The translations under genes and the position numbers were made by a program. A stretch of 64,000 nt of DNA from a virus: the IMG/VR virus record IMGVR_UViG_3300028840_003687; one strand, given 5' to 3'. How positions within the stretch are numbered: the stretch's first letter is position 1; every line of letters begins with the position of its first letter. The notes beneath the pieces are model-generated. The model searched no databases and was not told the DNA's origin. It worked only from the letters and a program-made list of their open reading frames with translations. Shown here one piece after another: positions 1 to 64,000 of the stretch.

Positions 1-25
1 CTACCGGGAGATCTTCTCCAACTGC

Positions 26-877
26 ATGGACGAGAAGGGCGAGATCGCAACGGAGATGCCCGAGGGCGAGTGGGGGACCGTGATCGAGATCGACGGCGAC
101 CTCTGCCACGCGGCGCATGACATCCGCTTCACGATCTTCCTCAACTCCCCGGTCATCAAGCACGTCATCGGCCTCGCGTCGCTTCACCAGGGGGGCAGCC
201 CGTACGCCTTCTATCGTGGCATCCGAGCCCACACGCACGAGTACCCGTCGATCTTCACCTGGAACCTGATCGACAGCGTCGCACTCACGGAGGACCGCAC
301 GCTCGCGTCGCCGTACTACCTGAACCGTGCGGTCACGGAGCTGATCCTGGGGCTCGACGACGAGGACCTCTTGGAGCAGCTGCTGCTCGCCGATCGGACG
401 ACCTACGAGGGCAACCTCAATTACGAGATCGTCGCCGTGGAGCCCAGCGAGGCGTTCATGCGCGTCTGCAGCAAGCACCGGACGAACCTGCACCTCAACG
501 GGACGGCCGGCTCGCTCTGGCGCTCGAAGCAGAGCTACACGGTTCTCTACGAGCCAGTGGAGCTGAGCCCGCTGAACGAGGCCGAGATCGACGAGGCGAT
601 CGGGCTGCTGCGGATTCTCGACTGCCCGCTGACGCGTGACGAGTTCATCGTCGTCGACAGCCTGGGCGGCGCCTTCTACGGCGTCTTTCGAGAGGGCTTC
701 ATCCTGATCGACCGGAAGACCCTGGAGAAGGGCCCCCGGTTCATCGCCAGCACGCTCTACGAGGAGTGGATTCACAAGTCCCATGGTCTGCGTGACTGCA
801 CCCGCGAGCTGCAGAACATGCTCTTCGACAAGCTGCTCTTCTTCGTCGACCGGACGCGACGGGCGGAACAGCCATGA
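26..877 (+). CDS. hypothetical protein (frame is open back to position 2, so the true start may lie upstream of the window)
   Basis: 283-aa ORF with GC3-rich codon usage; no stop between window start and the ATG at 26; no recognised domain. Confidence 0.5.
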   Translation: MDEKGEIATEMPEGEWGTVIEIDGDLCHAAHDIRFTIFLNSPVIKHVIGLASLHQGGSPYAFYRGIRAHTHEYPSIFTWNLIDSVALTEDRTLASPYYLNRAVTELILGLDDEDLLEQLLLADRTTYEGNLNYEIVAVEPSEAFMRVCSKHRTNLHLNGTAGSLWRSKQSYTVLYEPVELSPLNEAEIDEAIGLLRILDCPLTRDEFIVVDSLGGAFYGVFREGFILIDRKTLEKGPRFIASTLYEEWIHKSHGLRDCTRELQNMLFDKLLFFVDRTRRAEQP

Positions 878-1089
878 GCTGCGGCGACTGCAAGCACGTC
901 CGGACGGTCCTGCACGCCCCGTTCGTGCCCGAGACCGTGAAGGTCACGTTCCACTGGCGCCCGCCGTTCATCCGGCGCGAGGTGATCACCCACGATCGGA
1001 TCCGCATGGACTGGTGCCATCGCTATCCGAAGTCGGTGCTCGCGAAGCACAAGTGCGGAGAGTACGAGCCGATGGAGGCGAACTTATGA
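874..1089 (+). CDS. small hypothetical protein
   Basis: 71-aa ORF, ATGA start/stop overlap with upstream gene (translational coupling); several Cys/His. Confidence 0.4.
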   Translation: MSCGDCKHVRTVLHAPFVPETVKVTFHWRPPFIRREVITHDRIRMDWCHRYPKSVLAKHKCGEYEPMEANL

Positions 1090-1478
1090 GGATCCTCGTC
1101 TGTGGCAGCCGCGGCGCCAGCACGTCCTTCGTGGTCGATCGCTTGGACCACCTGCTAGGCCAGGTGTACAGGGGCACGAAGACGATCATCCACGGCGCAG
1201 CCCGGGGCGCCGACACCGGCGCTGGCATGCTCGCCCGCCACCTGGGCCTCTTCGAGGAGTCCTACCCGGCTGCCTGGGAGCGCGACGGGAAGGCCGCCGG
1301 CCCGATCCGGAACCAGCGCATGCTGGACGAAGGCGATCCCGACCGCGTCATCGCGTTCTGGGACGGGAAGTCGAAGGGCACGCTGGACATGATCTCGCGA
1401 GCGACCGCCGCGGGAATCCAGGTCTGGATCGAACCGCTCCAGAGCCAAGAGCCGGCGCAGGGGGAGCTGGGGCTATGA
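1087..1478 (+). CDS. SLOG-superfamily YspA-like protein (DUF2493-type phage protein)
   Basis: MRILVCGSR...IIHGAARGADTGAG...AGPIRNQRMLDEG...AFWDGKSKGT pattern matches the GSR / GAARGAD / GPxRNQ signature of DUF2493/SLOG proteins; ATGA overlap with the upstream ORF. Confidence 0.7.
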
Positions 1479-1690
1479 AGTCTTGCTGCGCCGAGCGCCT
1501 GCGTTACGGGATCGTCGCCGTCGAGAACAAAGCTGACGCATGCAACCTCTGCATGGGCCTCTGGTGGCTCGACCGCGGACAGACGGAGCTGCGCACCGGG
1601 TTCCCGGTGAAGGCCTATGAGGCGCTCGCTGAGGCACGCAAGCGCCTGGAGAACTACACCAAATGCCGAACGGAGAACTGCCTACGATGA
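1475..1690 (+). CDS. small Cys-rich hypothetical protein
   Basis: 71 aa, multiple Cys (CCAE, CNLC, CRTENC); overlaps neighbours by 4 nt. Confidence 0.4.
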   Translation: MKSCCAERLRYGIVAVENKADACNLCMGLWWLDRGQTELRTGFPVKAYEALAEARKRLENYTKCRTENCLR

Positions 1691-2001
1691 AAGGTCTCGA
1701 GCCGGCGATCCACGCGTTCCTGGAAGCCTGGGACGACCCGGACGTCATCTACGACAGCTACGAGGTGTTCGTGGCACCGATCCGCGAGGCGATCGAGCAC
1801 TACGACGAGCCCGAATACCAGTGCCCGCTCTGCGGCCAGGCGAAGGCCCAGCCGGCGACGGAGATTCTGCGTGCGATCAAGTCGTGCGAGGTCTGGTCGG
1901 CCGACGGCACGAGCTGGACCTTCCTCAACTCCAGCTACGAAGGTGACTTGGAGGCGATGCTGGAGGACATGCTCAAGGTCATCCGAGGAGAGGTCACCTG
2001 A
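1663..2001 (+). CDS. hypothetical protein with CxxC motif
   Basis: 112-aa ORF, acidic, CPLCG motif. Confidence 0.45.
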   Translation: MPNGELPTMKGLEPAIHAFLEAWDDPDVIYDSYEVFVAPIREAIEHYDEPEYQCPLCGQAKAQPATEILRAIKSCEVWSADGTSWTFLNSSYEGDLEAMLEDMLKVIRGEVT

Positions 2002-2068
2002 TTTTTTCTTCTAAAAGTTCGTCACCTTCCTGTACCCCCGGATACATACCGTCAGAGGTTAGGTTGAT

Positions 2069-2482
2069 ATGCTGAAGCACATGGTCACGTCCCCCATTCT
2101 CTACGCGACTCCGTTCGTCGGTCGGGATCAACCCCACAAGACCCAGGAAGGGAAGCTCTGGCTCTCGTGCGCGGAGTACGGGTTCTCGTTCTGCTGCGCT
2201 GAGATCGACGAGTCGTTCGGTCCGATCCAGCACGGCGAGATCGTCCGCATTGAGGTCCGGCTGAACGAGTTCCTGGGCTCGAAGCCCTTCCCCTACGACG
2301 AGGCTGGACGGATCTCCGAGCTGGCGGACCGGATGCTGAGCGAGATGTTCGGGCACGAGTATGGCACCTCGGAGTGGGAAGAGAGCTTCATCGAGGCATG
2401 CGGCCTTGACGAAGACGCGATCGAAAGCAGCCTGGGGTCCACTCTCCCAGGCGACCTTTACTACTGCGTGAGGCGGGTATGA
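2069..2482 (+). CDS. hypothetical protein
   Basis: 137-aa ORF, coherent codon usage, no recognised motif. Confidence 0.5.
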   Translation: MLKHMVTSPILYATPFVGRDQPHKTQEGKLWLSCAEYGFSFCCAEIDESFGPIQHGEIVRIEVRLNEFLGSKPFPYDEAGRISELADRMLSEMFGHEYGTSEWEESFIEACGLDEDAIESSLGSTLPGDLYYCVRRV

Positions 2483-2527
2483 GGTTCGAGCTAGTCGAGA
2501 AGACCGAGGCTCTCAGGGGGGAACACG

Positions 2528-2797
2528 GTGACGACGAAGCGCGTGGAGATGGCGATTCGGGAAGCGACGACTAGTCCAGTTGCTGGGCGTCGATACGTGC
2601 GCGTCACCGTCAGTAAGCCGTTCATGACGACTACTCGGGTGGTGCTTTCGCTGATCGCAGACGACCCGCCGAACGACCTGATCCGAATCTCGGAGAGCCC
2701 ACTGGGCAGTCTGCTGCTGGTGCAGGGATCAACCCAATACCTGCTAGCAAGCGGCCAGTGGTCAGACCTTCGACTAACGGAATACGAGGAGAACTAG
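2528..2797 (+). CDS. hypothetical protein
   Basis: 89-aa ORF ending 1 nt before the next start. Confidence 0.35.
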   Translation: MTTKRVEMAIREATTSPVAGRRYVRVTVSKPFMTTTRVVLSLIADDPPNDLIRISESPLGSLLLVQGSTQYLLASGQWSDLRLTEYEEN

Positions 2798-3223
2798 ATG
2801 CCCGGAAACAAGCTCTACAACCCCGGCCAGCCGTCGCTCGCGCAGCGGCTGAACCACGCGTCCCGCACGCGGCAGGCTGGCTACTCGAAGACGAACCGAG
2901 AGGAAGTGCTCCTCTTCAAGCGGCGCATCGCCGACGGCATGGATCCCGAGGAGGCCCGCAAGGGCACGAAGATCTCGAAGCGGATGGTCCCGGACATCCT
3001 CGCCGGCCGCACCTGGGCCTCGGTGATCCTGCTCGTGCTGATCGCGACGGTCACGATGGGCAACAGCTGCGTCGCAGGCAACGACTATACGGTCACCTGC
3101 CAGGGCATCAACTACCCGCTCTGTCGGGACGTGCCCTACGACTACCCCTGCCTCTGCCTGAGCGCGCCGGACGGCGTGACGTCGCAGCGGGCCCAGGAGC
3201 TGAGGTACCTGAACGACCGATGA
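2798..3223 (+). CDS. hypothetical protein (basic N-terminus, Cys-rich C-terminus)
   Basis: 141-aa ORF; ATGATG overlap with the next gene. Confidence 0.45.
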   Translation: MPGNKLYNPGQPSLAQRLNHASRTRQAGYSKTNREEVLLFKRRIADGMDPEEARKGTKISKRMVPDILAGRTWASVILLVLIATVTMGNSCVAGNDYTVTCQGINYPLCRDVPYDYPCLCLSAPDGVTSQRAQELRYLNDR

Positions 3224-3675
3224 TGGAGGAAATCTTCGGAGGGGAAGGTGGCAAGCTCAAAGTTGTGCTGAACCAGAAGTTCTGGACTGTGCCGCCAGAC
3301 GAGCAGGAGGACATCCTTCAGGAGTCCTACCTGATCGCGCTGCGGCGCGGCCTGCTGTACGAGCCGCTGACCTGGTGGGCTGCCACCACACTTCTCCTCG
3401 ACGCATATCGTTCTGTCCGAAAGCCCAGGGGGCAAAAGATGAAGCACTTCCCAACCGATCCCGACAAGCTCACTGAGCTGGCCGACCCGCCGAACCAGTG
3501 GGCGGACATGGAGGTCCGAAACAAGATGCTGAGTCCCGAAGAGCAGGAATTCCAGGAGTGGCTGGAAGGGCCGGAAAACGCGAATTTCAACGTCTCGCTG
3601 GCCACGGAGACCCGATTTCTGCTGAATTCGATGCCCTTCACCCTGCGGGAATTGGCTGGACACTGCAAGCGGTGA
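3220..3675 (+). CDS. hypothetical protein with weak sigma-70 region-2-like segment
   Basis: MMEEIF... start overlapping the upstream stop; the 'DILQESYLIALRRG' segment resembles ECF sigma region 2.1/2.2; no clear region 4 - low confidence on function. Confidence 0.4.
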   Translation: MMEEIFGGEGGKLKVVLNQKFWTVPPDEQEDILQESYLIALRRGLLYEPLTWWAATTLLLDAYRSVRKPRGQKMKHFPTDPDKLTELADPPNQWADMEVRNKMLSPEEQEFQEWLEGPENANFNVSLATETRFLLNSMPFTLRELAGHCKR

Positions 3676-3693
3676 TCATGCTACGATCCCGGT

Positions 3694-4248
3694 ATGGATG
3701 CAGCTCTCGGGTGGATCGGTGACCTCGTCAGATACTTCGCGCGCCTGGTGCCTCGGCTCCAACTCGTGCGCATTACCGAGCGGGCGGTCAAGTTCCGCCG
3801 CGCGAAAGCGCTGGAGGTCGGACCTGGGCTTCACTGGTGGTGGCCTGTGACGACCGAGATGGACGTCTACCCGGTGGTCCGGCAGATCGTGAGCCTCGAG
3901 CAGCAGATGATGCAGACCGAGGACGGGAAGACCTTGGTGGTCGATGGCGTCATCGTCTACTCGATCACCGACCTCTACACCTTCTGCGTCGAGAACCACG
4001 ACGCCGAGGAGAACATGGCGGAGCTGGCCCAGGCGGGCATGCGGAAGGCGGTGCTCTCGACGACCATGGAAGAGATCGGCGCCGGCCGTGCGAAGTTCGA
4101 CCATCGCCTGACGCGCGAGGCGCAGAAAAGTCTGAGTGGATTCGGCGTCGAGATCGAATCAATGCGACTCCAAAGCTGCGCGGAAGGCACTGTACATATA
4201 CACGCGGGCGCGGCCGTGACGATCGGCATCGCAGCAGGAGGCGAATAA
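3694..4248 (+). CDS. SPFH/band-7 (stomatin/prohibitin-like) domain protein
   Basis: Conserved SPFH core pattern (VDGVIVYSITD...AEENMAELAQAGMRKAVLSTTMEEI...FGVEIESMRLQ). Confidence 0.65.
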   Translation: MDAALGWIGDLVRYFARLVPRLQLVRITERAVKFRRAKALEVGPGLHWWWPVTTEMDVYPVVRQIVSLEQQMMQTEDGKTLVVDGVIVYSITDLYTFCVENHDAEENMAELAQAGMRKAVLSTTMEEIGAGRAKFDHRLTREAQKSLSGFGVEIESMRLQSCAEGTVHIHAGAAVTIGIAAGGE

Positions 4249-4469
4249 TGTACCGAGATCATCTGACCGGAGAAGTAAAGCGACGAGACCTGGGCTTCGC
4301 AGTCATGCTGGCCACGGCCATCATCTTCTGGGGAGGAGTCTGGGCATGCGTCGGATTCACCGTTGGGTACAGCAGCGAATCCGCAGCCGTTCGGAAGGCG
4401 TGCGAGCGCATGGTCAAGGATGGCTGGGAGGTCACGGTCGACTACTGCGTGACCGAGCTACGGCCATGA
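4248..4469 (+). CDS. small membrane protein
   Basis: 73 aa, one hydrophobic helix (FAVMLATAIIFWGGVWACVGF); start overlaps the stop of the SPFH gene. Confidence 0.45.
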   Translation: MYRDHLTGEVKRRDLGFAVMLATAIIFWGGVWACVGFTVGYSSESAAVRKACERMVKDGWEVTVDYCVTELRP

Positions 4470-4777
4470 CCAGGAGGCGGCCCAGCACGTTTTCGGTGAT
4501 CAGCTGGATCCTGGTGTTCGTGATGGCGCTCTACGTCTCGCTGGTCATCGTCCCCGACGCCCAGGCGAGCACTCCTCCGAAGCCCCGAGCGCGGCTGCTG
4601 CTTGAGATCCGGGACGAAAGGCTTCGGGTCTTCGAATACGAAACGGACAAACTGATGTGCCACATCTCGGTCATCGATGTTAAGATGATCGGGTCGCAGG
4701 CCAGCATAACATGCGTGAGAAAAGATGACCAAAAAGCATATCCCGAGCGTCGACTGTTTCTCGATCCGAGCCGCTGA
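4466..4777 (+). CDS. membrane protein (N-terminal TM helix)
   Basis: MTRRRPSTFSVISWILVFVMALYVSLVIV TM segment; ATGA overlap with the upstream gene. Confidence 0.45.
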   Translation: MTRRRPSTFSVISWILVFVMALYVSLVIVPDAQASTPPKPRARLLLEIRDERLRVFEYETDKLMCHISVIDVKMIGSQASITCVRKDDQKAYPERRLFLDPSR

Positions 4778-4872
4778 GCGACGCCGACAACTACTCAAAG
4801 AACGCGACGAGTTACTCGCCAAGCTGGCGGGACTGGCGAAGATGCGTCGATATATGAACGGAGAACGAGAAG

Positions 4873-5943
4873 ATGGCTGAAGAGGTGAAGTTCCACACGG
4901 TCAGCGACCGCGCCTTTCGGGCGATGAACCAGGCGGCGATCGACACCCAGGCGCTTCTCGAGGCCACGGAGAAGTCGCTCGACCGCGCGCTCCAGGAGAA
5001 CCTGAAGCTCCAGGAGCAGGTGGCCCGCCTGACGCGGGACGCTGAGACCGACGAGGAGATCATCAACGCGCTGGACGAGATGGTCGAGCAGCCTCCCACC
5101 GACGTCTGGGACAACACGGACGCGAAGCTCGTGAAGCAGCTGAACGGTGAGCTGGAGAAGGCCAACGACATGATCGTGCTGCTGATGGGCCAGCGAGAAT
5201 GGGGTGCGGCCACCGGTGCGCTGCTGGAAGACCCGGCCGTGAAGCGCGCCTACGACGATGTCCACCGTCGAAAGCCTGTGTCCGGACCGCCCGCCCCCGC
5301 GCGCGAGGAGATGATCGAGGCCGAGGCGACCGTACGACCGGCGCTCAAGGCCACCGAAGAGGCAGCCCAACGCATCGTCCAGAGCATGAACGCGGCGGAG
5401 GTCCAGATCGACAAGGACATCCTCGCGAGCTTCGCGCAGGACAAGACGATCAAGCGGCTGGACGACGAGATCATCATCGACGACCCGTTCGACGAGGTTT
5501 TCGGCACCGCAGCCCACGCGGCGAAGGCCGGCGAGCCTATCAGCGTGATCATCAACGATCCGCTCCGCCCCGACCGCGTGATCAAGCGACTCGACGACGA
5601 GCTGCAGGTCGCCGAGGTCAAGGTGGCCCTCGCCCAGGGCGATCGGGCGAAGATCCAGCAGACGCTGACGCAGACCCAGAAGGCCTGCCGGCGGTACAAG
5701 GCGCGGATCTCGAGACAGAACGAGCAGCTCGACGCGCTGAAGAAGCTCGCAGAGGCGGCGTTCCCGCTCTACGAGAAGCTCGTCTCTGCAATGGGGAGCG
5801 AGACCGTGATCAAGACGGAGCACGCGAAGCTCACCTACTTCTCCCAGAGCAGGGAGACCGAGCAGCAGTGCGTCGCCTTCCACAACGCTTTCAACGAGGC
5901 CGCTGAGGCCCTTACGCCCCCGCGGCGAGGAGATACGGAATGA
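4873..5943 (+). CDS. coiled-coil protein
   Basis: 356 aa, heptad-rich and acidic (LQENLKLQEQVARLTRDAETDEE...); GGAG-type RBS; the long antisense ORF 4795..5883 is judged a shadow. Confidence 0.55.
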   Translation: MAEEVKFHTVSDRAFRAMNQAAIDTQALLEATEKSLDRALQENLKLQEQVARLTRDAETDEEIINALDEMVEQPPTDVWDNTDAKLVKQLNGELEKANDMIVLLMGQREWGAATGALLEDPAVKRAYDDVHRRKPVSGPPAPAREEMIEAEATVRPALKATEEAAQRIVQSMNAAEVQIDKDILASFAQDKTIKRLDDEIIIDDPFDEVFGTAAHAAKAGEPISVIINDPLRPDRVIKRLDDELQVAEVKVALAQGDRAKIQQTLTQTQKACRRYKARISRQNEQLDALKKLAEAAFPLYEKLVSAMGSETVIKTEHAKLTYFSQSRETEQQCVAFHNAFNEAAEALTPPRRGDTE

Positions 5944-6176
5944 GTCAGAACAACGCGAGCAGTGGCGGAATCGGAATCTTCGGTCTGATGTTCGTGGCCC
6001 TCTTCGTCGGGAAGGTCTTCGAGATCGGCGCCGTCGCCAGCTGGTCCTGGTGGTGGATCACCGCGCCGCTCTGGGGCCCGATCGCCTTCGTGATCGTCGT
6101 CTTCCTCGTCATCGTTTTCGCGGTGGTCCTCTACGAAGCGTTCACGGGCAACAAGTCCGGCTTCCGGAACTACTGA
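5940..6176 (+). CDS. small membrane protein (2 TM helices)
   Basis: 78 aa with two strongly hydrophobic segments; ATGA overlap. Confidence 0.5.
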   Translation: MSQNNASSGGIGIFGLMFVALFVGKVFEIGAVASWSWWWITAPLWGPIAFVIVVFLVIVFAVVLYEAFTGNKSGFRNY

Positions 6177-6177
6177 C

Positions 6178-7164
6178 ATGGGCTACATCACCTACACGCA
6201 TGTGGAGCGACTCGGCCACCCGAACGTCGACGGCCTGCTGATCGGCGACTGCTACATCTTCCCGAAGCTCGACGGCGCGAACGCTGTGCTCTGGAGCGAT
6301 CGGGAGAAGGGCGGCGTATGCACAGGCTCGAGACGGCGCGACCTCACGGTAGAAGGCTCGGCCGACAACCACGGCTTCCGTGCGACCATGCAGGAGCTGT
6401 GGAATAACGGCGACCTGGAGTGGATCCAGGACACCTACGATGGCGTGAAGTTCCCGATCTTCTACGGCGAGTGGATGGTGCCGCACACTCTGAAGACCTA
6501 CCGGGAGGACGCCTGGCGTCGCTTCTACGTCTTCGATGCGCGATGCCCAGACACGGGACGCTACCTACACTACGACACCTGGGCTCCCCAGCTGATCGAG
6601 TATTACGGTCACGTCGTCGAGCCGCTCGCGAAGATCACGAACCCGACGGAAGAGGACATCGTCCGGATGCGGGACGTCATCAACACCTACCTGATCTCCG
6701 AGAACAGCGGAGTCGGGGAGGGCGTGGTCGTCAAGAACTACGACTTCGTCAACCACGTCGGCAAGACGGTCTGGGGCAAGAGCGTCCGCAACGACTTCAA
6801 GGAAGACAACAAGCGTGCGTTCGGGACCCCGGAGCATCAAGGCAGCTTCCAGGTCGAGTGCGCGATCGCCGAGGAGTACGTCACCCAGGCGTTCGTCGAG
6901 AAGACGCGAGCGAAGATCGTGATGGCCATGGCTGAGCAGGCCTGGAGAGACGATCCGGCGCTCCGGGACATGAGCGCTCAGCGGATCGCTGACGCTCAAC
7001 GGGGCTCTCTGATCCCCCGGCTGCTGGAGACCGTCTTCCACGAGCTGCTCGACGAAGAGACGGCGGCGTTCGTGAAGAAGCACAAGAACCCGACGATCGA
7101 CTTCAAGAAGCTGCGCGGGTTCGTTGTCGCGCAGGTGAAGAAGCACGCTGGCGACCTGTTCTAG
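6178..7164 (+). CDS. ATP-dependent RNA ligase, Rnl2-like nucleotidyltransferase (a minimal DNA ligase is not excluded)
   Basis: Covalent nucleotidyltransferase motifs in order: motif I KxDGxN (FPKLDGANAV), motif IV EGVVVK, motif V (GKTVWGK); ~330 aa with a non-OB C-terminal region, as in Rnl2. Confidence 0.6.
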   Translation: MGYITYTHVERLGHPNVDGLLIGDCYIFPKLDGANAVLWSDREKGGVCTGSRRRDLTVEGSADNHGFRATMQELWNNGDLEWIQDTYDGVKFPIFYGEWMVPHTLKTYREDAWRRFYVFDARCPDTGRYLHYDTWAPQLIEYYGHVVEPLAKITNPTEEDIVRMRDVINTYLISENSGVGEGVVVKNYDFVNHVGKTVWGKSVRNDFKEDNKRAFGTPEHQGSFQVECAIAEEYVTQAFVEKTRAKIVMAMAEQAWRDDPALRDMSAQRIADAQRGSLIPRLLETVFHELLDEETAAFVKKHKNPTIDFKKLRGFVVAQVKKHAGDLF

Positions 7165-7170
7165 GTCATC

Positions 7171-7249
7171 TGGGGCGTAGCTCAAGGGCAAGAGCACTGG
7201 CCATCTGCAGTATACGGCCAGCGACGCGGGTTGGAGTCCCGCCGCCTCA
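7171..7249 (+). ncRNA. tRNA-like element with non-canonical anticodon arm
   Basis: 7-bp acceptor stem TGGGGCG/CGCCTCA (one G-T), D-arm GCTC-AAGGGCAA-GAGC, T-arm GCGGG-TTGGAGT-CCCGC; the anticodon arm is a 6-bp stem CTGGCC/GGCCAG closing a 13-nt loop; T-loop is TTGG rather than TTCG; no CCA. Confidence 0.3.
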
Positions 7250-7285
7250 GTGCTAGCCTGGCGCCTCCCTACACAGGAGGCTGTC

Positions 7286-8017
7286 ATGCTGACCCGACTT
7301 CTCGCTCTCTTCGTCCTGCTCTTTGCGCTGCCCAGCGGGGCGGCGGTCTTTTCCGAGACCCAGAACTCGATCACGTTCACGTCGAACAACCCGTTCGGCT
7401 CGAGCCCGTCGCTCGTCGACCCGGCGTTCTTCGCCGAGTTCCCCTTGGGCGTGAACCCGTTCACGATCAGCTCCAGCTACGACGATGCGGCTTCGACGTT
7501 CGACCAGTGCTTCGGACCTGGCATCGACGACTGCTACCTGGTCACTACCTCGGGCGCGACGTTGTCGATCACGCTTGCCGGCGAGACGTTCACCCAGGCG
7601 GACTTCGACTTCACGAACGCATTCCTGACGCCAGCCGAGGCGAACAGCTTCGACCCGATCGACGGCGCGGTCTTCCCTGCGCTGGTGACGACCGACGTCG
7701 CCGGAATCAGCTCGGTGAACACGCTTGGCACGGCCAACGTGAACCGCTTCGGCCTGCTCGATCGGTGGTCGCTCGAAGGCGTCGTCCTCCAGGTGAGCCT
7801 ACCTGAGGCGTCGAACCTGCTGCCCGATCCGCTCGGCTTCGACGGCTTCAACTTCTACACGCAGGGCGTCGATCGCACCGGCGCGTTGATCATCTACGAC
7901 AACGTGCTGGACCAGACCGGCTACGCGTTCATCACGAACCCGGAGCCCGGGGCGGCGGTGCTGATGGGCCTGGGGCTCATGGGGCTCGCCGGGCTCAGCA
8001 AGCGCAAGCGGGTCTGA
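7286..8017 (+). CDS. secreted PEP-CTERM domain protein (predicted exosortase substrate)
   Basis: AGGAGG RBS 7 nt upstream; N-terminal signal peptide (MLTRLLALFVLLFALPSGAAVF); C-terminus ...ITNPEPGAAVLMGLGLMGLAGLSKRKRV is PEP motif + TM helix + basic cluster. Confidence 0.65.
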   Translation: MLTRLLALFVLLFALPSGAAVFSETQNSITFTSNNPFGSSPSLVDPAFFAEFPLGVNPFTISSSYDDAASTFDQCFGPGIDDCYLVTTSGATLSITLAGETFTQADFDFTNAFLTPAEANSFDPIDGAVFPALVTTDVAGISSVNTLGTANVNRFGLLDRWSLEGVVLQVSLPEASNLLPDPLGFDGFNFYTQGVDRTGALIIYDNVLDQTGYAFITNPEPGAAVLMGLGLMGLAGLSKRKRV

Positions 8018-8024
8018 TTTCGAC

Positions 8025-8309
8025 CTAGTTCGGGAGTGCGGTGTTCACGTCTGCGAGGTCGAGCGACTGCCCCTGGGCCTGCAGCAGCGCCACGTAGATC
8101 GGCTCCACCAGCGGCGTTCCCGACAGCACGAGCGCCATCAGCATCGCGTGTGAATGGCCGATCGAGACGGCGTCCATGTCCCCCGGCAGGTAGAGGCAGA
8201 GGCTGCCGTCAGCTCGAGTCACGATCGCGGCGTCGCCTTCGCTCAACTCGATCTGGCTCTCTTCGCTCCACGTCCGCTTCGTGACTGTCGTGTAGTCCTG
8301 ATTCTTCAA
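8025..8309 (-). CDS. hypothetical protein
   Basis: 94-aa ORF on the - strand between the two PEP-CTERM genes; acidic. Confidence 0.35.
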   Translation of the reverse strand: MKNQDYTTVTKRTWSEESQIELSEGDAAIVTRADGSLCLYLPGDMDAVSIGHSHAMLMALVLSGTPLVEPIYVALLQAQGQSLDLADVNTALPN

Positions 8310-8414
8310 CTTCTCGGTCCAGGGCTCGCCGATCGCGTCGGTAGCCTTTGTGGCCGTGCCTCCCGCCCCTGGGCATGTCCCGGTGGAGCTGGCGAGACCG
8401 GCGTTTGATTGCCT

Positions 8415-8921
8415 TCAGCGTGTCGTCCGACGCCATCCCGCCACCGCCAGGCCCAGGATACCAAGAACGAGCAGGAGCAGCATCCCAGGTTCGGGCACGT
8501 ACTCCTTCGAGGTCTGCATCGGAAGGTGGTTGCTGTTTCCGCTCTCCACGACCGCGTGCTCCGCCTCGAATTCGGCGAGCTGCTCCGGCGTCCATGTCTG
8601 AACGGCCCGCAAGGCGTTGAACCCTTCCGGGTAGGGCTTGCCGGCGTGCGCCTTGCAGACGAGCGGCCCTTCGTCGCCTCCGCCGTAGCGGATCGTTTCG
8701 AGGCGGCCCAGGAGCGTCCCATCGGGCTGCTCGCGGATGTTCGTGAGGAAGTTGCAGCGGCGCCCGTCGACGCTGTGCTGGCTCGGGTAGCAGCAGCTCC
8801 AGGCTTTGACGACGCGCTCGTCGCCCTCGACTGCCGGCGGCTGGTACAGGTGGACGTCGAACTTCTCGTGGACGGCCGGGATCTCAGGCCAGTCTTCCGG
8901 GTGGGCTTCACTGTGGGGCAT
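8415..8921 (-). CDS. PEP-CTERM-like C-terminally anchored protein (no obvious signal peptide)
   Basis: Genuine GC3-rich codon usage; C-terminus ...YVPEPGMLLLLVLGILGLAVAGWRRTTR is PEP + TM + RR; Cys-containing middle region (WSCCYP...RRCNF). Confidence 0.5.
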   Translation of the reverse strand: MPHSEAHPEDWPEIPAVHEKFDVHLYQPPAVEGDERVVKAWSCCYPSQHSVDGRRCNFLTNIREQPDGTLLGRLETIRYGGGDEGPLVCKAHAGKPYPEGFNALRAVQTWTPEQLAEFEAEHAVVESGNSNHLPMQTSKEYVPEPGMLLLLVLGILGLAVAGWRRTTR

Positions 8922-9237
8922 TGCAGGCTCCTGTCGTGTCGATGTATAGGGTAGCGTGTCCGCCTACGGTCACATCGTCTGTGTCCCACCGCTCGGTGCC
9001 CAGCGCCTGCTGGCCGTCGCTGCGGGACCCGTTGATTCCGATCTCCGCCCCGCTGATGCAGGGGTTGTGGTGGCATGCGACCTGAAGAACCGCTAGCGCT
9101 CCGAGGGTCATCCACGTCATCCAGGTGATGCGGTCTCCACCGAACATCCGATGCCCGGTCTCCGCAACGCATGCGATGGTCAGGACGAACGGCAGGCCGT
9201 AGATCACGACGCCCAGGAAGTGCAGTGTCGATTCCAT
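8908..9237 (-). CDS. small membrane/secreted protein
   Basis: MESTLHFLGVVIYGLPFVLTIACVA hydrophobic N-terminus plus a second hydrophobic segment; ATGA overlap with the primase stop. Confidence 0.45.
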   Translation of the reverse strand: MESTLHFLGVVIYGLPFVLTIACVAETGHRMFGGDRITWMTWMTLGALAVLQVACHHNPCISGAEIGINGSRSDGQQALGTERWDTDDVTVGGHATLYIDTTGACNAPQ

Positions 9238-11588
9238 CAGAAGATGTCCTCCTGCTCCGGGCCGGGAAGTTCGATCTCCTCTTCGGGCTCTTCCCCGACC
9301 CAATCACCCTGACCATAGACCTCGACCCACCTCTCGCGGCAATCCTCGAGGTCCATGAACTGGTAGACCTTCCGACGGCCCGTCGAGACCGACGAGTTGC
9401 CCTTCTTCACCGGAGCGACCTTGCTCAGGAAGCGACCCCAGTGAACGCGCGTCTTCGGGTTTCGGAAGCTCTTGCGCTTCGTGTACTCCAGGTAGTCCTG
9501 GTAGAGGGTGTCAGTCAGCACGACCTGCGGCCACGGCACGCTGCCAGGATCGTCGTCGAGCATGCGGCCCTCGACCAGCTTGTCGAACCACCACTGTTCC
9601 TCGGTGTCGTAGCTCTGCATCTGCTGCTCCTGCAGCGCCATCGTCGTCGGAACGTGGCGGACATCAAAGCCGGAAAGATCGTAGTTGAGCAGGTTGTAGA
9701 GAAACCCCTCTCGCCCTCCGTTGTCCATCTGCTGTTGAATCGCACCGAAGTACTCAGCGTCCCGGGCCCGTGCATCGCTCACGTCAAGAACGAGGAAGCG
9801 GCGCTCGCTCCGACTGTGGGCCGGAACGACCCAGTCATGGTTCGAGGCCATCATGAGGTGCAGGCAGTTAGTCGCGGTTTCGATGTCGACGCCCTTGGCC
9901 TCGATCTGCATCGTATCCTCGGTGACGATCATCTTCAGCACGCCTTCGTGCTTCTTGTCGCCGGCGTAGAAGGCCTCGTCCGCGAAGATGAAGACGCAGT
10001 CCCGGAGGTGGGCGTTGAAGTTCCCGACGAGCTGGCTGGAGTGTCCGACCTGCATGTAGTGTCGGCCCAGGAGGGCCCCGAGCTGCTTCGCGAGGAACGA
10101 CTTCCCCGTCCCCTGCTGGCCGCGCATCACGATTGCCGTCTGCCCAGGCTCGCCGGGATGCTGGATCATTCGGGCCATCCAGCCCATTACGTATTCGAAG
10201 TAGGTGTCCTTGCCTTGGCAGACGTTTTCGCGGATGTGCTCTTCGAGCTTGTCCCACCGCCCCGGGCGTGCTTCACAGGAGAAGCCTCTCCAGAGGTTGT
10301 ACGAGTCCGGCACTTCCTGGTTCGGAACGAAGATGACCCGCTTGAACTGTCGCCGGTCCGGATGCTTCAGCCACCAGTCGCCCAGGGGCATGTACTTCGG
10401 GTTCCCGTCCTTGTCGGACCCGACCTCCACCCGTCGGTTCATGTGCGCGTTCTTGAAGTCGCCGAAGCTCATTGACGAGAGGCGCGAGCGCCGGAGGATC
10501 GGATCGTCCAGCTCTTCGATCACGCGGCAGCGTCCCCCGAAGTTCTCGATCACCGAGTAGCGGTCATTCATCGCCGCCAGGTTCGGATCGATCGCGAATT
10601 CCTTCGCCTTCCCGATCTGGCGTTTCGCATAGCTTTCGACGTTCGCGCCCTTGTCGAGCACTGAGTCGCTGATGCCGAAGTCCGGGTCCGTGATCAGCGA
10701 GAAGATGACCTCGTCGGGCACGTTGCAGCGAACAAGGTTGCAGACGCAATCGAATAGCCAGCTCGATCGCGAGTCGTCTTCCTTGGGCGGTTCGTCGGGA
10801 TGCCGCCCCTGGACGATGATGACCTTCACACGGTCGGGCACGTCCCACTCGTCCAGCTCGTCCATCGTGGCGATGCGGGCAATGTTTCCGCTGATCTCGA
10901 CCGTCTGGGACGACGCTCCGAACAGCTCGTTCGTCTGCGTGGGCGCGGCCGGCGTGAACTGCGAGAGCGAGTAGATCCGGCTCTGGTCGAAGACCTCGAC
11001 CTTCGCCAGCTCCTCGCTCCGACCCTTCGCGCGCTTCTTCGCGTCGGGGACGTTGACGGTCCCTGGCAGCCGCATGATGCGATCGACGTTGTGGCAGTTG
11101 TCCGCGCCGAAGAGCAGCTCGAGCTGCAGGTTCCAGCGCTTCGCGGTCTCGGCCAGGCCGACGTCGCCGTTGATCTCGAACTCCTCATCGAGCCGCCAGA
11201 AGCCTTGGTAGCCGCCGCCCGAGAAGATGACCGCCGTGGGCTTCGGAACGCCGGCCGGCGGATCCAGCAGCTGGGTCAGGGCGCGCTCTCGCTCTGCTTG
11301 GAGATCCTGACCGTCACGCGGGTCGACGTCGACGTGCAGCCAGCGCATGCCCCGCATGTCCTCGCGGAGTGCCTTCTTGTCCATCGGTCCACGCGTCGGG
11401 TTGACGTGGAAGTAGATGTTGCGGGTGCCGTTGTACTTCTCGATCCACTCCGCGCATTCGGTGTCCGTCTCGGCCTCGAACGTCGCGGTGGTGATCGCCT
11501 TGCGATCCACGGCGATCGCAGTCAGCACCCAGAGCCCAGAGGGCTCGTACTGCTTCAGGAACTCGATTGCTGCCGGGGTATCGGTCAT
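9237..11588 (-). CDS. bifunctional primase-polymerase / superfamily-3 (D5/P4-type) replicative helicase
   Basis: 783 aa; N-terminal prim-pol-like region; C-terminal SF3 helicase with Walker A GQQGTGKS and Walker B IFADEA. Confidence 0.8.
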   Translation of the reverse strand: MTDTPAAIEFLKQYEPSGLWVLTAIAVDRKAITTATFEAETDTECAEWIEKYNGTRNIYFHVNPTRGPMDKKALREDMRGMRWLHVDVDPRDGQDLQAERERALTQLLDPPAGVPKPTAVIFSGGGYQGFWRLDEEFEINGDVGLAETAKRWNLQLELLFGADNCHNVDRIMRLPGTVNVPDAKKRAKGRSEELAKVEVFDQSRIYSLSQFTPAAPTQTNELFGASSQTVEISGNIARIATMDELDEWDVPDRVKVIIVQGRHPDEPPKEDDSRSSWLFDCVCNLVRCNVPDEVIFSLITDPDFGISDSVLDKGANVESYAKRQIGKAKEFAIDPNLAAMNDRYSVIENFGGRCRVIEELDDPILRRSRLSSMSFGDFKNAHMNRRVEVGSDKDGNPKYMPLGDWWLKHPDRRQFKRVIFVPNQEVPDSYNLWRGFSCEARPGRWDKLEEHIRENVCQGKDTYFEYVMGWMARMIQHPGEPGQTAIVMRGQQGTGKSFLAKQLGALLGRHYMQVGHSSQLVGNFNAHLRDCVFIFADEAFYAGDKKHEGVLKMIVTEDTMQIEAKGVDIETATNCLHLMMASNHDWVVPAHSRSERRFLVLDVSDARARDAEYFGAIQQQMDNGGREGFLYNLLNYDLSGFDVRHVPTTMALQEQQMQSYDTEEQWWFDKLVEGRMLDDDPGSVPWPQVVLTDTLYQDYLEYTKRKSFRNPKTRVHWGRFLSKVAPVKKGNSSVSTGRRKVYQFMDLEDCRERWVEVYGQGDWVGEEPEEEIELPGPEQEDIF

Positions 11589-12001
11589 CGTTGGAGAAGC
11601 TCGTCTAGATCAGCCACGGCGATCTTGCCGTAGGAGTGCAGTAGGGCTCGTTCGATCAGCTCGTCGCGAGGGACTCTGCCGACGAATTCGTGGGCGGTCA
11701 GTCCATCAAAGAGCAGATTTTCTACGACGCCGCGAGAACCGACTCGTAGCAGAAGCCACGCGCCACCGCCCGCATTCCAGCGGCGACGCAGCCAGTTGCG
11801 CTGGTGCTGCTTGTACTTCGGGAGCCGCAGCGGTGTGTCGTTCTGCTTGGGCCAGCAGGGCGCGTACTTCAGCTCGAGCCATCCGCGCAGGCACTCGACG
11901 TCGGGGCACCCAGGGTTCGCGGAATTCTCGACGGCCTGAGGATCGGAGCGGAGGCGCCTCAGCGCCTTGATCACCTGGGCGCGGTAGTTGTACTCACCCA
12001 T
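11585..12001 (-). CDS. putative VRR-NUC / PD-(D/E)xK-type nuclease
   Basis: Start taken at MGEYNY (ATG 2 nt after the upstream stop; the ORF frame extends to 12058); GCPDVECLRGWLELKY resembles the PD...ExK motif of VRR-NUC domains. Confidence 0.4.
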   Translation of the reverse strand: MGEYNYRAQVIKALRRLRSDPQAVENSANPGCPDVECLRGWLELKYAPCWPKQNDTPLRLPKYKQHQRNWLRRRWNAGGGAWLLLRVGSRGVVENLLFDGLTAHEFVGRVPRDELIERALLHSYGKIAVADLDELLQR

Positions 12002-12386
12002 CGTCGCTCTCCCGATACGGGCAGCAGTGCTCGCATCGCGTGTGAGGGTCCGGCTCACCGTCGCGCGGACAGTTACGGCAGGTGCATCCTCCTGGGCTGA
12101 TGTTCGCGCTCGTGAGCGGCTGCACCACCGGCTCCCCGGCCTCGTAGGCGGCGAGAGCTTCGCGGATCTCCGCCTCCGCCGATTGGTAGCCCGCCACCCA
12201 CTCTGTCACGGTCTCAGTGTCCGCCGATCGGGCCACGTTCATCGAGCGCACCGCCTTCGCCAACCGGTCGGCAAGGGCGATCTGCGTTGCCATCCGAGCA
12301 CGAACAGCTTCTCCAGCAGCCACCCGAGCCTCCAGTTCCTTGATCCGCTTGTTCCGGGTCACCATCCATAGGTGGTCAACGGACAT
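11994..12386 (-). CDS. hypothetical protein with C-terminal Cys cluster
   Basis: 130 aa; helical N-terminal part; GGCTCRNCPRDG...CEHCCPY C-terminus. Confidence 0.45.
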   Translation of the reverse strand: MSVDHLWMVTRNKRIKELEARVAAGEAVRARMATQIALADRLAKAVRSMNVARSADTETVTEWVAGYQSAEAEIREALAAYEAGEPVVQPLTSANISPGGCTCRNCPRDGEPDPHTRCEHCCPYRESDDG

Positions 12387-12876
12387 TACTCACCTCCCCG
12401 GCCTCGTAGGCGGCGAGCTTGGCGCGGTAGTCGGCCCGCTTCGAGTCGGACTCCGCGAGCTTGTCCGCAAGGTCGGCGACTCTGGCGCGGGCTTCGTCGC
12501 GTTCTTCGACGAGCAAGTCGATCACCTGCGAAGGCAGCGCGGGCTTGCGCTTCGCCTCGTCAAGCTCCCGCTCCAACTCCGCCACCCGAACGCGGGCCTC
12601 GTCGCGTTCGCGTTCTGTCTCACACACGTGGCACGGCCCCTGCCAATCTGGTGGCAGCATGTGAGCGAAGTTCTCGCACCACTTCGCTTTTCGCTCCCGC
12701 TCCAACTCCGCCACCCGAGCCTCGGCGGCTTCGTGCAGACCGCGTAGCCGCTCGATCTCGGCCTGGGACAATCGAAGCTCGATGTCCCGCTCGCGCAGCT
12801 TCTTGCCGTGGTCTACGCGGAGGGCCAGTTCCGCCTCGGCAGCTTCGGCACGCTTCTTCCACGTCTCGTCACTCAT
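12376..12876 (-). CDS. coiled-coil protein
   Basis: 166 aa, repeated ELERE/AELERE heptad-like segments, central CHVCE. Confidence 0.5.
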   Translation of the reverse strand: MSDETWKKRAEAAEAELALRVDHGKKLRERDIELRLSQAEIERLRGLHEAAEARVAELERERKAKWCENFAHMLPPDWQGPCHVCETERERDEARVRVAELERELDEAKRKPALPSQVIDLLVEERDEARARVADLADKLAESDSKRADYRAKLAAYEAGEVSNVR

Positions 12877-13057
12877 CGTCTTCGCCCCTTTCGTTTCCCT
12901 CGGCCACGGGGCGCGGAGAGGATTTCTCCGTAGGCTCCGCTGCGGGCGGAGGGGTGGAGCATTTTAGGCAGCCAGTTGGTGACATATCTTTCGGAACTGG
13001 AAACTCATAGCCGCACACGATGCAGCGCCATATCCAGCCGCTCTCCCATACGCTCAC
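12869..13057 (-). CDS. small zinc-ribbon protein
   Basis: 62 aa with CIVCG...CLKC (two CxxC pairs). Confidence 0.45.
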   Translation of the reverse strand: MSVWESGWIWRCIVCGYEFPVPKDMSPTGCLKCSTPPPAAEPTEKSSPRPVAEGNERGEDDE

Positions 13058-15135
13058 ATCGAATCTCCCCAGCTCGAGCCCAGCTCCACGTCGACCTTCG
13101 ACGGGACCGTGAGCTGCGGGATGCAGTGCTCCATGATCTCGGCCGCGGCGTTCGCGTCGCCTTCACCATGGAAGCTGCCTGTGATCTCGTCGTGGACCTG
13201 GAGCTGCAGGTAGTGACCGTCGCGATGAACGTCGACCACGGCCTTCTTCGTCTGGTCCGCTGCGCTGCCCTGGATGACGCGGTTGAGCGCCTTCTGGGTC
13301 CAGTCGTACTTGCCATCCTTCCCGACCGGGAAGTGGCAGTGGCGGCCCAGGATCGTGATCACGTAGCCGCGCTCGTTCGCCTTGTGCTGGGCGAACTTCG
13401 ACAGCTCTCTCACGAATGGCAGCTTCTCGTCGAACGTCTCCAGCAGCTTGCGGCCTTCCGCGCCGGCGCCCTCCATCAGCCGCCCTCCGCACTCCTGGGC
13501 GTACGCCGCTGCCGACGTGCGGTCTTCGATGTCGAAGTACTTGGTGTCCGCCCACGCCTTGCCGTAGACGACCCACGCCTTGGGCAGGCCCAGCTTCACG
13601 CAGAGCTTCGCGCCGCCCAGGCCGTAGATCTTGCCCAGGAAGATCTCCTTCGCGGGCTTGCGCTCGATCCCGGCCATCTCCGCGACCATTGTATGGTTGT
13701 CCGTATTTCGGTCGCGCCGGTACTGCTCCGCTGCCGCCACGGCTGCGTTGCGTGCGTGCTGGCTGATGCCTTTGCCCTTGCGAAGATCTCCGACCGGGCA
13801 GTTCTCCGCGTAGTGCATCATCATCCGCGGCTCCTGCTGGCTGTAGTCCAGGGAGCCCCAGGTCATGCCTTCCTCAGGCAGGTAGATCGCACGCCACATC
13901 TTGGCGAACTCGTCGCGCGCCGGCTGCTGCTGCAGGTTCGGCTTCTCGCTGGACAGGCGGCCGTAGCGAGCGCCCGATCCGTCGTCCAGGCTCGCCTCGT
14001 CGGTCGAGTCGTTGCGCCGGAGCTGGTTGAACGTCGTGTGGATGCGGCCGTTCACCATGTGCTCGCGGATCGAGGCGACGAAGGTGGTCCGGAGCTTGTT
14101 CGTCTTCCGAGCCCAGAGGATCCGCTCCGCGACCGGGTGATCGATCGCGTGCAGGGTCTCCTGCTTGATCTCCGGCTGGCCCTTCGAGGTCTTCTTGAGG
14201 GTCACCCCAATCGCTTCGAGCGCCGGAGCGACCTGGCTGGGCGCCATGATCCCCTTCCCCTTGGCGGTCCCGATCCTCACCCCCGTGAGGCGGTGGATCT
14301 CGTCCAGGGCGGCCTGCTCTTCCCCGCGGGCCCACTGCTCGACCTGGGCCAGGCGGTCCTGATCGATCCGCACGCCACGGCGCCGCATCAGCGTGAGGAT
14401 GGGCTGGACCTGGCACTCGAGATTGAAGATGTCCCAGAGGCCCGCCTCTTCGATTCGCGCCTCCTGGCGCCGCAGAATGGCCAGGGGCTCGTCCACGTCT
14501 CCGAGCCCATACGGGCCCACGAAACGCGCGGGGAGCTTGTGGAGCCCCGCCTTCGGATCGACGTTGAAGTGCTCTGCAGCCGTCCGCAGGAGCGCCTCGT
14601 CCTTGCCCTCGCGGCCGTACCGCTGCGAGAGGGCCTGGAGGCCGTAATTGAACTGCAGCTCGTCCAGGAGCGGCTCAGCGACCCCGATATCGCGCCAGGT
14701 GCAGCCGCCCTCGATGAAGTCGGCGCCTTCCTGGGCCAGCCAGTCGCAGTCGTAGCCCAGGTTGCAGCCGACGAGCTGCCCCCGGAACGATCGGGCCTGG
14801 GCCTCGATGTACGCCAGGGCCGCCTGGGGATTCTCGACGTTGTCGCCCCCCTCGTGGAAGAGCGGGACGTAGAACCCGGGCCCGCCCTCGATCCGGAACG
14901 AGTAGCCGACCAGCCGGGAGTCGTCGCGGCGGACGCCGGGGCCGAGCTTCTTCAGGTGTGGGTCGCAGGTCTCGACGTCGATCGCGACTCGCGCGCTGGC
15001 GTTCGTCGGCCAGTCCGGTAGCTCACCCAGGCGGGGCGGGCGCCAGTCGGACTCCGGCACGAACATCGGCAGCTGGGTCTCGGCTTCGTTCGTCTGGTCC
15101 GCGTGCTTCCGGCCGCTACTCCTGGGCTTCGCCAT
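13054..15135 (-). CDS. family-A DNA polymerase (Pol I-like) with 3'-5' exonuclease domain
   Basis: Exo I (IDVETCD), Pol motif A (DYSQQEPR), motif C (QVHDEI), KIYGLGGAKL; 693 aa. Confidence 0.9.
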   Translation of the reverse strand: MAKPRSSGRKHADQTNEAETQLPMFVPESDWRPPRLGELPDWPTNASARVAIDVETCDPHLKKLGPGVRRDDSRLVGYSFRIEGGPGFYVPLFHEGGDNVENPQAALAYIEAQARSFRGQLVGCNLGYDCDWLAQEGADFIEGGCTWRDIGVAEPLLDELQFNYGLQALSQRYGREGKDEALLRTAAEHFNVDPKAGLHKLPARFVGPYGLGDVDEPLAILRRQEARIEEAGLWDIFNLECQVQPILTLMRRRGVRIDQDRLAQVEQWARGEEQAALDEIHRLTGVRIGTAKGKGIMAPSQVAPALEAIGVTLKKTSKGQPEIKQETLHAIDHPVAERILWARKTNKLRTTFVASIREHMVNGRIHTTFNQLRRNDSTDEASLDDGSGARYGRLSSEKPNLQQQPARDEFAKMWRAIYLPEEGMTWGSLDYSQQEPRMMMHYAENCPVGDLRKGKGISQHARNAAVAAAEQYRRDRNTDNHTMVAEMAGIERKPAKEIFLGKIYGLGGAKLCVKLGLPKAWVVYGKAWADTKYFDIEDRTSAAAYAQECGGRLMEGAGAEGRKLLETFDEKLPFVRELSKFAQHKANERGYVITILGRHCHFPVGKDGKYDWTQKALNRVIQGSAADQTKKAVVDVHRDGHYLQLQVHDEITGSFHGEGDANAAAEIMEHCIPQLTVPSKVDVELGSSWGDSM

Positions 15136-15535
15136 TGGAGTCCCAGGGGTTCGGGAAGGCGATCAGCGACTGCACGAGCAGCTGAGCGTGCGCGAAGGAC
15201 ACGGCCGTCCAGCGCGTGGCGAAGATCGAGATCACGATGCGCTCGCGGAAGTCCGTCACCCCGTTGACGTCGAGGAAGCGGTTCACGGCCATCTGGCCGG
15301 CGCCTTCCGAGCGCGGCTCGCGCCCGTCCTCGTGGTGCAGCTCTTCGAGCTTCATGATGTAGTGCAGCACCTTGCGGAGATCCTGCGCCCCGCCCTTGGC
15401 GCGCCAGCGCGTCACGTACTTGACGATGTTGCCTTCGATGAATCCGAGCCCGTGCCGCTCGATGAAGTCCCAGGGCTGCTCGTCTTTCGTGCTCTTGTAG
15501 TGGTCTCCCCCTACCTGTACTTCGTTCGCGCTCAT
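15116..15535 (-). CDS. DUF3310-domain phage protein
   Basis: N-terminal VQVGGDHYK...PWDFIE...IVKYVTRW matches the conserved GG-HY block of DUF3310. Confidence 0.55.
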   Translation of the reverse strand: MSANEVQVGGDHYKSTKDEQPWDFIERHGLGFIEGNIVKYVTRWRAKGGAQDLRKVLHYIMKLEELHHEDGREPRSEGAGQMAVNRFLDVNGVTDFRERIVISIFATRWTAVSFAHAQLLVQSLIAFPNPWDSNGEAQE

Positions 15536-15792
15536 GCTGCCTCCGGTTTGTTTGTTGCCGGGATCTCTATGTTCCCGACGGTTTCGTCATCTTCCATGAT
15601 CATCTTCGCGTACATCACCGTGTGATAGGTGGTGTAGAGCTGGGCGTGCCGCCTGGAGAGGCTGGTCAGAGCGAAGAGAACCTTCGTCTCATGCACCGCG
15701 GCCGCGTACTCGTCGGTTCCCTCAATAAAGGCGTAGAACCAGTCGTGACGCTCCAGCCTCTCCCAGTAGGCGACGAGATCAGTCTTCGCCAT
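15532..15792 (-). CDS. hypothetical protein
   Basis: 86-aa ORF, 4-nt overlaps on both sides. Confidence 0.45.
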   Translation of the reverse strand: MAKTDLVAYWERLERHDWFYAFIEGTDEYAAAVHETKVLFALTSLSRRHAQLYTTYHTVMYAKMIMEDDETVGNIEIPATNKPEAA

Positions 15793-16093
15793 CCGCCGTT
15801 TCGATCATCGACTTCAAGGCCTTGAAGGAGGAGACCTCCTCGCCAACCAGGAAGGTGTCGACCTCGGTCCCGCCGTCATCCCCTTCGCTGGTCACGAGCA
15901 GCAGGATCGTCTGGTTCGGCAGGAGCTGCAGCGCGTGCGAGCAGCGACCGAACTTGATGTCCTCCCCGATCGTGTGCCGAACCAGGAGTCCTGCCACGAC
16001 CTCGGGCGGGGTGATCATGCCCATGGGCGGTCGCTGTTGGGCTTCGCGGGCTGCCTTCTCGGCCGCCAGTCTCTTCGCTTTCGTCGTCATCAA
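15779..16093 (-). CDS. hypothetical protein
   Basis: 104-aa ORF in an operon-like tight array. Confidence 0.45.
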   Translation of the reverse strand: MMTTKAKRLAAEKAAREAQQRPPMGMITPPEVVAGLLVRHTIGEDIKFGRCSHALQLLPNQTILLLVTSEGDDGGTEVDTFLVGEEVSSFKALKSMIETADGED

Positions 16094-16530
16094 TCGTTCC
16101 TATTGTGGGCCAGCAGCCGCTCGAGATCTTCGTGCGACGGCATCGGCCGTTCCTTCCACGGCCACGTCAGGGGCGTCCAGCCCAGGAGCGTGAGCGCGAT
16201 GAAGTAGATGGGCGGGACGGTCAGCAGGGCCATCACCGCGATGTAGACTTTGATCAGCGACTCTCGCCGCTGGTCGATCTTCGTCGCCCGATCGTCGAGC
16301 CGCCTTGCCATGCATGCGGCCAGCTTGAAGTCGGCGACGGGCTTCGAGTAGAAGAGGCCCAGGAAGCCGCCCTTGCCGACGTGGTACGCCAGATCGTGTA
16401 GGTCGCAGCAGTCGTCGAAGTTGGCACCGCCGACCTCGTCGGGGACGAGCTTCGCGGTGATGCCTGCGCCGCAGCCGTTGGGGATGAACTGGGTCGGCCG
16501 GAAGCCAAATCGCTCTGCAAGGGTTCTCAT
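16090..16530 (-). CDS. phospholipase A2-like protein with C-terminal TM helix
   Basis: FDDCCDLHDLAYHVG matches the CCxxHDxxY catalytic signature of secreted PLA2; C-terminal hydrophobic helix LIKVYIAVMALLTVPPIYFIALTLLGW. Confidence 0.45.
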   Translation of the reverse strand: MRTLAERFGFRPTQFIPNGCGAGITAKLVPDEVGGANFDDCCDLHDLAYHVGKGGFLGLFYSKPVADFKLAACMARRLDDRATKIDQRRESLIKVYIAVMALLTVPPIYFIALTLLGWTPLTWPWKERPMPSHEDLERLLAHNRND

Positions 16531-16745
16531 GAATCGTCTCCCATCAGGTGCTGGTAGTAGTACAGCATACCCGGGTGCGGTTGGGGAGGGTCGGGGATGC
16601 GTTTCTCCCCGCGTTCGACGCGCGCCTTCATCTGCTCGATCTCGCGCTCCCCCTGGGCCTCGACGCGTTGGATGAACGCAACCCAGTCCTCGTCGGAGCA
16701 GCTCACGTCGACCTCGGCGCCGGTGGTGCGAAACTTCGGAAACAT
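16527..16745 (-). CDS. hypothetical protein
   Basis: 72-aa ORF, 4-nt overlap. Confidence 0.4.
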   Translation of the reverse strand: MFPKFRTTGAEVDVSCSDEDWVAFIQRVEAQGEREIEQMKARVERGEKRIPDPPQPHPGMLYYYQHLMGDDS

Positions 16746-16948
16746 CAGTCCTCCAGTTCGGGTTCCCAGACGCGCTGCTTGATCGAGATCAGGTCGATCA
16801 GGTCGGCGTCGGAATCGTCGTCGGACACGAAGTCCAGCTCGACGTCGATCCCCTTCTTCGACAGCTTGGACAGGTGGCCGTTCAGGTGCGCCACCAGGCC
16901 GGTGAGCTTCACGATATCGGAGTCAGGTCCGAACTTGATCTTAGCCAT
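16745..16948 (-). CDS. hypothetical acidic protein
   Basis: 67-aa ORF. Confidence 0.4.
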   Translation of the reverse strand: MAKIKFGPDSDIVKLTGLVAHLNGHLSKLSKKGIDVELDFVSDDDSDADLIDLISIKQRVWEPELED

Positions 16949-17096
16949 TCTTCAGCTCTTCGTGCTTCGCGTCGGCGGCGACCTCGCAGAAGTTCGCCAG
17001 CTCCTCCATCACCTCGACGTAGTCCTCGTCGGACAGCTTGGCGGTGTGTCGATCGATGCGGCTCTGCAGCATCTCTACGATCTCAGTCGTGGTCAT
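16941..17096 (-). CDS. small hypothetical protein
   Basis: MTTTEIVEML... 51 aa; ATGA overlap with the RNR stop; the listed ORF 16941..17255 is longer, but the internal start fits the gene packing. Confidence 0.35.
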   Translation of the reverse strand: MTTTEIVEMLQSRIDRHTAKLSDEDYVEVMEELANFCEVAADAKHEELKNG

Positions 17097-18832
17097 TCGC
17101 AGCTCCTGATCCCGTTCTCGTCGATGGTACACGCTCCGCTGGCTTCGTCCACGGCCTTCATGATCCCTTCGCGCTTTCCGCCCGAGGTGAACGTCGTGCA
17201 GCCCTTCGCGCCCTGCTCCCAAGCCGTGACGTAGATCTTCTTGAAGTCCTCCCACGGCGTCGTGTGAGGCACGTTCAGCGTCTTGCTTACGGCGGAGTCG
17301 ACCAGCTGGGCTGCCGTCGTCAGCACGCGCAGGTGCTCTTCAACGGTAACCTCTGACGCCGGCCGTCCGCGAACGCCCAGGCGGTCGAGGCCGTAGTCAC
17401 GGAGCGTGACTTCCTGCTCCCCGTCGGCCATGTGGACCTTGCGCTGCGATTCGAACGCGAAGACCGGCTCGATGCCAGAGCTGACGTTGTCGGCCGCCAT
17501 CGAGATCGTCCCGCACGGCGCGATCGACGTGAGGTGCGAGTTGCGGAGGCCGTACTTGTGGATCTTGTTCTGAACGTCCACATGGAGCGTCTTGAAAAAC
17601 TTCCCGTCGCAAAACTGCTCCGCGTCGTAGAGCTTGAACGGCCCCTTCTCTCGAGCCAGCTCCGCCGAAGCGTCGTAGGACTCGTCGCGGAGGGTCGTCA
17701 GGACCTGCTCCTCGAACTCCACGAACTCGTCGGTGCCGTACGGGAATCCGAGCGCTTCGCCTGCGTTCGCGAGCGCGGTGACCCCGAGCCCCATACGCCG
17801 CTTGTTCTGGGCTTCCCGCTTCTGCTCTTCCAGAGGATAGATGGCGCGATCGACGACGTTGTCCATGGAACGCACGGTGGGCGCGATGTCGTCCACGAAG
17901 GAGTGCCAGTCGAGGCCCAGGAAGCTCCCGTTGCTGCCGCGATGGAGGTACTTCACGAGGTTGAACGAGCCCAGAAGGCACGCACCGTGTGGCGGGAGCG
18001 GCTGCTCACCGCAGGGGTTGGTCGCCGCGATCTCCTCGCAGTACCACAGGTTGTTCATCTCGTTGATGCGGTCGATGAACAGCACCCCCGGCTCTCCCCA
18101 GTCCCAGGTGGAGCGCATCAGCGTCTCCCAAAGCGGCTTCGGGTCGATTGTGCGGTAGACCTTGCCGTCGAACTTCAGCCTGAACGGGCGCTCGTTCAGC
18201 AGACACCGCATGAACTCGTCCGTGACCGCGACCGAGACGTTGAAGTTGGTCAGCGCCGTCTCGTTCTGCTTCTCGCGAATGAACGTCTCGATATCCGGGT
18301 GATCGATCCGCAGCACGCCCATCTGGGCACCGCGGCGGTGACCGGCGGCCTTGATGATTGCGCAGTAGCTGTCGAAGCCATGCATGACCGAGACCGGACC
18401 GGAGGCGGTCGATTCGATCGACGAGACGTGTGTCCCGTTGGGCCGGAGCGTCGAGAAGTCGTAGCCGATCCCTCCGCCCAGGCGGAGCGTTTCGACCGAC
18501 TCGGTCTGGCGCTGCATGATGTTGCCGTGGCCGCGCGTGAACGAGTCCTCGATCGTCCCGCTCACGTAGCAGTTGTACGGCGTCACCTGACGCGTGCTGC
18601 CCATGGACGCCTGCACGCGGCCGGCTGGCATGAACCGCATGTTCCGAATAACATCACGGAACGTGTGGTAGTGGTCGGCGTCATCCGACATCGCACTCGC
18701 GATGCGGTTCATGGCTTCGGGGAAGGACTCGTTTTTCCCGCGGTACTTCTCCGCGTGGACCTGATCGCAAAAGGGGTGCTGCGGGCCGAACTCACTCAAT
18801 GCATTTCTCCGGTGAAGGGGGTCGGCCATCAT
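17093..18832 (-). CDS. ribonucleotide reductase large (catalytic) chain, probably monomeric class II
   Basis: ATNPCGEQPL active-site finger motif; ~580 aa from MMADPLH (start overlapping the helicase stop); no NrdB-like gene seen nearby, so class II is inferred. Confidence 0.75.
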   Translation of the reverse strand: MMADPLHRRNALSEFGPQHPFCDQVHAEKYRGKNESFPEAMNRIASAMSDDADHYHTFRDVIRNMRFMPAGRVQASMGSTRQVTPYNCYVSGTIEDSFTRGHGNIMQRQTESVETLRLGGGIGYDFSTLRPNGTHVSSIESTASGPVSVMHGFDSYCAIIKAAGHRRGAQMGVLRIDHPDIETFIREKQNETALTNFNVSVAVTDEFMRCLLNERPFRLKFDGKVYRTIDPKPLWETLMRSTWDWGEPGVLFIDRINEMNNLWYCEEIAATNPCGEQPLPPHGACLLGSFNLVKYLHRGSNGSFLGLDWHSFVDDIAPTVRSMDNVVDRAIYPLEEQKREAQNKRRMGLGVTALANAGEALGFPYGTDEFVEFEEQVLTTLRDESYDASAELAREKGPFKLYDAEQFCDGKFFKTLHVDVQNKIHKYGLRNSHLTSIAPCGTISMAADNVSSGIEPVFAFESQRKVHMADGEQEVTLRDYGLDRLGVRGRPASEVTVEEHLRVLTTAAQLVDSAVSKTLNVPHTTPWEDFKKIYVTAWEQGAKGCTTFTSGGKREGIMKAVDEASGACTIDENGIRSCE

Positions 18833-20043
18833 ACCACGACCGTGACGGACTTGGCAGCCCGGGTGATTGCGGTGTAGAGCCACCGCTGCGCGTCGTCGCG
18901 GAAAGAGCTGCTCTCGTCGAAGATCAGCACGTTGTCCCACTGGCTGCCCTGCGACTTGTGGCACGTCAGCGCGTAGCCGTAGTCGAACTCCTCGTGATCG
19001 CGGCGGTCCCACCAGGGGATCGACTTCACGTCGCCGGCGAACGCAGCGAGCCACGCGCTGACCGCAACCTCTGGGCTGTTCCCGACACCGTGCTCCTCGA
19101 GAAGCATGCTCACGAGCCCAGCGTCCTCGTCGATCTCCGCCACGTTGGCGGTCCAGAGCGTCCCGTTCAGGATGCCCAGCTCGCGGTTGTTCCGGAGGCA
19201 GACGACCTTCTCGCCCTCCACCACCGGCACGTCGACGGGATATCCCAACAGCTCCCGGCAGCGCCGGTTGACCTGGTGCCGCGTGGCGTTTCGCCCACAG
19301 ATCAGCTGGTCCTGGGCCATCACGAGTTCGGGATCCTGCTTGCCCTTCACTACGCGGCTGATCCCGTAGTTGCCCACGGACAGCTTCCGGCCCTCGCGCA
19401 CGAGCGTCGCCAGGTGGATGATCGGATCGTTCTCGGCCTGCCGGTGGATGCTCGTAAGCATGTAGTCCGGCCGCTGATCGGTGAAGAAGCCTCCGCTCGC
19501 GACGGGCGGCAGCTGGGCTGGGTCGCCCAGGACGAGCACCTTCGTGCCGAACGAGAGCAGATCCTCACCCATGTCCACGCCTACCATCGAACACTCGTCG
19601 ATGATCAGCAGGTCGAGGTCACGGACCTCTGAGTCCCTGTTCAGAACGAACGCGGGCTTGTTGACCTCGTCCTTCTCGTCGTCGATCTGCTTCTTGAGCT
19701 TCTTGATCCGGAGAGCGTCGCGGTCCGTCAGCTCGTCCTTCGCTTCCAGCTCCGCCAGCTCCTGCTCTAGTCCCTGGAGTCGGTTCTTCGACTTGTTGTA
19801 GGGGATGTAAATGAGCGAGTGGATCGTCGTCGCTGGGCATCCTTTCGAGACAAGGACTGACGCAGCTTTTCCTGTGTATGCAGCGAACGCAACTCGTCCG
19901 CCTGTATTTTCCGCGAGGTGTCGTGCGAGAGTAGTTTTTCCAGTTCCCGCATAACCGAAGAGTCGAAAGACCTGCTGCTCACCGCTGCGATACCAATCGC
20001 TCACCGCAGCAAGCGCCTTTTCCTGATCGGGAGACCATTCCAT
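18829..20043 (-). CDS. SF1 RecD/Dda-like DNA helicase
   Basis: Walker A GYAGTGKTT, Walker B LLIIDECSMV, VLVLGDPAQLPPV motif; start taken at MEWSPDQ (GGAG RBS); the N-terminal ORF extension looks non-coding. Confidence 0.75.
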   Translation of the reverse strand: MEWSPDQEKALAAVSDWYRSGEQQVFRLFGYAGTGKTTLARHLAENTGGRVAFAAYTGKAASVLVSKGCPATTIHSLIYIPYNKSKNRLQGLEQELAELEAKDELTDRDALRIKKLKKQIDDEKDEVNKPAFVLNRDSEVRDLDLLIIDECSMVGVDMGEDLLSFGTKVLVLGDPAQLPPVASGGFFTDQRPDYMLTSIHRQAENDPIIHLATLVREGRKLSVGNYGISRVVKGKQDPELVMAQDQLICGRNATRHQVNRRCRELLGYPVDVPVVEGEKVVCLRNNRELGILNGTLWTANVAEIDEDAGLVSMLLEEHGVGNSPEVAVSAWLAAFAGDVKSIPWWDRRDHEEFDYGYALTCHKSQGSQWDNVLIFDESSSFRDDAQRWLYTAITRAAKSVTVVV

Positions 20044-20062
20044 TGTATTTGCTCCGAAAGAC

Positions 20063-20109
20063 GGGCGCGCCCCCGTTGACCTCCCCCGAGTTCCCCAGGA
20101 GGCGCGCCC
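20063..20109 (-). terminator. GC-rich hairpin (possible terminator/regulatory stem-loop) between the SSB-like and helicase genes
   Basis: Inverted repeat GGGCGCGCC...GGCGCGCCC with a 29-nt loop; the following U-tract on the - strand transcript is weak. Confidence 0.3.
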
Positions 20110-20164
20110 TAACACCGTTTTCCTGACCATCGCTCCGCGTACGGTCAGTGCCCAGGGTACTTCC

Positions 20165-21022
20165 CTAGAACGGTGCGTCTCCATCGGAGTCGCCGTCGGA
20201 GGAGGCGCTGCCACCGCCGTCGGCCGTGGACATGTCCGCCTTGGCGATGCCCTGCTTGACCATGTCACGCATCTCGCGACCCGCCGCGAACAGCTCGTGA
20301 TCCGAGCCCAGGAGGCTGTCGAGCAGCTTCCCGTTCGCCGGGGCCAGCTTGAAGTTGGCGTACTCCTGGCCCGCCTTGTTCTTCTCGTCGACGGTCGAGA
20401 CCTTGGTCAGGTGGGCGAAGAGGTCCGGCTTGATCTTGCCGTTCGGCGTGTTCAGCACGAACATGCGGATCGCGGACATCCACTTCCGGTAGACCTTGAT
20501 CTTCGAGGACGTGAACGAGATGATGCAGGGCATCGGCTCGCTGTGCTCGGGGATCAGGATGCCGTAGACGTCGAACGTCTCGACGAGGTCGTGACCGTCG
20601 GGCGTCTTCACCGTGCCGAAGGGCAGGTCGTTCGCCTTGGCGTCGCGGAGAGCGTCGACCACGAACTTGTCGGTCACCTCGTACGAGCCCACGAAGCCAC
20701 CGCCGTCGTCGACGGGGATCCACTCGTTGTAGAGGTGCTTGGTCGTCGCCGGGACGAAGAGAACCTCGTCGTAGCACTCCTGGGTGACGGTGTTGAAGAG
20801 CTTGCCAACTTCGGCGCCCTCGACTCCACCCTTCTCGACGGACTTCACTTCCGGGCTGAGCGCCTGGAGGACACGCAGGAACGGTACCTGAATGTCGCTG
20901 TTGTCCTGGTTCTCGAAGCCGGCTCCCTCGTAACCCGAGTAGTCGACGTCCACGCTGACGGAATTTCCGGCAGCCTTGGTGACGGCCGTCTCTTCGACGG
21001 CGTCGCTCTTGTCCTTGGCCAT
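20165..21022 (-). CDS. putative ssDNA-binding protein (acidic C-terminal tail ending in Phe, T7 gp2.5-like feature)
   Basis: 285 aa; the C-terminus GGGSASSDGDSDGDAPF is an acidic tail with a terminal aromatic residue, as in phage SSBs; lies within the replication module. Confidence 0.4.
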   Translation of the reverse strand: MAKDKSDAVEETAVTKAAGNSVSVDVDYSGYEGAGFENQDNSDIQVPFLRVLQALSPEVKSVEKGGVEGAEVGKLFNTVTQECYDEVLFVPATTKHLYNEWIPVDDGGGFVGSYEVTDKFVVDALRDAKANDLPFGTVKTPDGHDLVETFDVYGILIPEHSEPMPCIISFTSSKIKVYRKWMSAIRMFVLNTPNGKIKPDLFAHLTKVSTVDEKNKAGQEYANFKLAPANGKLLDSLLGSDHELFAAGREMRDMVKQGIAKADMSTADGGGSASSDGDSDGDAPF

Positions 21023-21090
21023 GGTGAGGCCTCCTGTGTTGAGATTGCAGAGGGTTCTTTTAGGGCCCCCAGTGCGTCAGCCCATGTGAA

Positions 21091-21261
21091 CTAGCGGTTC
21101 CGGCGACTGGCCTTGTACCGCTGGATGACGACCTTGACGGACGTGTAGGGCCAGATCGCCCCCGCGACCAGAGACTGCTTCACGGTCATGCCGATGAACA
21201 GGCTCGTTGCGAGTTCGACGCACGCGCCGCCGATGTAGTATCCCGCGAGAAACTTGATCAT
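21091..21261 (-). CDS. small membrane protein
   Basis: 56-aa ORF (below track threshold) MIKFLAGYYIGGACVELATSLFIGMTV...; ATGA overlap with the upstream stop. Confidence 0.35.
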   Translation of the reverse strand: MIKFLAGYYIGGACVELATSLFIGMTVKQSLVAGAIWPYTSVKVVIQRYKASRRNR

Positions 21262-21839
21262 TTCTTTCCCTTCTTGATCTGAGCGATCGTTTGTCGATGG
21301 CCGCCGAGCATCGCCAGCGGCACCTCTTCCCCGTCTTCCAGCTTGTGCTTCACGAACGCCTTGACGCTATTCGTCTCGACGCCTTCGAACTTGTTCATCG
21401 TGAGCCGGCCGGGGTACTGGGCGATGAACTCTTCGAACTGCTTGGCCGCGTCACCCTCGCCCTTGTCGAACTTGAAGCCGAACTCCTCCTTGATAAGGTA
21501 TTCGCCCTCGTTCTCGATCAGCCAGGTGATCACTTCCTTCCGCCGGTCGGGATCCTTCGGGATGCTCAGGCGGAGGGTCTCCTTCACCGTAATCTCGCTG
21601 CCGTCCTTCAGCTTGAAGGACTCCATGTTCAGCGAGTCCAGCAGCTCCGGGATCTGCTTCCACGCGATCTCGCGAACCTCGGCCTCGAGATCCTTGATCT
21701 CCGCCTGGTGCTCTGCGATCTGGGCTTCGAGGTCGCGCTGTCGATCGGCAAGGCCTGTCAGAAGCTCCAGGTCACCTCCGCTGACTTCGGTCTGGCCGTA
21801 GCCGGAGTAGTCAACCTTCGGTTCCTTCGTCGTACTCAT
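21258..21839 (-). CDS. hypothetical protein (coiled-coil N-terminus)
   Basis: 193-aa ORF, good codon usage. Confidence 0.5.
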   Translation of the reverse strand: MSTTKEPKVDYSGYGQTEVSGGDLELLTGLADRQRDLEAQIAEHQAEIKDLEAEVREIAWKQIPELLDSLNMESFKLKDGSEITVKETLRLSIPKDPDRRKEVITWLIENEGEYLIKEEFGFKFDKGEGDAAKQFEEFIAQYPGRLTMNKFEGVETNSVKAFVKHKLEDGEEVPLAMLGGHRQTIAQIKKGKK

Positions 21840-22188
21840 CTTCGAACTCTCCGTTGATATCGGCCTGGATCTCGACGTATGCCTGGTCGCGTCCAGACCA
21901 CTGAAGGATGTTGACCCGGCCGTCGTTCAGGTCGGCCGCCACGGACATGGCAAAACCGACCAGGCACTGATTGCCTACCAAGAGTAGGTGGTCGTCATCC
22001 GAAAAAGTGTCGAGCTTTTCGTATAGCTCCGTGATGATTCCGCCGGCCGAGAACGGCTTCGCCCTGGGCGAGAGCAGGTACTCGATCCTCCCATACTGCT
22101 CCGCCTGCGTCAAGTCGAATCTGGGCACCATGTCGCCAGATCGCGGATCGACCTTCATTTGCTTCTGAACTACGTAGACTACACCCAT
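21811..22188 (-). CDS. hypothetical protein
   Basis: 125-aa ORF, acidic C-terminus. Confidence 0.45.
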   Translation of the reverse strand: MGVVYVVQKQMKVDPRSGDMVPRFDLTQAEQYGRIEYLLSPRAKPFSAGGIITELYEKLDTFSDDDHLLLVGNQCLVGFAMSVAADLNDGRVNILQWSGRDQAYVEIQADINGEFEDEYDEGTEG

Positions 22189-23624
22189 TCGACTTCTCGA
22201 TCTCCAAGGGTCTCCGCCGAGACTTTCCGTTTCTTTCTGAGCGATTTCACGATGTGATAGTCGATCGAATTCATCGCCATCAGGTCGGTCACGAGCACCG
22301 ACGTATCCTGACCGATTCTATGGTTCCTGTCTTCTGCCTGCAAGCGATGCCGAGGTACAAATGAGTTGCTGTAGAAGAACATGCTCTTTGCACAATTCAG
22401 GGTCAGCCCAGTGCCGCCGACCGCTGGGTTCGCGATCAGCCACTGCGCGTTCCCTGCCTTGAAGCTCGCCTTGCTCTTCTCGCGGCCCTCCTCGTCGAGG
22501 GATCCGTCGAGCCGCACAGCGCTGCTGCCCAGGGCCTTCGTCAGCAGGTCGATGTCCAGCCGAAAGCGGCACCAGACGATGGCCTGGTGCGGCGTGTGCT
22601 CCAGAAGCTCAAGCTGGAGGTCCAGGCGCGGGTTCTTGTCCCCGATCAGCTGGTATGGCTCCGCGTTCTCGCCCTCCTCCTCGGGCGTCGGGAGGTAGCC
22701 GCACGCGACCTGCTGGAGCCGGAGCTGGCGGACGATCGCGAGATCGGCCTCCCACTCCATGCCGTTCACTTCGGTGCGGTACTCGGTCTCGATCTGGTTG
22801 TAGATCCGCTGCTGCTCCGGCGTCATCTCGAAACGCGCCTTGGCGTAGAGCCTCTCGGGCAGGTCGAGCACGTCCTCCTTGAGCACCCGCGAGCTGATCG
22901 GCTGAAGCCACTCGTGCAGCTCGTCGAGGTTCACGTAGCCCGTGCAGAACTCGCCGCCGTTGGGCGCGCCCATGAACGTGCCGAACCGGTGCTTGAAGGC
23001 CTGATAGGTCGGAATGCGGTACTGCTTCCAGTAGTCGTTCTGGAGATATCGAACCGGCGCGTAGACGTCGAACGGACTCTGGGCTGTCGGCGTGCCGTCG
23101 AGGATCCGCGTGTAGATGGGGTACTTCCCAGCCGCGACCACGCTCTTCGTCCGCTTCGCCCCGGGCGTCTTGATCTCGCCCGACTCGTCACAGACCATCA
23201 TGATCCCCTGCTGCATGAAAGCCCAGGCGAGTTCCTTGCCCTCCTTGGTCATGAAGCCAGAGTAGGGCATCGTCATGACCTTGAAGCCATCCTTGTATGC
23301 GAGGAAGTCCCTCAGCTCGCGCTGGTGCCACTTCGTCTTCTTCTTGGCGTTCAGGAACGAGACCATCTTCGCCCGCTCGGCGATGCGATCGGGCAGATGG
23401 GTGGGCATCTCGTCCGTGCGCCAGTTCTGGTGGACAGCGTTGGGTGCCAGGACTAGCAGGCCGTTGATCTCGCCCTCCTCGTACATGTAGGCGGCCGAGT
23501 CGACGACAATCTTCGACTTCCCGGTGCCCTGCTCGTGGAAGTGAGCCCAAGCGCGCTTCTCGCGCGTATTCTCGAAGTCCTCCCTCTGGTGGTCGAAGGG
23601 GACGGTCTTGTATTCGTAGCTCAC
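22179..23624 (-). CDS. SNF2-family DNA-dependent ATPase/helicase
   Basis: N-terminal QGTGKS Walker A, DESG Walker B, C-terminal helicase-C domain (GGTGLTLN...QAEDRNHRIGQ). Confidence 0.65.
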   Translation of the reverse strand: MSYEYKTVPFDHQREDFENTREKRAWAHFHEQGTGKSKIVVDSAAYMYEEGEINGLLVLAPNAVHQNWRTDEMPTHLPDRIAERAKMVSFLNAKKKTKWHQRELRDFLAYKDGFKVMTMPYSGFMTKEGKELAWAFMQQGIMMVCDESGEIKTPGAKRTKSVVAAGKYPIYTRILDGTPTAQSPFDVYAPVRYLQNDYWKQYRIPTYQAFKHRFGTFMGAPNGGEFCTGYVNLDELHEWLQPISSRVLKEDVLDLPERLYAKARFEMTPEQQRIYNQIETEYRTEVNGMEWEADLAIVRQLRLQQVACGYLPTPEEEGENAEPYQLIGDKNPRLDLQLELLEHTPHQAIVWCRFRLDIDLLTKALGSSAVRLDGSLDEEGREKSKASFKAGNAQWLIANPAVGGTGLTLNCAKSMFFYSNSFVPRHRLQAEDRNHRIGQDTSVLVTDLMAMNSIDYHIVKSLRKKRKVSAETLGDREVEWV

Positions 23625-24088
23625 GGGTATCGCTTGCTTCGGGGCAGCTCGAAGTGCGGGCCGTCGAGGAAGACGCGCTGGCCCTTCGCCTGGCGACGCT
23701 TCGTATAGGCCTCGACCTCACCTTCGATCGTGCCGTACATCGACGAGAGCCGGCGATCCCAGACGCCGCCCCAGCGGATCGGGATTTCGATCTCGATCGA
23801 CACCATGCGCGCGGCAGCGGCCAGCTCGTAGATCGGCGCCCACTCCCAGCGGAGCTTCCCGTTGATGTAGGGGACGAGGTCGACAGCGCAGCCATCCAGG
23901 TGGCGCGACTTCATCGTTCTCGAGACCCCGCGGCGCACCAGCTCTCGCTGCTCGCTGATCAGGCGGATTCCATCGTGGACGCCGAAGTCCACTGGGCTCA
24001 CTACCAGCAGCCGTCGGACGAACCACTGTAGATCCTCGTGGACGTTCTCCAGCTCGCGTCGGCTTCGTGCGGATAGTTTCCAGGCCAT
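23621..24088 (-). CDS. zinc peptidase, M15-family (LAS-type) - probable endolysin (L-Ala-D-Glu or D-Ala-D-Ala peptidase)
   Basis: SRHLDGCAVD (H-x6-D zinc ligands) and WGGVWD...DGPHFEL motif. Confidence 0.55.
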   Translation of the reverse strand: MAWKLSARSRRELENVHEDLQWFVRRLLVVSPVDFGVHDGIRLISEQRELVRRGVSRTMKSRHLDGCAVDLVPYINGKLRWEWAPIYELAAAARMVSIEIEIPIRWGGVWDRRLSSMYGTIEGEVEAYTKRRQAKGQRVFLDGPHFELPRSKRYP

Positions 24089-24089
24089 G

Positions 24090-24272
24090 TTATTCCTCCC
24101 TGATGTCTTGCTTTGCTTCGCGCCGCGCCCTCTTGTGGAAGCGGCGTCTGATCTTCTTGATGACCCCTGGTCGGTCGAGGCCGACGAGCCAGCGGCGCCA
24201 GTTCTTGCTGAATGCGTCCGTGGTATCGCCGTCCTTCGCCGGCGGCAGGGCCTTGCGACCCTTGTAGCTCAT
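24090..24272 (-). CDS. small basic protein
   Basis: 60 aa, Lys/Arg-rich. Confidence 0.35.
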   Translation of the reverse strand: MSYKGRKALPPAKDGDTTDAFSKNWRRWLVGLDRPGVIKKIRRRFHKRARREAKQDIREE

Positions 24273-25873
24273 GCCTTGTGCTTCCCCTTCCAGATCGTGA
24301 TGATCTGGCGCCGGCCATTGTACATGGTCACGATCGCGCTCTGCGACCAGCTGGATAGCCCGTCGTTGTAGCCCTGGTCAAGGTCGCCCCAGACGCCAGC
24401 CGTCGCGGTCCCGTGGATCAGGCTCGCGGTGTGGTCGTGGCCGCGGTTGGCCTTCATGCCCATCTTCGCGTAGCCGCGGGCTGAGCCTCGCGCGCCGTTC
24501 GCCCCCAGGTGGCCGTGCTGGCCGAACTGGATGCCCTTGCGGATGTGGTCCTGATCGCGGCGGAGGAACGTGATCTCGTCCCGGACGCCCAGCCAGCGGC
24601 TCACGGTCTCGGGCAGGTAGAAGTCGTCGTCTCCGTCGCGGATCGCCTTCAGCTTCGCGAGCACGCATTCGAGCAGGAAGACCGCGTTCGGCGGGTCTTC
24701 GCGCCAGTCGGCGTAGTGGGTCCACTTCTCGATCATGTCGTCGTGGTTCGCGTTCACGACGTAGGTCTTGCACCACGGGCGGTAGGCGACGTGCGAGAGG
24801 AACGAGACCGTGTCCTTGCACATCTCCTCGACGCTCTCTTCGCCGTCGACGAACTTCTCGAACCGCTTGTAGGGATCCTTGTCATCGTGGTGGTTCCGCG
24901 GCGGGTCGAAGAGGTCGTGCATGAACTCCTCCTCCGGTCGCAGCTCGTCCTTGATCCCACCTGGGCCCCAGGTCCGCTCGAAGAGGTCGGGGTCCGGCTT
25001 GGAGAGGTGGATGTCGCCCCAGTTGACCGCGAAGACCGTCTTCCCCGTCGCGTTCACCGTCTTCCCGTCCCGAGCGATCACGTCGAGGTCGTAGATCTCG
25101 CCGTCGCGCCCAGCGTGAAGCTGCCGGACCCACCAGTCGCCGCTCGAGTTCACCTCGGCGATCAGCCCGCCGTACGCGTGGTGGTGCTCTGCCTTGATCC
25201 CCGCCTTCTTCTGGAGGTAGTTCATCTGGCCGACGGTGCCGGTCGTGTACATGAACTTCGCAGGATCGAGCTTCGACGTCGGGACGCACTGCAGGCGGAT
25301 CGTCGCGTGCGGGAAGATCGAGCTGGCCGAGCCGGTGTAGGTCTCGTAGCCCGCGAGAGGGTTGTCTGCGGTCGGCAGATCGTTCGTGTGGCCGCACCAG
25401 TGGAGCCCAGGGGCGAGCGCGAGGTACTCGTCGGAGAAGAACTCGGTCGCCATCGGATCGAACCACAGCTCGCTCTCGCGCTCTTCGTCGGTCCCCGGCT
25501 TGACGCTCATCTTGCCGAACGCGTTCTTGTTGTAGGTGAAGCGCGCGACGTGCAGCTCCGCCTTCCAGAACTTCTTCAGCGCGAGGATGTTCTCCCAGAC
25601 GTCTGGGTGGATGTGCGTGCAGCTTTGGAGGGACGTCAGGATGTACCGCTTCACGCCCTTCTTCGGCAGCGGTAGCGGTTTGGCGGTATTCGGCTTCAGC
25701 GTGCCGCCAGCCAGCGGCTTCGTGTCGCGCAGGCCTAGCTTGTTGACGTAGTGGTAGACGGTACCACGCGAAATTTCGAGGCGCTTCGCGATGCCTCGCA
25801 CGTTCCCGTTCGTTTGCTCCCAAAGAGCGACTACCTGTGCATCTGTGATCCCCTTGTTGCGCGTATCGCTCAC
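24269..25873 (-). CDS. HTH-domain protein fused to a calcineurin-like metallophosphoesterase
   Basis: N-terminal HTH (GIAKRLEISRGTVYHYV); metallophosphoesterase motifs in order GDIH ... NANHDD ... GH ... GHDH. Confidence 0.5.
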   Translation of the reverse strand: MSDTRNKGITDAQVVALWEQTNGNVRGIAKRLEISRGTVYHYVNKLGLRDTKPLAGGTLKPNTAKPLPLPKKGVKRYILTSLQSCTHIHPDVWENILALKKFWKAELHVARFTYNKNAFGKMSVKPGTDEERESELWFDPMATEFFSDEYLALAPGLHWCGHTNDLPTADNPLAGYETYTGSASSIFPHATIRLQCVPTSKLDPAKFMYTTGTVGQMNYLQKKAGIKAEHHHAYGGLIAEVNSSGDWWVRQLHAGRDGEIYDLDVIARDGKTVNATGKTVFAVNWGDIHLSKPDPDLFERTWGPGGIKDELRPEEEFMHDLFDPPRNHHDDKDPYKRFEKFVDGEESVEEMCKDTVSFLSHVAYRPWCKTYVVNANHDDMIEKWTHYADWREDPPNAVFLLECVLAKLKAIRDGDDDFYLPETVSRWLGVRDEITFLRRDQDHIRKGIQFGQHGHLGANGARGSARGYAKMGMKANRGHDHTASLIHGTATAGVWGDLDQGYNDGLSSWSQSAIVTMYNGRRQIITIWKGKHKA

Positions 25874-25876
25874 AGG

Positions 25877-26587
25877 CTACTGGCCTCCGCCGGCTCCGTG
25901 CAACCGGTCCATGCGATCCATGATCATCTGGTCGCGCTGCTCGCTGCGCGTTTCCATGTCCTGCAGGCGAGTTGTGAAACTCTCGTAGGCGGCCTGTGCC
26001 TGCGACGCTTCGCGCGCCCGCAGAGACTTCTCTTCTTGCTGCTGGGCCAGGCTCTCGGCGTCACGGAGCTTCTCAATGTTCCTGCTAAGCTCGTCGTCGC
26101 GTCGAACGAAGTAGCCCTTGTTCGACTCGATCTCGTCACGAGCCCAGTAGGCGTCGCGTTCGAGGACAGCGAGGCGTTCCGCGCGGGACAGGATCTCGCG
26201 GTTGATGATCGCCGTGTCGTTCTTCAGGTCGTCGACCGACTGAATCGTCGTCGCCTGCCGCTCGCCCATCTCCTGGACGATCCCCACTATCTTGTCGAGG
26301 TCAGTGGAGTTGTCGCGGACCGAAGAGGCCCAAGGGACCACCATGGCACCGATGCCGGCGAGGAGGACGGTCACGACGAGCGCCAGCCAGCGTGTGAGCT
26401 GGGTGGTGTCCGTCGGACGAGCCATGAACTCGCGAACTTCCTTGGCGAGTGCGGCTTGCTCTCGTACCGACTGACGCAGCTCTTCTTGCGTTCGATTGGC
26501 GGACTCCGCCAGGCGACCGAGGTTGACCTCGATCTGGTTGACGCGCCCCTCAATCGTCGCTGCTGTCGTCTCCGGGAGATCCGGCAT
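25877..26587 (-). CDS. membrane-anchored coiled-coil protein
   Basis: TM helix WLALVVTVLLAGIGAMVVPW followed by a coiled-coil; overlaps the 3' end of the o-spanin gene. Confidence 0.45.
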   Translation of the reverse strand: MPDLPETTAATIEGRVNQIEVNLGRLAESANRTQEELRQSVREQAALAKEVREFMARPTDTTQLTRWLALVVTVLLAGIGAMVVPWASSVRDNSTDLDKIVGIVQEMGERQATTIQSVDDLKNDTAIINREILSRAERLAVLERDAYWARDEIESNKGYFVRRDDELSRNIEKLRDAESLAQQQEEKSLRAREASQAQAAYESFTTRLQDMETRSEQRDQMIMDRMDRLHGAGGGQ

Positions 26588-26960
26588 TCTCGTCCCTGTC
26601 CTGTCGGTAGTAGCGGAGCTGCCACATCACTTCCTGCGTGAAGCGGAGCACCTGCCCGTTGTTACGCGCGAGGATCTCGTACTGGGACGGATCCAGGCAG
26701 AAGTACACCGCCTCCGGATCCCGCCAGTACCCGGGCGCGAACACTGTCCATTCGAACGGTTCCAGCCGGAGGGGATCCGGCGGAAGAATCACCGGAGTCG
26801 GGTCCGGCAGCTCCACGATCTCCGTCACCACAGCCGGCGAGGGTGGAGTGGCAGTTGAGCAGCCGAATAACGCGAGCAGTAGCGCGATTGAGACGGCGCT
26901 CCATGTCCGCCGGATCAGCGCGCGTCTCCGCGTCGAGGTTGAGTTCCCGTAGTCGTTCAT
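26550..26960 (-). CDS. outer-membrane lipoprotein, o-spanin (Rz1-like)
   Basis: Signal peptide + lipobox (LLLALFGC), Pro-rich mature part; encoded in an alternative frame overlapping the i-spanin gene. Confidence 0.5.
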   Translation of the reverse strand: MNDYGNSTSTRRRALIRRTWSAVSIALLLALFGCSTATPPSPAVVTEIVELPDPTPVILPPDPLRLEPFEWTVFAPGYWRDPEAVYFCLDPSQYEILARNNGQVLRFTQEVMWQLRYYRQDRDENAGSPGDDSSDD

Positions 26961-27279
26961 CGAGTCTCCGTTCCTCTTCTCGGGCCTTCGCCGTCAGCTC
27001 ACGCTGCGCGGTCAAGGTCTCCTGGTATTTCTCTGCGCTCGCCCGCCATCGCTCCTGGGCCTCGCGCGATACCTCCAGGCTAGCCTGAGTCGTCTTGTGT
27101 GCCAATTCCCCCGCAGCTCGAGCTGCCTCGCTCTGGGCAAGCTGCTCGACCGTCCGCTCGTGCATTCTGACGGCGAACCAGATGCCGGCAACTACGGCCG
27201 CAAGCACCAGGCCCAGAACGAGCTTCTTCCAGTGCTTCGCGGCGAAGAGGGCGAGCTGAGGCGGGATGAAGAGGGTCAT
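26662..27279 (-). CDS. i-spanin (Rz-like): N-terminal TM + periplasmic coiled-coil
   Basis: Start at MTLFIPPQLALFAAKHWKKLVLGLVLAAVVAGIWFAV (TM) then a coiled-coil; ATGA overlap with the holin stop. Confidence 0.5.
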   Translation of the reverse strand: MTLFIPPQLALFAAKHWKKLVLGLVLAAVVAGIWFAVRMHERTVEQLAQSEAARAAGELAHKTTQASLEVSREAQERWRASAEKYQETLTAQRELTAKAREEERRLDERLRELNLDAETRADPADMERRLNRATARVIRLLNCHSTLAGCGDGDRGAAGPDSGDSSAGSPPAGTVRMDSVRARVLAGSGGGVLLPGSVPVRDPRA

Positions 27280-27536
27280 CGCTTGTCGTTCCAGACGGCG
27301 CCGAAGACGTAGCTGCCTGTGATGGCCGTCATCGTGCCGAACGCGCTCGCCACCGCCGTCTGCATCACCTGTGTGTCCGAGTCCTTCCAGAGAGCCCAGG
27401 AGATGCAGGCCATGCAGAAGGCCACGATCGAGAACATCAGGCGGCGGCGCTTCTCCCACGCGCGGCCGCCGGCGTTCCGGTTCGTGGACGGATCTTCGTC
27501 GGGGATCAGCTCGACAGAGGGTAGAGGCGCGGCCAT
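27276..27536 (-). CDS. putative holin (two TM helices)
   Basis: 86 aa, TM1 LMFSIVAFCMACISWALW, TM2 AVASAFGTMTAITGSYVFGAVW, charged C-terminus; immediately upstream of the spanins. Confidence 0.4.
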   Translation of the reverse strand: MAAPLPSVELIPDEDPSTNRNAGGRAWEKRRRLMFSIVAFCMACISWALWKDSDTQVMQTAVASAFGTMTAITGSYVFGAVWNDKR

Positions 27537-27591
27537 GGGTGAATCATAGCCCAGAGGGGTAGAGGAATCAGCCCGTGGTGAATTCGCCGCG

Positions 27592-28863
27592 CTAGACGCT
27601 GTGCCCGATCAAGAAGCAGACCAGCCGAGCGAACGTGACGTCCAGGTCACCGCCGCTGTTCTGCTGAACCTGCAGCTTCACGGTGTCACCATTCGTCAGA
27701 TCGAACAGGCCCGAAGTGGTACAGACCGTCGTGCCGGTACCGCAGGCATCCTTGCGGTCGCGCGCGATCACCTGCGTGCTGCCGGTGCCGGAATCCTTGA
27801 AGACTCGGATGTCGCGCTGGCCCGTGGCGTTCGCTTCCCAGGTGACGTTGGCCATGAACATCCAGGTACCGTCGAAGTGCGTTCCGTCGGAGGGGATCTG
27901 GAACTGGATGTTGTTCGTGCCGGCCTGGAAATCGGTCGAGGCGTTGTAGGACTCAGGCTCGAACCGCTCCGCAACTGCAGCCGTGTTCGAGGTCGGGAGC
28001 GTATCGAACTCGATGTCGGCCCAGGTGTTTTCCGCCGCGCTCGTGATCGTCTGATCGGCGTCAGCCTTCACGATAAAGCAACGCGCCTGCTCCTTCAGCA
28101 GGAGCTGTCCGAACTGGTTGAAGATGGCTGCGGTTACCGCGCTACCGCTTCCCTCGCCACCGTCCTTTTGGGACGCCCAGCCGAAGTTCGAAGCGATGCC
28201 TCGGTGGAAGAACCCAGCATCTTCATCAACGCCTTCCTTGCTTCGAAGTCGGATAGATGGAAAGGCTCCACCAACAAGCGTGTCCGACGCATCCGCTTTC
28301 TCGTGGATGCGGTTGATCATGTCCGCGCCGTTCAGCGACTCGCTGGTCGAGAGATTGTCGACGAAGCTGCTGATCGTGCCAGTGCCGTCCACGTAGGAGA
28401 ACTGCGCGAGGTCGAAGAACGAATCGGAGGCCGTCAGCGAGAGCGCCATCAGGCCCGTCTGGTCCGTGTTCAGGTAGACCGTCTGCGTTCCGGTGACCAG
28501 CGCGTCCAGGGTGGTCTTGTTGAACGTCGTAGCAGACAGGTTGATGCGCTGTCCGCCCGCGTAGATCTTGCCCGCGGTGACGTCGACCTCGGCCGAACCG
28601 CCAGAGGTGAAGGTGATCCGCGCGTCCGACGGATCGACTCGACCTGCCGTCTGCCCCGTGCGCAGGAGCATGTCGGTGGGGATCGTCGCATCGAGCGCGC
28701 GAACCGACGCCAGCTCATCGACCATCTGGTTGACGGTGGTGCGGATCAGCGTGAAGTTCGTGTCGAGATCCTGCGGATAGTTCGTGTAGGTCGCCGCCGA
28801 CGTACCCTGCCCATCAACGAAGCTGAGCAGGTAGCCGGTGGAAGTTTCGAGCTTGCTGGCCAT
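27592..28863 (-). CDS. tail fibre / receptor-binding-type structural protein
   Basis: 423 aa, Thr/Ser/Gly-rich, last gene of the tail module. Confidence 0.5.
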   Translation of the reverse strand: MASKLETSTGYLLSFVDGQGTSAATYTNYPQDLDTNFTLIRTTVNQMVDELASVRALDATIPTDMLLRTGQTAGRVDPSDARITFTSGGSAEVDVTAGKIYAGGQRINLSATTFNKTTLDALVTGTQTVYLNTDQTGLMALSLTASDSFFDLAQFSYVDGTGTISSFVDNLSTSESLNGADMINRIHEKADASDTLVGGAFPSIRLRSKEGVDEDAGFFHRGIASNFGWASQKDGGEGSGSAVTAAIFNQFGQLLLKEQARCFIVKADADQTITSAAENTWADIEFDTLPTSNTAAVAERFEPESYNASTDFQAGTNNIQFQIPSDGTHFDGTWMFMANVTWEANATGQRDIRVFKDSGTGSTQVIARDRKDACGTGTTVCTTSGLFDLTNGDTVKLQVQQNSGGDLDVTFARLVCFLIGHSV

Positions 28864-29339
28864 TAGAGAATCACCTCATTTCCACTCGCGTCGAGTGCGA
28901 CGCTATTTCCGAATCCGGCGACGCCCCATGCGCCGTTATCCGCGTAGTACGTGAAGACCCGCCGGCCGAAGCCGAAGCCCTCATCCGTCGAAGCGGTCGC
29001 CGTGTCCGTGCTCTCGTCGAGCAGCTGAACCTGACCCGTTCCGCGGATCCTATCAGACGGCCCGATCACGATCCACCGACCGCCGGCGTTCCGCTGGATC
29101 TCTACCGCCTTCCCCTGCTGGGCGAACTCCCGGGCACCCTGTCCCGTCGAAGACTTCACGACGACATTCTGGATCACCCGGTTCGCGCCGATGTCCACAT
29201 CGACCACGAAGACGGTACTGGTGAGCCCAGAGGTGTCGAAGTCGACCACGCGGACGTCGGTCAGCACCGTCCCGCGGCGCAGCTCCTGCCGCGCGCGGAT
29301 GTCTCGGCTAATCAGCCTCTGCGTGGTGGACTGGGTCAC
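28863..29339 (-). CDS. tail/baseplate structural protein
   Basis: 158-aa ORF within the tail module, start/stop overlaps. Confidence 0.4.
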   Translation of the reverse strand: MTQSTTQRLISRDIRARQELRRGTVLTDVRVVDFDTSGLTSTVFVVDVDIGANRVIQNVVVKSSTGQGAREFAQQGKAVEIQRNAGGRWIVIGPSDRIRGTGQVQLLDESTDTATASTDEGFGFGRRVFTYYADNGAWGVAGFGNSVALDASGNEVIL

Positions 29340-30976
29340 GGGTTCACTCCAGACGTGGTCTCGTAGACCTGGAGCGTAGCAGTCTGCGGCTCCTCACCTC
29401 GCTTGATCGACCGGGTGACCTGCGTGACGATGAAGTCGCGCGAGGCGTCGGAGATCCGGAAGCGGTCCCCGGGCTCGAGGCGAAGGTCGTGCTTCATCAC
29501 GCAGGACCAGCTGTTCCCGCGCTTTCGGGCGGTCCGCAGCTCGCGCAGGGCGATCGAGTCCGCCAGCGTCTGGGTGTCCACCAGGTGGTTCTCGACCGTG
29601 ATCCCGACGATGTCGATGAACGGCAGGTCGCCCACGCGGGCGACACCGCGGATCTCCTTGAAGACGTACTCGTAGGGCGTCCCGACGATCTCGTACTGCC
29701 CGCGGCCGATGGTTGCCTGGATCGTCGAGACCGCGAGCGCCGTCGTGCCCTCGACCAGGCGTCCGATCGGGATCGTGTTCCCGCCTCCGATGCCAGCCCA
29801 GGCGTCCGGGATGAAGCTGGTCGAGATGATCGCGGCGTAGAGTACCGTCACGAGAGGCGCGTAGAACGCCCCCTCGATCTCGATCTCGCCGTAGCGGGAG
29901 CCTCCGTCGTTGTCGGTCGAGAAGCTGAAGCTCTCGGCACCGAACGGGATGAGCGCGCCCGTGACCGACTGGAGCACGTTCAGGCTGGGGTTGTCCGCCT
30001 GCTGCGTCCGATCGTCCGACCACTGGACCGGGATCGTCTCGTCACCACCGAAGAAGCCCAGGGTGACGCTGGCCGTAGCGAGCTGCTGCAGCGGCTGCTC
30101 GATCTTGCTCATGTCCGCTTCGAGGCCGATGACCGAGACCTCGTTCGTGATCTCCAGTGGAGAGAACGGGCGGGTGAACTGCTCGAACAGATCCTGGTTC
30201 GCGTAGATGACGTCGTAGCCCTTGGTCGAGAAGTTCGGGTACATCTCCAGCACCCCATCTCCCCGGAACCTGGGCATGAACCCGTCGATGAAGCCCAGCT
30301 TCGCGAGCGCGACCATCGGGCTCTCGTCCACGATCTGGGTGGACGCCTGGGTCGTCAGCTTCGTTCCCACGCTGAGGCCGATGTCGAACTCCGACGCCTG
30401 CATCCCGACGTCGTCTTCGAGGATGGAGGTCATGATCGTGTTCAGCGGCGTCCCTTGGTCGAAGCTCTGGCTGGTGATCGTCTTCTTCAACTGCGCCGCC
30501 ATGCGGTCTTCGGCGGCGACCTGCAGGATCGCGTTGCCCGCGCGGTCCCGAGCGCTCGCAGCGGCGCGACCGACGATCGTTCCGGTGAAGGTGGTGACCC
30601 AGTTCGCTTCCGCCAGATCCTCGTCGCCCTCGATGAAGACGACGCCGTTGCCTTGCTTCAGCCAGTTCGACTCCGACCCACCGTACGGGTCGTAGACGAG
30701 CCCGCGATCGGCCACGGCGAAGGACAGGCTGTTGCCTGCGATCGTGCCGTTGGCGAAGTCGCTGCCGCGCTCCGTGAAATCGACCTGGATGACGAAGTCC
30801 GTCAGGTCCAACGGCCCAACCGCCGAATCCAAAGTCTCACCTTGAACCAGCCGACTGATGGTGTCGGGGGTGGTGTTGCCGCGGGTCGCGTTGAAGTCGT
30901 AGACGTACAGCTTCCAGGCGCGCCGTCGCCCCAGGTTCAGCTGGATTCCTTCGAGGTCTACCGAGAGTGAACGCAT
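29336..30976 (-). CDS. tail-tip/baseplate structural protein
   Basis: 546-aa ORF; position in the tail module. Confidence 0.5.
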   Translation of the reverse strand: MRSLSVDLEGIQLNLGRRRAWKLYVYDFNATRGNTTPDTISRLVQGETLDSAVGPLDLTDFVIQVDFTERGSDFANGTIAGNSLSFAVADRGLVYDPYGGSESNWLKQGNGVVFIEGDEDLAEANWVTTFTGTIVGRAAASARDRAGNAILQVAAEDRMAAQLKKTITSQSFDQGTPLNTIMTSILEDDVGMQASEFDIGLSVGTKLTTQASTQIVDESPMVALAKLGFIDGFMPRFRGDGVLEMYPNFSTKGYDVIYANQDLFEQFTRPFSPLEITNEVSVIGLEADMSKIEQPLQQLATASVTLGFFGGDETIPVQWSDDRTQQADNPSLNVLQSVTGALIPFGAESFSFSTDNDGGSRYGEIEIEGAFYAPLVTVLYAAIISTSFIPDAWAGIGGGNTIPIGRLVEGTTALAVSTIQATIGRGQYEIVGTPYEYVFKEIRGVARVGDLPFIDIVGITVENHLVDTQTLADSIALRELRTARKRGNSWSCVMKHDLRLEPGDRFRISDASRDFIVTQVTRSIKRGEEPQTATLQVYETTSGVNP

Positions 30977-30977
30977 A

Positions 30978-31568
30978 TCAGACCTCGCTGACGATCTTGA
31001 AGTCCCACTCCACGACTCGATCGATGAGCCCAGTGGTGACAGCGTCCAGCGTGCCGGCAGCGAAGGATCCGATTTCCTTCACGTCGAGCTTGCCGGTCGA
31101 ACCCCCGACGCGGAGATCGAGCAGGACGATGTTGTAGACCGTGGTCGTCTTGTCGACGGGCGCCCACTGGATGAAGACCTCGGGATCGGCCGCGGCTGGC
31201 GGGTTCGCGATCAGCTCGAACATCCGCCGGAACTGGGCTGCGACCATCGAAGCCTTGCCTCCGTTCGCCTCCCAGCGTTCGGTGACGATCACGTCGTCGA
31301 TGCTGTTGGCGTTCACGAACGTCTGCGTCGTCCCCAGCGTCCGCACCGTTTCCGTGGTGGGCACGTTCAGCGGCTGCTGGTCGAAGTTGATCGTCCGGTC
31401 CGGGTTCCGGTTATAGGTGACCAGCGGGAAGCTGGCCGTGGTCGGGTGCGACATCGTGCGAAGCGCCGCCGACGTCAGCGACGAGGCAGGGTCGACGAGC
31501 GTGATCGTGGACGTGACCTCGGCGGCCTCCCCAGCCAGGATCTCAAGCGTGGTTTCTTCGGTGGGCAT
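30978..31568 (-). CDS. tail structural protein
   Basis: 196-aa ORF. Confidence 0.45.
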   Translation of the reverse strand: MPTEETTLEILAGEAAEVTSTITLVDPASSLTSAALRTMSHPTTASFPLVTYNRNPDRTINFDQQPLNVPTTETVRTLGTTQTFVNANSIDDVIVTERWEANGGKASMVAAQFRRMFELIANPPAAADPEVFIQWAPVDKTTTVYNIVLLDLRVGGSTGKLDVKEIGSFAAGTLDAVTTGLIDRVVEWDFKIVSEV

Positions 31569-31569
31569 A

Positions 31570-32733
31570 TCAGATTTCCGAGTTGGTGGGTAGGACCAGC
31601 CGAATCACCGGATCCGACGAGAGAGAAGAGGGAGAGCTGTAGATCGCGGTCACCTGACCGTTGGCATCCGTCCGACCGCTCGTGTCCGACGTCAGCGTCC
31701 CAGGACCGGACTGTAGCTCCATGTAGCAGTTGAGCCCAGGGACCGGATTCCCGTTGTCGTCGGTGACCGTGCCCGTCATCTTGACCCCGCCGTCGAGGTA
31801 GACGAAGCGGTCCTGCGTGAGCGTCAGGTTGTAGTTGGGCTCGCTGATGTTCCAGTGCATGATGAACCCGCCGATGAACGGGTCCGGGTCCGCCGAGGCA
31901 TCCTGCGTCGTCGCGTCGTCCACGTAGTAGAGCAGCGCGAACGCGCAGTTGCCCGCCGCTGCGCCGGCCGGAACGGTTCGCCGAAGCCAAATCGGAATGC
32001 AGTCCTCGTCGTCCACCGTGCCCGAGCCGTTGACGGGGACGGCAGAGGCCTGGTTGTACCGGATCTCGAGTGCCTCGGCGCCGCCCCAGGACGTGTTGCT
32101 GCTGCCGATCCCCACGACCCGACCGTAGATCCCGAACGGACTGGTTCGATCGTCCGCGATCGTAGGCTCTTCGGCGATCGTTGCGGCAGTGGCCGTGCCG
32201 CTGGCCATTAACTCGATGTCGCATCCGCCGCTCTGAATTGGCACCACGTAGAAGCGGAAGTTATTCTCGGACCCCGCGTTCGTCTTGCGGAAGTAGAGCA
32301 TCCGGTAGTCCTGGAAGCCCGAGTTGATGTCGTCGATGTCCGTGACGTTCGCGAAGACCGATCCGGCCTTGCTAGTGCGAACACGATCCGGACTGTCAGG
32401 CAGCGCGGACATCGGGCGGTCGATGGTCGCCGTGTTCCCGACGTAGTCCACCGCCGTGATCCGCCCATACGAACCAGCGGCTGCGCCTGTCAGCACCCAC
32501 AGCCAGTCTCCGACTTCGGGGTCAACGCCCCCGCCCCCGTCGTCGATCTGCGTGTCATCGACAGTCACGAGATCGGGGCTGGGCCCGTCCAGCGTCGCCT
32601 GTCGATAGGGCTCGCTCGCAGAGGTTCCCGTTCCAGCGAACCCGCCGAGCGAAAGCGTAGGGTCGCCCTGGGCGGTATTTGCGGTGGTCGCCCCAGAGTA
32701 GATGAACCGTGAGCTGGTTCCAGTGAGCGCCAT
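31570..32733 (-). CDS. tail structural protein with C-terminal Ig-like segment
   Basis: 387 aa; C-terminal NGNPVPGL...GQVTAIYSSP resembles Big/Ig-like repeats. Confidence 0.5.
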   Translation of the reverse strand: MALTGTSSRFIYSGATTANTAQGDPTLSLGGFAGTGTSASEPYRQATLDGPSPDLVTVDDTQIDDGGGGVDPEVGDWLWVLTGAAAGSYGRITAVDYVGNTATIDRPMSALPDSPDRVRTSKAGSVFANVTDIDDINSGFQDYRMLYFRKTNAGSENNFRFYVVPIQSGGCDIELMASGTATAATIAEEPTIADDRTSPFGIYGRVVGIGSSNTSWGGAEALEIRYNQASAVPVNGSGTVDDEDCIPIWLRRTVPAGAAAGNCAFALLYYVDDATTQDASADPDPFIGGFIMHWNISEPNYNLTLTQDRFVYLDGGVKMTGTVTDDNGNPVPGLNCYMELQSGPGTLTSDTSGRTDANGQVTAIYSSPSSLSSDPVIRLVLPTNSEI

Positions 32734-34544
32734 CAGGCAGTTGCCTCAAGGACGTCCAGCTCCCCGTCGACGTTGTCGCCGTACTCGACGAACGCGAACG
32801 CGTTGCCATCCCCGTCCGTCGTCGATCCGGTGGTGAGCAGGGTGCCATGAGCGGGCGTCAGCTTCACGTTCCGGTGTCGATAGCGCACATAGATCGTGTC
32901 GCTGGGCCAGGAGCCCACAGGGGTCAGGACGCCGGTGCCGTAGTTGACCGTGTAGTCGGTCGTCTCGACCAGCAGCGTGCCTCCGTTGTCGACGTCATCG
33001 CCCTCGTAGACAGCCAGCGTGTTGTCGTCGTCGATCTCGTCTGCTTCGACCGTGTACGTGCCCGCTCCGGTCGCCGTCCCGTCGAAGGACTCCGCCCGCG
33101 TCGAGTAGCGGCTGAGCGTGAAGCTCACCTCAGCACCGGAAGCGCGCTGTCCGAGATCGGTGTACGCGATCGTGCGAAGCTGGATGGTCGTGTTCTCGGC
33201 CGGCGCGGCGTCCGGCGTGGGCTGAGTGATCCGATTGACGACGAACGATCGGCGCCATCGGATGATTCGCGAGTCAAGCAGATCGGGCGCGTCGGCGGAG
33301 TCATCGTTCACAACTTCCGGGTGGCTCGTCCAGGTGAAGAAGCTGCGCGTCGGCGGGTGGTAGTGGACGCTGAGGGCACGCTCGTCCTGGGCGTTGCCGC
33401 TGTTGTCCGCGTTGTGCCCTCCGTTCATGATCGGCTCCTGGGGCTGATCGACGAGGCCCAGGAAGGTTCGGCGGTTGTGGACGCGAACCGGTCCGGTTGT
33501 CAGCTCGAACGGGTTGAAGTCATGGATCGCGACGTACTGGCGGGTCGCCAGAGACGTGAACGAGCCGGCCGGGTCATCGATCGTCGCTCCGATCTTCTCT
33601 CGAGCCGCCGCGTTCGAAGTGCTCAGCACCAGCTCGCCCTTGGGCTTGGCCCAGGTGGAGTCCGGGTCGGGGACGAACTGGACGTGGCCCCAGAAGAAGG
33701 TCTCGCCATCGAGGGTGGGCTCCGCGAACGTGTTGCTGTTCGTCGAGTTCACGTTGGTCGGGAGGCCCAGGACTCCGACGCACTCGCCGGTGTCCAGGTC
33801 GATCCAGCACCATCGGCGTCCGGTGTTCGTGCCGCCATCGAAGTTCGCACGCTCGACCGTCTGCAGAGCGAGTCCTTCCGGATGACTCGTGATGCCCCGG
33901 AGCATGCCAGCGGACGCGCTCGTCTCGCCGGTGTAGTCGGACGTGTCCGTCATCCCCTCGAAGATGATGACCGTGGTCGGCCGTTCTTCCGGGTTCGTGT
34001 CGTCGGCCTCCCAGTAGCCTTCGGTGCCGGTCGTGCCGTTCGAGCTGGTGATGAAGTCGTCGGGCAGGTTAGGCCAGAGGCTCGTGGCCCCAGGATCGCC
34101 GGTGAGCGCGTCGATCTCGTAGTGGCCGGACGCGGTGACGTTCGTGTTGTAGCAGTAGACCTTCTGCTGGCCTGTCGAGAGGTTCGGCTGCCCCATCTTC
34201 AGGCGGCGCTGGGTACCGCCGTACGTGTTCTGGATCTCTCGCCACCAGCCCGTGCTGGGGTTCAGGCAGAGCGCGTCGCGCGAATGCGTGTTGATGCGCA
34301 GCGCGTCCGCACCGAGCGTGTCCTCTTTCGTGATGAGGCAGTGGAAGATCAGCTCGTCGCGGATGTGGTGATAGACGGCGTAGTTATGCGCACCGTTGAA
34401 CGTCCGTCCATCGCCGATGCCCATGTTCCAGCCCGTCGACGTCGTGTTGCCGCCAGTTGGCGCGTCGCGCGCGATCACCTCGGTGACGTAGGAGTCCACG
34501 AACGACTTGAGGTCGCGGATCTCGACGATCTCCAGTCCAGCCAT
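32733..34544 (-). CDS. distal-tail/tail-tip protein
   Basis: 603-aa ORF two genes downstream of the tape measure. Confidence 0.5.
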   Translation of the reverse strand: MAGLEIVEIRDLKSFVDSYVTEVIARDAPTGGNTTSTGWNMGIGDGRTFNGAHNYAVYHHIRDELIFHCLITKEDTLGADALRINTHSRDALCLNPSTGWWREIQNTYGGTQRRLKMGQPNLSTGQQKVYCYNTNVTASGHYEIDALTGDPGATSLWPNLPDDFITSSNGTTGTEGYWEADDTNPEERPTTVIIFEGMTDTSDYTGETSASAGMLRGITSHPEGLALQTVERANFDGGTNTGRRWCWIDLDTGECVGVLGLPTNVNSTNSNTFAEPTLDGETFFWGHVQFVPDPDSTWAKPKGELVLSTSNAAAREKIGATIDDPAGSFTSLATRQYVAIHDFNPFELTTGPVRVHNRRTFLGLVDQPQEPIMNGGHNADNSGNAQDERALSVHYHPPTRSFFTWTSHPEVVNDDSADAPDLLDSRIIRWRRSFVVNRITQPTPDAAPAENTTIQLRTIAYTDLGQRASGAEVSFTLSRYSTRAESFDGTATGAGTYTVEADEIDDDNTLAVYEGDDVDNGGTLLVETTDYTVNYGTGVLTPVGSWPSDTIYVRYRHRNVKLTPAHGTLLTTGSTTDGDGNAFAFVEYGDNVDGELDVLEATA

Positions 34545-34798
34545 CAGCTCTCTCCCTTGTCGAGCAGCTTCGTGTCGGGCCCGAGCCCGAGCTTCTCCAT
34601 CGCATCGAACGCGTTCGCGAAGACCGGGTTGGCCTTCTTCATCGCGTCGATGCCGTTCTTGATCGCCTCTTCGGGCGTGATCGCCAGGGCCTCTTCCTGC
34701 CGCTGGGCGATCCTCTCGTTGACGTCAGCGGTGCGCTTGAGTTCGAGGCGAATGCCTCGCAGTTCCTGGATCAGCTCGCATGCGAGATCGGCGTCCAT
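34544..34798 (-). CDS. small hypothetical protein
   Basis: 84-aa helical ORF between the TMP and the tail-tip gene. Confidence 0.4.
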   Translation of the reverse strand: MDADLACELIQELRGIRLELKRTADVNERIAQRQEEALAITPEEAIKNGIDAMKKANPVFANAFDAMEKLGLGPDTKLLDKGES

Positions 34799-34810
34799 AG
34801 TGTCTCCGTA

Positions 34811-36787
34811 TTAGATGGCCGCGGCCGGTGCGCTGCCGAATGCCAGCGAGGCCGTGTCCGTGGTATCGCCGCCGGACGAGCCGATGCCCGCCCGCGTGGC
34901 GTCAAGGATGCCCGAAAGGATTCCGGTCTGCACGCGCGTCTCCTCGAGCAGCGGGTCGATCGCCTCGGCGATGTTCCGCCCGACGTTCGCGATCGCGATC
35001 TCCGTGGGCCCCGCGACGATGCCGCGCACGGCCTGCGTGCTCGTGACGGCCGACTCGACGTTCGCCGAGGAGCTGGTCGCCTGGTTCCCGCCTCCGCCGA
35101 GGAGCGCGGTGAGTCCCTGCAGGGCAACGAACTGGAGCGCGCCCGAGAGCGCCTGGCCGAGCGGGCCGGCGGCTTCGCCGAAGACGGAGCTGAGCGCGGG
35201 CCCGAGCGCCTCCGCTGCGGAGTTGAACGCCTCCTCCAAGATCCCCTGGGCCTGATCGATCGACGTCTGGAAGCCCTTCAGGAGCGCGTCCGTCGACGCC
35301 TGCTCGAGAGAGCTGCGCAGGGTGCCCAGGAAGTCGCCGCCTTCGAGACCGGCGCGCAGCCCTTCTTGGAAGCTCAGCGAGATGCTCTCGGAGAGATCCT
35401 GGGGGATGTCCGTGGCTTCGAAGCCGGCATCCTGCTGGATTCGGCTCGTGTTCCGCGCGGCACGCTCGAAGAAGTCGGGTCCGGCTGCGTCCTCGCGGTC
35501 CGCCCGCGGTGCAGTCAGAGCGCCCTCCAGGCTGTCGGCAAGGTCCAGGAGGCCCTGCTGGAACGGCGTCAGAGCGGCCTCCGCCTGCGCCACGCCCTCC
35601 TCGACCCCGAAGCCCAGGGCGGCGCCCACGTCGCCCAGGTTCCGGCGAGTCTCCTCCGCGGCGGCTTCCAGGAACGCCTGCGACTCCCGCACGCGCGCGG
35701 CCTGCGCGGCGGCCTCCTCGTCGCTGAAGATGCCCCCGCGGAGCCCGACGGCGCGTCCGAGGCGCGTCAGTCCGTTGGCGAACCGCGCGAGTCCGTTGCG
35801 AGCGGTCGCGAAACCCGTGATGATGCTGTTCACGGCCAGGTTCACGATGTCCTTGAAGAGGCCGAAGAGGTCCGCGAGCACGCGCACGGCGGTGGTGACC
35901 CGCGAGATGCCCGCGCGGACCGCCTCGAACGTGCTGGAGAGGCCGACAGCCGCCCGCAGCCCGTTGGCGAGCCCCGCGACCAGCCGCTCTGCCAGCCCAT
36001 CTGCGAAGTCGAAAATGGCCTTCGTCAGTGTTTGCGTTACGGGCGTCGCGCGCTGGAGGATCGAGAAGAAGCGGATGATCTCGTTCCGCACGGCGTTGAA
36101 CGCCTGGGCGAAGGTGAAGACCACCTCGCCGTTCCGCAGGCGCTCCGTGAACGACGCGACGGCGCGCTCCAACGCCGGAAACACCGTCTCCGCGTTCAGC
36201 TTGCCCTGCCGACCCAGCTCCTTCAGGTTGCCGATGCCGGTTCCCAGCTCGTCCGCGAGAGCCTGGGCGAGGGGCGGCAGGTTCTCTCGGAGGGACCGGA
36301 GTTCCTCACCGGACAGGTTGTCGGAGGCGAGACCCTGACCGAGCTGCAGGAGCGCCGCGCTGGCCTCTCGAGCCGTCGAACCAGACACGAGGAGCGAGGC
36401 GTTCAGGCCTTCGACGACGTTGACCAGGCGCTCGGTGCCGACGCCCAGGTCGCGAGTACCGACGGAGAGGCGCTGGAATAGGCGCGAGCTGTCGGCGATC
36501 GATTGACCGGTGCGGTTCGAGACCTCGAACAGGCGCTGCTGGACGGAGGCGAAGACCTCGGTCGAGTTCGTCACCGTGCGGATCCGGTTGCCTACCTCGG
36601 TGGCCGCATCGCTCACGCGGAGGATGGACCCCACCGTTGCCGCACCGAAGGCGGCCGTCAGCGCGATACCCAGGCCGCGGACTGCCGTAGTCGCTAGGCG
36701 ACTCGAACGGCCGATGCTCTGAATACCGCGCGTGGCCCGAACGGTGCCGCGGGTCGTGACGACGATGTTGACATTCTCGGTGACCAT
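34811..36787 (-). CDS. tail tape measure protein
   Basis: 658 aa, Ala/Gly/Leu-rich helical sequence with an LxxLxxG...GNLKELG... core typical of TMPs; preceded by the chaperone pair. Confidence 0.65.
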   Translation of the reverse strand: MVTENVNIVVTTRGTVRATRGIQSIGRSSRLATTAVRGLGIALTAAFGAATVGSILRVSDAATEVGNRIRTVTNSTEVFASVQQRLFEVSNRTGQSIADSSRLFQRLSVGTRDLGVGTERLVNVVEGLNASLLVSGSTAREASAALLQLGQGLASDNLSGEELRSLRENLPPLAQALADELGTGIGNLKELGRQGKLNAETVFPALERAVASFTERLRNGEVVFTFAQAFNAVRNEIIRFFSILQRATPVTQTLTKAIFDFADGLAERLVAGLANGLRAAVGLSSTFEAVRAGISRVTTAVRVLADLFGLFKDIVNLAVNSIITGFATARNGLARFANGLTRLGRAVGLRGGIFSDEEAAAQAARVRESQAFLEAAAEETRRNLGDVGAALGFGVEEGVAQAEAALTPFQQGLLDLADSLEGALTAPRADREDAAGPDFFERAARNTSRIQQDAGFEATDIPQDLSESISLSFQEGLRAGLEGGDFLGTLRSSLEQASTDALLKGFQTSIDQAQGILEEAFNSAAEALGPALSSVFGEAAGPLGQALSGALQFVALQGLTALLGGGGNQATSSSANVESAVTSTQAVRGIVAGPTEIAIANVGRNIAEAIDPLLEETRVQTGILSGILDATRAGIGSSGGDTTDTASLAFGSAPAAAI

Positions 36788-37257
36788 CAGCGATTCCTTG
36801 CACGGAAGTTCGAGACTGCGATTTCGACACCGTCGCGGGCACCCGCCGCGATCTCACGGGAGACAAACCCAGCTGCCGCCTGCGGCGAATAGCCCCGGTT
36901 CAGCAGCTCAATGTACGGGGCGTTATTCGTGATGTAGAACACGTCTCCGACTCGAATCTGGGCCGCCAGGGCACGAATCCGGGCAGGAGCTGCCACGGCC
37001 TGCGGATCCAGAGTCGACGTGGGCAGAATCGGGGGAGCGTTCAGCCCAGGTACCCAGTTGCCGCGAGCGAATCCCGTGTCGACCGGCGTCGCAGGCACCA
37101 GCCGATCGCCTACGTTGACCGCGACCTCGCGCTGAATGTCCGCGACGAAGTCACCCAGCCTCTTCGAGACTCGGCGCAGTCGACGGTCCAGTCTGTTCAG
37201 GTTCGTCCGGATCAACGAAGTTCTCTCGGTGGTCTGCGTACGAGACCAAGGTAGCAA
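36787..37257 (-). CDS. HK97 gp10-like tail-completion protein
   Basis: PVDTGFARGNW and NNAPYIELLNRG match the TGxLRxS / NxxPYAxxVExG blocks of the HK97 gp10 family. Confidence 0.5.
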   Translation of the reverse strand: MLPWSRTQTTERTSLIRTNLNRLDRRLRRVSKRLGDFVADIQREVAVNVGDRLVPATPVDTGFARGNWVPGLNAPPILPTSTLDPQAVAAPARIRALAAQIRVGDVFYITNNAPYIELLNRGYSPQAAAGFVSREIAAGARDGVEIAVSNFRARNR

Positions 37258-37525
37258 AGTCGTCGGGATGGCTGACGAACCACTCGTAGACCTCCTGCTC
37301 GCTCATCTCCGGCTCCGTCGCGGTCACGACGCCGAACGCGTAGGTACGCATCGCGAGATCGAGTTGTTCCTCTTCACTCACCCGCCCGAGCTGCAGCGCA
37401 AGCGCCCTGGGCGCCAACCAGTTCCGCACCGCGGCGTCGTAGAGCGTGTTCAGGTCGCGATCAGCAGGTCCGAACTCCATCACGAGGCCGTCGTGGGCCT
37501 CGAACTCCATCCGTAGCGTTTTCAC
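37151..37525 (-). CDS. acidic hypothetical protein (tail assembly-associated?)
   Basis: 124 aa, very acidic; overlaps the gp10-like gene by 107 nt in another frame. Confidence 0.4.
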   Translation of the reverse strand: MKTLRMEFEAHDGLVMEFGPADRDLNTLYDAAVRNWLAPRALALQLGRVSEEEQLDLAMRTYAFGVVTATEPEMSEQEVYEWFVSHPDDFATLVSYADHRENFVDPDEPEQTGPSTAPSLEEAG

Positions 37526-38246
37526 TACATTTCCCCCTGATCGACCAACGATTTGATGCGGCGGGCGAGCGATCGACCCTGCTCCGTCTTCGCATTCGCG
37601 GCGCCGCCCTTGCCGGCCGACTCGTCGACCTGCATCTCGCGGATGTAGGTGCGCATGGCGTCACCCTTGCCTCCCATGAGGTCGGCGACGGCAGCTTGCA
37701 CGCCCCAGGCCTGGAACACGCGTTCCTTGCCCTCGGCCTGGATCTCGATCTCGAGCGCGGCGTTGAACTGGTCGTCGGTCAACTCGTGGACGAGTCGCTC
37801 GGGGCTGCTTCCCCATCGGCGGGCGAGGAAACAGAGTCCGGCCCACTCGGCGCGCTCTCGGTCTTCTGGGGAGACGACAGCATCGGAGCCAGCAGGCCTG
37901 CTGTTTTTCCCACGAGGCCACCGCCGGCCTCCGTGATGATGTTCAGCTCCCAGACCGCCTGGGCGATCACGGGGACGTCCTCCCAGTCGAGGTCGTCCCA
38001 GTCGAGGTCGCCCAGGTCGCAGCTGAGTCGGCAGATCTCGGCGACCTCGTCTTCGGCATGGGTGAAGATGGTCGCGAGCGAGAAGTCGACCTGCTGTCCC
38101 TGCATGGCCGTGAACTTCTCGAAGATCTTGGCGATGCGGGGCTTCAGCTCCGCGCGGTCGCGCATCTTCCACTTCCGGACTTTGACGGTTCGTTCTCCGC
38201 CGCACACGTCGACGGAGATGACTCGGGGATGACTGATGGAATCCAT
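37525..38246 (-). CDS. tail assembly chaperone -1 frameshift fusion product (gpGT-like)
   Basis: A -1 slip at G_GGA_AAA (37905-37911, - strand) joins the G frame to ORF 37525..38205. The shifted reading gives KNSRPAGSDAVV... exactly as in that ORF. Confidence 0.5.
37779..38246 (-). CDS. tail assembly chaperone (gpG-like)
   Basis: 155-aa ORF immediately downstream of the major tail gene; GGGAAAA slippery heptamer 126 nt before its stop. Confidence 0.55.
   Translation of the reverse strand: MDSISHPRVISVDVCGGERTVKVRKWKMRDRAELKPRIAKIFEKFTAMQGQQVDFSLATIFTHAEDEVAEICRLSCDLGDLDWDDLDWEDVPVIAQAVWELNIITEAGGGLVGKTAGLLAPMLSSPQKTESAPSGPDSVSSPADGEAAPSDSSTS
37905..37911 (-). other. programmed -1 ribosomal frameshift slippery heptamer GGGAAAA
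   Basis: X_XXY_YYZ heptamer in the zero frame of the gpG-like ORF (codons GGA AAA); the downstream overlapping ORF is in the -1 frame. Confidence 0.5.
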
Positions 38247-38359
38247 TTGTTAGTTATCTTTCTGGGGAGTATCGTGGAGCGGGGCCGACACGTCCGACTA
38301 TGACATCGTCGGTGTCGGCCCCGTCCTGGGGTGGCGGTTGCTGCGCCGGGGGGTAAGCG

Positions 38360-39466
38360 TTACGCGCCGGCCTCCGTCTCGCTGGACAGCTCCAGCGTAC
38401 CGAAGCGATCGGTGCCGCCGGCGTCGTTGATGTTCAGGCTCAGCGTCGCCGTGCCGAACTCTTCCGCGCCGAAGGTCAGGGCGTCGTCCGTGATGATGAT
38501 CGTGGCCGAGGGGATCGTCCAGATGAAGTTCACGCCGATGTCCGTGAGGTGCTTGATCACAACCGATCCGTCCACCTGATTCCGGGTGAAGGGCTTGAGC
38601 GGGACGTGCGCCTTGCGGTCGTACGTGTAGTCGACGTCCACCGACTGGCCCTGCCGAAGCTCGGCGGTGCCGTTCTTCGAGGACGCCGAGTCGAGGTCCA
38701 GGAACCGGAGCCGGCCGTCGAGGGGCGAGGTCACGTAGTCCGTGTTCTGGGTCAGCGTGTGGCTGGGCGTGTAGGTCGCGAGGATGGCCTCGCCGTTGGT
38801 CACGTCCGTGGCGACACCGCCGACGAAGAACTGCAGGTCGCCCGAAGTGGCGCCGGTTCCGACCACGACCTCAACCTCGTTGCCCGAGGCTGCGGCACCG
38901 ACCGCGATGGGCGTGAAGGCCACACCGGCCACCGTGACGCTCGTGACGTCGCCGACGATGAGGGGCTTGTAGTCGAGCGAGAACTCGCCGGACGTCGCGC
39001 CCAGTGCGCCGGTTCCCGTGCCGACCGCTTCGTCGGTGATGGTCGAGCAGGTGACGGTCCAGCTCGTGTCGTCCACGTCGCCGTTCACGACGTTGGCCCA
39101 GGTGCTCTCGGCGTCGGTGCCGGACGGGACGGTGACCGCCTCGTTCGTGATCGCCGCTGCAGCGTCCGCGCTGACCGCGGTGACGTCCTGGGATGCGAAG
39201 ATGTACTGGGCGACGTCGGACTTGAAGTTGAAGACCTCGAGCTGCATCGAGACTTCCAGCGAGCCGACGATCTCGCGATCGACCGTGAGCGGACCGGAGT
39301 CACCGCGCTGGAGCTGGAGCAGCTCGATTTCCTTCTGCAGCTCCTGGCCGCCCAGGATGCCCAGCTGGACCTCCGAGCCGCCGGTCGGCGTGAAGAACAC
39401 GGTCGAGAAGCCGAGAAGCAGATTGTCCCTCGTGAACGTGTCCGAGGGTCGAGTTTCGACAGGCAT
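38360..39466 (-). CDS. major tail protein (siphovirus-type), probably with Ig-like domain
   Basis: 368 aa, Thr/Gly/Val-rich, directly upstream of the chaperone pair. Confidence 0.5.
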   Translation of the reverse strand: MPVETRPSDTFTRDNLLLGFSTVFFTPTGGSEVQLGILGGQELQKEIELLQLQRGDSGPLTVDREIVGSLEVSMQLEVFNFKSDVAQYIFASQDVTAVSADAAAAITNEAVTVPSGTDAESTWANVVNGDVDDTSWTVTCSTITDEAVGTGTGALGATSGEFSLDYKPLIVGDVTSVTVAGVAFTPIAVGAAASGNEVEVVVGTGATSGDLQFFVGGVATDVTNGEAILATYTPSHTLTQNTDYVTSPLDGRLRFLDLDSASSKNGTAELRQGQSVDVDYTYDRKAHVPLKPFTRNQVDGSVVIKHLTDIGVNFIWTIPSATIIITDDALTFGAEEFGTATLSLNINDAGGTDRFGTLELSSETEAGA

Positions 39467-39487
39467 GAAAATCCTCCCGGCTGCCCG

Positions 39488-39943
39488 TTACGGCGCAGCC
39501 CTGTCAGTGAAGTATACCCAATCGGCGGCCTGGATCACCTGGTACCAGGCGCCGTCACCGCCGACGTGCTGTGCCGCGGTGCGATTCCGAAAAATGACGG
39601 TGGCGAACCTCGCCGAACCGTCAAGAAAGCCTTGGGCCGCGTAGGCCAGATCGTTCACCTGTCCGAGGCCTCGGCCCTGCCGGACATAGGTCTCGATCGT
39701 GAAGCGACCCTGCTCCTGGAAGAAATTCGTCGCCACCGAGCTGGAGAGCGGTCGGTGCCCGTCGTCCGTGATGCCGGTGGAGAAAACCCTCACCCAGGCG
39801 TCCTCGAGCCCAGGCTTGAGGTCCGACGGGTCGAACTCGGTGTTCGGCCAGCAGATCGGGACGTCCGGGTAGGCCGCCGTCCAGTAGGTGTCGAAGGCCG
39901 TGAAGATCTCGCTCTGGAGGTCGCGCGGGGAGAAGTCAGCCAT
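39488..39943 (-). CDS. head-tail joining / tail terminator-type protein
   Basis: 151-aa ORF between the head and tail modules. Confidence 0.4.
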   Translation of the reverse strand: MADFSPRDLQSEIFTAFDTYWTAAYPDVPICWPNTEFDPSDLKPGLEDAWVRVFSTGITDDGHRPLSSSVATNFFQEQGRFTIETYVRQGRGLGQVNDLAYAAQGFLDGSARFATVIFRNRTAAQHVGGDGAWYQVIQAADWVYFTDRAAP

Positions 39944-40353
39944 CAGACCCTCACGATCAGTTCGTAGTAGAGCGTCGTGCCACCAGGGTTCTGGGGGCGT
40001 GCGGCCGTGACCGAGTACTGGCGCCCACCGCGATCGATCACCCAGTCCGTGCCCATCTCGGCCGGCAGGGCCGACTCAGCGGTCACCAGGACGCGCCCAC
40101 GGTGCTCCTCGACGGGAGTGGAGCCTCGGCCGATGCCGGCGCCCGTGGTCGTGAAGGGATCGTTCGAGAGATCGAAGAAGACCGCCGTCGCCGAGATCGC
40201 CTGCACGTCGGCGCCGCTGACCTCCGGCCCCTCCCAGGGCTTCGCGGAGTCCTCGAACGTGGACGCGGCGCGGCGAAGCGTGACCGCCTCACCGAACTCG
40301 GCCAGCAGAGCGTCAGCCGTCGCCTTCAGGCTTGTGTAGAACGCGCTGCTCAA
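39943..40353 (-). CDS. head-tail connector (head closure-type) protein
   Basis: 136-aa ORF, start/stop overlap with the neighbour. Confidence 0.4.
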   Translation of the reverse strand: MSSAFYTSLKATADALLAEFGEAVTLRRAASTFEDSAKPWEGPEVSGADVQAISATAVFFDLSNDPFTTTGAGIGRGSTPVEEHRGRVLVTAESALPAEMGTDWVIDRGGRQYSVTAARPQNPGGTTLYYELIVRV

Positions 40354-40365
40354 GAAATCGTCCTG

Positions 40366-41232
40366 TTAGTTGTCGAGTTCGGCCTTGGCCTCGTCGGCAG
40401 AGATCGCCCGGTTGTTCGGGTTCTCCGGGACAGCCGGGGGCTCCGGGATGCCGCCTTCGCGGGTGATACGGTTCTTGTCCAGCTCGGCCTGCCGCGCCTC
40501 TTCGCGCTGCCGGGACTCTTCCTCGCGCTGCGCGCGTTCCGCGGCTGCTTCCTCGGCGGCCTGCGCCTCGCGCTCCTTGGCGAGCGCCGCACGCTCCGCC
40601 TGCAGCTGAGCCTCTTCCGCCGCTTCGTCGCGTGCCTTCTCCGCCTCTTCGGCCGCCTTGGCGGCGCGCTTGGCGAGCAGCTCCTCGACCTTCGCCTGCC
40701 GCGCCTGAGCCTCTTCCTCGCGGATCATGGCTTCGATCTCGCGTCGCTCGGACTCCTCGGCTGCGCGGACGGCTCGCTCGGCCAGCTCGCGCTGCTGCTC
40801 TTCCTCGCGTCGGCGGGCGTTCAGCTCACGGCGAAGCTCGCGCTTCTCCCGGAGCTTGCGGTCCTCGTCGGCCTGGAGGCGCGCCTCTTCGCGACGAATC
40901 GCCGCGTTGTCCACGATCCGCTTCTTGCCGGGGACCTTCTCCGGGCAGCCGTCGTCGCGCAGCTCGATGCTCTGGCTGTACCAGAGTGCCTTCAGGCGGC
41001 GCGCGGAAATGCCATCTCGATCGCAGTCGACCGGCTCGCCCTGCTCGACGCGGCGCTTGCCGTCGCGGCCATGAACGATGATCGCCTTGCGGAAGACGTA
41101 GTCTGCATCAGGGCCAGCATACCGCTGGCGCCAGTGGCGTACGGGGCGAATGCGCTGCCGTGTGCTGGGCGCGCTGACCTCGTCGTTGGGGGTCTGCTCG
41201 TTGCTCTCGTCGCTCACTGGAAATTCCTCCAT
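40366..41232 (-). CDS. highly charged E/R/K-rich alpha-helical protein
   Basis: 288 aa; ~170-aa segment of alternating E and R/K/A (REEARLQADEDRKLREKRELRRELNARRREEEQQRELAERAV...), typical of ER/K single alpha-helix domains. Confidence 0.5.
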   Translation of the reverse strand: MEEFPVSDESNEQTPNDEVSAPSTRQRIRPVRHWRQRYAGPDADYVFRKAIIVHGRDGKRRVEQGEPVDCDRDGISARRLKALWYSQSIELRDDGCPEKVPGKKRIVDNAAIRREEARLQADEDRKLREKRELRRELNARRREEEQQRELAERAVRAAEESERREIEAMIREEEAQARQAKVEELLAKRAAKAAEEAEKARDEAAEEAQLQAERAALAKEREAQAAEEAAAERAQREEESRQREEARQAELDKNRITREGGIPEPPAVPENPNNRAISADEAKAELDN

Positions 41233-41309
41233 CGCTGGGGCCCAGCATAGCCCATTCGAGCCATGCTGGACCCCGCGTTGGCAGTCGTCGGGTCAAGCCC
41301 GACTGCGTC

Positions 41310-42275
41310 TTACGACGCGGTGACGTCGTCGAAGAAGTAGCCCAGTTCGGAGGCCACCAGCTTCTGGTCGTACGCCTGATCGATCTCGACCCGATCGGAC
41401 TCGAGATGATCCATGCGGAACCGCTTCATCCGCATCCCGTTCTGGCTCGCGCCCAGGAAGCCGGTCCACGAGAACGTGTAGCCAGCCGACGGGGTCATGA
41501 TGCCGGGGTTGGGGGCGGAGTAGCAGAGCAGCGCGTCCAGCCCCGTTCCGATGAACGCGTGGCTGTCCGTGGCACCCTTGAGCGCGGTGTTCTGGACACC
41601 TTCCATCACGAGGATCTGATCCAGCTCGAAGAGAGCGGCCAGGGACTCGCGAAGCGCGCGGGCCGGACCCGAGGTCTGACCGCGGTCGAGGCGGGCGATG
41701 ATGTCCGCGTTGTCGACGAGGATGTCGTAGGCCTGCTTGCCGAGCACCATCGTGTTCGGCTTGATGCCCGTGTTCTGGAGCACCGTGCGGACGCCCGTGC
41801 GGACGTCCTCGATCGGCGTGCCAGCGCCATCCCAGGCGAGACCGGAGTTCACGTCCGTGTCCCAGACGCCGGACGTGAAGAACGTCGAGGCCCAGTTGAC
41901 CTCTCGGTTGATCAGCGCCTTCTGCGTGAGGAACTCGGTCGCCTCGCGATCGGGCGAAAGCGGGCTGTCCGCGTTCGCGCGCACCTGATCCGCGATGTCC
42001 TTGTGCAGAGCACGGACGGGCGCGGAGTAGGTGCTGGTCGTCAGCTTGTAGTTCGCACCGGCCGACTCGGTTCCGGGAGCCCGGAGTTCCATGTCGTCTC
42101 GGTTGAACTCACCACGCGGGTACTCGTAGTACACGTCCGACTGGTGCATCACCGGGATGTTGGGGAACACCCGGTCGGCCACGAAGGCGTCCTGCGACTG
42201 CATGAACGCGATCGAGATGTTGGTGAGGGGGCCGTCGACGTGAACGTCGGAACGGCTCGGCTCGATGAACGGCAT
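41310..42275 (-). CDS. major capsid protein (HK97-fold, Mu gpT / E-like family)
   Basis: 321 aa; directly preceded by the scaffold and a DUF2190-like gene; composition and length typical of coat proteins. Confidence 0.6.
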   Translation of the reverse strand: MPFIEPSRSDVHVDGPLTNISIAFMQSQDAFVADRVFPNIPVMHQSDVYYEYPRGEFNRDDMELRAPGTESAGANYKLTTSTYSAPVRALHKDIADQVRANADSPLSPDREATEFLTQKALINREVNWASTFFTSGVWDTDVNSGLAWDGAGTPIEDVRTGVRTVLQNTGIKPNTMVLGKQAYDILVDNADIIARLDRGQTSGPARALRESLAALFELDQILVMEGVQNTALKGATDSHAFIGTGLDALLCYSAPNPGIMTPSAGYTFSWTGFLGASQNGMRMKRFRMDHLESDRVEIDQAYDQKLVASELGYFFDDVTAS

Positions 42276-42304
42276 TGCTCGTTCTCCTTGTCAGAGCGCC
42301 TGAA

Positions 42305-42688
42305 TTAGGCGGTGTGGGGTGCAGCCAGGGGCGAAGCGACGACACGAACGATCGTGCCAGCCGCGCCGGTCTCGAGAGCGACACCGACGGCCATCTGGTC
42401 GACCGGGATGGCCGCGAGGGACGCCACGGAGGCGACGCCATCGGCCACGGCCACGACGACCTGATCCTGGGTCACGCCACCGGTGCCCACGAGCATCTCG
42501 CAGATGCCTTCGAGCTTGGCGACGGGGACCGAAGAGCCGGACGCGACCGTCTCGGCACACACGCCCACGATCGCGGACGTCGCGCCGGCCTGAACCGCCG
42601 CACCGGACGAAATCGCAACGAGTTCGCCATTGGTGAGCGCCTCGCCGGCGGTGAGGGTGATGGTCTGAACTCCATCGTGAGAAGCCAT
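42305..42688 (-). CDS. DUF2190-like head decoration/cement-type protein
   Basis: 127 aa, Ala/Gly/Val-rich, between the scaffold and MCP genes. Confidence 0.4.
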   Translation of the reverse strand: MASHDGVQTITLTAGEALTNGELVAISSGAAVQAGATSAIVGVCAETVASGSSVPVAKLEGICEMLVGTGGVTQDQVVVAVADGVASVASLAAIPVDQMAVGVALETGAAGTIVRVVASPLAAPHTA

Positions 42689-42716
42689 TGTGACTTCCTC
42701 CTTCTAGCTAGGGGCC

Positions 42717-43940
42717 TTAGTTGGCCGCCCGCTTGATCATCGCCTCGCGATGCTGGTTGTAGAGATCCTTGCCCTCGGGCGTCGCCAGAACGATCTGGTA
42801 CGCCTTGGCGAAGTCCTTCACCGGATCGAGACCGAGCTTGATCGCTTCGGCCTTGGCCAGGTCGTCGAGCTTCGTCTCGGACGCGGACTTGGTGAGCTGC
42901 GCGCCCTGCGGCGTCGCCGGAGCGTCGTTCGAAGCCTCGTTGCTGGTGCCCAGGGACTTCGTGACGTCCTCGCTCGCCGAGTTGCCGGCCTTGAGGGCCT
43001 TGAGGGCGGCTTCGCGGTGCTCGGGGTTCTCGATCGACTCGACCGACTTGAGCAGTTCGGCGCGCTGCTTGACCGTGCCCGGCAGGTTCGCCAGCTCGAT
43101 CTCCGCTCGCTTCTCGAACTCCTGGTCCGCCTTCTCGGCCTTGAGGGCCTCGATCTCGCGGTCCTTCGAGTCCTTCTCGATGATCGCAGCCACGAGCCGC
43201 GGGTCATCGCTCTTCGTGAAGACCGCACCGTCCGCCGCCGTGTAGACGACGTTCGGGTCTTCGCTCTTCGCGACCTCTTCCTCGACCGTCTCTTCCGCCT
43301 TCTCGACGGGCTTGACGATCTCGGCGCGCTCGTCGGCCGACTTGGCCAGGAACGCGTCCTGGTCTTCGGCCTTCTCGATCGCGTCGAAGTGCTCGCGCTG
43401 GTCGGCGGGGAGTGCCACGATGGCCTCGAGTCGCTCGACGCTCTTCTTCAGTTCCTCGTCCATTTGGACTTCCTCCTCTGTGGGGGCTGCAGCAACCTCG
43501 GGGAAGTTCTTCTGGATCTTGCCCAGCGTCTCTTCGTCGAGATCCTGCTTGCTGATCATGGCCATCACTGCGGTGACCATGTCCTCACGAGATACCTCGT
43601 GCGTGTGACCGGCATTCATGACGATCTCGATGTTCCCGAGGTCGTCACGTACCGCGCCGTGTGAATGTTCGGACGCTCCGTCCGCGCCGGCATAACCGAC
43701 GGTGAAATCGCCGTCGTCCGGCCAGAACCGAATGACGTGTGCGTGGCCGTCTTCGACCGAAGAGACCATCTCGATCGATCCGCTCTTCTCGACCTTGCCC
43801 TCGTCGTCTTCCTTCTCGACGTAGTCCTTGCCCTTGCGCTTCATGATGACGGCCTTGGCCGGAGCCTGCGCGGGGCGGTCGACGCTCGAAAGCTCGTCGA
43901 TGCGGAACTTCTTCATCTTCTGTCGCTTCGCGTGCCGCAT
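42717..43940 (-). CDS. capsid scaffolding protein
   Basis: 407 aa, acidic, Glu/Lys/Ala-rich coiled-coil; immediately upstream of the capsid genes. Confidence 0.55.
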   Translation of the reverse strand: MRHAKRQKMKKFRIDELSSVDRPAQAPAKAVIMKRKGKDYVEKEDDEGKVEKSGSIEMVSSVEDGHAHVIRFWPDDGDFTVGYAGADGASEHSHGAVRDDLGNIEIVMNAGHTHEVSREDMVTAVMAMISKQDLDEETLGKIQKNFPEVAAAPTEEEVQMDEELKKSVERLEAIVALPADQREHFDAIEKAEDQDAFLAKSADERAEIVKPVEKAEETVEEEVAKSEDPNVVYTAADGAVFTKSDDPRLVAAIIEKDSKDREIEALKAEKADQEFEKRAEIELANLPGTVKQRAELLKSVESIENPEHREAALKALKAGNSASEDVTKSLGTSNEASNDAPATPQGAQLTKSASETKLDDLAKAEAIKLGLDPVKDFAKAYQIVLATPEGKDLYNQHREAMIKRAAN

Positions 43941-43943
43941 AAC

Positions 43944-44378
43944 TTACTCCTCGACGGGTTCGTTCTCGATGTAGGCGCCGCCGATCGAGAAGCCGGTGTA
44001 CTCACCGGACTTGAACTTTTGGAGAACTTCCGGGCTCGGCTCCACCGCGACCATCCAGCCGGTGCGGTCGGTCGTGATGCCGAATGCCTTCGCGATCTCG
44101 TCCGTGAGCGGGAACTCATGAACGACCGTGCCGTCCTTGAAGACGTGCATGTCGCCCGACGTGCGATCCGTCTTCGCGAAATCGGTGACGGCTTCGAGCA
44201 TCGCGTCCTCGGGAATGTGATCGCCCTGGGAGTCGTAGAACTCCTCACCGTTGATCTTGCAGACGATCCCCCAGCCGAACACGAGACCCAGCTCGTCGTC
44301 GACCTTGGCGATCTGCTCGCACTTCGTGAAGGACTTGCTCAAGAGTTGCGTCTCCCTAGACGCGCAGGGGGTACGCAC
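43944..44378 (-). CDS. XkdF-like putative prohead serine protease
   Basis: GLVFGWGIV...DSQGDHIPEDAML...GDMH...GTVVHEFPLTDE...GWMVAVEPSP...GEYTGFSIGG matches XkdF (Peptidase_S78_2) conserved blocks. Confidence 0.5.
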   Translation of the reverse strand: MRTPCASRETQLLSKSFTKCEQIAKVDDELGLVFGWGIVCKINGEEFYDSQGDHIPEDAMLEAVTDFAKTDRTSGDMHVFKDGTVVHEFPLTDEIAKAFGITTDRTGWMVAVEPSPEVLQKFKSGEYTGFSIGGAYIENEPVEE

Positions 44379-44402
44379 GCCGTAGGCAGTAGAATGGCAG
44401 AT

Positions 44403-45380
44403 CTAGAGCGAAGGCGCCACGAGAGAGCGGGAGACGACGCAGCGGCAGCTTGCGACTTCCCGAGCCGGGGCGCTCGAATCGCCCGGGTAGCGCAGCATGA
44501 TGCCGCTCCCGGACATGAACGCTTGGCCCAGCGGGCGGGTCTGGCCGTCCATGAACCCATGGCTGTCGCGCTGGCGGCCGTCGACCAGCGTGTGCCAGGT
44601 CTGCTCGACCGTGCGGGCGTCGAGTCCGCGGTCCACCGCCTGCGCCCACATCTCGGCCTCGCCTGCGTTCACGGCTGCGAGCGCCTCGGTGCTCCCGATG
44701 ACACGCGCGCGGTGCGCGAGGAGCTTCCCCTCGTAGCGCTCGACCATCCGATCGATCTGGGCGCTCGAGAGCTGCTTGCCGGCTGCGATCGCGCGACGCA
44801 CGGTCCCGTCGAACCGCCGGTCGCGGAGCGCGCGGGCCAGCGCCTGAGAATCGAGATTCGTAAGGAGCCGCCGGTAGTTAGCCACCGCCTGCGCCTGCTG
44901 ACCTGTGAGTCCGATCGATCCCTGGATGGCGCGGGCGATCTGGTCCGGGCGCAACCCCTGCTGGATCCCCTGCTGGAGGGACACGGCGAGCGCCTGAGCC
45001 TGCTGGGCGCTCAACTCCCGCACCAAGCGGGCCTGCGATGCCTGGATGGCATTTACCCCGCGGGGGGTCAGGGTGTCGAAGCGGATCAGCGGGACGGCGC
45101 GCGACTCGCGCAGCGCGGCGGCGACCGAGACCCCGGCGCTGACGTAGGCCGCCGTGATCGCCTCGTTCAGACCCGGGCCGATGTCTTCGATCAGCCGCAT
45201 CGCGGCTTGCACCTGGCCGCTTTCGATCAGCGCGACGATTTCTTCGAGGGACTGTAGACCTTTCGCCTCACTCACCAGCTGGAGGAAGGTTCGGCGGATG
45301 TTCGAGTCCGCTGCGTCGATCAGTGCGATCGTCCGGCCCAGGTCGTCCAGGTTGCTCGGAATGAATTCCGCAGCTGCCAT
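44403..45380 (-). CDS. head morphogenesis protein, Mu F / SPP1 gp7 family
   Basis: C-terminal TWHTLVDGRQRDSHGFMDGQTRPLGQAFMSGSGIMLRYPGD is the Phage_Mu_F signature. Confidence 0.65.
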   Translation of the reverse strand: MAAAEFIPSNLDDLGRTIALIDAADSNIRRTFLQLVSEAKGLQSLEEIVALIESGQVQAAMRLIEDIGPGLNEAITAAYVSAGVSVAAALRESRAVPLIRFDTLTPRGVNAIQASQARLVRELSAQQAQALAVSLQQGIQQGLRPDQIARAIQGSIGLTGQQAQAVANYRRLLTNLDSQALARALRDRRFDGTVRRAIAAGKQLSSAQIDRMVERYEGKLLAHRARVIGSTEALAAVNAGEAEMWAQAVDRGLDARTVEQTWHTLVDGRQRDSHGFMDGQTRPLGQAFMSGSGIMLRYPGDSSAPAREVASCRCVVSRSLVAPSL

Positions 45381-45449
45381 CGAGTAGCCTCGTTAGGTCG
45401 TATTCGTGCGCCCAGGGACCAGCTCCGTAGCTGGCTCCTGGTTGCCCCA

Positions 45450-46076
45450 TCAGATGTTGCCGTTCCCGCCGACGCTGTAGTCGAAGGTCAGGAAGACGGA
45501 CTCCTGCGAGCCAGTGACCGTCGCGCCCTGCAGCGTGCCACCGATGAAGCACTTCAGGTACTCCTGCACGATGGCAGGGAACCGCGTGCCCGCGGCCTGG
45601 CCGACGTTGGTCGGGCTGAAGTACTCGGTCTCGTCTTCGGTCTCGAGGTCGCCGACCTTCTTGCGCGTCAGCACTCGCTTCGTGTTCGACCCTGTGCTCG
45701 TTGCCGTCTGCACGGTCGCATCGTCGAGGATGGCCTTCGCCAGCTCGTAGCTCGCGTGAACGACGTCGGCGGGGATCTCGTCCGTCGCCACCGCGTCGCC
45801 GTCGCAGTCGACGACTCCCGTACGCGGCCACGCGAGCGCCTGCGGCGTCGCCTTGTCCGTGGGCTCGCCCACCCAGCGCTGCTTGTCGAGAATGGTCGAG
45901 GCCGTCACGAGCGCCTTCGCCCTGTCGGTGCTCGAAGCCGCGTCCCAGTTCGTCGTGTTCAGCTGCCCGAGGAAGTACGTGGTCGCGCTGACCGCCTGGG
46001 GGCTGTCCGAGACAGTGTCGTTCGACAGCTCGCCGTAGACGTCGAAGGTCTTTCCGCCGATGCTTACCTGACCCAT
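45450..46076 (-). CDS. hypothetical structural protein
   Basis: 208-aa ORF within the head module. Confidence 0.45.
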   Translation of the reverse strand: MGQVSIGGKTFDVYGELSNDTVSDSPQAVSATTYFLGQLNTTNWDAASSTDRAKALVTASTILDKQRWVGEPTDKATPQALAWPRTGVVDCDGDAVATDEIPADVVHASYELAKAILDDATVQTATSTGSNTKRVLTRKKVGDLETEDETEYFSPTNVGQAAGTRFPAIVQEYLKCFIGGTLQGATVTGSQESVFLTFDYSVGGNGNI

Positions 46077-46083
46077 GGATGCC

Positions 46084-46434
46084 TCACTTGTTGATGTCCT
46101 GGCGCCATTCGATCTCGCCCTTCGCGATCGTGAAGATGTCGGCGCTGGGGTCGGTCTCCTGGAAGTCGTAGAAGAGAGTCCCGAGCTGGTCGGCTTCGCT
46201 GGTGCTCAGGTTGAAGCTGACCGTGTTGGAGCTGACGACGCCGGTCACGGTGAAGACCTCATTTGTGGCGTCCGACGGGTCGCTCTCGGTGTTCACCGTG
46301 AGTTCATAGCTGTGCCCAGTGAGGTCGCGGGCGTTTCCGTCCTCGTCCAGCAGCGTGAACCCGAAGGGCTTGGTGTCGCCGCGGGTCAGGCAGATGTTGA
46401 TCGCTTCGGGGCAGCGGTTCAGGGTCGTGGGCAT
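46084..46434 (-). CDS. hypothetical structural protein (beta-rich)
   Basis: 116-aa ORF. Confidence 0.4.
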   Translation of the reverse strand: MPTTLNRCPEAINICLTRGDTKPFGFTLLDEDGNARDLTGHSYELTVNTESDPSDATNEVFTVTGVVSSNTVSFNLSTSEADQLGTLFYDFQETDPSADIFTIAKGEIEWRQDINK

Positions 46435-46435
46435 G

Positions 46436-47962
46436 TCAGCTCCGTACTTCGGCGGTGTTGGCCTTGTCGGTGACCGTGATTGTAGCGGATCCGGCCGTGA
46501 CGGTGGCGGAGGCCGCTCCTGCCGTGACGGAAGCCTCCGCGGCGGCAGCCGTGACGGTCACGTTCGGCGTGGTCGCAGTGACGGTCGCGTTCGCGGTGAC
46601 CGCGGTGACGATGAAGAGCGCCAGCCCGTCGGCGATCGCGTTTCCGCGGGGCTCAGCGAAGATGGTGGCCGTTCCACCCAGCTCCGAAGCGAGGTCAAGG
46701 ATCAACGACCCAGTCGCATCGAGCAGGGCATCGGCCGTGAGTTCGGTGGCCCCCAGGAGCGTGAGCACGCCGTCGGCGTCGAGAGCAGCCGCCGCGTCCA
46801 TCTCGGAAGCACCGGCGAGTTCGAGCTGCGGAGCTGCGTCGAGAGTCGCGTCCGCGGAGAGTTCGCTGTCCGCCTCGAACGTCAGTTCGCCTTCGGCGTC
46901 GACGGTCGCGTCCGCGGAGAGTTCGGAAGTGAGTTCGCCGGCGAGACTCGGGGTGGCGTCGAGGGTCGCGTCGGCTGCAAGCTCGGAATCGACGGAGATG
47001 GCGAGGGACGGAGCCGCGTCAACCGTGGCGTCGGCGGAAAGCTCGATCGCACCCGAGACCAGGATCTCGCTTTCAGCGTCGAGGGTCGCGTCAGCGGAGA
47101 GTTCGGAATCGACGGAGATGGCGAGGGACGGAGCGGCGTCGAGAGTCGCGTCCGCGGAGAGTTCGCTGTCCGCCTCGAACGTCAGTTCGCCTTCGGCGTC
47201 GAGGGTCGCATCACCCGACAGCTCTGCCGAGGCGTTGGCTCCCAGAGAAGGAGCCGCGTCGATGGTCGCGTCTCCGTCCAGCTCGGCTTCGGGGACCTCA
47301 TAGGAGATCTCCAGGATCGGGTTGAGGCTGGCTGCCTCCGCCGAGTTGATGTTCCACATCTGGCCGGCAGACGCGGATGGAACAGCCAGAATCGCCATCG
47401 GAACACCGCGTGCAGTGCGGTTAGTTTCGTTGTCGTTGAAGATGTTCTGGGCGTCGGTCAGGAACCCGGAATCAGTGGTGACCACATCGCCGGTGCCGGA
47501 CCCGGCGTCATTCCACTCCAGCCAATCCCCGGACGTAACTACCCCGTTCAGGAAGTTGGTGAAGAACCGAGCGGAGCCGCCTTCCCAGCCGGCGTCCGCG
47601 GCTCCCGTGCGGTTCGGGTACGGAAGAGACGCTGCGCTGGTTCCGTACTCACCCCATCCGAGATCGGACGCCTGCACGTTCCAGGTGCCATCCAGCTCCA
47701 GGAAGCCGACGCTGACGGTATGAGCCGCGGTTCCCGTCTTCGTGTTTACGTGGATGCGGAAGCTGACAGAAGTCAGTTCCGCTCCAAGCGGGATGTCCGG
47801 CTCGAAGATGAACCAGGTGGCCTGGTTCTGGAGGCTCTTCTGGACGCTGCCGATGTTATGCGTAGACGCCGACTGGGTGGTCGGGTTACCGGTGGGGCTG
47901 GCGTAGTTGGTGAAGAAGTCAGCTTGGTCGGTCGGAGTCGGGTTTACCGATACGGTAGGCAT
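46436..47962 (-). CDS. structural protein with ~8 tandem ~20-aa repeats (head fibre/decoration candidate)
   Basis: 508 aa; the C-terminal half is built of SELSADATLDAAPSLAISVD / ELTFEADSELSADATLDAEG-type repeats. Confidence 0.55.
   Translation of the reverse strand: MPTVSVNPTPTDQADFFTNYASPTGNPTTQSASTHNIGSVQKSLQNQATWFIFEPDIPLGAELTSVSFRIHVNTKTGTAAHTVSVGFLELDGTWNVQASDLGWGEYGTSAASLPYPNRTGAADAGWEGGSARFFTNFLNGVVTSGDWLEWNDAGSGTGDVVTTDSGFLTDAQNIFNDNETNRTARGVPMAILAVPSASAGQMWNINSAEAASLNPILEISYEVPEAELDGDATIDAAPSLGANASAELSGDATLDAEGELTFEADSELSADATLDAAPSLAISVDSELSADATLDAESEILVSGAIELSADATVDAAPSLAISVDSELAADATLDATPSLAGELTSELSADATVDAEGELTFEADSELSADATLDAAPQLELAGASEMDAAAALDADGVLTLLGATELTADALLDATGSLILDLASELGGTATIFAEPRGNAIADGLALFIVTAVTANATVTATTPNVTVTAAAAEASVTAGAASATVTAGSATITVTDKANTAEVRS
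46740..47250. repeat. nucleotide-level tandem/duplicated repeats inside the repeat-protein gene
   Basis: Near-identical blocks recur, e.g. GCGTCCGCGGAGAGTTCGCTGTCCGCCTCGAACGTCAGTTCGCCTTCGGCGTCGA at ~46850 and ~47150, and GAGTTCGGAATCGACGGAGATGGCGAGGGACGGAGC at ~46985 and ~47100. Confidence 0.6.
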
Positions 47963-47965
47963 GGT

Positions 47966-48793
47966 CTACCTCCGCCGGATCGGCTCAGCACTCACCGTGC
48001 GCGTCGGTCGCGTGTAGTCTTCGTACCGCGTTCCATCGTCTTCGGATTGCAGCTCCCGCTTGATCTCACGCGGAGCGTTCTCGACCGTCTCGTCTCCGAA
48101 TCGCACCTTGACGCCGTCGGCCATCTCTTCGAACACGTCGCGTCCGTACGTGTTGGTTCCGCGCGCGACATAACGCGAGTCGGGGTGCGTCGGCAGCTCC
48201 CACTCGACGAAGTCCACATCCAGCTCCCGGGCGTCAATCGTCACCAGATCGGTGTCCATGACCAGCCGGGCGATGGCTCCGGCTACCGCCGCAGAAGCCA
48301 CGGTCACCCTGTTGGTGACGATCGGAGGGTGTACGACGACAGGCCACCCTCGCAGTGTCAGCAGGCGGGAATCCATTTTGACCTGCTGGATGTTCGAGAT
48401 CAGCAGCGCCCCGGTGAAGTTGCGTCCCGCGATCGGGCGGATGCCCCACCAATGCAAGGGCAGCCACGGCTTCGAGATGAAGTCCGGAATGCCCACCCGC
48501 TCGAAGTTGGCCTGACCGAAATCCTCGAACGTTTGAGGCCGTCGGCCAGCCCGGCGGGTACTCTCAACATGATCAACGTAGGCGTTCAGCAGCGGACCGA
48601 GGCACGCCTCCTGATTGATGCAGGTCTCCTGGAAACCGAACGTGTCGTTCTCCTTCAGGAACTCCTGCATTCCCTGGTGCCATAGCATCCGGATACCGGA
48701 GGCCGTAGCGCTGGGCAGCGTGCGCACGTCGACCAGCTCCACGCCGAGGCGCGGGAAGACCACCGTCTCCACGGGTCCGAATGCGTCGGCCAT
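47966..48793 (-). CDS. hypothetical structural protein
   Basis: Start taken at MADAFGPVE (the ORF track extends to 48856); ~275 aa. Confidence 0.45.
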   Translation of the reverse strand: MADAFGPVETVVFPRLGVELVDVRTLPSATASGIRMLWHQGMQEFLKENDTFGFQETCINQEACLGPLLNAYVDHVESTRRAGRRPQTFEDFGQANFERVGIPDFISKPWLPLHWWGIRPIAGRNFTGALLISNIQQVKMDSRLLTLRGWPVVVHPPIVTNRVTVASAAVAGAIARLVMDTDLVTIDARELDVDFVEWELPTHPDSRYVARGTNTYGRDVFEEMADGVKVRFGDETVENAPREIKRELQSEDDGTRYEDYTRPTRTVSAEPIRRR

Positions 48794-48806
48794 GGGCCAC
48801 CCCCTA

Positions 48807-49202
48807 CTAGGCCAGGGTGATGCCCAGAGCGTCCGCCGGGAAGGAGAACACGTCATCGGCCACGACCGCGCGGGACGTGGTGAGCGCGCCGTGGAAGAGC
48901 AGGTTGCCGCCGCTCGAGGCGTCGAAGACGCCCACGTGGGTCACCGTGCCCCAGGAGCCCGTCGCCGTCGGGAACGTGATCGCCGAGGTGTTGCCTGCGC
49001 GGGTCGCCGTACCGGAGATGGTGAACCCACCGGTGACGGTCACGCGCGCGTACGAACCGCCCGAGACCTCGGTGCCACCGCCCGAATCCGACGGTGCCGC
49101 CGTGAAGAGCGCGACGTACACGCTCGTCGGAGAGGTGTACGCGTTGTTATTCAGGATGTGATCCAGGAGTTCGCTCTCCAGGTAGTCACTCATCGCCGCC
49201 AT
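48807..49202 (-). CDS. conserved phage hypothetical protein
   Basis: 131 aa; the MAAMSDYLESELLDHIL...VYVALFT...GGSYARV...WGTVTHVGVFDA pattern recurs in unrelated phages (recalled, not searched). Confidence 0.45.
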   Translation of the reverse strand: MAAMSDYLESELLDHILNNNAYTSPTSVYVALFTAAPSDSGGGTEVSGGSYARVTVTGGFTISGTATRAGNTSAITFPTATGSWGTVTHVGVFDASSGGNLLFHGALTTSRAVVADDVFSFPADALGITLA

Positions 49203-49204
49203 GT

Positions 49205-50620
49205 TCAGTCCTCACTCTGTGCAGAATTGTCGTCCTGCATGTCCTCGTTCGGGTCGTTGCTTGCCATCAGGCTGACGAGGGCGTTCAGGTCGACCTCGTT
49301 CTGATCGGACAGGCCCATGATCGAACGGATCTCGTTGATCGCCGGGTCATCAGGGGCCAACATCGCGCCGGCCGACGCCATGGACTGTAGCGCAGTGGTG
49401 ATCTCCGCCACGTCCTGGAACGCGATCTGCTCCGTCCGGAAGGTGGGCATCTTGTCCTCGGGCCACCCGTTGATCCGGAAGAGCGTCTTCACGACGTCGT
49501 TCTGCATCGCCCATCGGATCTCCTTCAGCGAGGAGTCGACCATGAGCGCGAAGTTGTCGCTCTTCTGCTTCGACATCGCGAACGAGCCCGCGCCGTCCGA
49601 CCCAAGCATCAGCTCTTCGACGCCCATGATCCGCGCCATCTCCCGGTTCAGCCGTTCGATCGCGGTGGCCACGGCGACGGCGGAGTCCGCGCTGCCCGAG
49701 GTCATCGTCTCGACGTCCCACTGCCGGTTCGCCGTCGGGGTCTGCGTGTCGCCCAGGCCGGTGTACACGGCCGAGTCGATCATGAGCCCTGCGTTCGGGC
49801 GCCGCGCGTGGTCCGCGAGGAAGCTGACGAGTGCGGAAGTCGCCGCGGTCGCCTGCTCCTGCGTGATCTTCCCGCTCATCAGGTTCGTGTTGATCTGCGC
49901 GAGCGGAGCCCGGACGATCGGCACACCTTGCAGATCCATCTCGTAGCCGTAGGTCTCGAGCCGCTGCAGCTCCGCGAGCGTTTCCGCCGGCTTCGTCAGC
50001 TGCCGCAGGATGCCCAGGCCCTCGGGCGAGTCTTCGAGCGCATCGTCCACCACGTAGACCGTCTTGGCCCGAGGCAGGTAGATGTACTCGAAGCTATTCG
50101 GGTTCTTCTGGATGCAGCCGATGACGTTGCCGTCCGCTTCCGTGTCCCACTGCTCGATCGTGTTCTGCGGTCGGGGCGCGATGTCGAGAAGCCCGAAGGT
50201 TCCGTCCTCTTCTCTCTTCGCAATCCATTCTTGTACCGAGAACCCGTAAAACCGGTACATTCCAGCCGAACGAACGACTCGGGTCCACGGTCGGCGCATG
50301 TTGTTGATGATCGACTCGACTTTTTCTGCCAGTTCTTCCGATTCAGCGGTGGTGTCCGCCGGGTCGAGCGTCCAGTTCGCCTTGGACAGCAGGTTCAGGT
50401 AGTAGCGAGTGCCGGCCGCGACGATCGAGACATTCGCGATGATGTCCTTCCAGGTCGCATAGCGTCGGGTGCCGACGAGGTCCGCGTTGCTCTCGTCGCG
50501 CTGGACGAAGCCGCCGGTGACTCGGAAGCCGGCCGTACCGCGGATGTCGATCGGGCTGGGGGACTCGGTCCGGGCCACCGCCTGGGGTGCTCGCGCTGTG
50601 TTCAGAAACTCGACGGCCAT
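49205..50620 (-). CDS. portal protein
   Basis: 471 aa, immediately downstream of the terminase large subunit, acidic C-terminus. Confidence 0.55.
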   Translation of the reverse strand: MAVEFLNTARAPQAVARTESPSPIDIRGTAGFRVTGGFVQRDESNADLVGTRRYATWKDIIANVSIVAAGTRYYLNLLSKANWTLDPADTTAESEELAEKVESIINNMRRPWTRVVRSAGMYRFYGFSVQEWIAKREEDGTFGLLDIAPRPQNTIEQWDTEADGNVIGCIQKNPNSFEYIYLPRAKTVYVVDDALEDSPEGLGILRQLTKPAETLAELQRLETYGYEMDLQGVPIVRAPLAQINTNLMSGKITQEQATAATSALVSFLADHARRPNAGLMIDSAVYTGLGDTQTPTANRQWDVETMTSGSADSAVAVATAIERLNREMARIMGVEELMLGSDGAGSFAMSKQKSDNFALMVDSSLKEIRWAMQNDVVKTLFRINGWPEDKMPTFRTEQIAFQDVAEITTALQSMASAGAMLAPDDPAINEIRSIMGLSDQNEVDLNALVSLMASNDPNEDMQDDNSAQSED

Positions 50621-50630
50621 CTAGACTCCC

Positions 50631-52289
50631 TCAGCGATTGAACGGGACGATCATCGGTGCGGATCCGACGATCGCGGTCTTCTGCATGGTGAGACGCATG
50701 AAGGCCCGCGACAGCGCATCTGCCTGATCCTTGAACTCGCCGTTGGGGAACAAGCATAGCTCATTCACGAGAGAATCGTTCCAGCCCGCCCGCAGGAGGT
50801 AGAGGTTCCCCGCTTCGCACTGGGCCTGCGCCGGCCGGATCCGCTGCTCCTTCGATCCCGACTCTGGGCTCGAGTACGCGTCGTAGCCCGCGAGGCTGTC
50901 GATGAAGGCGGATCGCTGGAATTTCCCTGCCTGGCCGGGGTCTTGGGGGATGTCGACCATGACTTCGTGCCCATCCGCCTCGGTCGTGCGGATCAGCGCC
51001 TGCTCCACCTCGAACGGCGAGAGCCGCTCCCGCAGCACGTCGAGGATCACGAACCCGCCCTTGAACCGCCCGAGCTTCAGCCCCACCGTGTACGGGCTCT
51101 TCTTCCGCTCGCTGCCTGCGAAGTCCCAGCCGCGCACGATCTCACCGCACTCCGGCGCGATGTCCAGGAACCGGAAGTCGGAGCGCTGGAACGCGCCACC
51201 GCCGCGCGGCGCCGGCCGCTGCTGCAGCTGACCAGCCTCGGCGTACGATCCGCCCCAGCTCCGGAACGCGTTCTTCAGCTCCTCGACCGACTCGTACGTG
51301 AACCGCTCGGGCCAGAGCAGCTCCCCGTCTTCGCTCCGCCGATCCTGGCACCACACGGTCTTGAACTCGCCGGCCCAGTCCTCGGGCGCGCGGGTCCGAT
51401 CGTCACCTTCGGGGAGATCGCGCCGCTCCTCCAGCTCCTCCTCCGTCAGCCACTCCGGCAGCGCCATCCCCTCCGTGATGAACCGGACGCGCCGCTCGGG
51501 GGGAGAGTCCTTCCGCGGGACGACGGAGAAGCTCCGGGTCGCCTTCTCGAACTCCATCGGCAGGCAGAGGTGCTCGTAGTCCAGCTCCTTGCTCAGGATC
51601 AGACCACTCACGTCCCGCTCGTGAATCCGCTGCATGATCACGACGATCGCGGACTTCGAAGGCTGGTTCAGACGCGTGGGGAGCGTTTCGGAGAACCACC
51701 GGAGCGCGTCTTCCCGGACCACCTCGGACTCCAGATCCCGGACAGCATGAGGATCATCAAGGATGATGCGATCACCACGATGGCCAGTAAGTCCACTGCC
51801 AGTAGAACTAGCTTGTCGCCAACCCGTCTGGTCGTTCTCGTAGCGGATCTTCGCATTCTGATCGCCCTTGAACTGCCAGACGTCGCCCCAGTTCTCCTGG
51901 TACCACTCCGAGAGCGCGAGGTCGCGTGAACGGATGTGGTCGCGAATCGGCAGCCCTTGGTCGTACGCGCAGGTGATGTACCGATAGGTGGGCAGTCTAG
52001 CAGGCCCCCACTCGTACATCGGCCAGAACACCGAAGACGACATCGACTTCGTGCAGCCAGGCGGGACGTTGATCAGCAGCCGCCGGATCTCGCCGTCAGT
52101 CACCGCTTGCAGATGCTCGCAGATGGCCTCGACCGCCCAGCCGTAGACGAACTCCGCCCCGGGTTCGAGCGCGTGCCACCCCGCCTTCATGAACTCGAGC
52201 AGGGAATCCGCCGCCTGGGCTTTCGCCAGCTCGCGCTGGGTCTGCTCCGGGTCGCGCAGGAACGGAAGCAGGAGTTCTAGACTGTCCAT
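50631..52289 (-). CDS. terminase large subunit
   Basis: Start at MDSLELL (overlaps the upstream stop); ATPase motifs VPPGCTKS (Walker A-like) and GDRIILDDPH (Walker B); C-terminal nuclease region. Confidence 0.75.
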   Translation of the reverse strand: MDSLELLLPFLRDPEQTQRELAKAQAADSLLEFMKAGWHALEPGAEFVYGWAVEAICEHLQAVTDGEIRRLLINVPPGCTKSMSSSVFWPMYEWGPARLPTYRYITCAYDQGLPIRDHIRSRDLALSEWYQENWGDVWQFKGDQNAKIRYENDQTGWRQASSTGSGLTGHRGDRIILDDPHAVRDLESEVVREDALRWFSETLPTRLNQPSKSAIVVIMQRIHERDVSGLILSKELDYEHLCLPMEFEKATRSFSVVPRKDSPPERRVRFITEGMALPEWLTEEELEERRDLPEGDDRTRAPEDWAGEFKTVWCQDRRSEDGELLWPERFTYESVEELKNAFRSWGGSYAEAGQLQQRPAPRGGGAFQRSDFRFLDIAPECGEIVRGWDFAGSERKKSPYTVGLKLGRFKGGFVILDVLRERLSPFEVEQALIRTTEADGHEVMVDIPQDPGQAGKFQRSAFIDSLAGYDAYSSPESGSKEQRIRPAQAQCEAGNLYLLRAGWNDSLVNELCLFPNGEFKDQADALSRAFMRLTMQKTAIVGSAPMIVPFNR

Positions 52290-52696
52290 CAGGGGAGCAC
52301 CTTGGGCAGGACCGAAACGCTCAGGAAGGCGAGAGCGTCGGCTTCGGGAACGGCGCCCTTCGGGTCGGAGCATATCACGTAGTCGAACCGCCGACCGCCC
52401 AGGGCGGAACCCCATGAGGCGTAGTGGATCGAGCCGCCCTCGTCGTTGTGGAGGGTCATGTAGTCTCGGCGCGCGCCCGTGATCCGCTGCGCGCGCTTGA
52501 GGTAGCGCTTCGCCAGCTCCATGGTGCTGGTGAGGACGAAAACGCGGGCCGCTTCGGAGACGTCGCCCCAGATGTGGGCTGGAAAGTCCGCGGAGCACCA
52601 CTCGGCGCGATCGGGATCGTGGATCGCGTAGAGGGAGCTGTTGCAGTGGACCGTGACGGAAGGGTCGAATTGAAAGGCGGTATCTGCGTAGGACAT
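52289..52696 (-). CDS. hypothetical protein (a terminase small-subunit role is possible)
   Basis: 135-aa ORF immediately upstream of TerL with stop/start overlap. Confidence 0.4.
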   Translation of the reverse strand: MSYADTAFQFDPSVTVHCNSSLYAIHDPDRAEWCSADFPAHIWGDVSEAARVFVLTSTMELAKRYLKRAQRITGARRDYMTLHNDEGGSIHYASWGSALGGRRFDYVICSDPKGAVPEADALAFLSVSVLPKVLP

Positions 52697-52980
52697 CAGG
52701 ACTGATCCCAGTGGTTGGGGGGCTTCACGACGGTGCGGACCCAGGCTTCGGACTTTCCGATTCGCTTTGCGATCGCGCGGGGGTGGAGTCCCTGCTCGAA
52801 GAGCCGTTTGGCACGGCGCGCTTTGCGCTGGGCGGAAGCTCGAGGTGGCTTCTCGATGTCGAAGGGGACGTTGGTGACAGGGCCAGCGGTGGACTGGCTC
52901 TTCTGCACGACGTTCGTCGCGAGGGAATCGAGGTCCGGGCAGAGCGGGTCGTCTACGATGATTACGGTGGGGGAATTCAT
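52696..52980 (-). CDS. HTH DNA-binding protein
   Basis: 94 aa; C-terminal helix-turn-helix LHPRAIAKRIGKSEAWVRTVV; first gene leftward of the repeat region. Confidence 0.45.
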   Translation of the reverse strand: MNSPTVIIVDDPLCPDLDSLATNVVQKSQSTAGPVTNVPFDIEKPPRASAQRKARRAKRLFEQGLHPRAIAKRIGKSEAWVRTVVKPPNHWDQS

Positions 52981-53039
52981 GGTGTTAGTTGGGCGCCTCG
53001 GGTTTCAAAATTTTTTGTGGGAAATTTGGCGATTCGGTT

Positions 53040-53790
53040 TTTGATTTTTGCTTATCGATTGCCAGGTCGCAAATGAGCAATATGGATGCAATTTGCCAGC
53101 AATTTGCGCATTGCCTGCTTCTTCGTTGCACATGAGTTGCGCATTCTGCACATGCCTTGCCTCCTACTTGCACATTGCTTGCTCATAAGCTGCTCATTTT
53201 GCGTATGACTTGCATATCAAACTCACATTTGTGATGCATACATGCACATGAGTTGCTCATTTTGCCTATAAGCTGCCCCCATACTGCGCACCCCTTGCAC
53301 ATGAGTTGCTCATTTTGCACATGACATGCACACCATCTGCCCCCTTCTGCCTATAAGCTGCCCCTCCCCTGCATCCGAGTTGCTCATTTTGCCTGTCCCA
53401 TGCACCCCCCTTGCACACGGGGTGCCTGTGGGCTGCGCATTCTGCACATGGGGTGCCTGCTGGATGCCCCCCTTCTGCACACCCCCTTCCTAAGATGCCC
53501 CCTTCCTGCACACCCCCTTCCTGTGGGCTGCGCTCGAGTTGCGCATTCTGCCGGTCCGCTGCCGGGAAGGTTCTGGCATTTGCTAGCAGGTGCGTGTTAG
53601 TTGCCGGTCCGCTTCTAGAACCTTCTCGCAGCGAGTGCGCAACTCGATCCGCCGCTGCACATTTCTTGCTAGCAGGTTCCGGCATCTGCGCATGCCAACT
53701 TTCGCGGCGGCACCCCGCTAGCGCCCCGATAGCACCCCGTGCGCAACTGCAAGGGGCCGGCAACCGATGCGCACCTGCTAGCACCTGCAC
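53040..53790. repeat. repeat-dense non-coding region (origin / pac / operator array candidate)
   Basis: >=4 copies of TGCACATGAGTTGCTCATTTTGC (contains the dyad ATGAG-TTG-CTCAT) and variants (GAGTTGCGCATTCTGC x3); CCTATAAGCTGCCCC x3; GCACACCCCCTTCC x3; GCTAGC-containing TGCTAGCAGG x3; no credible ORF (the 53266..53880 ORF is rejected). Confidence 0.7.
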
Positions 53791-53791
53791 G

Positions 53792-54412
53792 CTAGTTGCC
53801 TTCGCTCGAGACTTGCACATCGACTGCGCTCGAGATTCCTTCGTTTTGCAGGTCCTCTTCCGTAGGCACCAGACCGGCAAGCTCTGAGAGGACGATGCGC
53901 AACGCTCGCCGCCCTTCGGGGGAAAGCTTCTGCACGAGAGTTGCGTCTAGCGCGCCGACTCCCTGCTGCTTCTCTGCCGGCAGGTCGCCGATCACCCGAT
54001 CGGCACGATCTATGACTTTCGCCAGCAACCCATCGGCATATTGCGTGACTGTCCCCACGGGTTCGCCATCCCGGTTGAACCGATCAACTTGCACGCCTTC
54101 TACCGCTCGGCGGGTGGCTTCCCGCACCAAAGAATCACGATACCTGCACACTGCCTCCCGGACTGCTGCCGCGAATTCTGGCACCCTTGCCTGGTAGGTG
54201 CGTGCGACTTGCGTGCTGCACCCCGCGACATCGGCAGCGCGTGCGAGTCCGCCATGCGTTTCGACTTCCCGCAGGTACACCGCGCGAGCAGGCGCCGGGA
54301 ATGTGACCGGCATGTAACCCGCAGACGTGTCGCGGGCCCGCTCAATGACTTCTAAGGCCTCGATGGCCCGCTCCCGCTCCCGCTCCGATTTTACGATTTC
54401 ATCCTCGCTCAT
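53792..54412 (-). CDS. putative terminase small subunit / DNA-binding protein
   Basis: 206 aa; N-terminal HTH-like LREVETHGGLARAADVAGCSTQVARTY resembles the TerS N-terminal DNA-binding pattern; first gene of the leftward block. Confidence 0.4.
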   Translation of the reverse strand: MSEDEIVKSERERERAIEALEVIERARDTSAGYMPVTFPAPARAVYLREVETHGGLARAADVAGCSTQVARTYQARVPEFAAAVREAVCRYRDSLVREATRRAVEGVQVDRFNRDGEPVGTVTQYADGLLAKVIDRADRVIGDLPAEKQQGVGALDATLVQKLSPEGRRALRIVLSELAGLVPTEEDLQNEGISSAVDVQVSSEGN

Positions 54413-54479
54413 GGCCCCTCACATAGCCCAGCGGGCACGATAGGACCACCCCTAAAAGCATGGGTAAAGATTTTCTCTG

Positions 54480-54570
54480 GTGCTGGTAATAGTTCACGTA
54501 AGTACCTGTTTTTATTATACTTTACTAGTAACACTAGTAACACTAGTAAATATACATATTAGACACGCAT
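54480..54570. repeat. AT-rich island with ACTAGTAAC tandem repeats at the divergence point
   Basis: TTTTTATTATACTTTACTAGTAACACTAGTAACACTAGTAAATATACATATTAG inside an otherwise GC-rich genome. Confidence 0.5.
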
Positions 54571-54814
54571 CGCCCCATCACCCCTGCGCAGCGCACCCGC
54601 GTTTTTCCCCCACGCAACTCGCGCCCCCTACCGGTGCTGGTGTACCACACGCAACTTCGATCCTAACTCCGCGTCCCATAAGCGAAAATCGACGCACCGG
54701 TGTCTAAAAATTGCCAGTGCTTCCCGGTGCAGAAATTGCCCCCACGGGTACACTTTCGCCCCCTTATCGCCCAAAATGCGCAACTCGAGCGCAAATCGCG
54801 TTTTTTGTCCGCCA

Positions 54815-54888
54815 CCCCCTCAAGCTTTCGCGCCACCCACCGATAGATCAGTCACGGCCCACCGAACGGGCCGCAGGAGCAAACCAGA
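54815..54888 (+). promoter_or_regulatory. conserved promoter/leader cassette copy 1
   Basis: CCCTCAAGC-N15-CCGATAGAT...GGAGCAAACCAGA-ATG. Confidence 0.5.
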
Positions 54889-55053
54889 ATGAGCGAAACC
54901 ATGGTCCAACTCGTAACCGTCGACCCCACCGAACGCGTGGAGCGCGTCGTGCCCCTCGGGTTCGCCTATGCGCAACTCGGGTGCGGATACCAGCGGGTGA
55001 CGATTTCCGACCCCGAGACCGGCATCGTCATGCAGCAGGAAAGCAACTCATGA
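54889..55053 (+). CDS. small hypothetical protein
   Basis: 54 aa, preceded by the GGAGCAAACC leader; ATGA overlap with the next gene. Confidence 0.4.
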   Translation: MSETMVQLVTVDPTERVERVVPLGFAYAQLGCGYQRVTISDPETGIVMQQESNS

Positions 55054-55487
55054 GCAAGCGAATCCCGAACAACGCCCGCAGCCGAGTTGCCGCTTGGCTG
55101 CACGAAAACGAGCCCGTCCGCAATTTGCGCATCGAATGCGTCGAACATGCCACCCGCAGGGAAATCCCTGTTGCGGACGCGATGCGTGCTCTCGAACAGG
55201 CAAATCTCGCGCGCTTTATCCCGGGGGTGGGATGGGTGTCGAATTTCGTCACCGGCGACAAGTGCGCAGAACTCGCGCAACACGAGCGCAGCGGGAAGGG
55301 GTGGTTCGTCCGCTCGGAGCGCAAGCGCAAGGCACCGGCAACTCTCGAGCATCCCGACCGATGCGCAGATCCTGCGCAGGTGACGTGCAACTCGTGTGAG
55401 TCTTCGTGGTGCGAGCGCTGCGATCCGGCGCCCGGTCCGCTCTGCCACGTCTGCCACGGTCGCGGATACTCGACTGCGCAACTCTAG
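55050..55487 (+). CDS. hypothetical protein with C-terminal zinc-ribbon
   Basis: 145 aa from MSKRIP; C-terminus CNSCESSWCERCDPAPGPLCHVCHGRG. Confidence 0.5.
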   Translation: MSKRIPNNARSRVAAWLHENEPVRNLRIECVEHATRREIPVADAMRALEQANLARFIPGVGWVSNFVTGDKCAELAQHERSGKGWFVRSERKRKAPATLEHPDRCADPAQVTCNSCESSWCERCDPAPGPLCHVCHGRGYSTAQL

Positions 55488-55514
55488 CGCAACAAACAAA
55501 AATCGCGTTCGGCA

Positions 55515-55598
55515 GCGAAAAACCTCTAAGGTTATTCGGGGCCCGACCGATAGGTATATCATAAGGGGCAGCAAACCAGCCCCCAGGAGCAAACCAAA
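55515..55598 (+). promoter_or_regulatory. conserved promoter/leader cassette copy 2
   Basis: GAAAAACCTCTAAGG-N15-CCGATAGG-TATATCATAAGG...GGAGCAAACCAAA-ATG. Confidence 0.5.
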
Positions 55599-55721
55599 AT
55601 GAAGCTTGTTTTCGCCGCCCTCGCCCTCGGATTTTTCGCCCTCGCCATGCAGGTCGATATCCCCGACGCCTCGAACCACACCGGCAACGTTCACGCGAAC
55701 GCGCAGCTTGCTGGCAACTAA
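55599..55721 (+). CDS. small secreted/membrane peptide
   Basis: 40 aa MKLVFAALALGFFALAMQ... (below track threshold), preceded by the conserved leader, ends ...LAGN-TAA. Confidence 0.35.
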   Translation: MKLVFAALALGFFALAMQVDIPDASNHTGNVHANAQLAGN

Positions 55722-55804
55722 CTCGCGCCACGCGCGCCAGCCGATCGCCTCGCACCCTCACGGGTCGCGAGGTTTTCGCGGTAGAAACTAACGGAGCAAA
55801 CCTA

Positions 55805-56518
55805 ATGCGATACCAACGCGAATTTACGTGGGGCACGGACGAAAGCACGGGCGAGGACGGATGGCTGCCCGCGTGGCTCGACGGCGTCGAGGACCCCTAT
55901 GCGTTTATCGGGGACGGAGTTGCGCACGACGCGCTAGAGCACGAGGCGCACGAATCCGACGGAGACCTCGAAAACGAGACCCGCGCGCTAGGTGCCGTCT
56001 ATTTCGTCCGCGGCGAATCGGGATGGTTCGATGCGCAGCGAAGTGGCAACCCCGACGTAGGTGAAAATCTCGCCTCGGATTTCATCGAACTATATCGAGC
56101 TTTTGCCTATGCGGGAGACTCGATCGGGGACGCGTGGCCGCTCGGGTCCGACCCGGACGCGCATGCGATGGCCGCGACGTTTCGCGATATCGTGCGCAAC
56201 GGGATCCGGCAGGCGATCGACGAGCATTCGACCGATTCGGATGAGCGGGACACCCTCGCAAGCTTCGCGCGTGGCCGCGAGTGGTTCGTGCAACTCATGT
56301 GCGAGGGATACGCAGCCGCGCATGAGCGCTTCAACGGCAACTCCAGTGCAGCGCGTGAGCTGTTCGAGCGCATCTCGTCTGCTAGCAGCGATGCCGCAAG
56401 CCATGCGCAGGACCACGGATACGCTCGTTTCCTAGTTGACATCGACACGGAAGCCGGCAAGTTTAGTGCAACGTGCGAGGTTTTCGAAAATCCCACGTAC
56501 GGCGACGATATGCGCTAA
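55805..56518 (+). CDS. highly acidic hypothetical protein
   Basis: 237 aa with many D/E; GGAGCAAACC leader. Confidence 0.55.
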   Translation: MRYQREFTWGTDESTGEDGWLPAWLDGVEDPYAFIGDGVAHDALEHEAHESDGDLENETRALGAVYFVRGESGWFDAQRSGNPDVGENLASDFIELYRAFAYAGDSIGDAWPLGSDPDAHAMAATFRDIVRNGIRQAIDEHSTDSDERDTLASFARGREWFVQLMCEGYAAAHERFNGNSSAARELFERISSASSDAASHAQDHGYARFLVDIDTEAGKFSATCEVFENPTYGDDMR

Positions 56519-56539
56519 AGCTGCACATCGGTCAGGAGA

Positions 56540-56581
56540 GCGCAGTCCGTAGGCAACTACAGGCTGCGCTTTTTTGTTTGT
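56540..56581 (+). terminator. rho-independent terminator
   Basis: GCGCAGTCCGTAG-GCAA-CTACAGGCTGCGC stem (GNRA-type GCAA loop) followed by TTTTTTGTTTG. Confidence 0.6.
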
Positions 56582-56589
56582 CCGTTTCG

Positions 56590-56875
56590 AATTTTGCTAT
56601 CAAGTTGCACAATCTCGAGTCAGCAGCCGGTGCGCAGTTTGAAAAATGCACTCAAGCTGCACATGCGCAACTCGCAAGCAACTATCAAAACTGCGAATTT
56701 TGCACTCAAGCTGCGCATCGGCAACTCATGTGCATCTCTCGAGCTTTCGAATTTTGCACTCAAGTTGCGCATCGCCCAACCGGCAACTCAGGTGCAATGT
56801 TCAGAATGCACTCAAGTTGCGCCTGGGCTGCACACGAACCATCACCTGAGTTGCACTCGAGACTCACGCCCGTAA
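56590..56875. repeat. array of five ~53-bp direct repeats (iteron-like)
   Basis: Units (A)TTTTGCACTCAAG(C/T)TGCGCATCG..GCAACTCA at ~56595, 56647, 56701, 56755, 56807; ORFs 56594..56875 and 56646..56849 are rejected as artefacts of the repeats. Confidence 0.65.
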
Positions 56876-57000
56876 ATGGCCCGTATCGCGATTTTTCGAG
56901 GGTACCCGTCGGATCATACCGGCGACCGTTGGCACGATTCTCCGGCGATCCTGCGGCGCCTAACGCCACATGCGCAACTAGCATGTAACTAATAAAATAA

Positions 57001-57054
57001 CGAAAAAACATCAAAAACCCCTAAAGTTATGGGGGCACTAACCGATAGGGTAGT
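57001..57054 (+). promoter_or_regulatory. conserved promoter/leader cassette copy 3 (short leader)
   Basis: CGAAAAAACATCAAAAACCCCTAAAG-N15-CCGATAGGGTAGT-ATG. Confidence 0.5.
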
Positions 57055-57303
57055 ATGACTAAAAAACGGTTTTCCGATATATGCGCGGCGGCTGGCGTTC
57101 GATGGTCGCACAATCCCGATCTAGATACGATCGACGTGGACCCGCCTAGCGGATACGTGATAGCGGACACGGGCCTACACTATCTGTCGCACTTCATGCG
57201 AGGCTGGACGCGCGCGGAAGCTTACCAGCACATCGCCGCCGACCTAGCCGGTGGAATCGAAAAGTGCGAGCAGGCGGAATGCGACTACTGCGAAAAAAGC
57301 TAG
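57055..57303 (+). CDS. hypothetical protein
   Basis: 82 aa, C-terminal CEQAECDYCE. Confidence 0.5.
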   Translation: MTKKRFSDICAAAGVRWSHNPDLDTIDVDPPSGYVIADTGLHYLSHFMRGWTRAEAYQHIAADLAGGIEKCEQAECDYCEKS

Positions 57304-57357
57304 TTGCCTGTCTTTTGCTATTCAGGTTTCGGACTACTCACCGATAAGAGATACATA

Positions 57358-57630
57358 ATGCAGAAACTCGAATCCCTTCTAATCGCGCTGCGCGAGTCGT
57401 CGCCCACGGGCCGCATCGCGGCGACCGTTTCGCCCGAAGTCGATCGGGTGACCTATCACGCGCTCACGGTATGCGAGCATTGCGGCGGAGAAATCGCCGT
57501 CGGTGACGGTTTCGCATGGCAGGAGTGGGGGTGGTACCGGGGAGACTATCGCCGCGCGGAAGCGTACGCGGACGCTACCCGATACGCGCATCATGCGCAG
57601 GAAATGTGCAAGCGATTTTCTTTCGAATAG
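57358..57630 (+). CDS. hypothetical protein
   Basis: 90 aa from MQKLESLL; CEHCGGE motif. Confidence 0.45.
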   Translation: MQKLESLLIALRESSPTGRIAATVSPEVDRVTYHALTVCEHCGGEIAVGDGFAWQEWGWYRGDYRRAEAYADATRYAHHAQEMCKRFSFE

Positions 57631-57632
57631 CG

Positions 57633-57699
57633 CGAAAAAACTCTCAAGCGCGGGCGCCGCGCGCCGATAAGTAGATCATAACAACGGGAGCAAACCCAA
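57633..57699 (+). promoter_or_regulatory. conserved promoter/leader cassette copy 4
   Basis: GCGAAAAAACTCTCAAGCG-N15-CCGATAAG-TAGATCATAACAACGGGAGCAAACCCA-ATG. Confidence 0.5.
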
Positions 57700-57803
57700 T
57701 GATTTTCGAGTCCGTTCTGTTCTTTTCCTACACTGTCGCCATTTGCATGGGACTTGCCGCTCTTCGATAGAGCGCACCTAACACGCAACAAAGGAGCAAA
57801 CCA

Positions 57804-58355
57804 ATGGATATTCTGAACGTCCCGAAGGGGAAAATCCCGAAGCTTGACGCGCTCACGAGCGCGCGAGAGTACCGCATCCAGAGTGCAACTAGCGTGCGCA
57901 TTTCGTCCTACTGGGATGGCGGATCGAAGGATTCGTATTGCGCATACAATGCACACGGGGTGCCGGTCGATCTGCCGGCCCATGGCGGCGCGCCGCAATT
58001 CGGCGGCAACTCGGCCGATGTGCAACTCGACAGCAACGGGATCGCATATCTCGTGAATCACTCGATTTTCCGCGGAAAGCACATGCCGCCTACCGTCTAC
58101 TTGCCGGTTGCTGAATTCGAGCGATTCAAAGCGGAACTTGCCGCCGAGTTGCCGCAGGTAACTGAGATGCAGCTTCACGCGCTCGCAATTACTGCGCAAC
58201 TCAAGAGCAGCGCTCGCCTCGATGAGTGGACGCGCAAGTATGCGGCAGAAGACTGGGAAGCAACTCGCGCGCAGCTTCGCGATATGAAGCTCTTGCGCAA
58301 GAACAACGCAATCACGCCCGAGGGTCGAAACCTCGCGCGAGACGCGCGCATTTAA
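57804..58355 (+). CDS. hypothetical protein
   Basis: 183 aa; GGAGCAAACCA-ATG start context. Confidence 0.5.
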   Translation: MDILNVPKGKIPKLDALTSAREYRIQSATSVRISSYWDGGSKDSYCAYNAHGVPVDLPAHGGAPQFGGNSADVQLDSNGIAYLVNHSIFRGKHMPPTVYLPVAEFERFKAELAAELPQVTEMQLHALAITAQLKSSARLDEWTRKYAAEDWEATRAQLRDMKLLRKNNAITPEGRNLARDARI

Positions 58356-58700
58356 CGCGCAGCACGATACTTACCGGCAAGTTGCCGGGTCCCTGCCGGG
58401 GTATGGTTTGCTCCCCCCGGTGGGGATTTTTTCGTTCGGCGACCGGCAACTAATGTGCAAGTCTCGAGCTTCCACTTTTGCCTATAGATTGCGCTCAAGT
58501 GTGCCGACCGTTCTGCCGATGTACACAGTACACCGCCCCTGCGCGTGAACAAGCAACTCTCGAGCAACTCATGCGCAACGCTCTGTGCGCCCCTCTAAGC
58601 GCCGATTTTTCGGCCGGTACCCTAATACCGGGGGAGGGCCGATCGTTTGTTAGGCGGGATCCTGCGGCGCCGTTTTCGTCTGGCGCCCATAGCGCGCGCT

Positions 58701-58800
58701 AGAAAAATAACGAAAAAACATCGGTAACCCGCTAAAGTATTCCGGCGACCCACCGATAAGAGACTCATAACGCGGGCCGATCCCGCCGGAGCAAACCGCC
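58701..58800 (+). promoter_or_regulatory. conserved promoter/leader cassette copy 5
   Basis: AAAAATAACGAAAAAACATCGGTAACCCGCTAAAG-N15-CCGATAAG-AGACTCATAACG...GGAGCAAACCGCC-ATG; the upstream ~100 bp is also duplicated at 56870-57000. Confidence 0.5.
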
Positions 58801-59004
58801 ATGACGGCCCGAGAATACATCGACGCAATCACCCGCGAGGAAAACCGGGGCGCAGAGCATGCGCAGAACGGACTTGCGTGCTGCCCGCCTACGATCGACG
58901 TGAACGGCTACGACCAGGCAAGTTACTCGCAATGGATGTGCATCCGATCCGCATACTATCGCGGATTTGGGACGAGCGTGCGAGAGCAGGAAGGCGGCAA
59001 CTAA
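58801..59004 (+). CDS. small hypothetical protein
   Basis: 67 aa, ends ...EGGN with a GGCAACTAATG stop-start junction. Confidence 0.45.
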   Translation: MTAREYIDAITREENRGAEHAQNGLACCPPTIDVNGYDQASYSQWMCIRSAYYRGFGTSVREQEGGN

Positions 59005-59201
59005 TGCGCGGCATACCGGCAGTCAAGGCGTGGCGCGTGCGCACCAATAATTCCGTCTACAGTGTGCTCGCACCGACACGCAAGTTAGCGGTAATGAATC
59101 TGCGGGCGGAGGGTATCTACGATGCAATTCGCAGCGTGGGGGTTCGCCGGAACGTCAAGCGCAGCCAGCATGCAACTGTGTGCGAGCTGAACGAAGATTA
59201 G
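59004..59201 (+). CDS. small hypothetical protein
   Basis: 65 aa from MRGIPAV (internal start of ORF 58878..59201 at the stop-start junction). Confidence 0.4.
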   Translation: MRGIPAVKAWRVRTNNSVYSVLAPTRKLAVMNLRAEGIYDAIRSVGVRRNVKRSQHATVCELNED

Positions 59202-59210
59202 GGGCAACTA

Positions 59211-59483
59211 ATGGGCAACTTGAAGCTGCACACAAAACACATCGACGAGTTGCGCACGATCTGCGCAGGCAAGCATGCGGCAAATATGCGGCAACGCTGG
59301 GATATCATTTGGGCGCAGCCGAGAGAATGGCGCAACGCATTTTTCGAGCAAGTCTACCGATACGCAAATGACACGCACGTAGACAGCGCTTTGCGCGCAG
59401 TCGTCAAACCGCACCCTAACTGCGCATGCACTGCCGATCAGAAGCCTGCGCCCGGAGTGCTCTGGAGTTGCACATGCCGGTAA
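59211..59483 (+). CDS. hypothetical protein
   Basis: 90 aa, starts at a GGGCAACTAATG junction; C-terminal CACT...CTC. Confidence 0.45.
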   Translation: MGNLKLHTKHIDELRTICAGKHAANMRQRWDIIWAQPREWRNAFFEQVYRYANDTHVDSALRAVVKPHPNCACTADQKPAPGVLWSCTCR

Positions 59484-59707
59484 ACCTTGACCTATCTGCC
59501 GAAGAGTTGCGTGTGATTGTCCGCGCACTCGATGCGCGAGAGTTGCCGCTTCGTGAGCGTGCGCATGCGATGCATGTTGCCGGTGATCTGCCGGCGCGTG
59601 ACGCGATCGACGCCGAGCTGGAAGTTGCACTCGAGCTGCTCAAGAAACTCGCACCCCACGCGGCCCCGATGCCCACGCGGCCCGAGACGCAGAACGGCGG
59701 CAACTAG
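59474..59707 (+). CDS. small hypothetical protein
   Basis: 77 aa from MPVNLD, ends ...NGGN-TAG. Confidence 0.4.
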   Translation: MPVNLDLSAEELRVIVRALDARELPLRERAHAMHVAGDLPARDAIDAELEVALELLKKLAPHAAPMPTRPETQNGGN

Positions 59708-59767
59708 GCCCACGCGGCCGAATGACCCTCAAGCGGCCCACGCGGCCCCGAAACGGAGCAAACTAGC
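59704..59767 (+). promoter_or_regulatory. conserved promoter/leader cassette copy 6 (partial, no A-tract)
   Basis: CCCACGCGGCCGAATGACCCTCAAGCGGCCCACGCGGCCCCGAAACGGAGCAAACTAGC-ATG; shares CCCACGCGGCCGAA...CCCTCAAGCGGCC with copy 7. Confidence 0.4.
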
Positions 59768-60577
59768 ATGACCCGAGCGGCCCTCTCCCGCGAAATCCGA
59801 GCCAAGTGGCCGACCATCGTCGCGGAGTCCGGAACCGATATCCTGCGATCCCTCGCGGCCCTTCCGAAGGGTACGCTGCGGATTCTCGGATCCTCGCAAA
59901 AGACGGAAGCGGGCGAGGATCTGAAAATCCTCACGGGGGTTGCCTATCTGGCGCCGGCCGACGCCTCCGGGCGCAACGTGTGCGCGAATTCGACAGCCGC
60001 ATGCCGCGGGGGATGCCTCGGGGACCACTCCGGGAAAATGCCCACGCCGACCGTCCGCGCGTCGATGCAATGGAAAACCGCCCTCCGATTCGGGTGCCCC
60101 GAGTTGTTTTTCGCGCTCCTGCGCCTCGACATCGAAGCGCTTGAGGCTAAAGCGGCCCGCGAAGGGTACCAAGCGGCCGTCCGACTCGACGGTACCAGCG
60201 ATCTAGGCGACGCCGAGCGGCTGGCGCCGGAGTACCCCCGGGTGCGTTTCTACGAGTACACCAAGAGCGCGGCCCGCGCGGCCCGCTGGAACGGGCGTGC
60301 GCCTAACTTGCACGCGACGCTGTCCTTCTCCGGCGAGAATCTCGTCGAGTGCCTCACGCACTTGCAGAACGGCGGCAACGTCGCGGTTCCCTTCGACTAC
60401 CGCAAGGGTGCCTATCCCGAGGGTGCGACGTGGCATGGCTTCCCGCTGGCGAACGGCGACGCGCACGACGCGCGCTATCTCGACGCCCCCGGACACGTAG
60501 CGGCCCTCTCTTGGAAGGGTCCGAACCGCACCCGCGACGCGGCCCGCGCTGATGGCTGGCTGCAGCAGGTAGATTAG
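59768..60577 (+). CDS. hypothetical protein with Cys cluster
   Basis: 269 aa; CANSTAACRGGCLGDHSGKM cluster; no family assigned from memory. Confidence 0.5.
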   Translation: MTRAALSREIRAKWPTIVAESGTDILRSLAALPKGTLRILGSSQKTEAGEDLKILTGVAYLAPADASGRNVCANSTAACRGGCLGDHSGKMPTPTVRASMQWKTALRFGCPELFFALLRLDIEALEAKAAREGYQAAVRLDGTSDLGDAERLAPEYPRVRFYEYTKSAARAARWNGRAPNLHATLSFSGENLVECLTHLQNGGNVAVPFDYRKGAYPEGATWHGFPLANGDAHDARYLDAPGHVAALSWKGPNRTRDAARADGWLQQVD

Positions 60578-60586
60578 GAGCAACTA

Positions 60587-61021
60587 ATGGGCATTCGACG
60601 ACGTCCTATCATCCGATGCGGCCCGGTGGACACCCCGCGGCCCCACCGCATGAAAATCACACTCAACCACATCCGATTCTACGACGAAATGAAGCTTCGA
60701 GCGGCCCACGCGGCCCTAGAGGCGAGCCCTGCCCGAGCGGCCCTTGTCGACCGATTCGAGCGCGATTTCCCGAGCTACCTCCGCGCCAAACGGCCCGCCC
60801 CGGGTGCGCCTACGGTATCGGTTCACCGCTTGATCCCGCGCGACCCGGTCCCGAAGGATGCGCACCTCCTGGGCAACTTGAAGCGGATGGTCGACGGCCG
60901 AATGAAGCGGAACGGCGAATCCCTCCGAGCGGCCCTTCTGCACTTTGCCTGCGGAACCGGTGCGGCCGGGCAGCGTGACTATGCAAAGCACGCGAAGCGC
61001 TGGCTCCGGCGTCTCAAGTAG
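60587..61021 (+). CDS. hypothetical basic protein
   Basis: 144-aa ORF starting at a GAGCAACTAATG junction (an alternative internal start MKITLN at ~60650 is possible). Confidence 0.45.
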   Translation: MGIRRRPIIRCGPVDTPRPHRMKITLNHIRFYDEMKLRAAHAALEASPARAALVDRFERDFPSYLRAKRPAPGAPTVSVHRLIPRDPVPKDAHLLGNLKRMVDGRMKRNGESLRAALLHFACGTGAAGQRDYAKHAKRWLRRLK

Positions 61022-61036
61022 GCACCCCGGGTGCAA

Positions 61037-61118
61037 CTAGCCCACGCGGCCGAAAAAACCCTCAAGCGGCCACCCCATGCGGCCGATACGTGATACATAA
61101 CAAACGGAGCAAACCATC
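61037..61118 (+). promoter_or_regulatory. conserved promoter/leader cassette copy 7
   Basis: CCGAAAAAACCCTCAAGCGG-N16-CCGATACG-TGATACATAACAAACGGAGCAAACCATC-ATG. Confidence 0.5.
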
Positions 61119-61607
61119 ATGGCCAAGCGGCCCATCGGTACAGTCGAAAGCAACGCGATTCGATTCGGAGTCGAAAACTTCGCCAACATCCCGGCGGACA
61201 TCCTCGAAATCCCGGTCTACGTCAACCCCCGGCTACAGACCACCCTCGGACGCGCCCATCACAACCGCCGCACCGGCGAGCGCTGGATCGAGATCAATCG
61301 GGCGGTTTTCGCCGACCCTGATCGAATGCGCCTCACTCTCGCGCATGAGATCGCCCACCACTGCGCAGGCCTCGCCGCGGGCCATGGCATGCTCTGGCAG
61401 GCCTACGCCCGGAGCCTCGGACACAGCGGCGAGCGAACGGTCACGGCCGAAGCGGCCGAGCGGATTGGCATCCGACGCACCACGCGGCCCCGGAAGGTGG
61501 TCGCAGTCTGCACGAAGTGCGGCGCCGAGGTCCGCCGCGCGAAGCGGCTCAACCGAAACGCAACCTACACGCACCCCGGGTGCGGTGGGGTCTTTCGGAA
61601 GGTCTGA
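61119..61607 (+). CDS. SprT-like zinc metallopeptidase with C-terminal zinc ribbon
   Basis: HExxH (LAHEIAHH) preceded by an SprT-like N-terminal region; C-terminal CTKCG...HPGCGG zinc ribbon. Confidence 0.6.
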   Translation: MAKRPIGTVESNAIRFGVENFANIPADILEIPVYVNPRLQTTLGRAHHNRRTGERWIEINRAVFADPDRMRLTLAHEIAHHCAGLAAGHGMLWQAYARSLGHSGERTVTAEAAERIGIRRTTRPRKVVAVCTKCGAEVRRAKRLNRNATYTHPGCGGVFRKV

Positions 61608-61671
61608 AAAAACCTCTAAAGTCTGACACCCGAGCGGCCGATAGGCCACACATAACAAACGGGAGCAAACC
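61603..61671 (+). promoter_or_regulatory. conserved promoter/leader cassette copy 8
   Basis: TCTGAAAAAACCTCTAAAG-N16-CCGATAGG-CCACACATAACAAACGGGAGCAAACC-ATG. Confidence 0.5.
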
Positions 61672-61854
61672 ATGACCGAACGAGAACGAGCAATCATCCG
61701 ATGGGCGCTGCTGAATTTCAGCGGGATGGCCTTCGAGCGATTCGCTTTCGCGAACGAGGGCGATGTCAACCACTGGAAGGCCACGCAGGGGTCCGAGCTG
61801 CCGACCGAGGTCGAGGTGCTCAAACTGGCCGATTCGATGGAGGACCCGTCATGA
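61672..61854 (+). CDS. small hypothetical protein
   Basis: 60 aa, ATGA overlap with the methyltransferase start. Confidence 0.4.
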   Translation: MTERERAIIRWALLNFSGMAFERFAFANEGDVNHWKATQGSELPTEVEVLKLADSMEDPS

Positions 61855-62822
61855 GCAACTTCGACGCAATCGACCTTTTCGCGGGAGCCGGAGGCTTCAG
61901 CACCGGCGCGAACCTCGCGGGAGTCCGCACCCTCTGGGCCGCGAACCACTGGCCCGAAGCGGTGGAGTGTCACGCGGCCAACCACCCCCACACGGCCCAC
62001 GCGTGCCAGGATCTCATGGAGGCAGATTGGACGCAGGTTCCGGCGGCCCGGATGCTGCTCGCCTCGCCCGCATGCCAGGGACACAGCCAGTGCGGCCAGC
62101 CCGCGCGCAAGGGGACCGGCGGCAACTCCCGCCCGGATGCCCACGCGGCCCGGGTGAAGTCGCAGCGCGACCGCAACACGGCCTGGGCGGTGCTCGCCGC
62201 GGCGGATACCGTGCGGCCCGAGTTCCTCGCGATCGAGAACGTCCCGGACTTCGCGCGCTGGGAAGCCTTCGACGCATGGCTGGGCGTCCTGCACGCCTAC
62301 GGCTACCAGACCCGGGTGCAGACCCTCCGAGCGACCGACTACGGCGGCGCCCAGGAGCGCGACCGGTGCGTCATCACGGCCCGCCTGGGCCACGCGGCCC
62401 CCGAGCTGGCGCCGACCTGGGGCGGCCCGGCCGTGACCATCGGCGAGTGCCTGGAGGCCGACACGGCCCCCCACCACCGGTGGAAGCCGATCGACTCGAA
62501 GAGCGAGCGCATGCGGGTGCGCGTCGCGAAGGCCCAGCGCGAGGCCGGATCCCAGTGCCTCTGGGCGAACGTCTCGGAGTCCTCCGGGCGGCCCCTGGAC
62601 GGCCATTTCCCGACGTCCACGACGAAGAGCATCGGCCAGTGGTACGTGATCGACGGCGACCGCATGCGGACCCTCAGCGCCCGCGAGCTGGCCCGGTCTA
62701 TGTCCTTCCCGGATACCTACATCCTCCCCCGGCAGAAGGGCCTCGCCGGGAAGATGATCGGCAACGCGATCGACGTGCGCATGGCCCAGGGCATCGTCGA
62801 GCAGATTATTCTCGCCGCCTGA
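61851..62822 (+). CDS. DNA (cytosine-5) methyltransferase
   Basis: Motif I DLFAGAGGF, PC motif PCQGHS (catalytic Cys), ENV motif LAIENVPDF; start at MSNFDAID (internal to ORF 61701..62822). Confidence 0.85.
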   Translation: MSNFDAIDLFAGAGGFSTGANLAGVRTLWAANHWPEAVECHAANHPHTAHACQDLMEADWTQVPAARMLLASPACQGHSQCGQPARKGTGGNSRPDAHAARVKSQRDRNTAWAVLAAADTVRPEFLAIENVPDFARWEAFDAWLGVLHAYGYQTRVQTLRATDYGGAQERDRCVITARLGHAAPELAPTWGGPAVTIGECLEADTAPHHRWKPIDSKSERMRVRVAKAQREAGSQCLWANVSESSGRPLDGHFPTSTTKSIGQWYVIDGDRMRTLSARELARSMSFPDTYILPRQKGLAGKMIGNAIDVRMAQGIVEQIILAA

Positions 62823-62890
62823 AAAAAAAAACCCTAAAGCCTGACACCTAACAGGCCGAAGAGATACTAACAAACCAAGAGGAGCATACG
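62819..62890 (+). promoter_or_regulatory. conserved promoter/leader cassette copy 9 (degenerate)
   Basis: TGAAAAAAAAAACCCTAAAGCC-N16-CCGAAGAG-ATACTAACAAACCAAGAGGAGCATACG-ATG. Confidence 0.4.
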
Positions 62891-63322
62891 ATGCGACTGG
62901 TATACGAAAAGACGGGAGCCGAGGTCAAGGTCGGCGACATTGTCGAGACGAGCCGCGGCCAGAAGGTCCGGGTGGACTTCTTCCGAGAGCCCCACAAGCC
63001 CGCGAGCAGCGGCAAGGTGGTGGTCAAGGGGGCGGACGGTTCGGCCCGCGAGTACTACGTCAGCGTGATCGGCGCCGAGTGGATCGAGCGCGAGGACCGC
63101 GGCGAGGGCCCGGACCAGCCCCGGATGCGCAACGGCAAGCCCCTCAAGACCCTCCCGGATGGTGCGCCCCGGCGCATGGCGGACGGAAAGAACGCGTGGC
63201 GGAAGATGACCGACGAGCAGCGGTTCGAGTTCCTTCGCTGGATCACTCACGGCGACGACGCCCCGGTGACCGACGCGGCCCACGAGATCATGGGACACGC
63301 CGTCCCGAAGCGAGGTGCATGA
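62891..63322 (+). CDS. hypothetical protein
   Basis: 143-aa ORF after cassette copy 9. Confidence 0.45.
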   Translation: MRLVYEKTGAEVKVGDIVETSRGQKVRVDFFREPHKPASSGKVVVKGADGSAREYYVSVIGAEWIEREDRGEGPDQPRMRNGKPLKTLPDGAPRRMADGKNAWRKMTDEQRFEFLRWITHGDDAPVTDAAHEIMGHAVPKRGA

Positions 63323-63567
63323 TGCGAGCCGCAGACCAGACCCGAATCCGAGACCGCATGCACGCGGCCGGTCGAGAAGCCTTCAACGCTGGACGCCCGT
63401 GCGTCCCCGGACTCGACGCCCTCTGGGCCCGAGAGATCGCGGGGCTCCCGACCCGACACGGCTGGGCCGAGATGACCGCCCGATGGTGGCGCTTCGGGTG
63501 GAACCGAGCGGCCGATGCGGCCTACCGAGCGCAGCCCGAGCGGCTCTACGGCCGGGAGGTGGCCTGA
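63319..63567 (+). CDS. hypothetical protein
   Basis: 82 aa from MMRAAD (ATGATG overlap with the upstream stop); Trp-rich. Confidence 0.35.
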   Translation: MMRAADQTRIRDRMHAAGREAFNAGRPCVPGLDALWAREIAGLPTRHGWAEMTARWWRFGWNRAADAAYRAQPERLYGREVA

Positions 63568-63737
63568 TGGACCCGATCGTCCAGAACATGATTGACGAGG
63601 CCCTCGCAGGCGGCCCGATCAACATCAACTCTCGAGCTACCGACCCGGAAGTGGTCCGGGACATGATCGAGCGAAGCGGCCTCGACCGACGCGGCCTCAT
63701 GCGGCCCGGCGCCGACCGACGAAAGGCGGACCAGTGA
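63567..63737 (+). CDS. small hypothetical protein
   Basis: 56 aa from MDPIVQ, TGATG overlap. Confidence 0.35.
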   Translation: MDPIVQNMIDEALAGGPININSRATDPEVVRDMIERSGLDRRGLMRPGADRRKADQ

Positions 63738-63967
63738 GCATCACCGTACGAGCGATCATCGCAGTGAGCGACACCGACGGAGAGGCCTGCGTGGTGGGCT
63801 GGAATGTCCCCGGCGAGCTGACCCCGGGTGAATGGGAGACCATCCGCGAGGCGGCCGAGGCCGACGCGGTCGAGACGGGATTCCTCGTCGAGCGGCTCCT
63901 GCAGGTCGATATCGCGGTTCCGCCGCCCTCGAAGGCGACCGTCATGCGGATCGAGGACGAAGACTGA
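63734..63967 (+). CDS. small acidic hypothetical protein
   Basis: 77-aa ORF, ATGA overlap. Confidence 0.4.
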   Translation: MSITVRAIIAVSDTDGEACVVGWNVPGELTPGEWETIREAAEADAVETGFLVERLLQVDIAVPPPSKATVMRIEDED

Positions 63968-64000
63968 TTTTCCCCTTGCACCCTCACACGGCCTCACATA

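Follow-up and report, generated by a model that had tools for sequence, protein, structure and literature searches.

A tRNA-shaped gene with an oversized anticodon loop directly follows the gene of an RNA ligase in a tailed-phage genome, and this locus raises the question of what such an RNA may do and whether the two genes belong to one system. The question has gained weight with the finding that phage tRNAs, as has been recognised only lately, can serve as weapons against host tRNA-cutting nucleases. The window, by which we mean the whole 64 kb stretch of DNA analysed here (63.9% G+C), belongs to a source contig of ~69.6 kb that was assembled independently by JGI, ENA and Logan; the metagenomes behind it include the hypersaline samples JGI 3300017963, SRR6963591 and ERZ27256798. 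No DNA-level resemblance of the window to cultured phages was found; besides a family A DNA polymerase and a primase (Table 1), it encodes the large subunit of ribonucleotide reductase, a Dda-like helicase, a T5 A1-like protein and Pam3-like structural proteins. In the reading that we prefer, to which we assign a probability of roughly 0.4, the element would be a tRNA-derived RNA that undergoes tRNA-like processing, does not decode, and has its place in a tRNA-supply slot next to the nick-sealing ligase.

Table 1. Features of the ligase locus and of other genes named in the text, with positions in the window (ligase domains in residues).
Feature	Position	Strand	Details
Rnl2-like ATP-dependent RNA ligase gene	6178..7164	+	328 aa; stop TAG 7162-7164
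Ligase domains	nucleotidyltransferase ~residues 1-215; C-terminal domain ~226-323		predicted C-terminal domain helical
Spacer, ligase stop to tRNA position 1	7165..7170	+	6 nt
tRNA-shaped gene	7171..7250	+	80 nt, no encoded CCA; RF00005, ARAGORN, minimum-free-energy fold
Acceptor stem	7171-7177/7243-7249		7 bp, with one G-U pair, G3:U70 (G7173:U7247)
D arm	7180-7195		stem 7180-7183/7192-7195
D loop	7184..7191	+	AAGGGCAA; read as G18 then C19
Anticodon arm	7197..7221	+	6-bp stem CUGGCC/GGCCAG (7197-7202/7216-7221), 13-nt loop
Anticodon loop	7203-7215	+	AUCUGCAGUAUAC; 13 nt
T arm	7226-7242		stem 7226-7230/7238-7242
T loop	7231-7237		UUGGAGU; G56 in place of C56
Discriminator	7250		G7250
Next-gene leader	7251..7285	+	35 nt; ribosome-binding site AGGAGG 7275-7280; ATG 7286
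Slot cargo gene	7286..8017	+	243-aa secreted protein with PEP-CTERM sorting signal
Primase gene	9237-11588	-	
Family A DNA polymerase gene	13054-15135	-	
T5 A1-like protein gene	24269-25873		534 aa

The initial annotation had described a 79-nt tRNA fold 6 nt past the ligase gene in which the acceptor, D and T arms all pair, and this description is confirmed. The element is 80 nt long if the discriminator is counted and 79 nt if it is not, its minimum-free-energy fold is a cloverleaf, and all 22 of its 22 stem pairs are standard. The Rfam tRNA model RF00005 matches positions 7171-7250 with 47.9 bits against a gathering score of 29 and with 71/71 model positions matched (E-value of 3.5e-9 in the local scan and 3.7e-7 for the whole window), and ARAGORN also reports a tRNA here, with an anticodon label that is unreliable (see below). 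This gene is the sole RNA-family match and the sole tRNA gene in 64 kb. It should be noted that a whole-window Rfam scan in gathering mode with default filters missed it entirely; such genes can escape default annotation filters. The identical sequence is present in three other assemblies (JGI, ENA and Logan; 100% over 7-17 kb), and the element is therefore not an assembly artefact.

The body of the element retains the nucleotides of the tRNA core (U8, A14, G18, A21, G53:C61, U54, U55 and A58 are all in place). Its 3' flank reads GUGCUAG and CCA is not encoded, although other tRNA genes of the clade encode CCA. C7170 is able to pair with G7250 (-1:73), which would give an 8-bp acceptor stem, as drawn by ARAGORN. 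The predicted elbow pair 19:56 is C:G (C19 with G56), swapped from the canonical G:C. A scan of IMG/VR for the T arm matched many ordinary phage tRNAs, and at least 14 ordinary phage tRNAs with the G56 T loop show GC where canonical D loops have GG. This compensated swap suggests that the L-shaped fold is under selection now or has been so recently.

The structural defect of the element is limited to the anticodon arm, where the initially described 6-bp stem closing a 13-nt loop is confirmed by the sequence, by the minimum-free-energy fold and by the covariance model, which shows a 14-nt insertion in place of 6 consensus positions. The arm thus departs from the canonical 5-bp stem and 7-nt loop with U33 and a purine at 37, and no triplet of the loop falls in the canonical register with these two flanking nucleotides. 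The 'tRNA-Gln(CUG)' label given by ARAGORN depends on a forced, badly paired anticodon stem, while its intron mode instead reports 'Tyr(AUA) w/ 8-nt intron', with an implausible AUA anticodon and C37; since the two modes contradict each other, neither anticodon can be relied upon. Frameshift-suppressor and mitochondrial tRNAs likewise have loops of more than 7 nt in an otherwise normal cloverleaf, but natural or mutant tRNAs that decode have anticodon loops of up to 8-10 nt (PMC5009743), compared with 13 nt on a 6-bp stem here. A 13-nt loop on an otherwise perfect tRNA is far beyond this known range. Because of the 6-bp stem, the 13-nt loop and the lack of a triplet in canonical register, ordinary codon reading appears to be ruled out, and the RNA is, as judged from its sequence, probably unable to decode normally.

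Other RNA classes do not account for the arm. The initial annotation had offered an intron-containing or permuted tRNA among its options, and we considered a tmRNA as well. An intron should show itself in the anticodon loop as a bulge-helix-bulge motif or, for group I, as an insertion of >200 nt; the element has only 6 extra nt and its loop is predicted to be fully open. For a tmRNA, ARAGORN finds none and the Rfam tRNA clan contains no matching tmRNA model, and a permuted tRNA and any other Rfam family were likewise rejected with these two tools. We also discarded the idea that the loop serves in antisense pairing, as a guide or as a restriction site: no copy of the loop exists elsewhere in the window and no complement with up to 2 mismatches, and CTGCAG is not avoided (33 observed sites in the window vs 21.7 expected). 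Searches for relatives of the element gave zero matches in IMG/VR for the exact anticodon-arm string; among the IMG/VR and genome-collection matches listed for the stem pattern with any 5-13-nt loop there were chance matches only and no related tRNA. All 32 of the 32 matches to the D-arm pattern fall within coding sequence, and blastn against 50,697 phage records returned nothing useful. As a separate observation on the loop, its 13 nt contain two palindromic hexamers.

The adjacent gene encodes an ATP-dependent ligase whose motifs I, IV and V had been recognised from the outset. Motifs I (KxDG), III, IV and V of the covalent nucleotidyltransferases are all present (KLDGAN with K30, YGEW with E98, EGVVVK spanning E181-K186, and WGKSVR with K201), and residues K30, D32, G33, E98, E181, G182, K186 and K201 are invariant in 66 ligase homologues. 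The protein matches Pfam PF09414 (RNA_ligase; E 2.9e-13) and, with its whole length aligned, phrog_548 'RNA ligase' (E 1.6e-30). At least 1,792 homologues were found, nearly all of them metagenomic; full-length matches in cultured phages include those of Cellulophaga phi19:3, Clostridium phage Amboise and Bacillus phage G, and a prophage or host search of 185,579 species genomes found no relatives. The ligase profile had no match among PDB sequences and a fold search was used instead. The AlphaFold2 model is confident (pLDDT 92.9), and the top Foldseek rank belongs to full-length T4 Rnl2 (E 9e-10). The predicted fold of the catalytic domain is nearest to the Rnl2 clade, not to DNA ligases, and the region from residue 226 to 323 is predicted to be helical, in the position that an OB fold takes in DNA ligases. 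The original assignment to the Rnl2 type rather than to DNA ligases thus stands, and, on the modelled structure, the classification of the protein as an Rnl2-like RNA ligase of a distant new subfamily holds. T4 RNA ligase 2 (gp24.1; PDB 1s68, 2hvq, 2hvr) is among the closest known systems.

Phage RNA ligases that answer host attack on tRNAs are exemplified by T4, where Pnkp and Rnl1 repair PrrC-cleaved tRNA-Lys, and this was the model underlying the initial annotation. The phage studied here differs in several respects: its ligase is not of the Rnl1 type, no kinase or phosphatase was found in the window, and the corresponding pathway would work on 3'-OH/5'-phosphate breaks only. Among the 34 window ORFs searched with PHROGs, Pfam and NCBIfam there is no kinase, phosphatase or 2H healing enzyme. 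The 534-aa metallophosphoesterase that had been proposed to supply end healing does carry GDxH, NHD and GH motifs, but it is a homologue of the T5 A1/'DNA transfer' protein (phrog_1745, E 3e-149; 34% identity to T5-like A1), and the proposal is withdrawn. Toprim-type defence nucleases nick tRNA anticodon stems and leave 3'-OH/5'-PO4 ends (PMC12409363, PMC12445682, PMC11464382). The PARIS Toprim nuclease AriB, for example, nicks tRNA-Lys between 40 and 41 to give 3'-OH/5'-phosphate ends; Thr and Asn tRNAs are further targets (PMC12409363). T4 Rnl1 or Rnl2 can reseal a lone Toprim nick in a tRNA anticodon stem with no end healing, and double Toprim cuts are rejoined by T4 ligases in vitro (PMC12445682). 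A lone ligase is therefore mechanistically sufficient against this class of nucleases, and by analogy the same may apply to the phage studied here. A ligase for which no healing enzyme was found, beside a slot with Lys, Asn and defective tRNAs, fits the repair of Toprim-type 3'-OH/5'-phosphate nicks. To our knowledge, an in vivo tRNA-repair role has not been established for Rnl2-type ligases.

We further compared the space downstream of the ligase gene across related phages. Within the close clade, defined by ligases of 61-78% identity and a conserved gene order from a Band_7 protein to the primase, this space is a variable slot. Here it holds the 13-nt-loop tRNA followed by the gene of a PEP-CTERM protein (TIGR02595, 18.6 bits vs a cutoff of 16). 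In the sister lineage L005/L013 (ligase 77%), a 95-nt class II tRNA begins 6 nt past the stop codon and is followed by an unrelated 196-aa gene, found in L013 at the same place as the PEP-CTERM gene; the segment equivalent to the next-gene leader is partly alignable between the two lineages. L008/L014 (ligase 78%) have canonical tRNA-Lys(CUU) and tRNA-Asn(GUU) genes, and L002 (ligase 68%) has tRNA-Lys(CUU) together with a remnant at 4800-4878, Ala(UGC)-like with G3:U70, A73 and CCA and with a broken D arm. No tRNA-like element was detected by ARAGORN, Rfam or the T-arm scan in L001, L184, L186, L187, L268, L269 and L270, and L271, the sequence of which ends 30 nt past the ligase gene, is uninformative on the slot. 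No flanking repeats of note surround the slot.

The L005 element offers the closest parallel to the element of the window. Its acceptor, D, T and long variable arms are intact and CCA is encoded, while its anticodon arm consists of a 4-bp stem with a 6-nt loop; it scores 41 bits, as compared with 64-71 bits for the canonical tRNAs of the sister phages. Since the two elements have the outer strings CTGGGGCG and CCGCCTC in common at equal distance from the ligase gene, they seem to descend from a common ancestral locus the interior of which was remodelled. The two aberrant arms are alike in neither sequence nor shape. The window and L010, L011 and L012 are 100% identical, the element included; between L005 and L013, 5 of 3741 positions differ, all of them outside the tRNA. 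All copies of each element are thus identical and show neither covariation nor polymorphism as a sign of selection on structure. The canonical tRNAs of the clade read the dominant phage codons (AAG for 95% of Lys and AAC for 91% of Asn) and therefore do not supplement codons that the phage rarely uses, a pattern that fits resupply of depleted tRNAs better than codon compensation.

Within the wider ligase family, a tRNA lies within 2.5 kb of the ligase in 14 of ~160 loci (8/80 metagenome and 6/80 IMG/VR viral loci). Outside the sister L013, the only tRNA adjoining a ligase is a canonical tRNA-Tyr 40 nt upstream in L023/L197, and adjacency of the kind described here is confined to this phage clade. 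The neighbours of wider-family ligases are mostly replication and nucleotide-metabolism genes. P-loop kinases occur downstream in ~5/122 loci, other genes of RNA repair in a minority (HD in 3, Metallophos in 3, and HAD_PNKP, RtcB and RlaP in 1 each), and seven of the ligases have a separate ATP-dependent DNA ligase upstream.

The preferred reading can be set out as follows. The RNA would probably be transcribed together with the ligase and the downstream cargo gene; no promoter-like or terminator-like sites were found between the ligase gene, the tRNA and the next gene. RNase P and host 3'-end processing would excise the RNA, which would fold into a normal L shape. The ligase and the slot may form a loose 'repair and resupply' module against host tRNA-cutting nucleases, in which the ligase would reseal 3'-OH/5'-phosphate nicks without a healing enzyme while the slot would supply replacement tRNAs. 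The 13-nt-loop RNA would be a former supply tRNA that lost decoding through an insertion in its loop. Its only remaining use may be that, when its intact upper half is processed, the mRNAs on either side are separated and stabilised. A young pseudogene evolving neutrally would look no different, and the presence of two tRNAs, well folded but with defective anticodon arms, in one and the same position could equally reflect a selected function of the arm. If the element is a relic, it may illustrate that decay of phage tRNA genes starts at the anticodon arm and proceeds inward, with the processing signals outlasting it. Features that count against the preferred reading include the lack of an encoded CCA and the predominance of replication and nucleotide-metabolism genes around ligases of the wider family.

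Several explanations ascribe a present function to the RNA, which, if functional, would be a new kind of tRNA mimic. It might be a selected anti-defence partner of the ligase, either a decoy or competitive inhibitor of a hypothetical host tRNA nuclease or a cleavage-resistant stand-in. In two lineages a perfect tRNA body is kept, together with a non-canonical anticodon arm, at a distance of exactly 6 nt past the ligase stop, the element is the sole tRNA gene of the window, the sister tRNA-Lys and tRNA-Asn belong to families that include known anticodon-nuclease targets (PMC12409363), and changes in the anticodon loop let phage tRNAs escape nucleases (PMC10264068, PMC11464382). However, we found no precedent for a phage tRNA decoy in the literature, most clade members and 146 of ~160 family loci have the ligase with no tRNA, and the aberrant arms of the window and L005 elements share neither sequence nor shape, which makes this explanation rather unlikely. 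The closest parallel for it are the T5 tRNA variants that neutralise PARIS (AriB), which likewise have altered anticodon arms (PMC11464382, PMC12409363, PMC10264068); the sister lineages here carry Lys and Asn tRNAs. The T5 variants, in contrast, keep a 7-nt loop and still decode, and the loop of the element has 13 nt. A stricter version, in which the ligase and the abutting RNA form a dedicated two-part system with the oversized loop as its working part, strikes us as improbable. In such a system the RNA could be a nuclease bait or a substrate that is cut and resealed into a working tRNA only when the defence fires, and, if true, it would represent the first natural role for an Rnl2-type phage ligase. 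Nothing that we found shows that the element and the ligase work together; the initial observation stands, and its interpretation is supported in part.

Cutting and resealing could also take the form of protein-catalysed trimming, with a nuclease cutting the 13-nt loop twice and the ligase rejoining the ends into a functional 7-nt loop. A canonical loop with U33 and A37 would result from any of several 6-nt deletions (removal of CAGUAU gives AU-CUG-AC and removal of GCAGUA gives AU-CUU-AC), the ligase gene is adjacent, Toprim ends are directly ligatable and double cuts are rejoined by the T4 ligases in vitro (PMC12445682). Against this, no candidate for the endonuclease emerged, 6 extra nt do not suffice for a bulge-helix-bulge, bacteria and phages offer no known precedent, and the L005 element is not rescuable in the same way, so that we regard trimming as highly improbable. 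The RNA might, on the other hand, still be aminoacylated by a synthetase that is blind to the anticodon, such as AlaRS acting via G3:U70, and either decode in an unusual register or serve as a non-translational donor. LeuRS and SerRS likewise ignore the anticodon, and the L005 element combines a class II body and a Leu-like D arm. The body of the window element is intact. The G3:U70 pair is present by standard numbering; in an incidental sample of 149 unique phage tRNAs it occurs in 4/6 tRNA-Ala vs 1/143 others. Within the loop, UGC precedes an A, as it does in tRNA-Ala(UGC), and CUG is also found there; the Ala(UGC)-like remnant of L002 shares the G3:U70 pair. The element has G73 and U1:A72 rather than the alanine-type A73 and G1:C72, however, and an 8-bp stem left after RNase P cleavage (C7170:G7250) would shift the G-U pair to 4:69. 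The missing CCA, the lack of a triplet that U33 and a purine at 37 would flank in the canonical register, and a loop that exceeds that of any known decoding tRNA (PMC5009743) also speak against charging and decoding, which we consider distinctly unlikely. Alanine identity via G3:U70, as read from the sequence, is a lead rather than a finding.

The known systems closest to the element also include the small stable tRNA-like RNAs and 'pseudo' tRNAs of phage tRNA clusters, such as the T4 species 1 and 2 RNAs, which have no known decoding role. These RNAs are likewise tRNA-derived, are processed by RNase P and are encoded beside real tRNA genes. They sit inside large tRNA clusters, whereas the element described here is the sole tRNA gene of its window and abuts a protein-coding gene.

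One class of phage tRNAs, represented in many IMG/VR loci and in the tRNA-shaped gene of the window (see the table), combines a T loop of the sequence UUGGAGU, carrying G at position 56, with GC replacing GG in the D loop. The universal G19:C56 elbow pair is turned into C19:G56 in this class, a compensated swap. No description of such an elbow swap in phage tRNAs was found by literature search.

When the whole window was scanned against Rfam in gathering mode, with the speed filters left at their defaults, no match was reported, including at the tRNA-shaped gene (7171-7250), which has a 13-nt anticodon loop and scores 47.9 bits, far over the gathering score, under laxer filters. Thus, tRNAs with large loop insertions can escape standard pipelines.

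Other unusual tRNAs were found in sister phages. The class II tRNA of L005 and L013 has a Leu-like D arm, a variable arm of 10 bp, an encoded CCA and the discriminator U73, and its anticodon arm has shrunk to a 4-bp stem with the 6-nt loop AGCCGA. The Ala(UGC)-like remnant of L002, which is detected neither by ARAGORN nor by Rfam, possesses G3:U70, A73 and CCA. Its T arm is canonical and its 7-nt loop reads UUUGCAC, but its D stem cannot pair. Among the IMG/VR loci with phage tRNAs, L154 encodes tRNAs with a class II body whose variable arm is long, one of 94 nt with the anticodon Met(CAU) and one of 90 nt with Asn(GUU), and a 95-nt tRNA of L176 called as 'Phe(AAA)' has a 9-nt loop on a 6-bp stem.

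Coordinates of features in the window and in related loci
Feature	Source	Position	Strand	Remarks
UUGGAGU/GC-class tRNAs	L128, L133, L140, L141, L150, L153, L154, L156, L162, L166, L176, L178, L181 (IMG/VR)
Same elbow class, tRNA-shaped gene	Window	D loop 7184-7191; T loop 7231-7237
Class II tRNA, 95 nt	L005; L013	4994-5088; 3494-3588		Starts 6 nt past ligase stop codon
Ala(UGC)-like tRNA remnant	L002	4800-4878		Immediately past tRNA-Lys(CUU)
YAcAr (SLOG-family) gene	Window	1086-1478	+	Few genes upstream of ligase
YAcAr (SLOG-family) gene	L186; L187	2557-2988; 2635-2997		Immediately upstream of ligase in both sister lineages
tRNA-Tyr(GUA)	L023/L197	2373-2460		40 nt upstream of ligase
His/Tyr/Asp tRNA trio	L031	2938-3165		Near ligase
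PEP-CTERM secreted-protein gene	Window	7286-8017	+	TIGR02595, 18.6 bits (cutoff 16)
PEP-CTERM secreted-protein gene	Window	8415-8921	-	TIGR02595, 18.1 bits (cutoff 16)
T5 A1/'DNA transfer' protein homologue, 534 aa	Window	24269-25873	-	phrog_1745
Low-G+C stretch, about 6.5 kb	Window	About 53000-59500		Between minus-strand late genes and plus-strand genes from ~59.7 kb

Besides YAcAr, recurrent neighbours of the Rnl2-like RNA ligase in its clade include DUF4406 and MazG/PRA-PH genes. At a handful of loci, namely the more distant L023/L197 (Tyr(GUA)) and L031 (His/Tyr/Asp) and the sister phage L008 (Asn), the tRNAs named here together make up the GUN-anticodon set. Colicin E5-type nucleases reportedly target GUN-anticodon tRNAs.

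The products of both PEP-CTERM genes carry the C-terminal exosortase sorting signal, and the minus-strand gene is kept in the sister phages L002 and L013. The presence of two such secreted proteins suggests that the host is Gram-negative or cyanobacterial and possesses an exosortase. PEP-CTERM secreted proteins are uncommon cargo for a lytic-looking phage.

The product of 24269-25873, proposed in the initial annotation as a metallophosphoesterase that could supply end-healing, is the T5 A1-like protein, demonstrating 42% identity to a protein of Pseudanabaena phage Pan1. It has metallophosphoesterase-like motifs and a weak N-terminal helix-turn-helix match, and did not match Pfam Metallophos.

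The low-G+C stretch (50-62%) is nearly devoid of the ORFs with high third-position G+C found elsewhere, and may comprise small early genes or non-coding sequence. Across the whole window, GAGCTC is absent (about 22 occurrences expected), suggesting that the phage avoids a restriction enzyme of its host; AGCT is over-represented. TTAA occurs 3 times versus 67 expected and CTAG 55 versus 212. CGATCG (109 versus 22), GATC and TCGA are all three- to five-fold over-represented.

Follow-up and report, generated by a model that had tools for sequence, protein, structure and literature searches.

Bacteria that build an extracellular matrix often use the PEP-CTERM/exosortase system (EpsH, Xrt), a Gram-negative protein-sorting system for which a processing model and a link to exopolysaccharide have been described (Haft et al. 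2006, PMC1569441). This sorting is widespread in matrix-forming environmental Gram-negatives, but what it is for and how it works biochemically are still ill understood. The locus analysed here raises the question of whether a tailed phage carries its own clients for this host machinery. The window, that is, the whole 64-kb stretch of DNA that was analysed, is the genome of a tailed, siphovirus-type dsDNA phage from a sediment metagenome. The initial annotation had placed in it two convergent genes for PEP-CTERM proteins, here called A and B, and had read them as a dedicated pair. Both open reading frames are present as annotated, A at 7286-8017 on the + strand and B at 8415-8921 on the - strand, within the following layout:

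6178-7164, + strand: RNA ligase (PF09414, 50.8 bits; synteny), the conserved gene across the junction from the D-B-C side; context only
7170-7251, + strand: tRNA-Gln, anticodon CTG (ARAGORN), 34 nt upstream of gene A
7286-8017, + strand: gene A, predicted secreted PEP-CTERM protein of 243 aa, final gene of the + block
7286-7342, + strand: predicted Sec signal peptide of A, residues 1-19, cleavage between SGA and A (inspection and hydropathy)
7937-8014, + strand: PEP-CTERM tail of A, residues 218-243 (NPEP, hydrophobic helix, SKRKRV; TIGR02595)
8025-8309, - strand: gene C, acidic protein of 94 aa without signal peptide or known domain
8415-8921, - strand: gene B, acidic protein of 168 aa without signal peptide, with a C-terminal PEP-CTERM-type anchor
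8418-8498, - strand: PEP-CTERM-type tail of B, residues 142-168 (VPEPG, helix, WRRTTR; PF07589 21.5 bits, TIGR02595 18.0 bits)
8908-9237, - strand: gene D, small putative lipoprotein, the last 14 nt of which are shared with the start of B
9237-11588, - strand: primase/helicase-type replication protein (DUF5906; phrog_1829, E 1e-81); context only

The window encodes the phage hallmarks primase, PolA, ribonucleotide reductase, helicase, tape measure, portal and TerL. By TerL and primase, the nearest cultured phages infect Proteobacteria, plus one cyanobacterium; this and the phage's own Rz-like spanin (26550-26960) suggest that the host has an outer membrane. Had A and B been host genes caught in an assembly chimera, as the initial annotation allowed, a break would lie near them. 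GC and GC3 are even across the junction between gene A and the cassette that contains B, the A protein is identical on five contigs of 50-200 kb each, and other samples have yielded related phage contigs, two IMG/VR viral contigs among them, in which the gene order of the junction is repeated. An assembly chimera is ruled out for the A/B region. The wider proposal, that mis-assembled host DNA on a phage contig or the host flank of a prophage is the source of the genes, found no supporting evidence; against it stand the same uniform composition, the five contigs, the conserved synteny, and the phage RNA ligase and phage primase that enclose A and D-B-C, and we give it next to no credence. The genes are thus phage-borne, embedded in a phage genome with a gene order that recurs in its relatives.

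The junction itself is a hot spot for tRNA and accessory genes, marked in the window by the tRNA-Gln; related phages have tRNA-Lys/Asn or tRNA-Lys at the same place. The last gene of the + block is A (stop at 8017) and that of the - block is C, which encodes 94 aa (stop at 8025), so B does not directly abut A. Both genes with PEP-CTERM-type tails lie near the meeting point of the two transcription blocks. Scans of positions 6900-9400 for sigma-70 promoters and terminators gave nothing informative, and a candidate sigma-54 promoter upstream of A (TGGCGC-N5-TACA) was rejected on inspection for want of the GC of the -12 element.

The C-terminal tails were scored with two profile models, TIGR02595 (NCBIfam, cut-off 16 bits) and Pfam PF07589 (gathering score 20.7). 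A reached 18.6 bits (residues 219-242) and B 18.0 bits with TIGR02595, so both C-termini withstand the HMM check that had been proposed for them. With PF07589, B passes at 21.5 and A lies just under the gathering score at 18.5. Common to the two proteins is a tail made of PEP, a hydrophobic helix and a basic cluster at the extreme C-terminus. When this was written as a strict pattern (PEP, 12-24 hydrophobic residues and a basic residue at the C-terminus of the ORF), it matched 2 of the 873 stop-to-stop ORFs of the window, namely A and B, against a mean of 0.01 matches per sequence in 100 Markov-1 random 64-kb sequences. Modest HMM E-values (2e-4 to 4e-3 per protein), a model of only 24 positions and the Pfam score of A would all suit an explanation in which the HMMs, being short and poor in information, gave spurious matches, and A and B are generic membrane-anchored phage proteins with no exosortase link. 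We consider this quite improbable: the tail runs throughout the A family, whose bacterial-looking members score 22-26 bits for it and lie inside arrays of other PEP-CTERM genes, the PEP motif is kept in both the A and B families, and the strict pattern is hardly expected by chance in a sequence of this length.

Gene A is preceded by an AGGAGG ribosome-binding site, and its product begins with MLTRLLALFVLLFALPSGA followed by AVF. This N-terminus has one basic residue, a hydrophobic core (19-residue Kyte-Doolittle mean 2.27) and an AXA-type site, and in the family alignment the site is conserved as PAxA before and (A/T)xF after the cut; the classical signal peptide originally ascribed to A is thus borne out by inspection, hydropathy and conservation. 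The C-terminal tail reads NPEPGAAVLMGLGLMGLAGLSKRKRV, in which the transmembrane stretch GAAVLMGLGLMGLAGL is followed by SKRKRV and the stop. Searching 1.84 billion representative proteins with HMMER gave 36 hits at E<=1e-3, of which around ten spanned the full length. The family to which A belongs is rare and unnamed and consists of secreted PEP-CTERM proteins of about 235-255 aa. Between signal peptide and tail, the family shares a core of the form SxYDD...QC..P...DCY with two invariant Cys. TIGR02595 matched 11 of the 12 members aligned, and across the tails of these 12 P219, E220 and G230 do not vary and P221 hardly does. No other domain was recognisable in A, comparison with PDB sequence profiles gave nothing significant, and the AlphaFold2 model (3 sequences; pLDDT 32.7) was too poor for a fold search.

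Several phage contigs that otherwise have little in common carry close relatives of A, and more distant relatives lie in tandem arrays of PEP-CTERM genes that look bacterial. Relatives were located on the phage-like contigs L001-L004, L005-L007 and L009 and on L012, a phage of a different type with Terminase_6C and Portal_Mu; others lie in the tandem arrays of L010 and L015-L017. The nucleotide match between L005 and the window is confined to gene A. Within the phage group of the window, L009 has A in inverted orientation and L018 lacks it. L005 and L012 have A without B. Judged from this distribution, A behaves like an accessory gene that moves horizontally, and the junction it occupies in this phage group is variable and bears tRNA genes. 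Two scans of GTDB genomes with A-family alignments confirmed no relative of A, and IMG/VR scans with A, P0005 and P0007 returned nothing, the viral contigs having been retrieved only by the D, B and C probes.

Gene B belongs to a different unit. It is the middle member of a cassette in the order D-B-C (small putative lipoprotein, B, 94-aa acidic protein), which tblastn and alignments placed immediately behind the primase gene in each of five phage lineages (the window, L001, L009, L018 and L023) and which was found here only in phage contigs; in L018 it is present without A. The proposal that A and B form a dedicated convergent pair accordingly did not survive the comparison of related phages, in which the two are separable from contig to contig, and A and B are two unrelated genes and not a matched pair. 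A stands beside D-B-C only within one related group of phages, and this adjacency is not independent evidence of joint function.

Within the cassette, C is the best-conserved member (52-73% identity to its homologs, against 28-51% for B), and it matched nothing in Pfam, PHROGs, PADLOC or PDB sequences. D matched no family. Its homologs start at the equivalent of Met40 (position 9120), the translation of the preceding 39 codons being ambiguous, and they carry lipoboxes of the form LGC or LSC, with LTLGC in L023, followed by a conserved core (C...WDxDDxTxGG..T...D.TG.C in the alignment). Profiles of PHROGs v4 and PADLOC matched none of A, B, C and D, and 50,697 GenBank phage records searched by tblastn with A, B and C contained no match. 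Two ways of joining D to B were considered and rejected. A frameshift fusion that would lend B a lipoprotein signal is contradicted by a frame offset that varies between lineages (D and B overlap by 14 nt in some and are separated by a 2-nt gap in others) and by the conserved Met at which every B begins, preceded in the window by a ribosome-binding site. A two-component spanin (Rz/Rz1) is contradicted by the C-terminal position of the B helix, by D lying ahead of B, by the place of the cassette behind the primase gene, and by the Rz-like spanin encoded elsewhere in the window.

The B protein, whose gene has an AGGAG ribosome-binding site upstream, starts with MPHSEAHPEDWPEIP and ends with VPEPGMLLLLVLGILGLAVAGWRRTTR; the transmembrane stretch GMLLLLVLGILGLAVAGW is followed by RRTTR and the stop. 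Hydropathy revealed no hydrophobic segment ahead of residue 141. A hidden signal peptide is excluded because an in-frame stop lies only 14 codons upstream of the Met (stop-to-stop ORF 8415-8963). None of the five homologs (the window, L001, L009, L018 and L023) has a signal peptide or any hydrophobic segment ahead of its C-terminal helix, and in-frame stops lie 1-14 codons upstream of their conserved Met. B was therefore rightly annotated as lacking a signal peptide, a feature present in about 97% of PEP-CTERM proteins (PMC1569441).

The five B homologs share only 28-51% identity overall, and the tail is, by the alignment, among the best-conserved parts of the protein: P143, E144, G146, L151, G154 and W163 are invariant, 6 of 21 invariant columns. 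VPEPG, helix and WRR are kept in 4 of the 5, as is the third Pro of the PEP motif, which is Val in L001; the L001 homolog thus has TPEV in place of PEP and fails both HMMs. PF07589 was passed by B of the window (21.5), L009 (21.3) and L018 (24.5). The net charge is -2 to -4 before the helix and +3 to +4 after it, which is the pattern of a PEP-CTERM anchor with its N-terminal side outside and its C-terminus inside. B is predicted to be beta-rich. Its AlphaFold2 model (2 sequences) was weak (pLDDT 55.6), and a Foldseek search of PDB with this weak model gave nothing below E 0.26; PDB sequence profiles likewise gave nothing significant. A zinc or disulfide site made up of H3, H7, C43 and C89 was dropped as a family feature, since the L023 homolog is without H3, H7 and C89.

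How B sits in the membrane is the point on which readings of the locus diverge. It may be an ordinary tail-anchored inner-membrane protein with a cytoplasmic N-domain, made from an early cassette near the replication genes, with a role such as stopping the entry of superinfecting DNA or anchoring a complex; the PE(P)G-helix-WRR end would then be convergent and A the only real PEP-CTERM protein. Bacterial tail-anchored proteins that end in a helix plus RR are known, namely the ElaB/YqjD type, which like B have no signal peptide, a single helix in the last 30 residues and a few terminal basic residues. B differs from that type, to which no homology was detected, by its conserved PEP(G) ahead of the helix and by passing PEP-CTERM HMMs. 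The lack of signal peptides and of upstream room for one in all five homologs, the failing L001 homolog, scores just 2-4 bits over the cut-offs, and a cassette fixed behind the primase gene that occurs without A in L018 also fit such a protein, whereas the invariant P-E-x-G, the PEP motif retained in 4 of 5 homologs despite their divergence, the outside-to-inside flank charges expected of true PEP-CTERM anchors, the very low chance expectation for the motif and the putative periplasm-facing lipoprotein D as partner all speak against it. We regard simple tail anchoring as a serious possibility that falls somewhat short of an even chance.

The absence of an export signal had also suggested that B is an exosortase decoy or inhibitor. 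In that case B, possibly with D and C, would dock its tail without being processed or released, and host PEP-CTERM sorting and matrix assembly would be blocked. In favour are the combination, in B, of a conserved PEP-CTERM-type tail with the lack of an export signal, and its fast divergence next to the better-conserved C, a pattern typical of host-interacting proteins. If B is tail-anchored with its N-terminus inside, however, the PEP motif would be on the cytoplasmic side of the membrane, opposite the active site, which has been proposed to be periplasmic (PMC1569441), and the same phage carries A, which would need a working exosortase. We hold a decoy to be unlikely. Similarly doubtful is the more elaborate idea of a dedicated D-B-C cassette that hijacks the host exosortase, with its central protein as decoy, inhibitor or adaptor shutting down or redirecting PEP-CTERM sorting and matrix anchoring, and with A added in some phages to replace host surface proteins.

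Inspection of polytopic ORFs on the coding strand of the 64-kb window revealed none that was exosortase-like, nor was one seen in the examined parts of the related phage loci; the enzyme would have to come from the host, as the initial annotation had stated. As a whole, the locus is probably best explained by a phage-borne A that serves as a secreted exosortase client altering the host surface, and a B that is a membrane-anchored envelope protein with D. Most likely A is exported by Sec and processed by host exosortase, so changing the surface or matrix of the infected cell. It would be synthesised during infection from the + strand block on the RNA-ligase side, pass through Sec and lose its signal peptide, and be retained in the inner membrane by its C-terminal helix with PEP at the periplasmic face. 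Processing by the host exosortase would then deliver it to the cell surface or the exopolysaccharide matrix, where it would change the exterior of the infected cell. The most plausible effect is that exopolysaccharide or receptors are tied down or masked, preventing unproductive adsorption by further phages or the phage's own progeny. B may be an exosortase-type anchor or, lacking a signal peptide, a tail-anchored protein that faces the cytoplasm; whichever topology holds, B is most likely made early, anchored in the membrane and active at the envelope together with lipoprotein D. Observations that count against this account as a whole are the sub-threshold Pfam score of A, the departure of B from the signal peptide rule of its class, the TPEV homolog in L001 and the two GTDB scans without relatives of A.

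Phages are known to place small proteins at the surface of their hosts, as exemplified by the superinfection-exclusion lipoproteins Llp of T5 and Cor of phi80 and N15, which are small, early, fast-evolving, exported by host pathways and surface-acting. D is a small putative lipoprotein of this general kind; there is no sequence similarity (no match in PHROGs), and the pathway hijacked here would be exosortase sorting and not Lol. Compared with the bacterial PEP-CTERM/exosortase system, A and B have the same tripartite tail (helix of about 14-20 residues) and pass TIGR02595, and A has the usual signal peptide and, like most members, no other domain. The differences are that A and B, as putative exosortase clients, are encoded by a tailed phage instead of a bacterial chromosome, with no linked exosortase or exopolysaccharide locus, and that B is without a signal peptide. 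A also resembles PepA of Zoogloea and Aquincola flocculation (NF033554; PMC9850573), a protein of about 260 aa with signal peptide and PEP-CTERM tail, the overexpression of which converts soluble to bound exopolysaccharide (PMC9850573). NF033554 gave weak matches to all 12 A-family members tested (14-38 bits), mostly driven by the tail, and the SxYDD/QC...DCY core is peculiar to A; with 22.0 bits against a full-length cut-off of 80, A was rejected as a PepA equivalog.

In the databases and literature searched, neither the A and B families nor any PEP-CTERM protein of a tailed phage turned up as previously described. The one virus-like mobile element for which that literature mentioned such a domain was the Dehalococcoides IME1 virus-like element with its PEP-CTERM-domain protein HOG10 (bioRxiv 10.64898/2026.09.15.751708); these elements differ in being integrative and filamentous or budding-virus-like and in having a host without an outer membrane. 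If phages do bring their own exosortase clients, viruses can rewrite the protein content of the floc or biofilm matrix during infection, and in sediments and sludge this would affect adsorption, superinfection and how stable aggregates are. As small, portable exosortase substrates, and possibly inhibitors, the phage genes would also be of use for dissecting recognition, and the B family, with its perfect tail and no export signal, would be a natural test of whether the tail alone engages exosortase.

Both genes flagged in the window as a phage PEP-CTERM pair were found as open reading frames at the coordinates and on the strands of the initial annotation:

7286-8017, + strand: gene A, 243 aa
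8415-8921, - strand: gene B, 168 aa

PEP-CTERM proteins are defined by a PEP motif, a helix of ~14 residues and a basic cluster in C-terminal position; about 97% of them carry a signal peptide, and the system is found together with EpsH/exosortase, exopolysaccharide genes and an outer membrane (PMC1569441). As had been annotated, gene A encodes a classical signal peptide (MLTRLLALFVLLFALPSGA|AVF) and a PEP-CTERM tail, NPEP-GAAVLMGLGLMGLAGL-SKRKRV. The B protein starts with MPHSEAHPEDWPEIP, has its first hydrophobic segment only at residue 141 and ends in VPEP-GMLLLLVLGILGLAVAGW-RRTTR. An in-frame stop 14 codons upstream of its Met leaves no room for a hidden signal peptide, and the reading of B as lacking one is thus upheld. 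Both proteins scored above the cut-off of TIGR02595, the model with which the tails were to be checked.

Scores against the PEP-CTERM sorting domain models
NCBIfam TIGR02595, cut-off 16 bits: A 18.6, pass; B 18.0, pass
Pfam PF07589, cut-off 20.7 bits: A 18.5, just under; B 21.5, pass

A strict pattern (PEP, hydrophobic run and basic residue, located at the C-terminus of the ORF) was matched by 2 of 873 stop-to-stop ORFs in the window, exactly A and B, and is expected 0.01 times per random 64-kb sequence with the same dinucleotide make-up. At the level of sequence, A shows every PEP-CTERM feature, and B lacks just the signal peptide.

The window is a phage genome to which both genes belong. PHROGs matches included primase, PolA, ribonucleotide reductase, helicase, tape measure, portal, large and small terminase, DNA methyltransferase and an Rz-like spanin. 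The nearest cultured phages are only distantly related: the large terminase is 51% identical to that of Shewanella phage S0112, and the primase about 48-50% identical to those of siphoviruses of Pseudomonas, Rhizobium and Pseudanabaena. These relatives point to a likely Gram-negative host. An assembly chimera was ruled out by uniform GC and GC3 over the junction where the + and - strand blocks meet, by an identical A protein on five contigs of 50-200 kb, and by an exact match of the window to JGI contig Ga0180437_10000572 (69,649 bp). The alignment of window positions 1-18017 to this contig begins at JGI position 16346, which, with the 64-kb length of the window, indicates a differently permuted assembly of the same ~69.6-kb genome; the permuted assemblies point to a probably complete, circular or terminally redundant genome. 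GC content is 64% overall, 50% at 53.0-53.5 kb and 53-63% from there to 59.5 kb; this low-GC region (53000-59500) holds small + strand ORFs, mostly without a family match, and is located between a small-terminase-like gene (53792-54412, -) and a + strand block including the DNA methyltransferase (61701-62822).

In agreement with the annotation of the window as lacking an exosortase gene, no exosortase-like polytopic ORF was found on a coding strand there or in the examined parts of related loci. A 382-aa ORF with five hydrophobic segments and no Pfam match (40102-41250, +) was rejected as an exosortase or other membrane protein, being the antisense shadow of a real gene at 40366-41232 (-).

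We next consider the A family. Only two relatives were recovered from a 5.8-billion-protein index (71% and 67% identity), and searching 1.84 billion representative proteins with a profile gave 36 matches at E<=1e-3, about ten of them full-length (233-290 aa). In all full-length relatives the signal peptide has a PAxA|(A/T)xF site, the core reads SxYDD...QC..P...DCY and contains two invariant cysteines, and the tail is of PEP-CTERM type; TIGR02595 was matched by 11 of 12 family members. A belongs to a genuine, rare PEP-CTERM family. It is not an equivalog of the flocculation protein PepA, since matches to that model (NF033554) were weak, at 14-38 bits where the cut-off is 80, and came mostly from the tail. 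Homologs of A, or its site, were located as follows:

L001-L004: phage contigs syntenic with the window
L005-L007: phage-like contigs, matching the window in nucleotide sequence across gene A only
L009: same phage group, with A inverted relative to its neighbours
L012-L014: different phage type, with Terminase_6C and Portal_Mu
L010, L015-L017: PEP-CTERM genes in tandem arrays, bacterial-looking
L018: IMG/VR relative (70.6-kb contig), junction without A, with tRNA-Lys and a 49-aa gene instead

In L009, A is only 42% identical to that of the window, versus 72-79% DNA identity for the flanking genes. A tRNA-Gln (7170-7251) lies 34 nt upstream of A in the window. These contexts, together with the tRNA, show A to be an accessory gene of a variable hot spot, exchanged among phages. 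At the same junction, relatives carry tRNAs (Lys and Asn at 10923-11080 in L001; Lys at 6157-6232 in L018), and A and a 49-50 aa gene can each be missing; the site resembles an insertion hot spot. The + strand block of the group conserves an SPFH/Band_7 membrane-scaffold protein (window 3694-4248) and an RNA ligase (6178-7164), both also in L001, L009 and L018. Just upstream of the ligase gene, 5940-6176 (+) encodes a small membrane protein that is rich in Trp and has 2-3 hydrophobic helices (phrog_1374, function unknown), and in L001 a 100-aa multi-helix membrane protein (9620-9922) lies between the ligase gene and A.

B sits in a cassette with two further genes:

8908-9237, - strand: gene D, putative lipoprotein
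8025-8309, - strand: gene C, 94 aa, acidic, without a recognisable domain

In five lineages (window, L001, L009, L018 and L023; tblastn and alignments), D-B-C immediately follows the primase gene, and B belongs to a phage-only unit. The PEP-CTERM observation of the initial annotation is confirmed, and its interpretation is partly supported. The gene abutting A is C rather than B, and each unit occurs without the other (D-B-C without A in L018, A without D-B-C in L005 and L012), so that the two are separate units that happen to lie side by side in this phage group. The small D protein combines a conserved core with a signal of lipoprotein type (lipobox LGC, LSC or LTLGC). The end of its gene runs 14 nt into the start of B in the window and L001 and stops 2 nt short of it in L009 and L018. 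A possible 39-codon N-terminal extension of the window D, from the primase stop codon on, contains a hydrophobic stretch of its own and the motif LTIAC; the D homologs all start, with a lipobox, at the equivalent of Met40 (9120).

Across homologs, C is the best-conserved member of the cassette (52-73% identity) and B the most diverged (28-51%). The B tail nevertheless supplies 6 of 21 invariant columns (P, E, G, L, G, W); VPEPG-helix-WRR is kept in 4 of 5 homologs, and three of the four tested pass PF07589 (21.5, 21.3 and 24.5), the L001 homolog, with TPEV in its tail, failing. Flanking charges of -2 to -4 before the helix and +3 to +4 after it follow the PEP-CTERM anchor pattern, predicted as N outside and C inside; in the proposed model, exosortase meets the PEP motif at the periplasmic face (PMC1569441). 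No signal peptide was found in any B homolog. B is probably, though not certainly, a membrane-anchored early protein that works with lipoprotein D, and three readings of it are considered. It could be an exosortase client of an unusual kind, lacking a signal peptide. A plain tail-anchored protein whose C-terminal end mimics PEP-CTERM is a serious contender, if somewhat short of an even chance, and an exosortase decoy or inhibitor is improbable.

Two further ORFs in relatives, at 793-1545 in L001 (tail ...YVPEPSVASGTALLVMALVAGCRMRRS) and 1800-2459 in L005 (tail ...YIPEPALHFGLAVGVVMLASIR), each clearly begin with a signal peptide and end in a PEP-like anchor. Neither is related to A or B, and neither reaches the HMM cut-offs (13.1 bits and no match, respectively). 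Exosortase-type clients in this phage group may be more numerous than A and B alone.

A, B, C and D had no match in PHROGs, PADLOC or PDB sequences, and A, B and C none among 50,697 GenBank phage records. No paper in the literature searched describes tailed phages that encode PEP-CTERM proteins; the sole mention on a virus-like element was a PEP-CTERM domain in Dehalococcoides IME1 elements. PEP-CTERM proteins borne by a tailed phage appear to be unreported. A would be made from the + strand block, exported by Sec, anchored by its C-terminal tail and processed by host exosortase; once on the infected cell's surface or in its matrix, it would alter adsorption or matrix properties. Such remodelling of matrix or surface is plausible by analogy with PepA, a single small PEP-CTERM protein that can turn soluble exopolysaccharide cell-bound (PMC9850573). 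Of the two phage PEP-CTERM proteins, B represents a conserved form without a signal peptide, carried in a phage-only cassette.

Follow-up and report, generated by a model that had tools for sequence, protein, structure and literature searches.

Five direct repeats that follow the gene for an acidic protein in a tailed-phage genome probably form a cluster of binding sites for a phage protein, and would serve as the upstream regulatory part of a portable cassette, with a protein resembling the small terminase subunit (TerS) as the leading candidate for the binder. We put the probability of this reading at roughly 0.55. The element is a real, conserved cis element and a variant among phage operator arrays and mobile regulatory cassettes; a phased hub of related repeats beside terS and early promoters of the sigma28 type are unusual features associated with it.

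The window, by which we mean the whole stretch of 64,000 nucleotides that was analysed, is most of a genome of ~69.6 kb and 64% G+C, of which three independent assemblies measure 69,536, 69,649 and 69,670 bp. No large terminase of a cultured phage exceeds 51% identity to that of the window, and cultured phages show no DNA similarity to the window; judged by these comparisons, the lineage appears to be one without a close cultured relative. The minus strand from ~8 to 52.6 kb carries genes for terminase, portal, tape measure, ribonucleotide reductase, DNA polymerase A and a DUF5906 helicase, and the plus strand holds a block of small genes from 54.9 kb onward. No integrase was found and no phage sigma factor gene was recognised among the genes screened, and the phage looks lytic. 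The genome scan yielded no clue to the host. Homologues of two proteins, the acidic protein and the TerS-like protein, served to find related phages; tblastn and a metagenome scan with the acidic protein returned no match.

Geometry of the repeats

A gap-free repeat search identified a 27-nt conserved segment in five copies (starting at 56586, 56638, 56692, 56746 and 56798) at a spacing of 52, 54, 54 and 52 bp, much as the first-pass annotation had described in reporting five direct repeats at a period of ~53 bp after a terminator. A weaker sixth copy at 56502 overlaps the stop codon of the acidic-protein gene. Each of the five segments contains a 17-nt core, TGCACTCAAGYTGCRCA, referred to here as the box, which starts at 56595 (in a variant form), 56647, 56701, 56755 and 56807. 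Most forward boxes are accompanied, a few bases on, by an inverted box (GCAACTC...GCA), and this pairing is kept in three phages; the arrangement at box 2 recurs in two relatives, L047 and L062. The forward boxes were located by repeat and motif searches. The parts of the array are as follows.

56595–56611, plus strand: forward box 1, the variant TGCTATCAAGTTGCACA
56647–56663, plus strand: forward box 2, TGCACTCAAGCTGCACA
56667–56680, minus strand: inverted box, partner of box 2 and 3 nt past it; the plus strand reads GCAACTCGCAAGCA
56701–56717, plus strand: forward box 3, TGCACTCAAGCTGCGCA
56721–56734, minus strand: inverted box, partner of box 3; the plus strand reads GCAACTCATGTGCA, identical to the hub core
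56755–56771, plus strand: forward box 4, TGCACTCAAGTTGCGCA; the same 17-mer is present in the hub of the relative L063
56783–56796, minus strand: inverted box, partner of box 4; the plus strand reads GCAACTCAGGTGCA
56807–56823, plus strand: forward box 5, TGCACTCAAGTTGCGCC
56841–56880, plus strand: terminal variant box with the conserved block CACCTGAGTTGCACTCGAGACTCACGCCCGTAAATGGCC, which ends the array in IGR-A-type cassettes and in the second cassette of L062

The earlier description of the repeat unit needs amendment: the number of units is right, and the half given as GCAACTCA occurs in only three of the five, where it is the same box inverted. Tandem Repeats Finder, suggested at that stage as a check, left the array uncalled, conservation being limited to about half of each unit; the five copies are seen by the gap-free repeat tool and by motif searches. 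A hairpin internal to the box (AGTTGC...GCAACT) was also considered and was dropped on reading the sequence, in which C/T variation of the forward box has no compensation in the partner.

The spacing of the boxes falls in whole helical turns, at 52/54/54/52 bp in the window, 54/52 bp in L062 and 84/85/54 bp in L047 (~5, 5 and 8 turns, respectively). Boxes that lie whole turns apart would place a bound protein on one face of the DNA, where cooperative binding is possible. We infer binding itself from this geometry together with the conservation described below.

The gap that contains the array, 56519–57054 (536 bp), is non-coding: its G+C content is low (47–57%) and codon-position GC bias is absent. 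Translation of ORF 56594..56875 had been named as the finding that would speak against a binding array; it shows no such bias, and no reading frame is conserved across the orthologous arrays, of which that of L047 has stops in all plus-strand frames. We find it hardly credible that the region encodes a product, whether a translated ORF (56594–56875 or 56473–56988), a structured non-coding RNA or a CRISPR-like mini-array. The array is indeed spanned by open frames of 93 and 171 codons, and a 27-nt repeat with a 26-nt spacer is superficially CRISPR-like; however, there is no GC3 signal, and the similarity to L047 and L062 lies in several frames and on both strands. The repeats are only 70–78% alike over the 27 nt, and the 'spacers' have the inverted box in common and show conservation from one phage to another. 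No Rfam family, including the CRISPR direct-repeat families, matches at E values up to 1. RNAalifold, run on five copies of the 3' part, gives no conserved fold, and the C/T change within the box is uncompensated in its inverted partner.

Anatomy of the cassette

Sequence comparison indicates that the array is the amplified part of a portable intergenic cassette. The parts occur in the order terminator, 3–5 boxes, conserved spacer (~100 bp), A-rich block, sigma28/FliA-type promoter and small gene, and the whole cassette measures 450–540 bp. The window holds two copies, of which the second is a paralogue with a single unit.

55805–56518, plus strand: acidic-protein gene, 237 aa, with its TAA stop at 56516–56518
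56539–56576, plus strand: intrinsic terminator with an imperfect 13–14-bp stem, GCAA loop and T6; closes the acidic-protein gene
56929–56961, plus strand: conserved spacer block TTGGCACGATTCTCCGGCGATCCTGCGGCGCC, kept between cassette copies
56970–56988, minus strand: degenerate promoter-proximal inverted box, centred ~77 nt upstream of the predicted start; the plus strand reads ATGCGCAACTAGCATGTAA
56992–57012, plus strand: A-rich block TAAAATAACGAAAAAACATCA, with 18–19 nt identical in the paralogous cassette, in an UP-element-like place (~-62 to -45)
57021–57048, plus strand: sigma28/FliA-type promoter, CTAAAG-N15-CCGATAG, with a predicted start at or next to the ATG at 57055
57055–57303, plus strand: small accessory gene served by the cassette, 82 aa
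58356–58800, plus strand: paralogous one-unit cassette, with a hairpin and T6 at ~58385–58432, followed by the gene 58801–59004
58446–58459: inverted box of the paralogous cassette
58474–58505: forward TGC run of the paralogous cassette
58705–58722: A-rich block of the paralogous cassette
58732–58759, plus strand: sigma28-type promoter of the paralogous cassette, pattern CTAAAG-N15-CCGATAR

The stem of the terminator (56539–56570) contains one C/A mismatch and is followed by TTTTTT at 56571–56576, ~20 nt past the TAA stop. Its predicted folding energy is -28.6 kcal/mol (z = -5.35), and none of 200 shuffled sequences was as stable. A consensus terminator scanner made no call at 56539–56576, probably because of the single stem mismatch. 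A hairpin with T6–7 opens all five cassette copies, orthologous and paralogous, and the stem sequence of L047 differs. The element therefore has the marks of an intrinsic terminator, namely a G+C-rich hairpin and U-tract after a stop codon that are kept in homologous positions despite sequence change, and the first-pass annotation had read it correctly as a GCAA-capped hairpin and T-tract that end the acidic-protein gene.

The cassette promoter, CCCTAAAG-N14-ACCGATAG, is predicted from its sequence and fits the sigma28/FliA consensus (-35 TCTAAAG and -10 GCCGATAA with 14 nt between, that is, TAAAG-N15-CCGATAA; PMC12784957). The sigma28-type pattern occurs six times in the window, compared with 0.03 expected, on the plus strand and directly upstream of early genes in every case, and AAAAC precedes most of these six sites. 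L062 has eight such sites, all in the early-gene direction. Among 17 collected sigma28-type promoters, 7 have a box that ends 25–34 nt upstream of the -35 element (centre at ~-68 to -77); our estimate for chance occurrence in those positions is ~0.004. Besides building up the hub and the arrays, the box is thus associated with promoters. Only one sigma70-like site is found in 52.6–61 kb, and it is outside the cassette. The promoter-proximal box at 57596 falls within coding sequence, which may account by chance for part of the match.

The likeness between boxes and promoters raises the question of whether the boxes are themselves tandem promoters, or orphan sigma28 -35 elements (CTCAAG) that recruit or titrate RNA polymerase with no separate binder. 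Their CTCAAG centre is a -35 variant found at some sigma28-type promoters of this phage (54819 and 57643), and they are oriented like the downstream genes. However, a CCGATAA-like -10 element is present 15 nt downstream in 0 of 12 boxes from three phages, and the hub boxes do not have the CTCAAG centre. We consider this explanation highly improbable. A sigma54 promoter was rejected as well: the consensus for the -24/-12 elements is TGGCAC-N5-TTGC, and the spacing and TTGC fit, but every copy reads TTGCAC and has no GG.

The two cassettes of the window are related beyond the box. Positions 56719–57047 align with 58444–58758 in blastn (E = 3 × 10−13), and both gaps share the blocks CGATTTTTCG and GATCCTGCGGCGCC, an identical AAAATAACGAAAAAACATC and the same order of parts. 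The A-rich block, which lies in one of only three stretches with at least 75% A+T in 52.6–61 kb (56976–57020), keeps a constant distance from the -35/-10 pair. In all five cassette copies the array stands between the terminator and a sigma28-type promoter.

Conservation and mobility in related phages

In L047 (the P0003 phage), in which the flanking protein is 73% identical and the DNA of the flanking gene 76% identical, the cassette occupies the same place; its terminator stem differs, its four boxes are spaced 84/85/54 bp and its 3' blocks are the same. In L062 (the P0011 phage), a cassette with three boxes at 54/52 bp follows a RadC-like gene and a second cassette is of the 58.4-kb type; the L062 homologue of the 57055–57303 gene lies elsewhere in the genome, without a cassette. 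The box is letter-perfect in these two other phages, and spacers, copy number and flanking genes vary. Across the nine copies in the window and L047, 13 of the 17 positions of the 17-mer are identical in all nine, with two variable positions being Y and R sites, and L062 adds three more such boxes. By comparison, the terminator segments of the window and L047 are 60% identical, and the spacers vary in length between 32 and 65 nt. Selection thus acts on the box, the letters of which are kept while spacers and flanks diverge.

The cassette is absent at this locus from L001/L013, L051, L053 and L056, and no box array was found elsewhere in the parts of these genomes that are available. The window and L062 have two cassettes each, the flanking genes differ between phages, and the closest relative has no cassette. 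Given these varied contexts and the absence in relatives, the cassette is therefore accessory and portable, with a box copy number of 1–5; the close relatives L013 and L051 evidently manage without it. Searches of viral contigs with the exact box pattern and with the A-rich block returned only unrelated chance matches.

Portability might be the whole of its function. On that account the repeats would be derived from the hub and retained only as a recombination substrate for the shuffling of gene cassettes, like the PeSLs of T4, with no binding or regulation. The cassette does mark indel boundaries between relatives and flank small variable ORFs, two paralogous copies occur in one genome, the contigs of the P0003 phage end just past the cassette, and the PeSLs provide a precedent (PMC2839356, PMC4122927). 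Conservation, however, is centred on the 17-bp box and not on the whole unit, and the helical register is kept even where the length of the unit changes. As a complete explanation we judge this very unlikely. A role in recombination is nevertheless compatible with a cluster of protein-binding sites, and the two are not exclusive.

The pattern of presence and absence also bears on replication and partition, both of which the first-pass annotation had proposed. A replication element would consist of iterons or of a region like P4 crr, with the A/T-rich block as an unwinding element, bound by the DUF5906 primase-helicase (9237–11588). The direct repeats adjoin one of the three A+T-rich stretches, the phage encodes a DUF5906/VapE-like helicase of 783 aa, close to P4 alpha in size, and the hub offers a second repeat region at a distance of 3 kb, in the manner of P4 ori and crr. 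Yet the array is accessory, being absent from L013, L051, L053 and L056, its copy number varies (3–5 in the arrays), a paralogous copy exists and the context is that of a cassette. There are no DnaA boxes near the array and no adjacent initiator gene, no Rep gene was found among the genes screened, and the constant distance of the A-rich block from the -35/-10 pair is UP-element-like. A replication element is therefore highly unlikely, and the idea of a second iteron set receives no support. The suggestion of a partition-like centromere is unsupported on similar grounds (absence in close relatives, variable copies and cassette context), and Pfam or PHROGs scans of the large and neighbouring ORFs revealed no gene for a partition NTPase or a centromere-binding (ParB/ParR-like) protein.

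A hub of related boxes beside terS

The box of the array and the principal box of a much larger repeat region at 53 kb are of the same type, on the same strand and with the same super-period of 53 bp.

53050–53790, plus strand: hub, with about 48 TGC triplets; principal box TGCACATGAGTTGC(G/T)CA

On the plus strand of 53050–53560 there are 48 TGC triplets at a spacing of 11-11-9-11-11, which adds up to 53 bp, the length of five 10.6-bp turns. GCAACTCATGTGCA occurs exactly at 56721 on the plus strand and at 53127, 53243 and 53296 on the minus strand; with up to two mismatches it has 34 matches, compared with 1.2 expected, of which all but two are in 53–60.6 kb. This sequence is the principal hub box inverted, which confirms the earlier observation that the array shares its core, in opposite orientation, with the 53-kb hub. 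The pattern TGCRC-N5-YTGC-N-CA is found 21 times in the window (0.13 expected), always within 53.1–59.7 kb. In relatives, the L051 hub repeats TGCAC-N5-CTGCGCA at 53-bp spacing and the L063 hub contains the exact 17-mer of the array. Of the functions first suggested for the array, the shared box type, strand and super-period support the third, an array bound by whichever factor recognises the repeats at 53 kb. The two are not equivalent in every respect: the CTCAAG centre is invariant in the array whereas the hub accepts any five bases there. A second constraint may therefore act on the array box, the centre of which equals the -35 variant of some sigma28-type promoters of this phage.

The hub is present in every relative with sequence in this region, down to 55% TerS identity, and the sequences of its units diverge. 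In each case it adjoins the 3' end of a terS-like gene of 202–227 aa; in L062, in which 3.6 kb of genes lie between the hub and terL, the hub is still beside terS. In L021, which is more distantly related, 10-bp TCA(G/C)C repeats stand immediately upstream of the TerS-like gene.

These relationships could mean that the array is a secondary packaging site, that is, an auxiliary pac-like array for the loading of TerS that acts with the hub, for example by looping like SPP1 pacL/pacR, and has no role in transcription. Such a site would explain why a box type is common to the array and the hub beside terS. A TerS ring is believed to wrap ~100 bp of DNA, at one HTH per turn, and SPP1 pac has separated sets of direct repeats (PMC4737164); the 53-bp unit of the array is half of a 106-bp wrap. 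However, close relatives keep the hub without the array, the array is always fixed between terminator and promoter and changes its gene context as a cassette, and single boxes stand at fixed distances from other promoters. In addition, the forward TGC pair is present on only two of the five helical turns, unlike in the hub. Finally, pac sites lie in or next to terS, as the hub does in all relatives, whereas the array is 2.2 kb away, across the early control region. We therefore regard a site dedicated to packaging as unlikely and favour a regulatory cluster of binding sites.

The candidate binding protein

Of the proteins encoded in the neighbourhood, only TerS and TerL are common to the three phages that bear the array. 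The binder would be needed in all phages that have boxes, and the TerS-like protein is therefore favoured.

53792–54412, minus strand: TerS-like HTH protein, 206 aa, leading candidate for the binder of the boxes

This protein matches phrog_4044, 'terminase small subunit' (E = 2 × 10−14), and has no match in Pfam or PDB sequence searches. An AlphaFold model, confident for residues 1–125, shows an HTH bundle together with a long helix and a beta-hairpin, and the best-probability Foldseek matches of the model are the small terminases of Sf6 and SF6, at E values that are not significant (0.3 or worse). The HTH motifs of TerS rings are spaced about one DNA turn apart, which suits direct repeats at 10.6-bp spacing (PMC4737164). 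Winged-HTH proteins such as Cox, Apl and BldC form head-to-tail polymers with one molecule per turn (PMC11963761). A comparison of the TerS recognition helix with the hub word was uninformative: there was no co-variation, and GCA phasing persists at 55% TerS identity.

Two other proteins were evaluated as binders. The HTH protein at 52696–52980, put forward by the first-pass annotation, is missing from two phages with the identical array of boxes, L047 and L062, and also from L051, a relative with a hub. The 54-aa first early protein, a lead from co-occurrence, was rejected as it is missing from L062, which bears the array.

A model for the cassette

In the proposed mechanism, the terminator would close the upstream early operon, and a protein would bind the boxes cooperatively from one side of the helix and so wrap or loop the DNA. 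The bound protein may then set the timing of the cassette promoter or the amount of read-through from the terminator; activation, repression or insulation could each be the outcome. The same box is found in the hub, in the arrays and ~70 bp upstream of sigma28-type promoters, and one protein therefore probably joins all three. A more ambitious version gives the TerS-like protein two jobs. It would wrap a nucleosome-like pac hub of ~500 bp and 45 units, and would also bind the satellite arrays and the promoter-proximal boxes to control sigma28-type early and middle promoters; this one ring-forming protein would thereby couple packaging to gene expression in a family that borrows the flagellar sigma factor of its host. 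This version is tentative, and we think it doubtful as a whole.

Likenesses to known systems

Parts of this arrangement recall plasmid systems. The R1 parC site consists of ten 11-bp direct iterons that flank a promoter and are bound cooperatively by ParR, and the sites for KorB of RK2 are dispersed over the replicon and serve in the regulation of distant promoters as well as in partition. In contrast to the ParR–parC and KorB systems, the phage has no partition genes among those screened, a lytic-looking genome and arrays that are accessory.

PeSLs are reportedly motifs of roughly 50 bp with a sigma70 early promoter. The cassette described here is 450–540 bp long and has instead a sigma28-type promoter and 1–5 phased boxes that are shared with a hub on the terS side. 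It resembles the PeSLs of T4-type phages in its combination of a terminator stem-loop with a promoter, its multiple copies, its association with small variable ORFs and its place at the boundaries of indels and replacements (PMC2839356, PMC4122927). It is thus PeSL-like in being composite, present in several copies and located at variable-ORF boundaries, and has neither sequence homology to the T4-type PeSLs nor their sigma70 promoter.

Sites on one face of the DNA at helical spacing, at several loci, are also a feature of P2 Cox, 186 Apl, BldC and RdfS, which form cooperative head-to-tail filaments that bend or compact DNA; in each case a single protein acts on several clusters of sites far apart, with effects on regulation. 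These are small winged-HTH proteins that act in recombination directionality or as switches and have 2–7 sites (PMC11963761), in contrast to the cluster of ~45 sites and the 206-aa TerS-like candidate here. With G1P of SPP1/SF6 and gp1 of Sf6, the phage shares an HTH ring protein (as proposed for the candidate), bendable DNA of ~100 bp, direct repeats that overlap promoters and, in the hub, a position beside terS (PMC4737164). Known pac sites differ in that they are 100–300 bp long, have weak repeats and are located in or upstream of terS; no pac sites with ~45 phased units, or with satellite arrays in early promoter cassettes, have been reported. In the RinA super-family, a phage protein binds a control region beside the terminase genes, upstream of terS, and activates the packaging and late operon; those proteins belong to temperate phages of Gram-positive bacteria and use a single promoter-proximal site, and phased arrays are not described in the portions of the literature drawn on here (PMC3152322, PMC3753634).

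Implications for the phage family

The recognition of DNA by small terminases is poorly understood: the repeats of known pac sites are weak, and isolated DNA-binding domains are nearly non-specific (PMC4737164). In this phage family the substrate is unusually clear: a conserved hub presents one recognition triplet per turn over ~500 bp, and the letter-perfect 17-bp satellite boxes are a readily testable substrate for binding. The cassette extends the idea of the mobile regulatory cassette beyond the T4-type phages. The literature searched contained nothing relevant on phages that use sigma28 promoters or on a motility-timed programme; the canonical FliA-type promoters before the early genes of this family suggest a programme that is timed by the motility state of the host. 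If it is true that the same protein controls promoters, the family would also have a new link between packaging and transcription.

Early genes and their promoters

Upstream of the early genes we identified promoters of the sigma28/FliA type, with the form CT(A/C)AAG-N15-CCGATAR. We also noted a small ORF that gene finders had missed and a DNA methyltransferase gene.

54819-54846: canonical sigma28/FliA-type promoter
55525-55553: canonical sigma28/FliA-type promoter
57021-57048: canonical sigma28/FliA-type promoter
about 57341: weaker sigma28-type site
57643-57670: canonical sigma28/FliA-type promoter
57700-57771: small ORF, 23-aa hydrophobic peptide MIFESVLFFSYTVAICMGLAALR
58732-58759: canonical sigma28/FliA-type promoter
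61616-61644: canonical sigma28/FliA-type promoter
61701-62822: phage-encoded C-5 cytosine DNA methyltransferase

The window contains 6 sigma28/FliA-type matches where 0.03 would be expected, and all six sites lie immediately 5' of early genes, often preceded by AAAAC. Eight such promoters occur in the related P0011 phage (L062). No phage sigma gene was recognised among the large and neighbouring ORFs that were scanned against Pfam or PHROGs, and the literature searched yielded no precedent for phage early genes with FliA-type promoters. Within 57042-57057 and 57341-57360, the -10 elements of two sigma28-type promoters stop just 6-10 nt short of the ATGs at 57055 and 57358, so leaderless or nearly leaderless mRNAs are predicted for these genes; other early genes have leaders with a GGAGCAAAC Shine-Dalgarno sequence. 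The small ORF has its own sigma28-type promoter and a Shine-Dalgarno sequence, and its peptide is kept in the relative L001 as MIYEAALLISYVSAICLGLGALRS.

A further control region separates terS from the first early gene.

54480-54560: divergent A+T-rich control region

This region carries a sigma70-like promoter on the + strand (TTCACG-17-TATACT) and a perfect TATAAT on the - strand. At 54524-54549, three tandem copies of ACTAGTAAC create overlapping GTTACTAGTAAC palindromes, and these units probably serve a separate repressor as operators.

An unrelated T7-like phage, which has an RNA polymerase and an integrase, carries a 50%-identical homologue of the acidic early protein (237 aa) among its own early genes (L050 10001-10702); this suggests that the acidic protein is a widely exchanged host-takeover protein.

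Boxes and the cassette

Five generic boxes (17-bp putative protein-binding sites) cluster at 55260-55495, mostly on the - strand, within the coding sequence of an early gene (55050-55487) for a Cys-rich protein of 145 aa. The final box overlaps the stop codon of this gene and is the promoter-proximal box for the next sigma28-type promoter. GCGC, TGCA and TGCGCA palindromes are abundant in the boxes and, given that the phage encodes a C-5 cytosine methyltransferase, box recognition could be modulated by cytosine methylation.

The P0003 phage is represented by two contigs from independent sequencing runs that both stop at one and the same base (L047 11287, L048 4271), directly after the cassette of terminator, boxes, promoter and small gene (...ggtagggcaaa); a third contig terminates within the cassette. 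The assembly may have broken here at a repeat or a strain-variable junction; a physical DNA end is less likely.

Repeats in the structural-gene region and beside terS

46894-47224: 60- and 120-bp tandem repeats in 2-4.5 copies (66-77% matches)
53040-53075, - strand: box and sigma28-like -10 element, terL-proximal end of the hub
53050-53790: hub, a TGC-rich repeat region flanked by the terS-like gene and the late genes

The tandem repeats fall within an ORF of the structural-gene region (46436-47962, - strand), the 508-aa product of which had no family match and is probably a repeat-containing virion protein.

One strand of the hub has 48 TGC triplets (counted over 53050-53560), spaced 11-11-9-11-11 to give a 53-bp super-period. 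Every relative, down to 55% TerS identity, keeps the hub as a feature beside terS, although the hub's unit sequences diverge. In a more distant relative (L021; large terminase 54% identical), groups of 10-bp units beginning TCA(G/C)C occur at 2550-2800, immediately upstream of the TerS-like gene; this is the same architecture with a different repeated word.

At the terL-side end of the hub, a sigma28-like -10 element, (T/C)CGATA(A/G)G, lies 15 nt beyond a box that points in the direction of the late genes, such that the box occupies the position of the -35 element. The same arrangement occurs in L012 (about 1067-1105) and at the hub end of L014; L011, L013 and L015 have a degenerate version of the -10-like element. 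This pairing may constitute an activator-dependent late promoter. The hub is probably a packaging recognition region, a late control region, or both.
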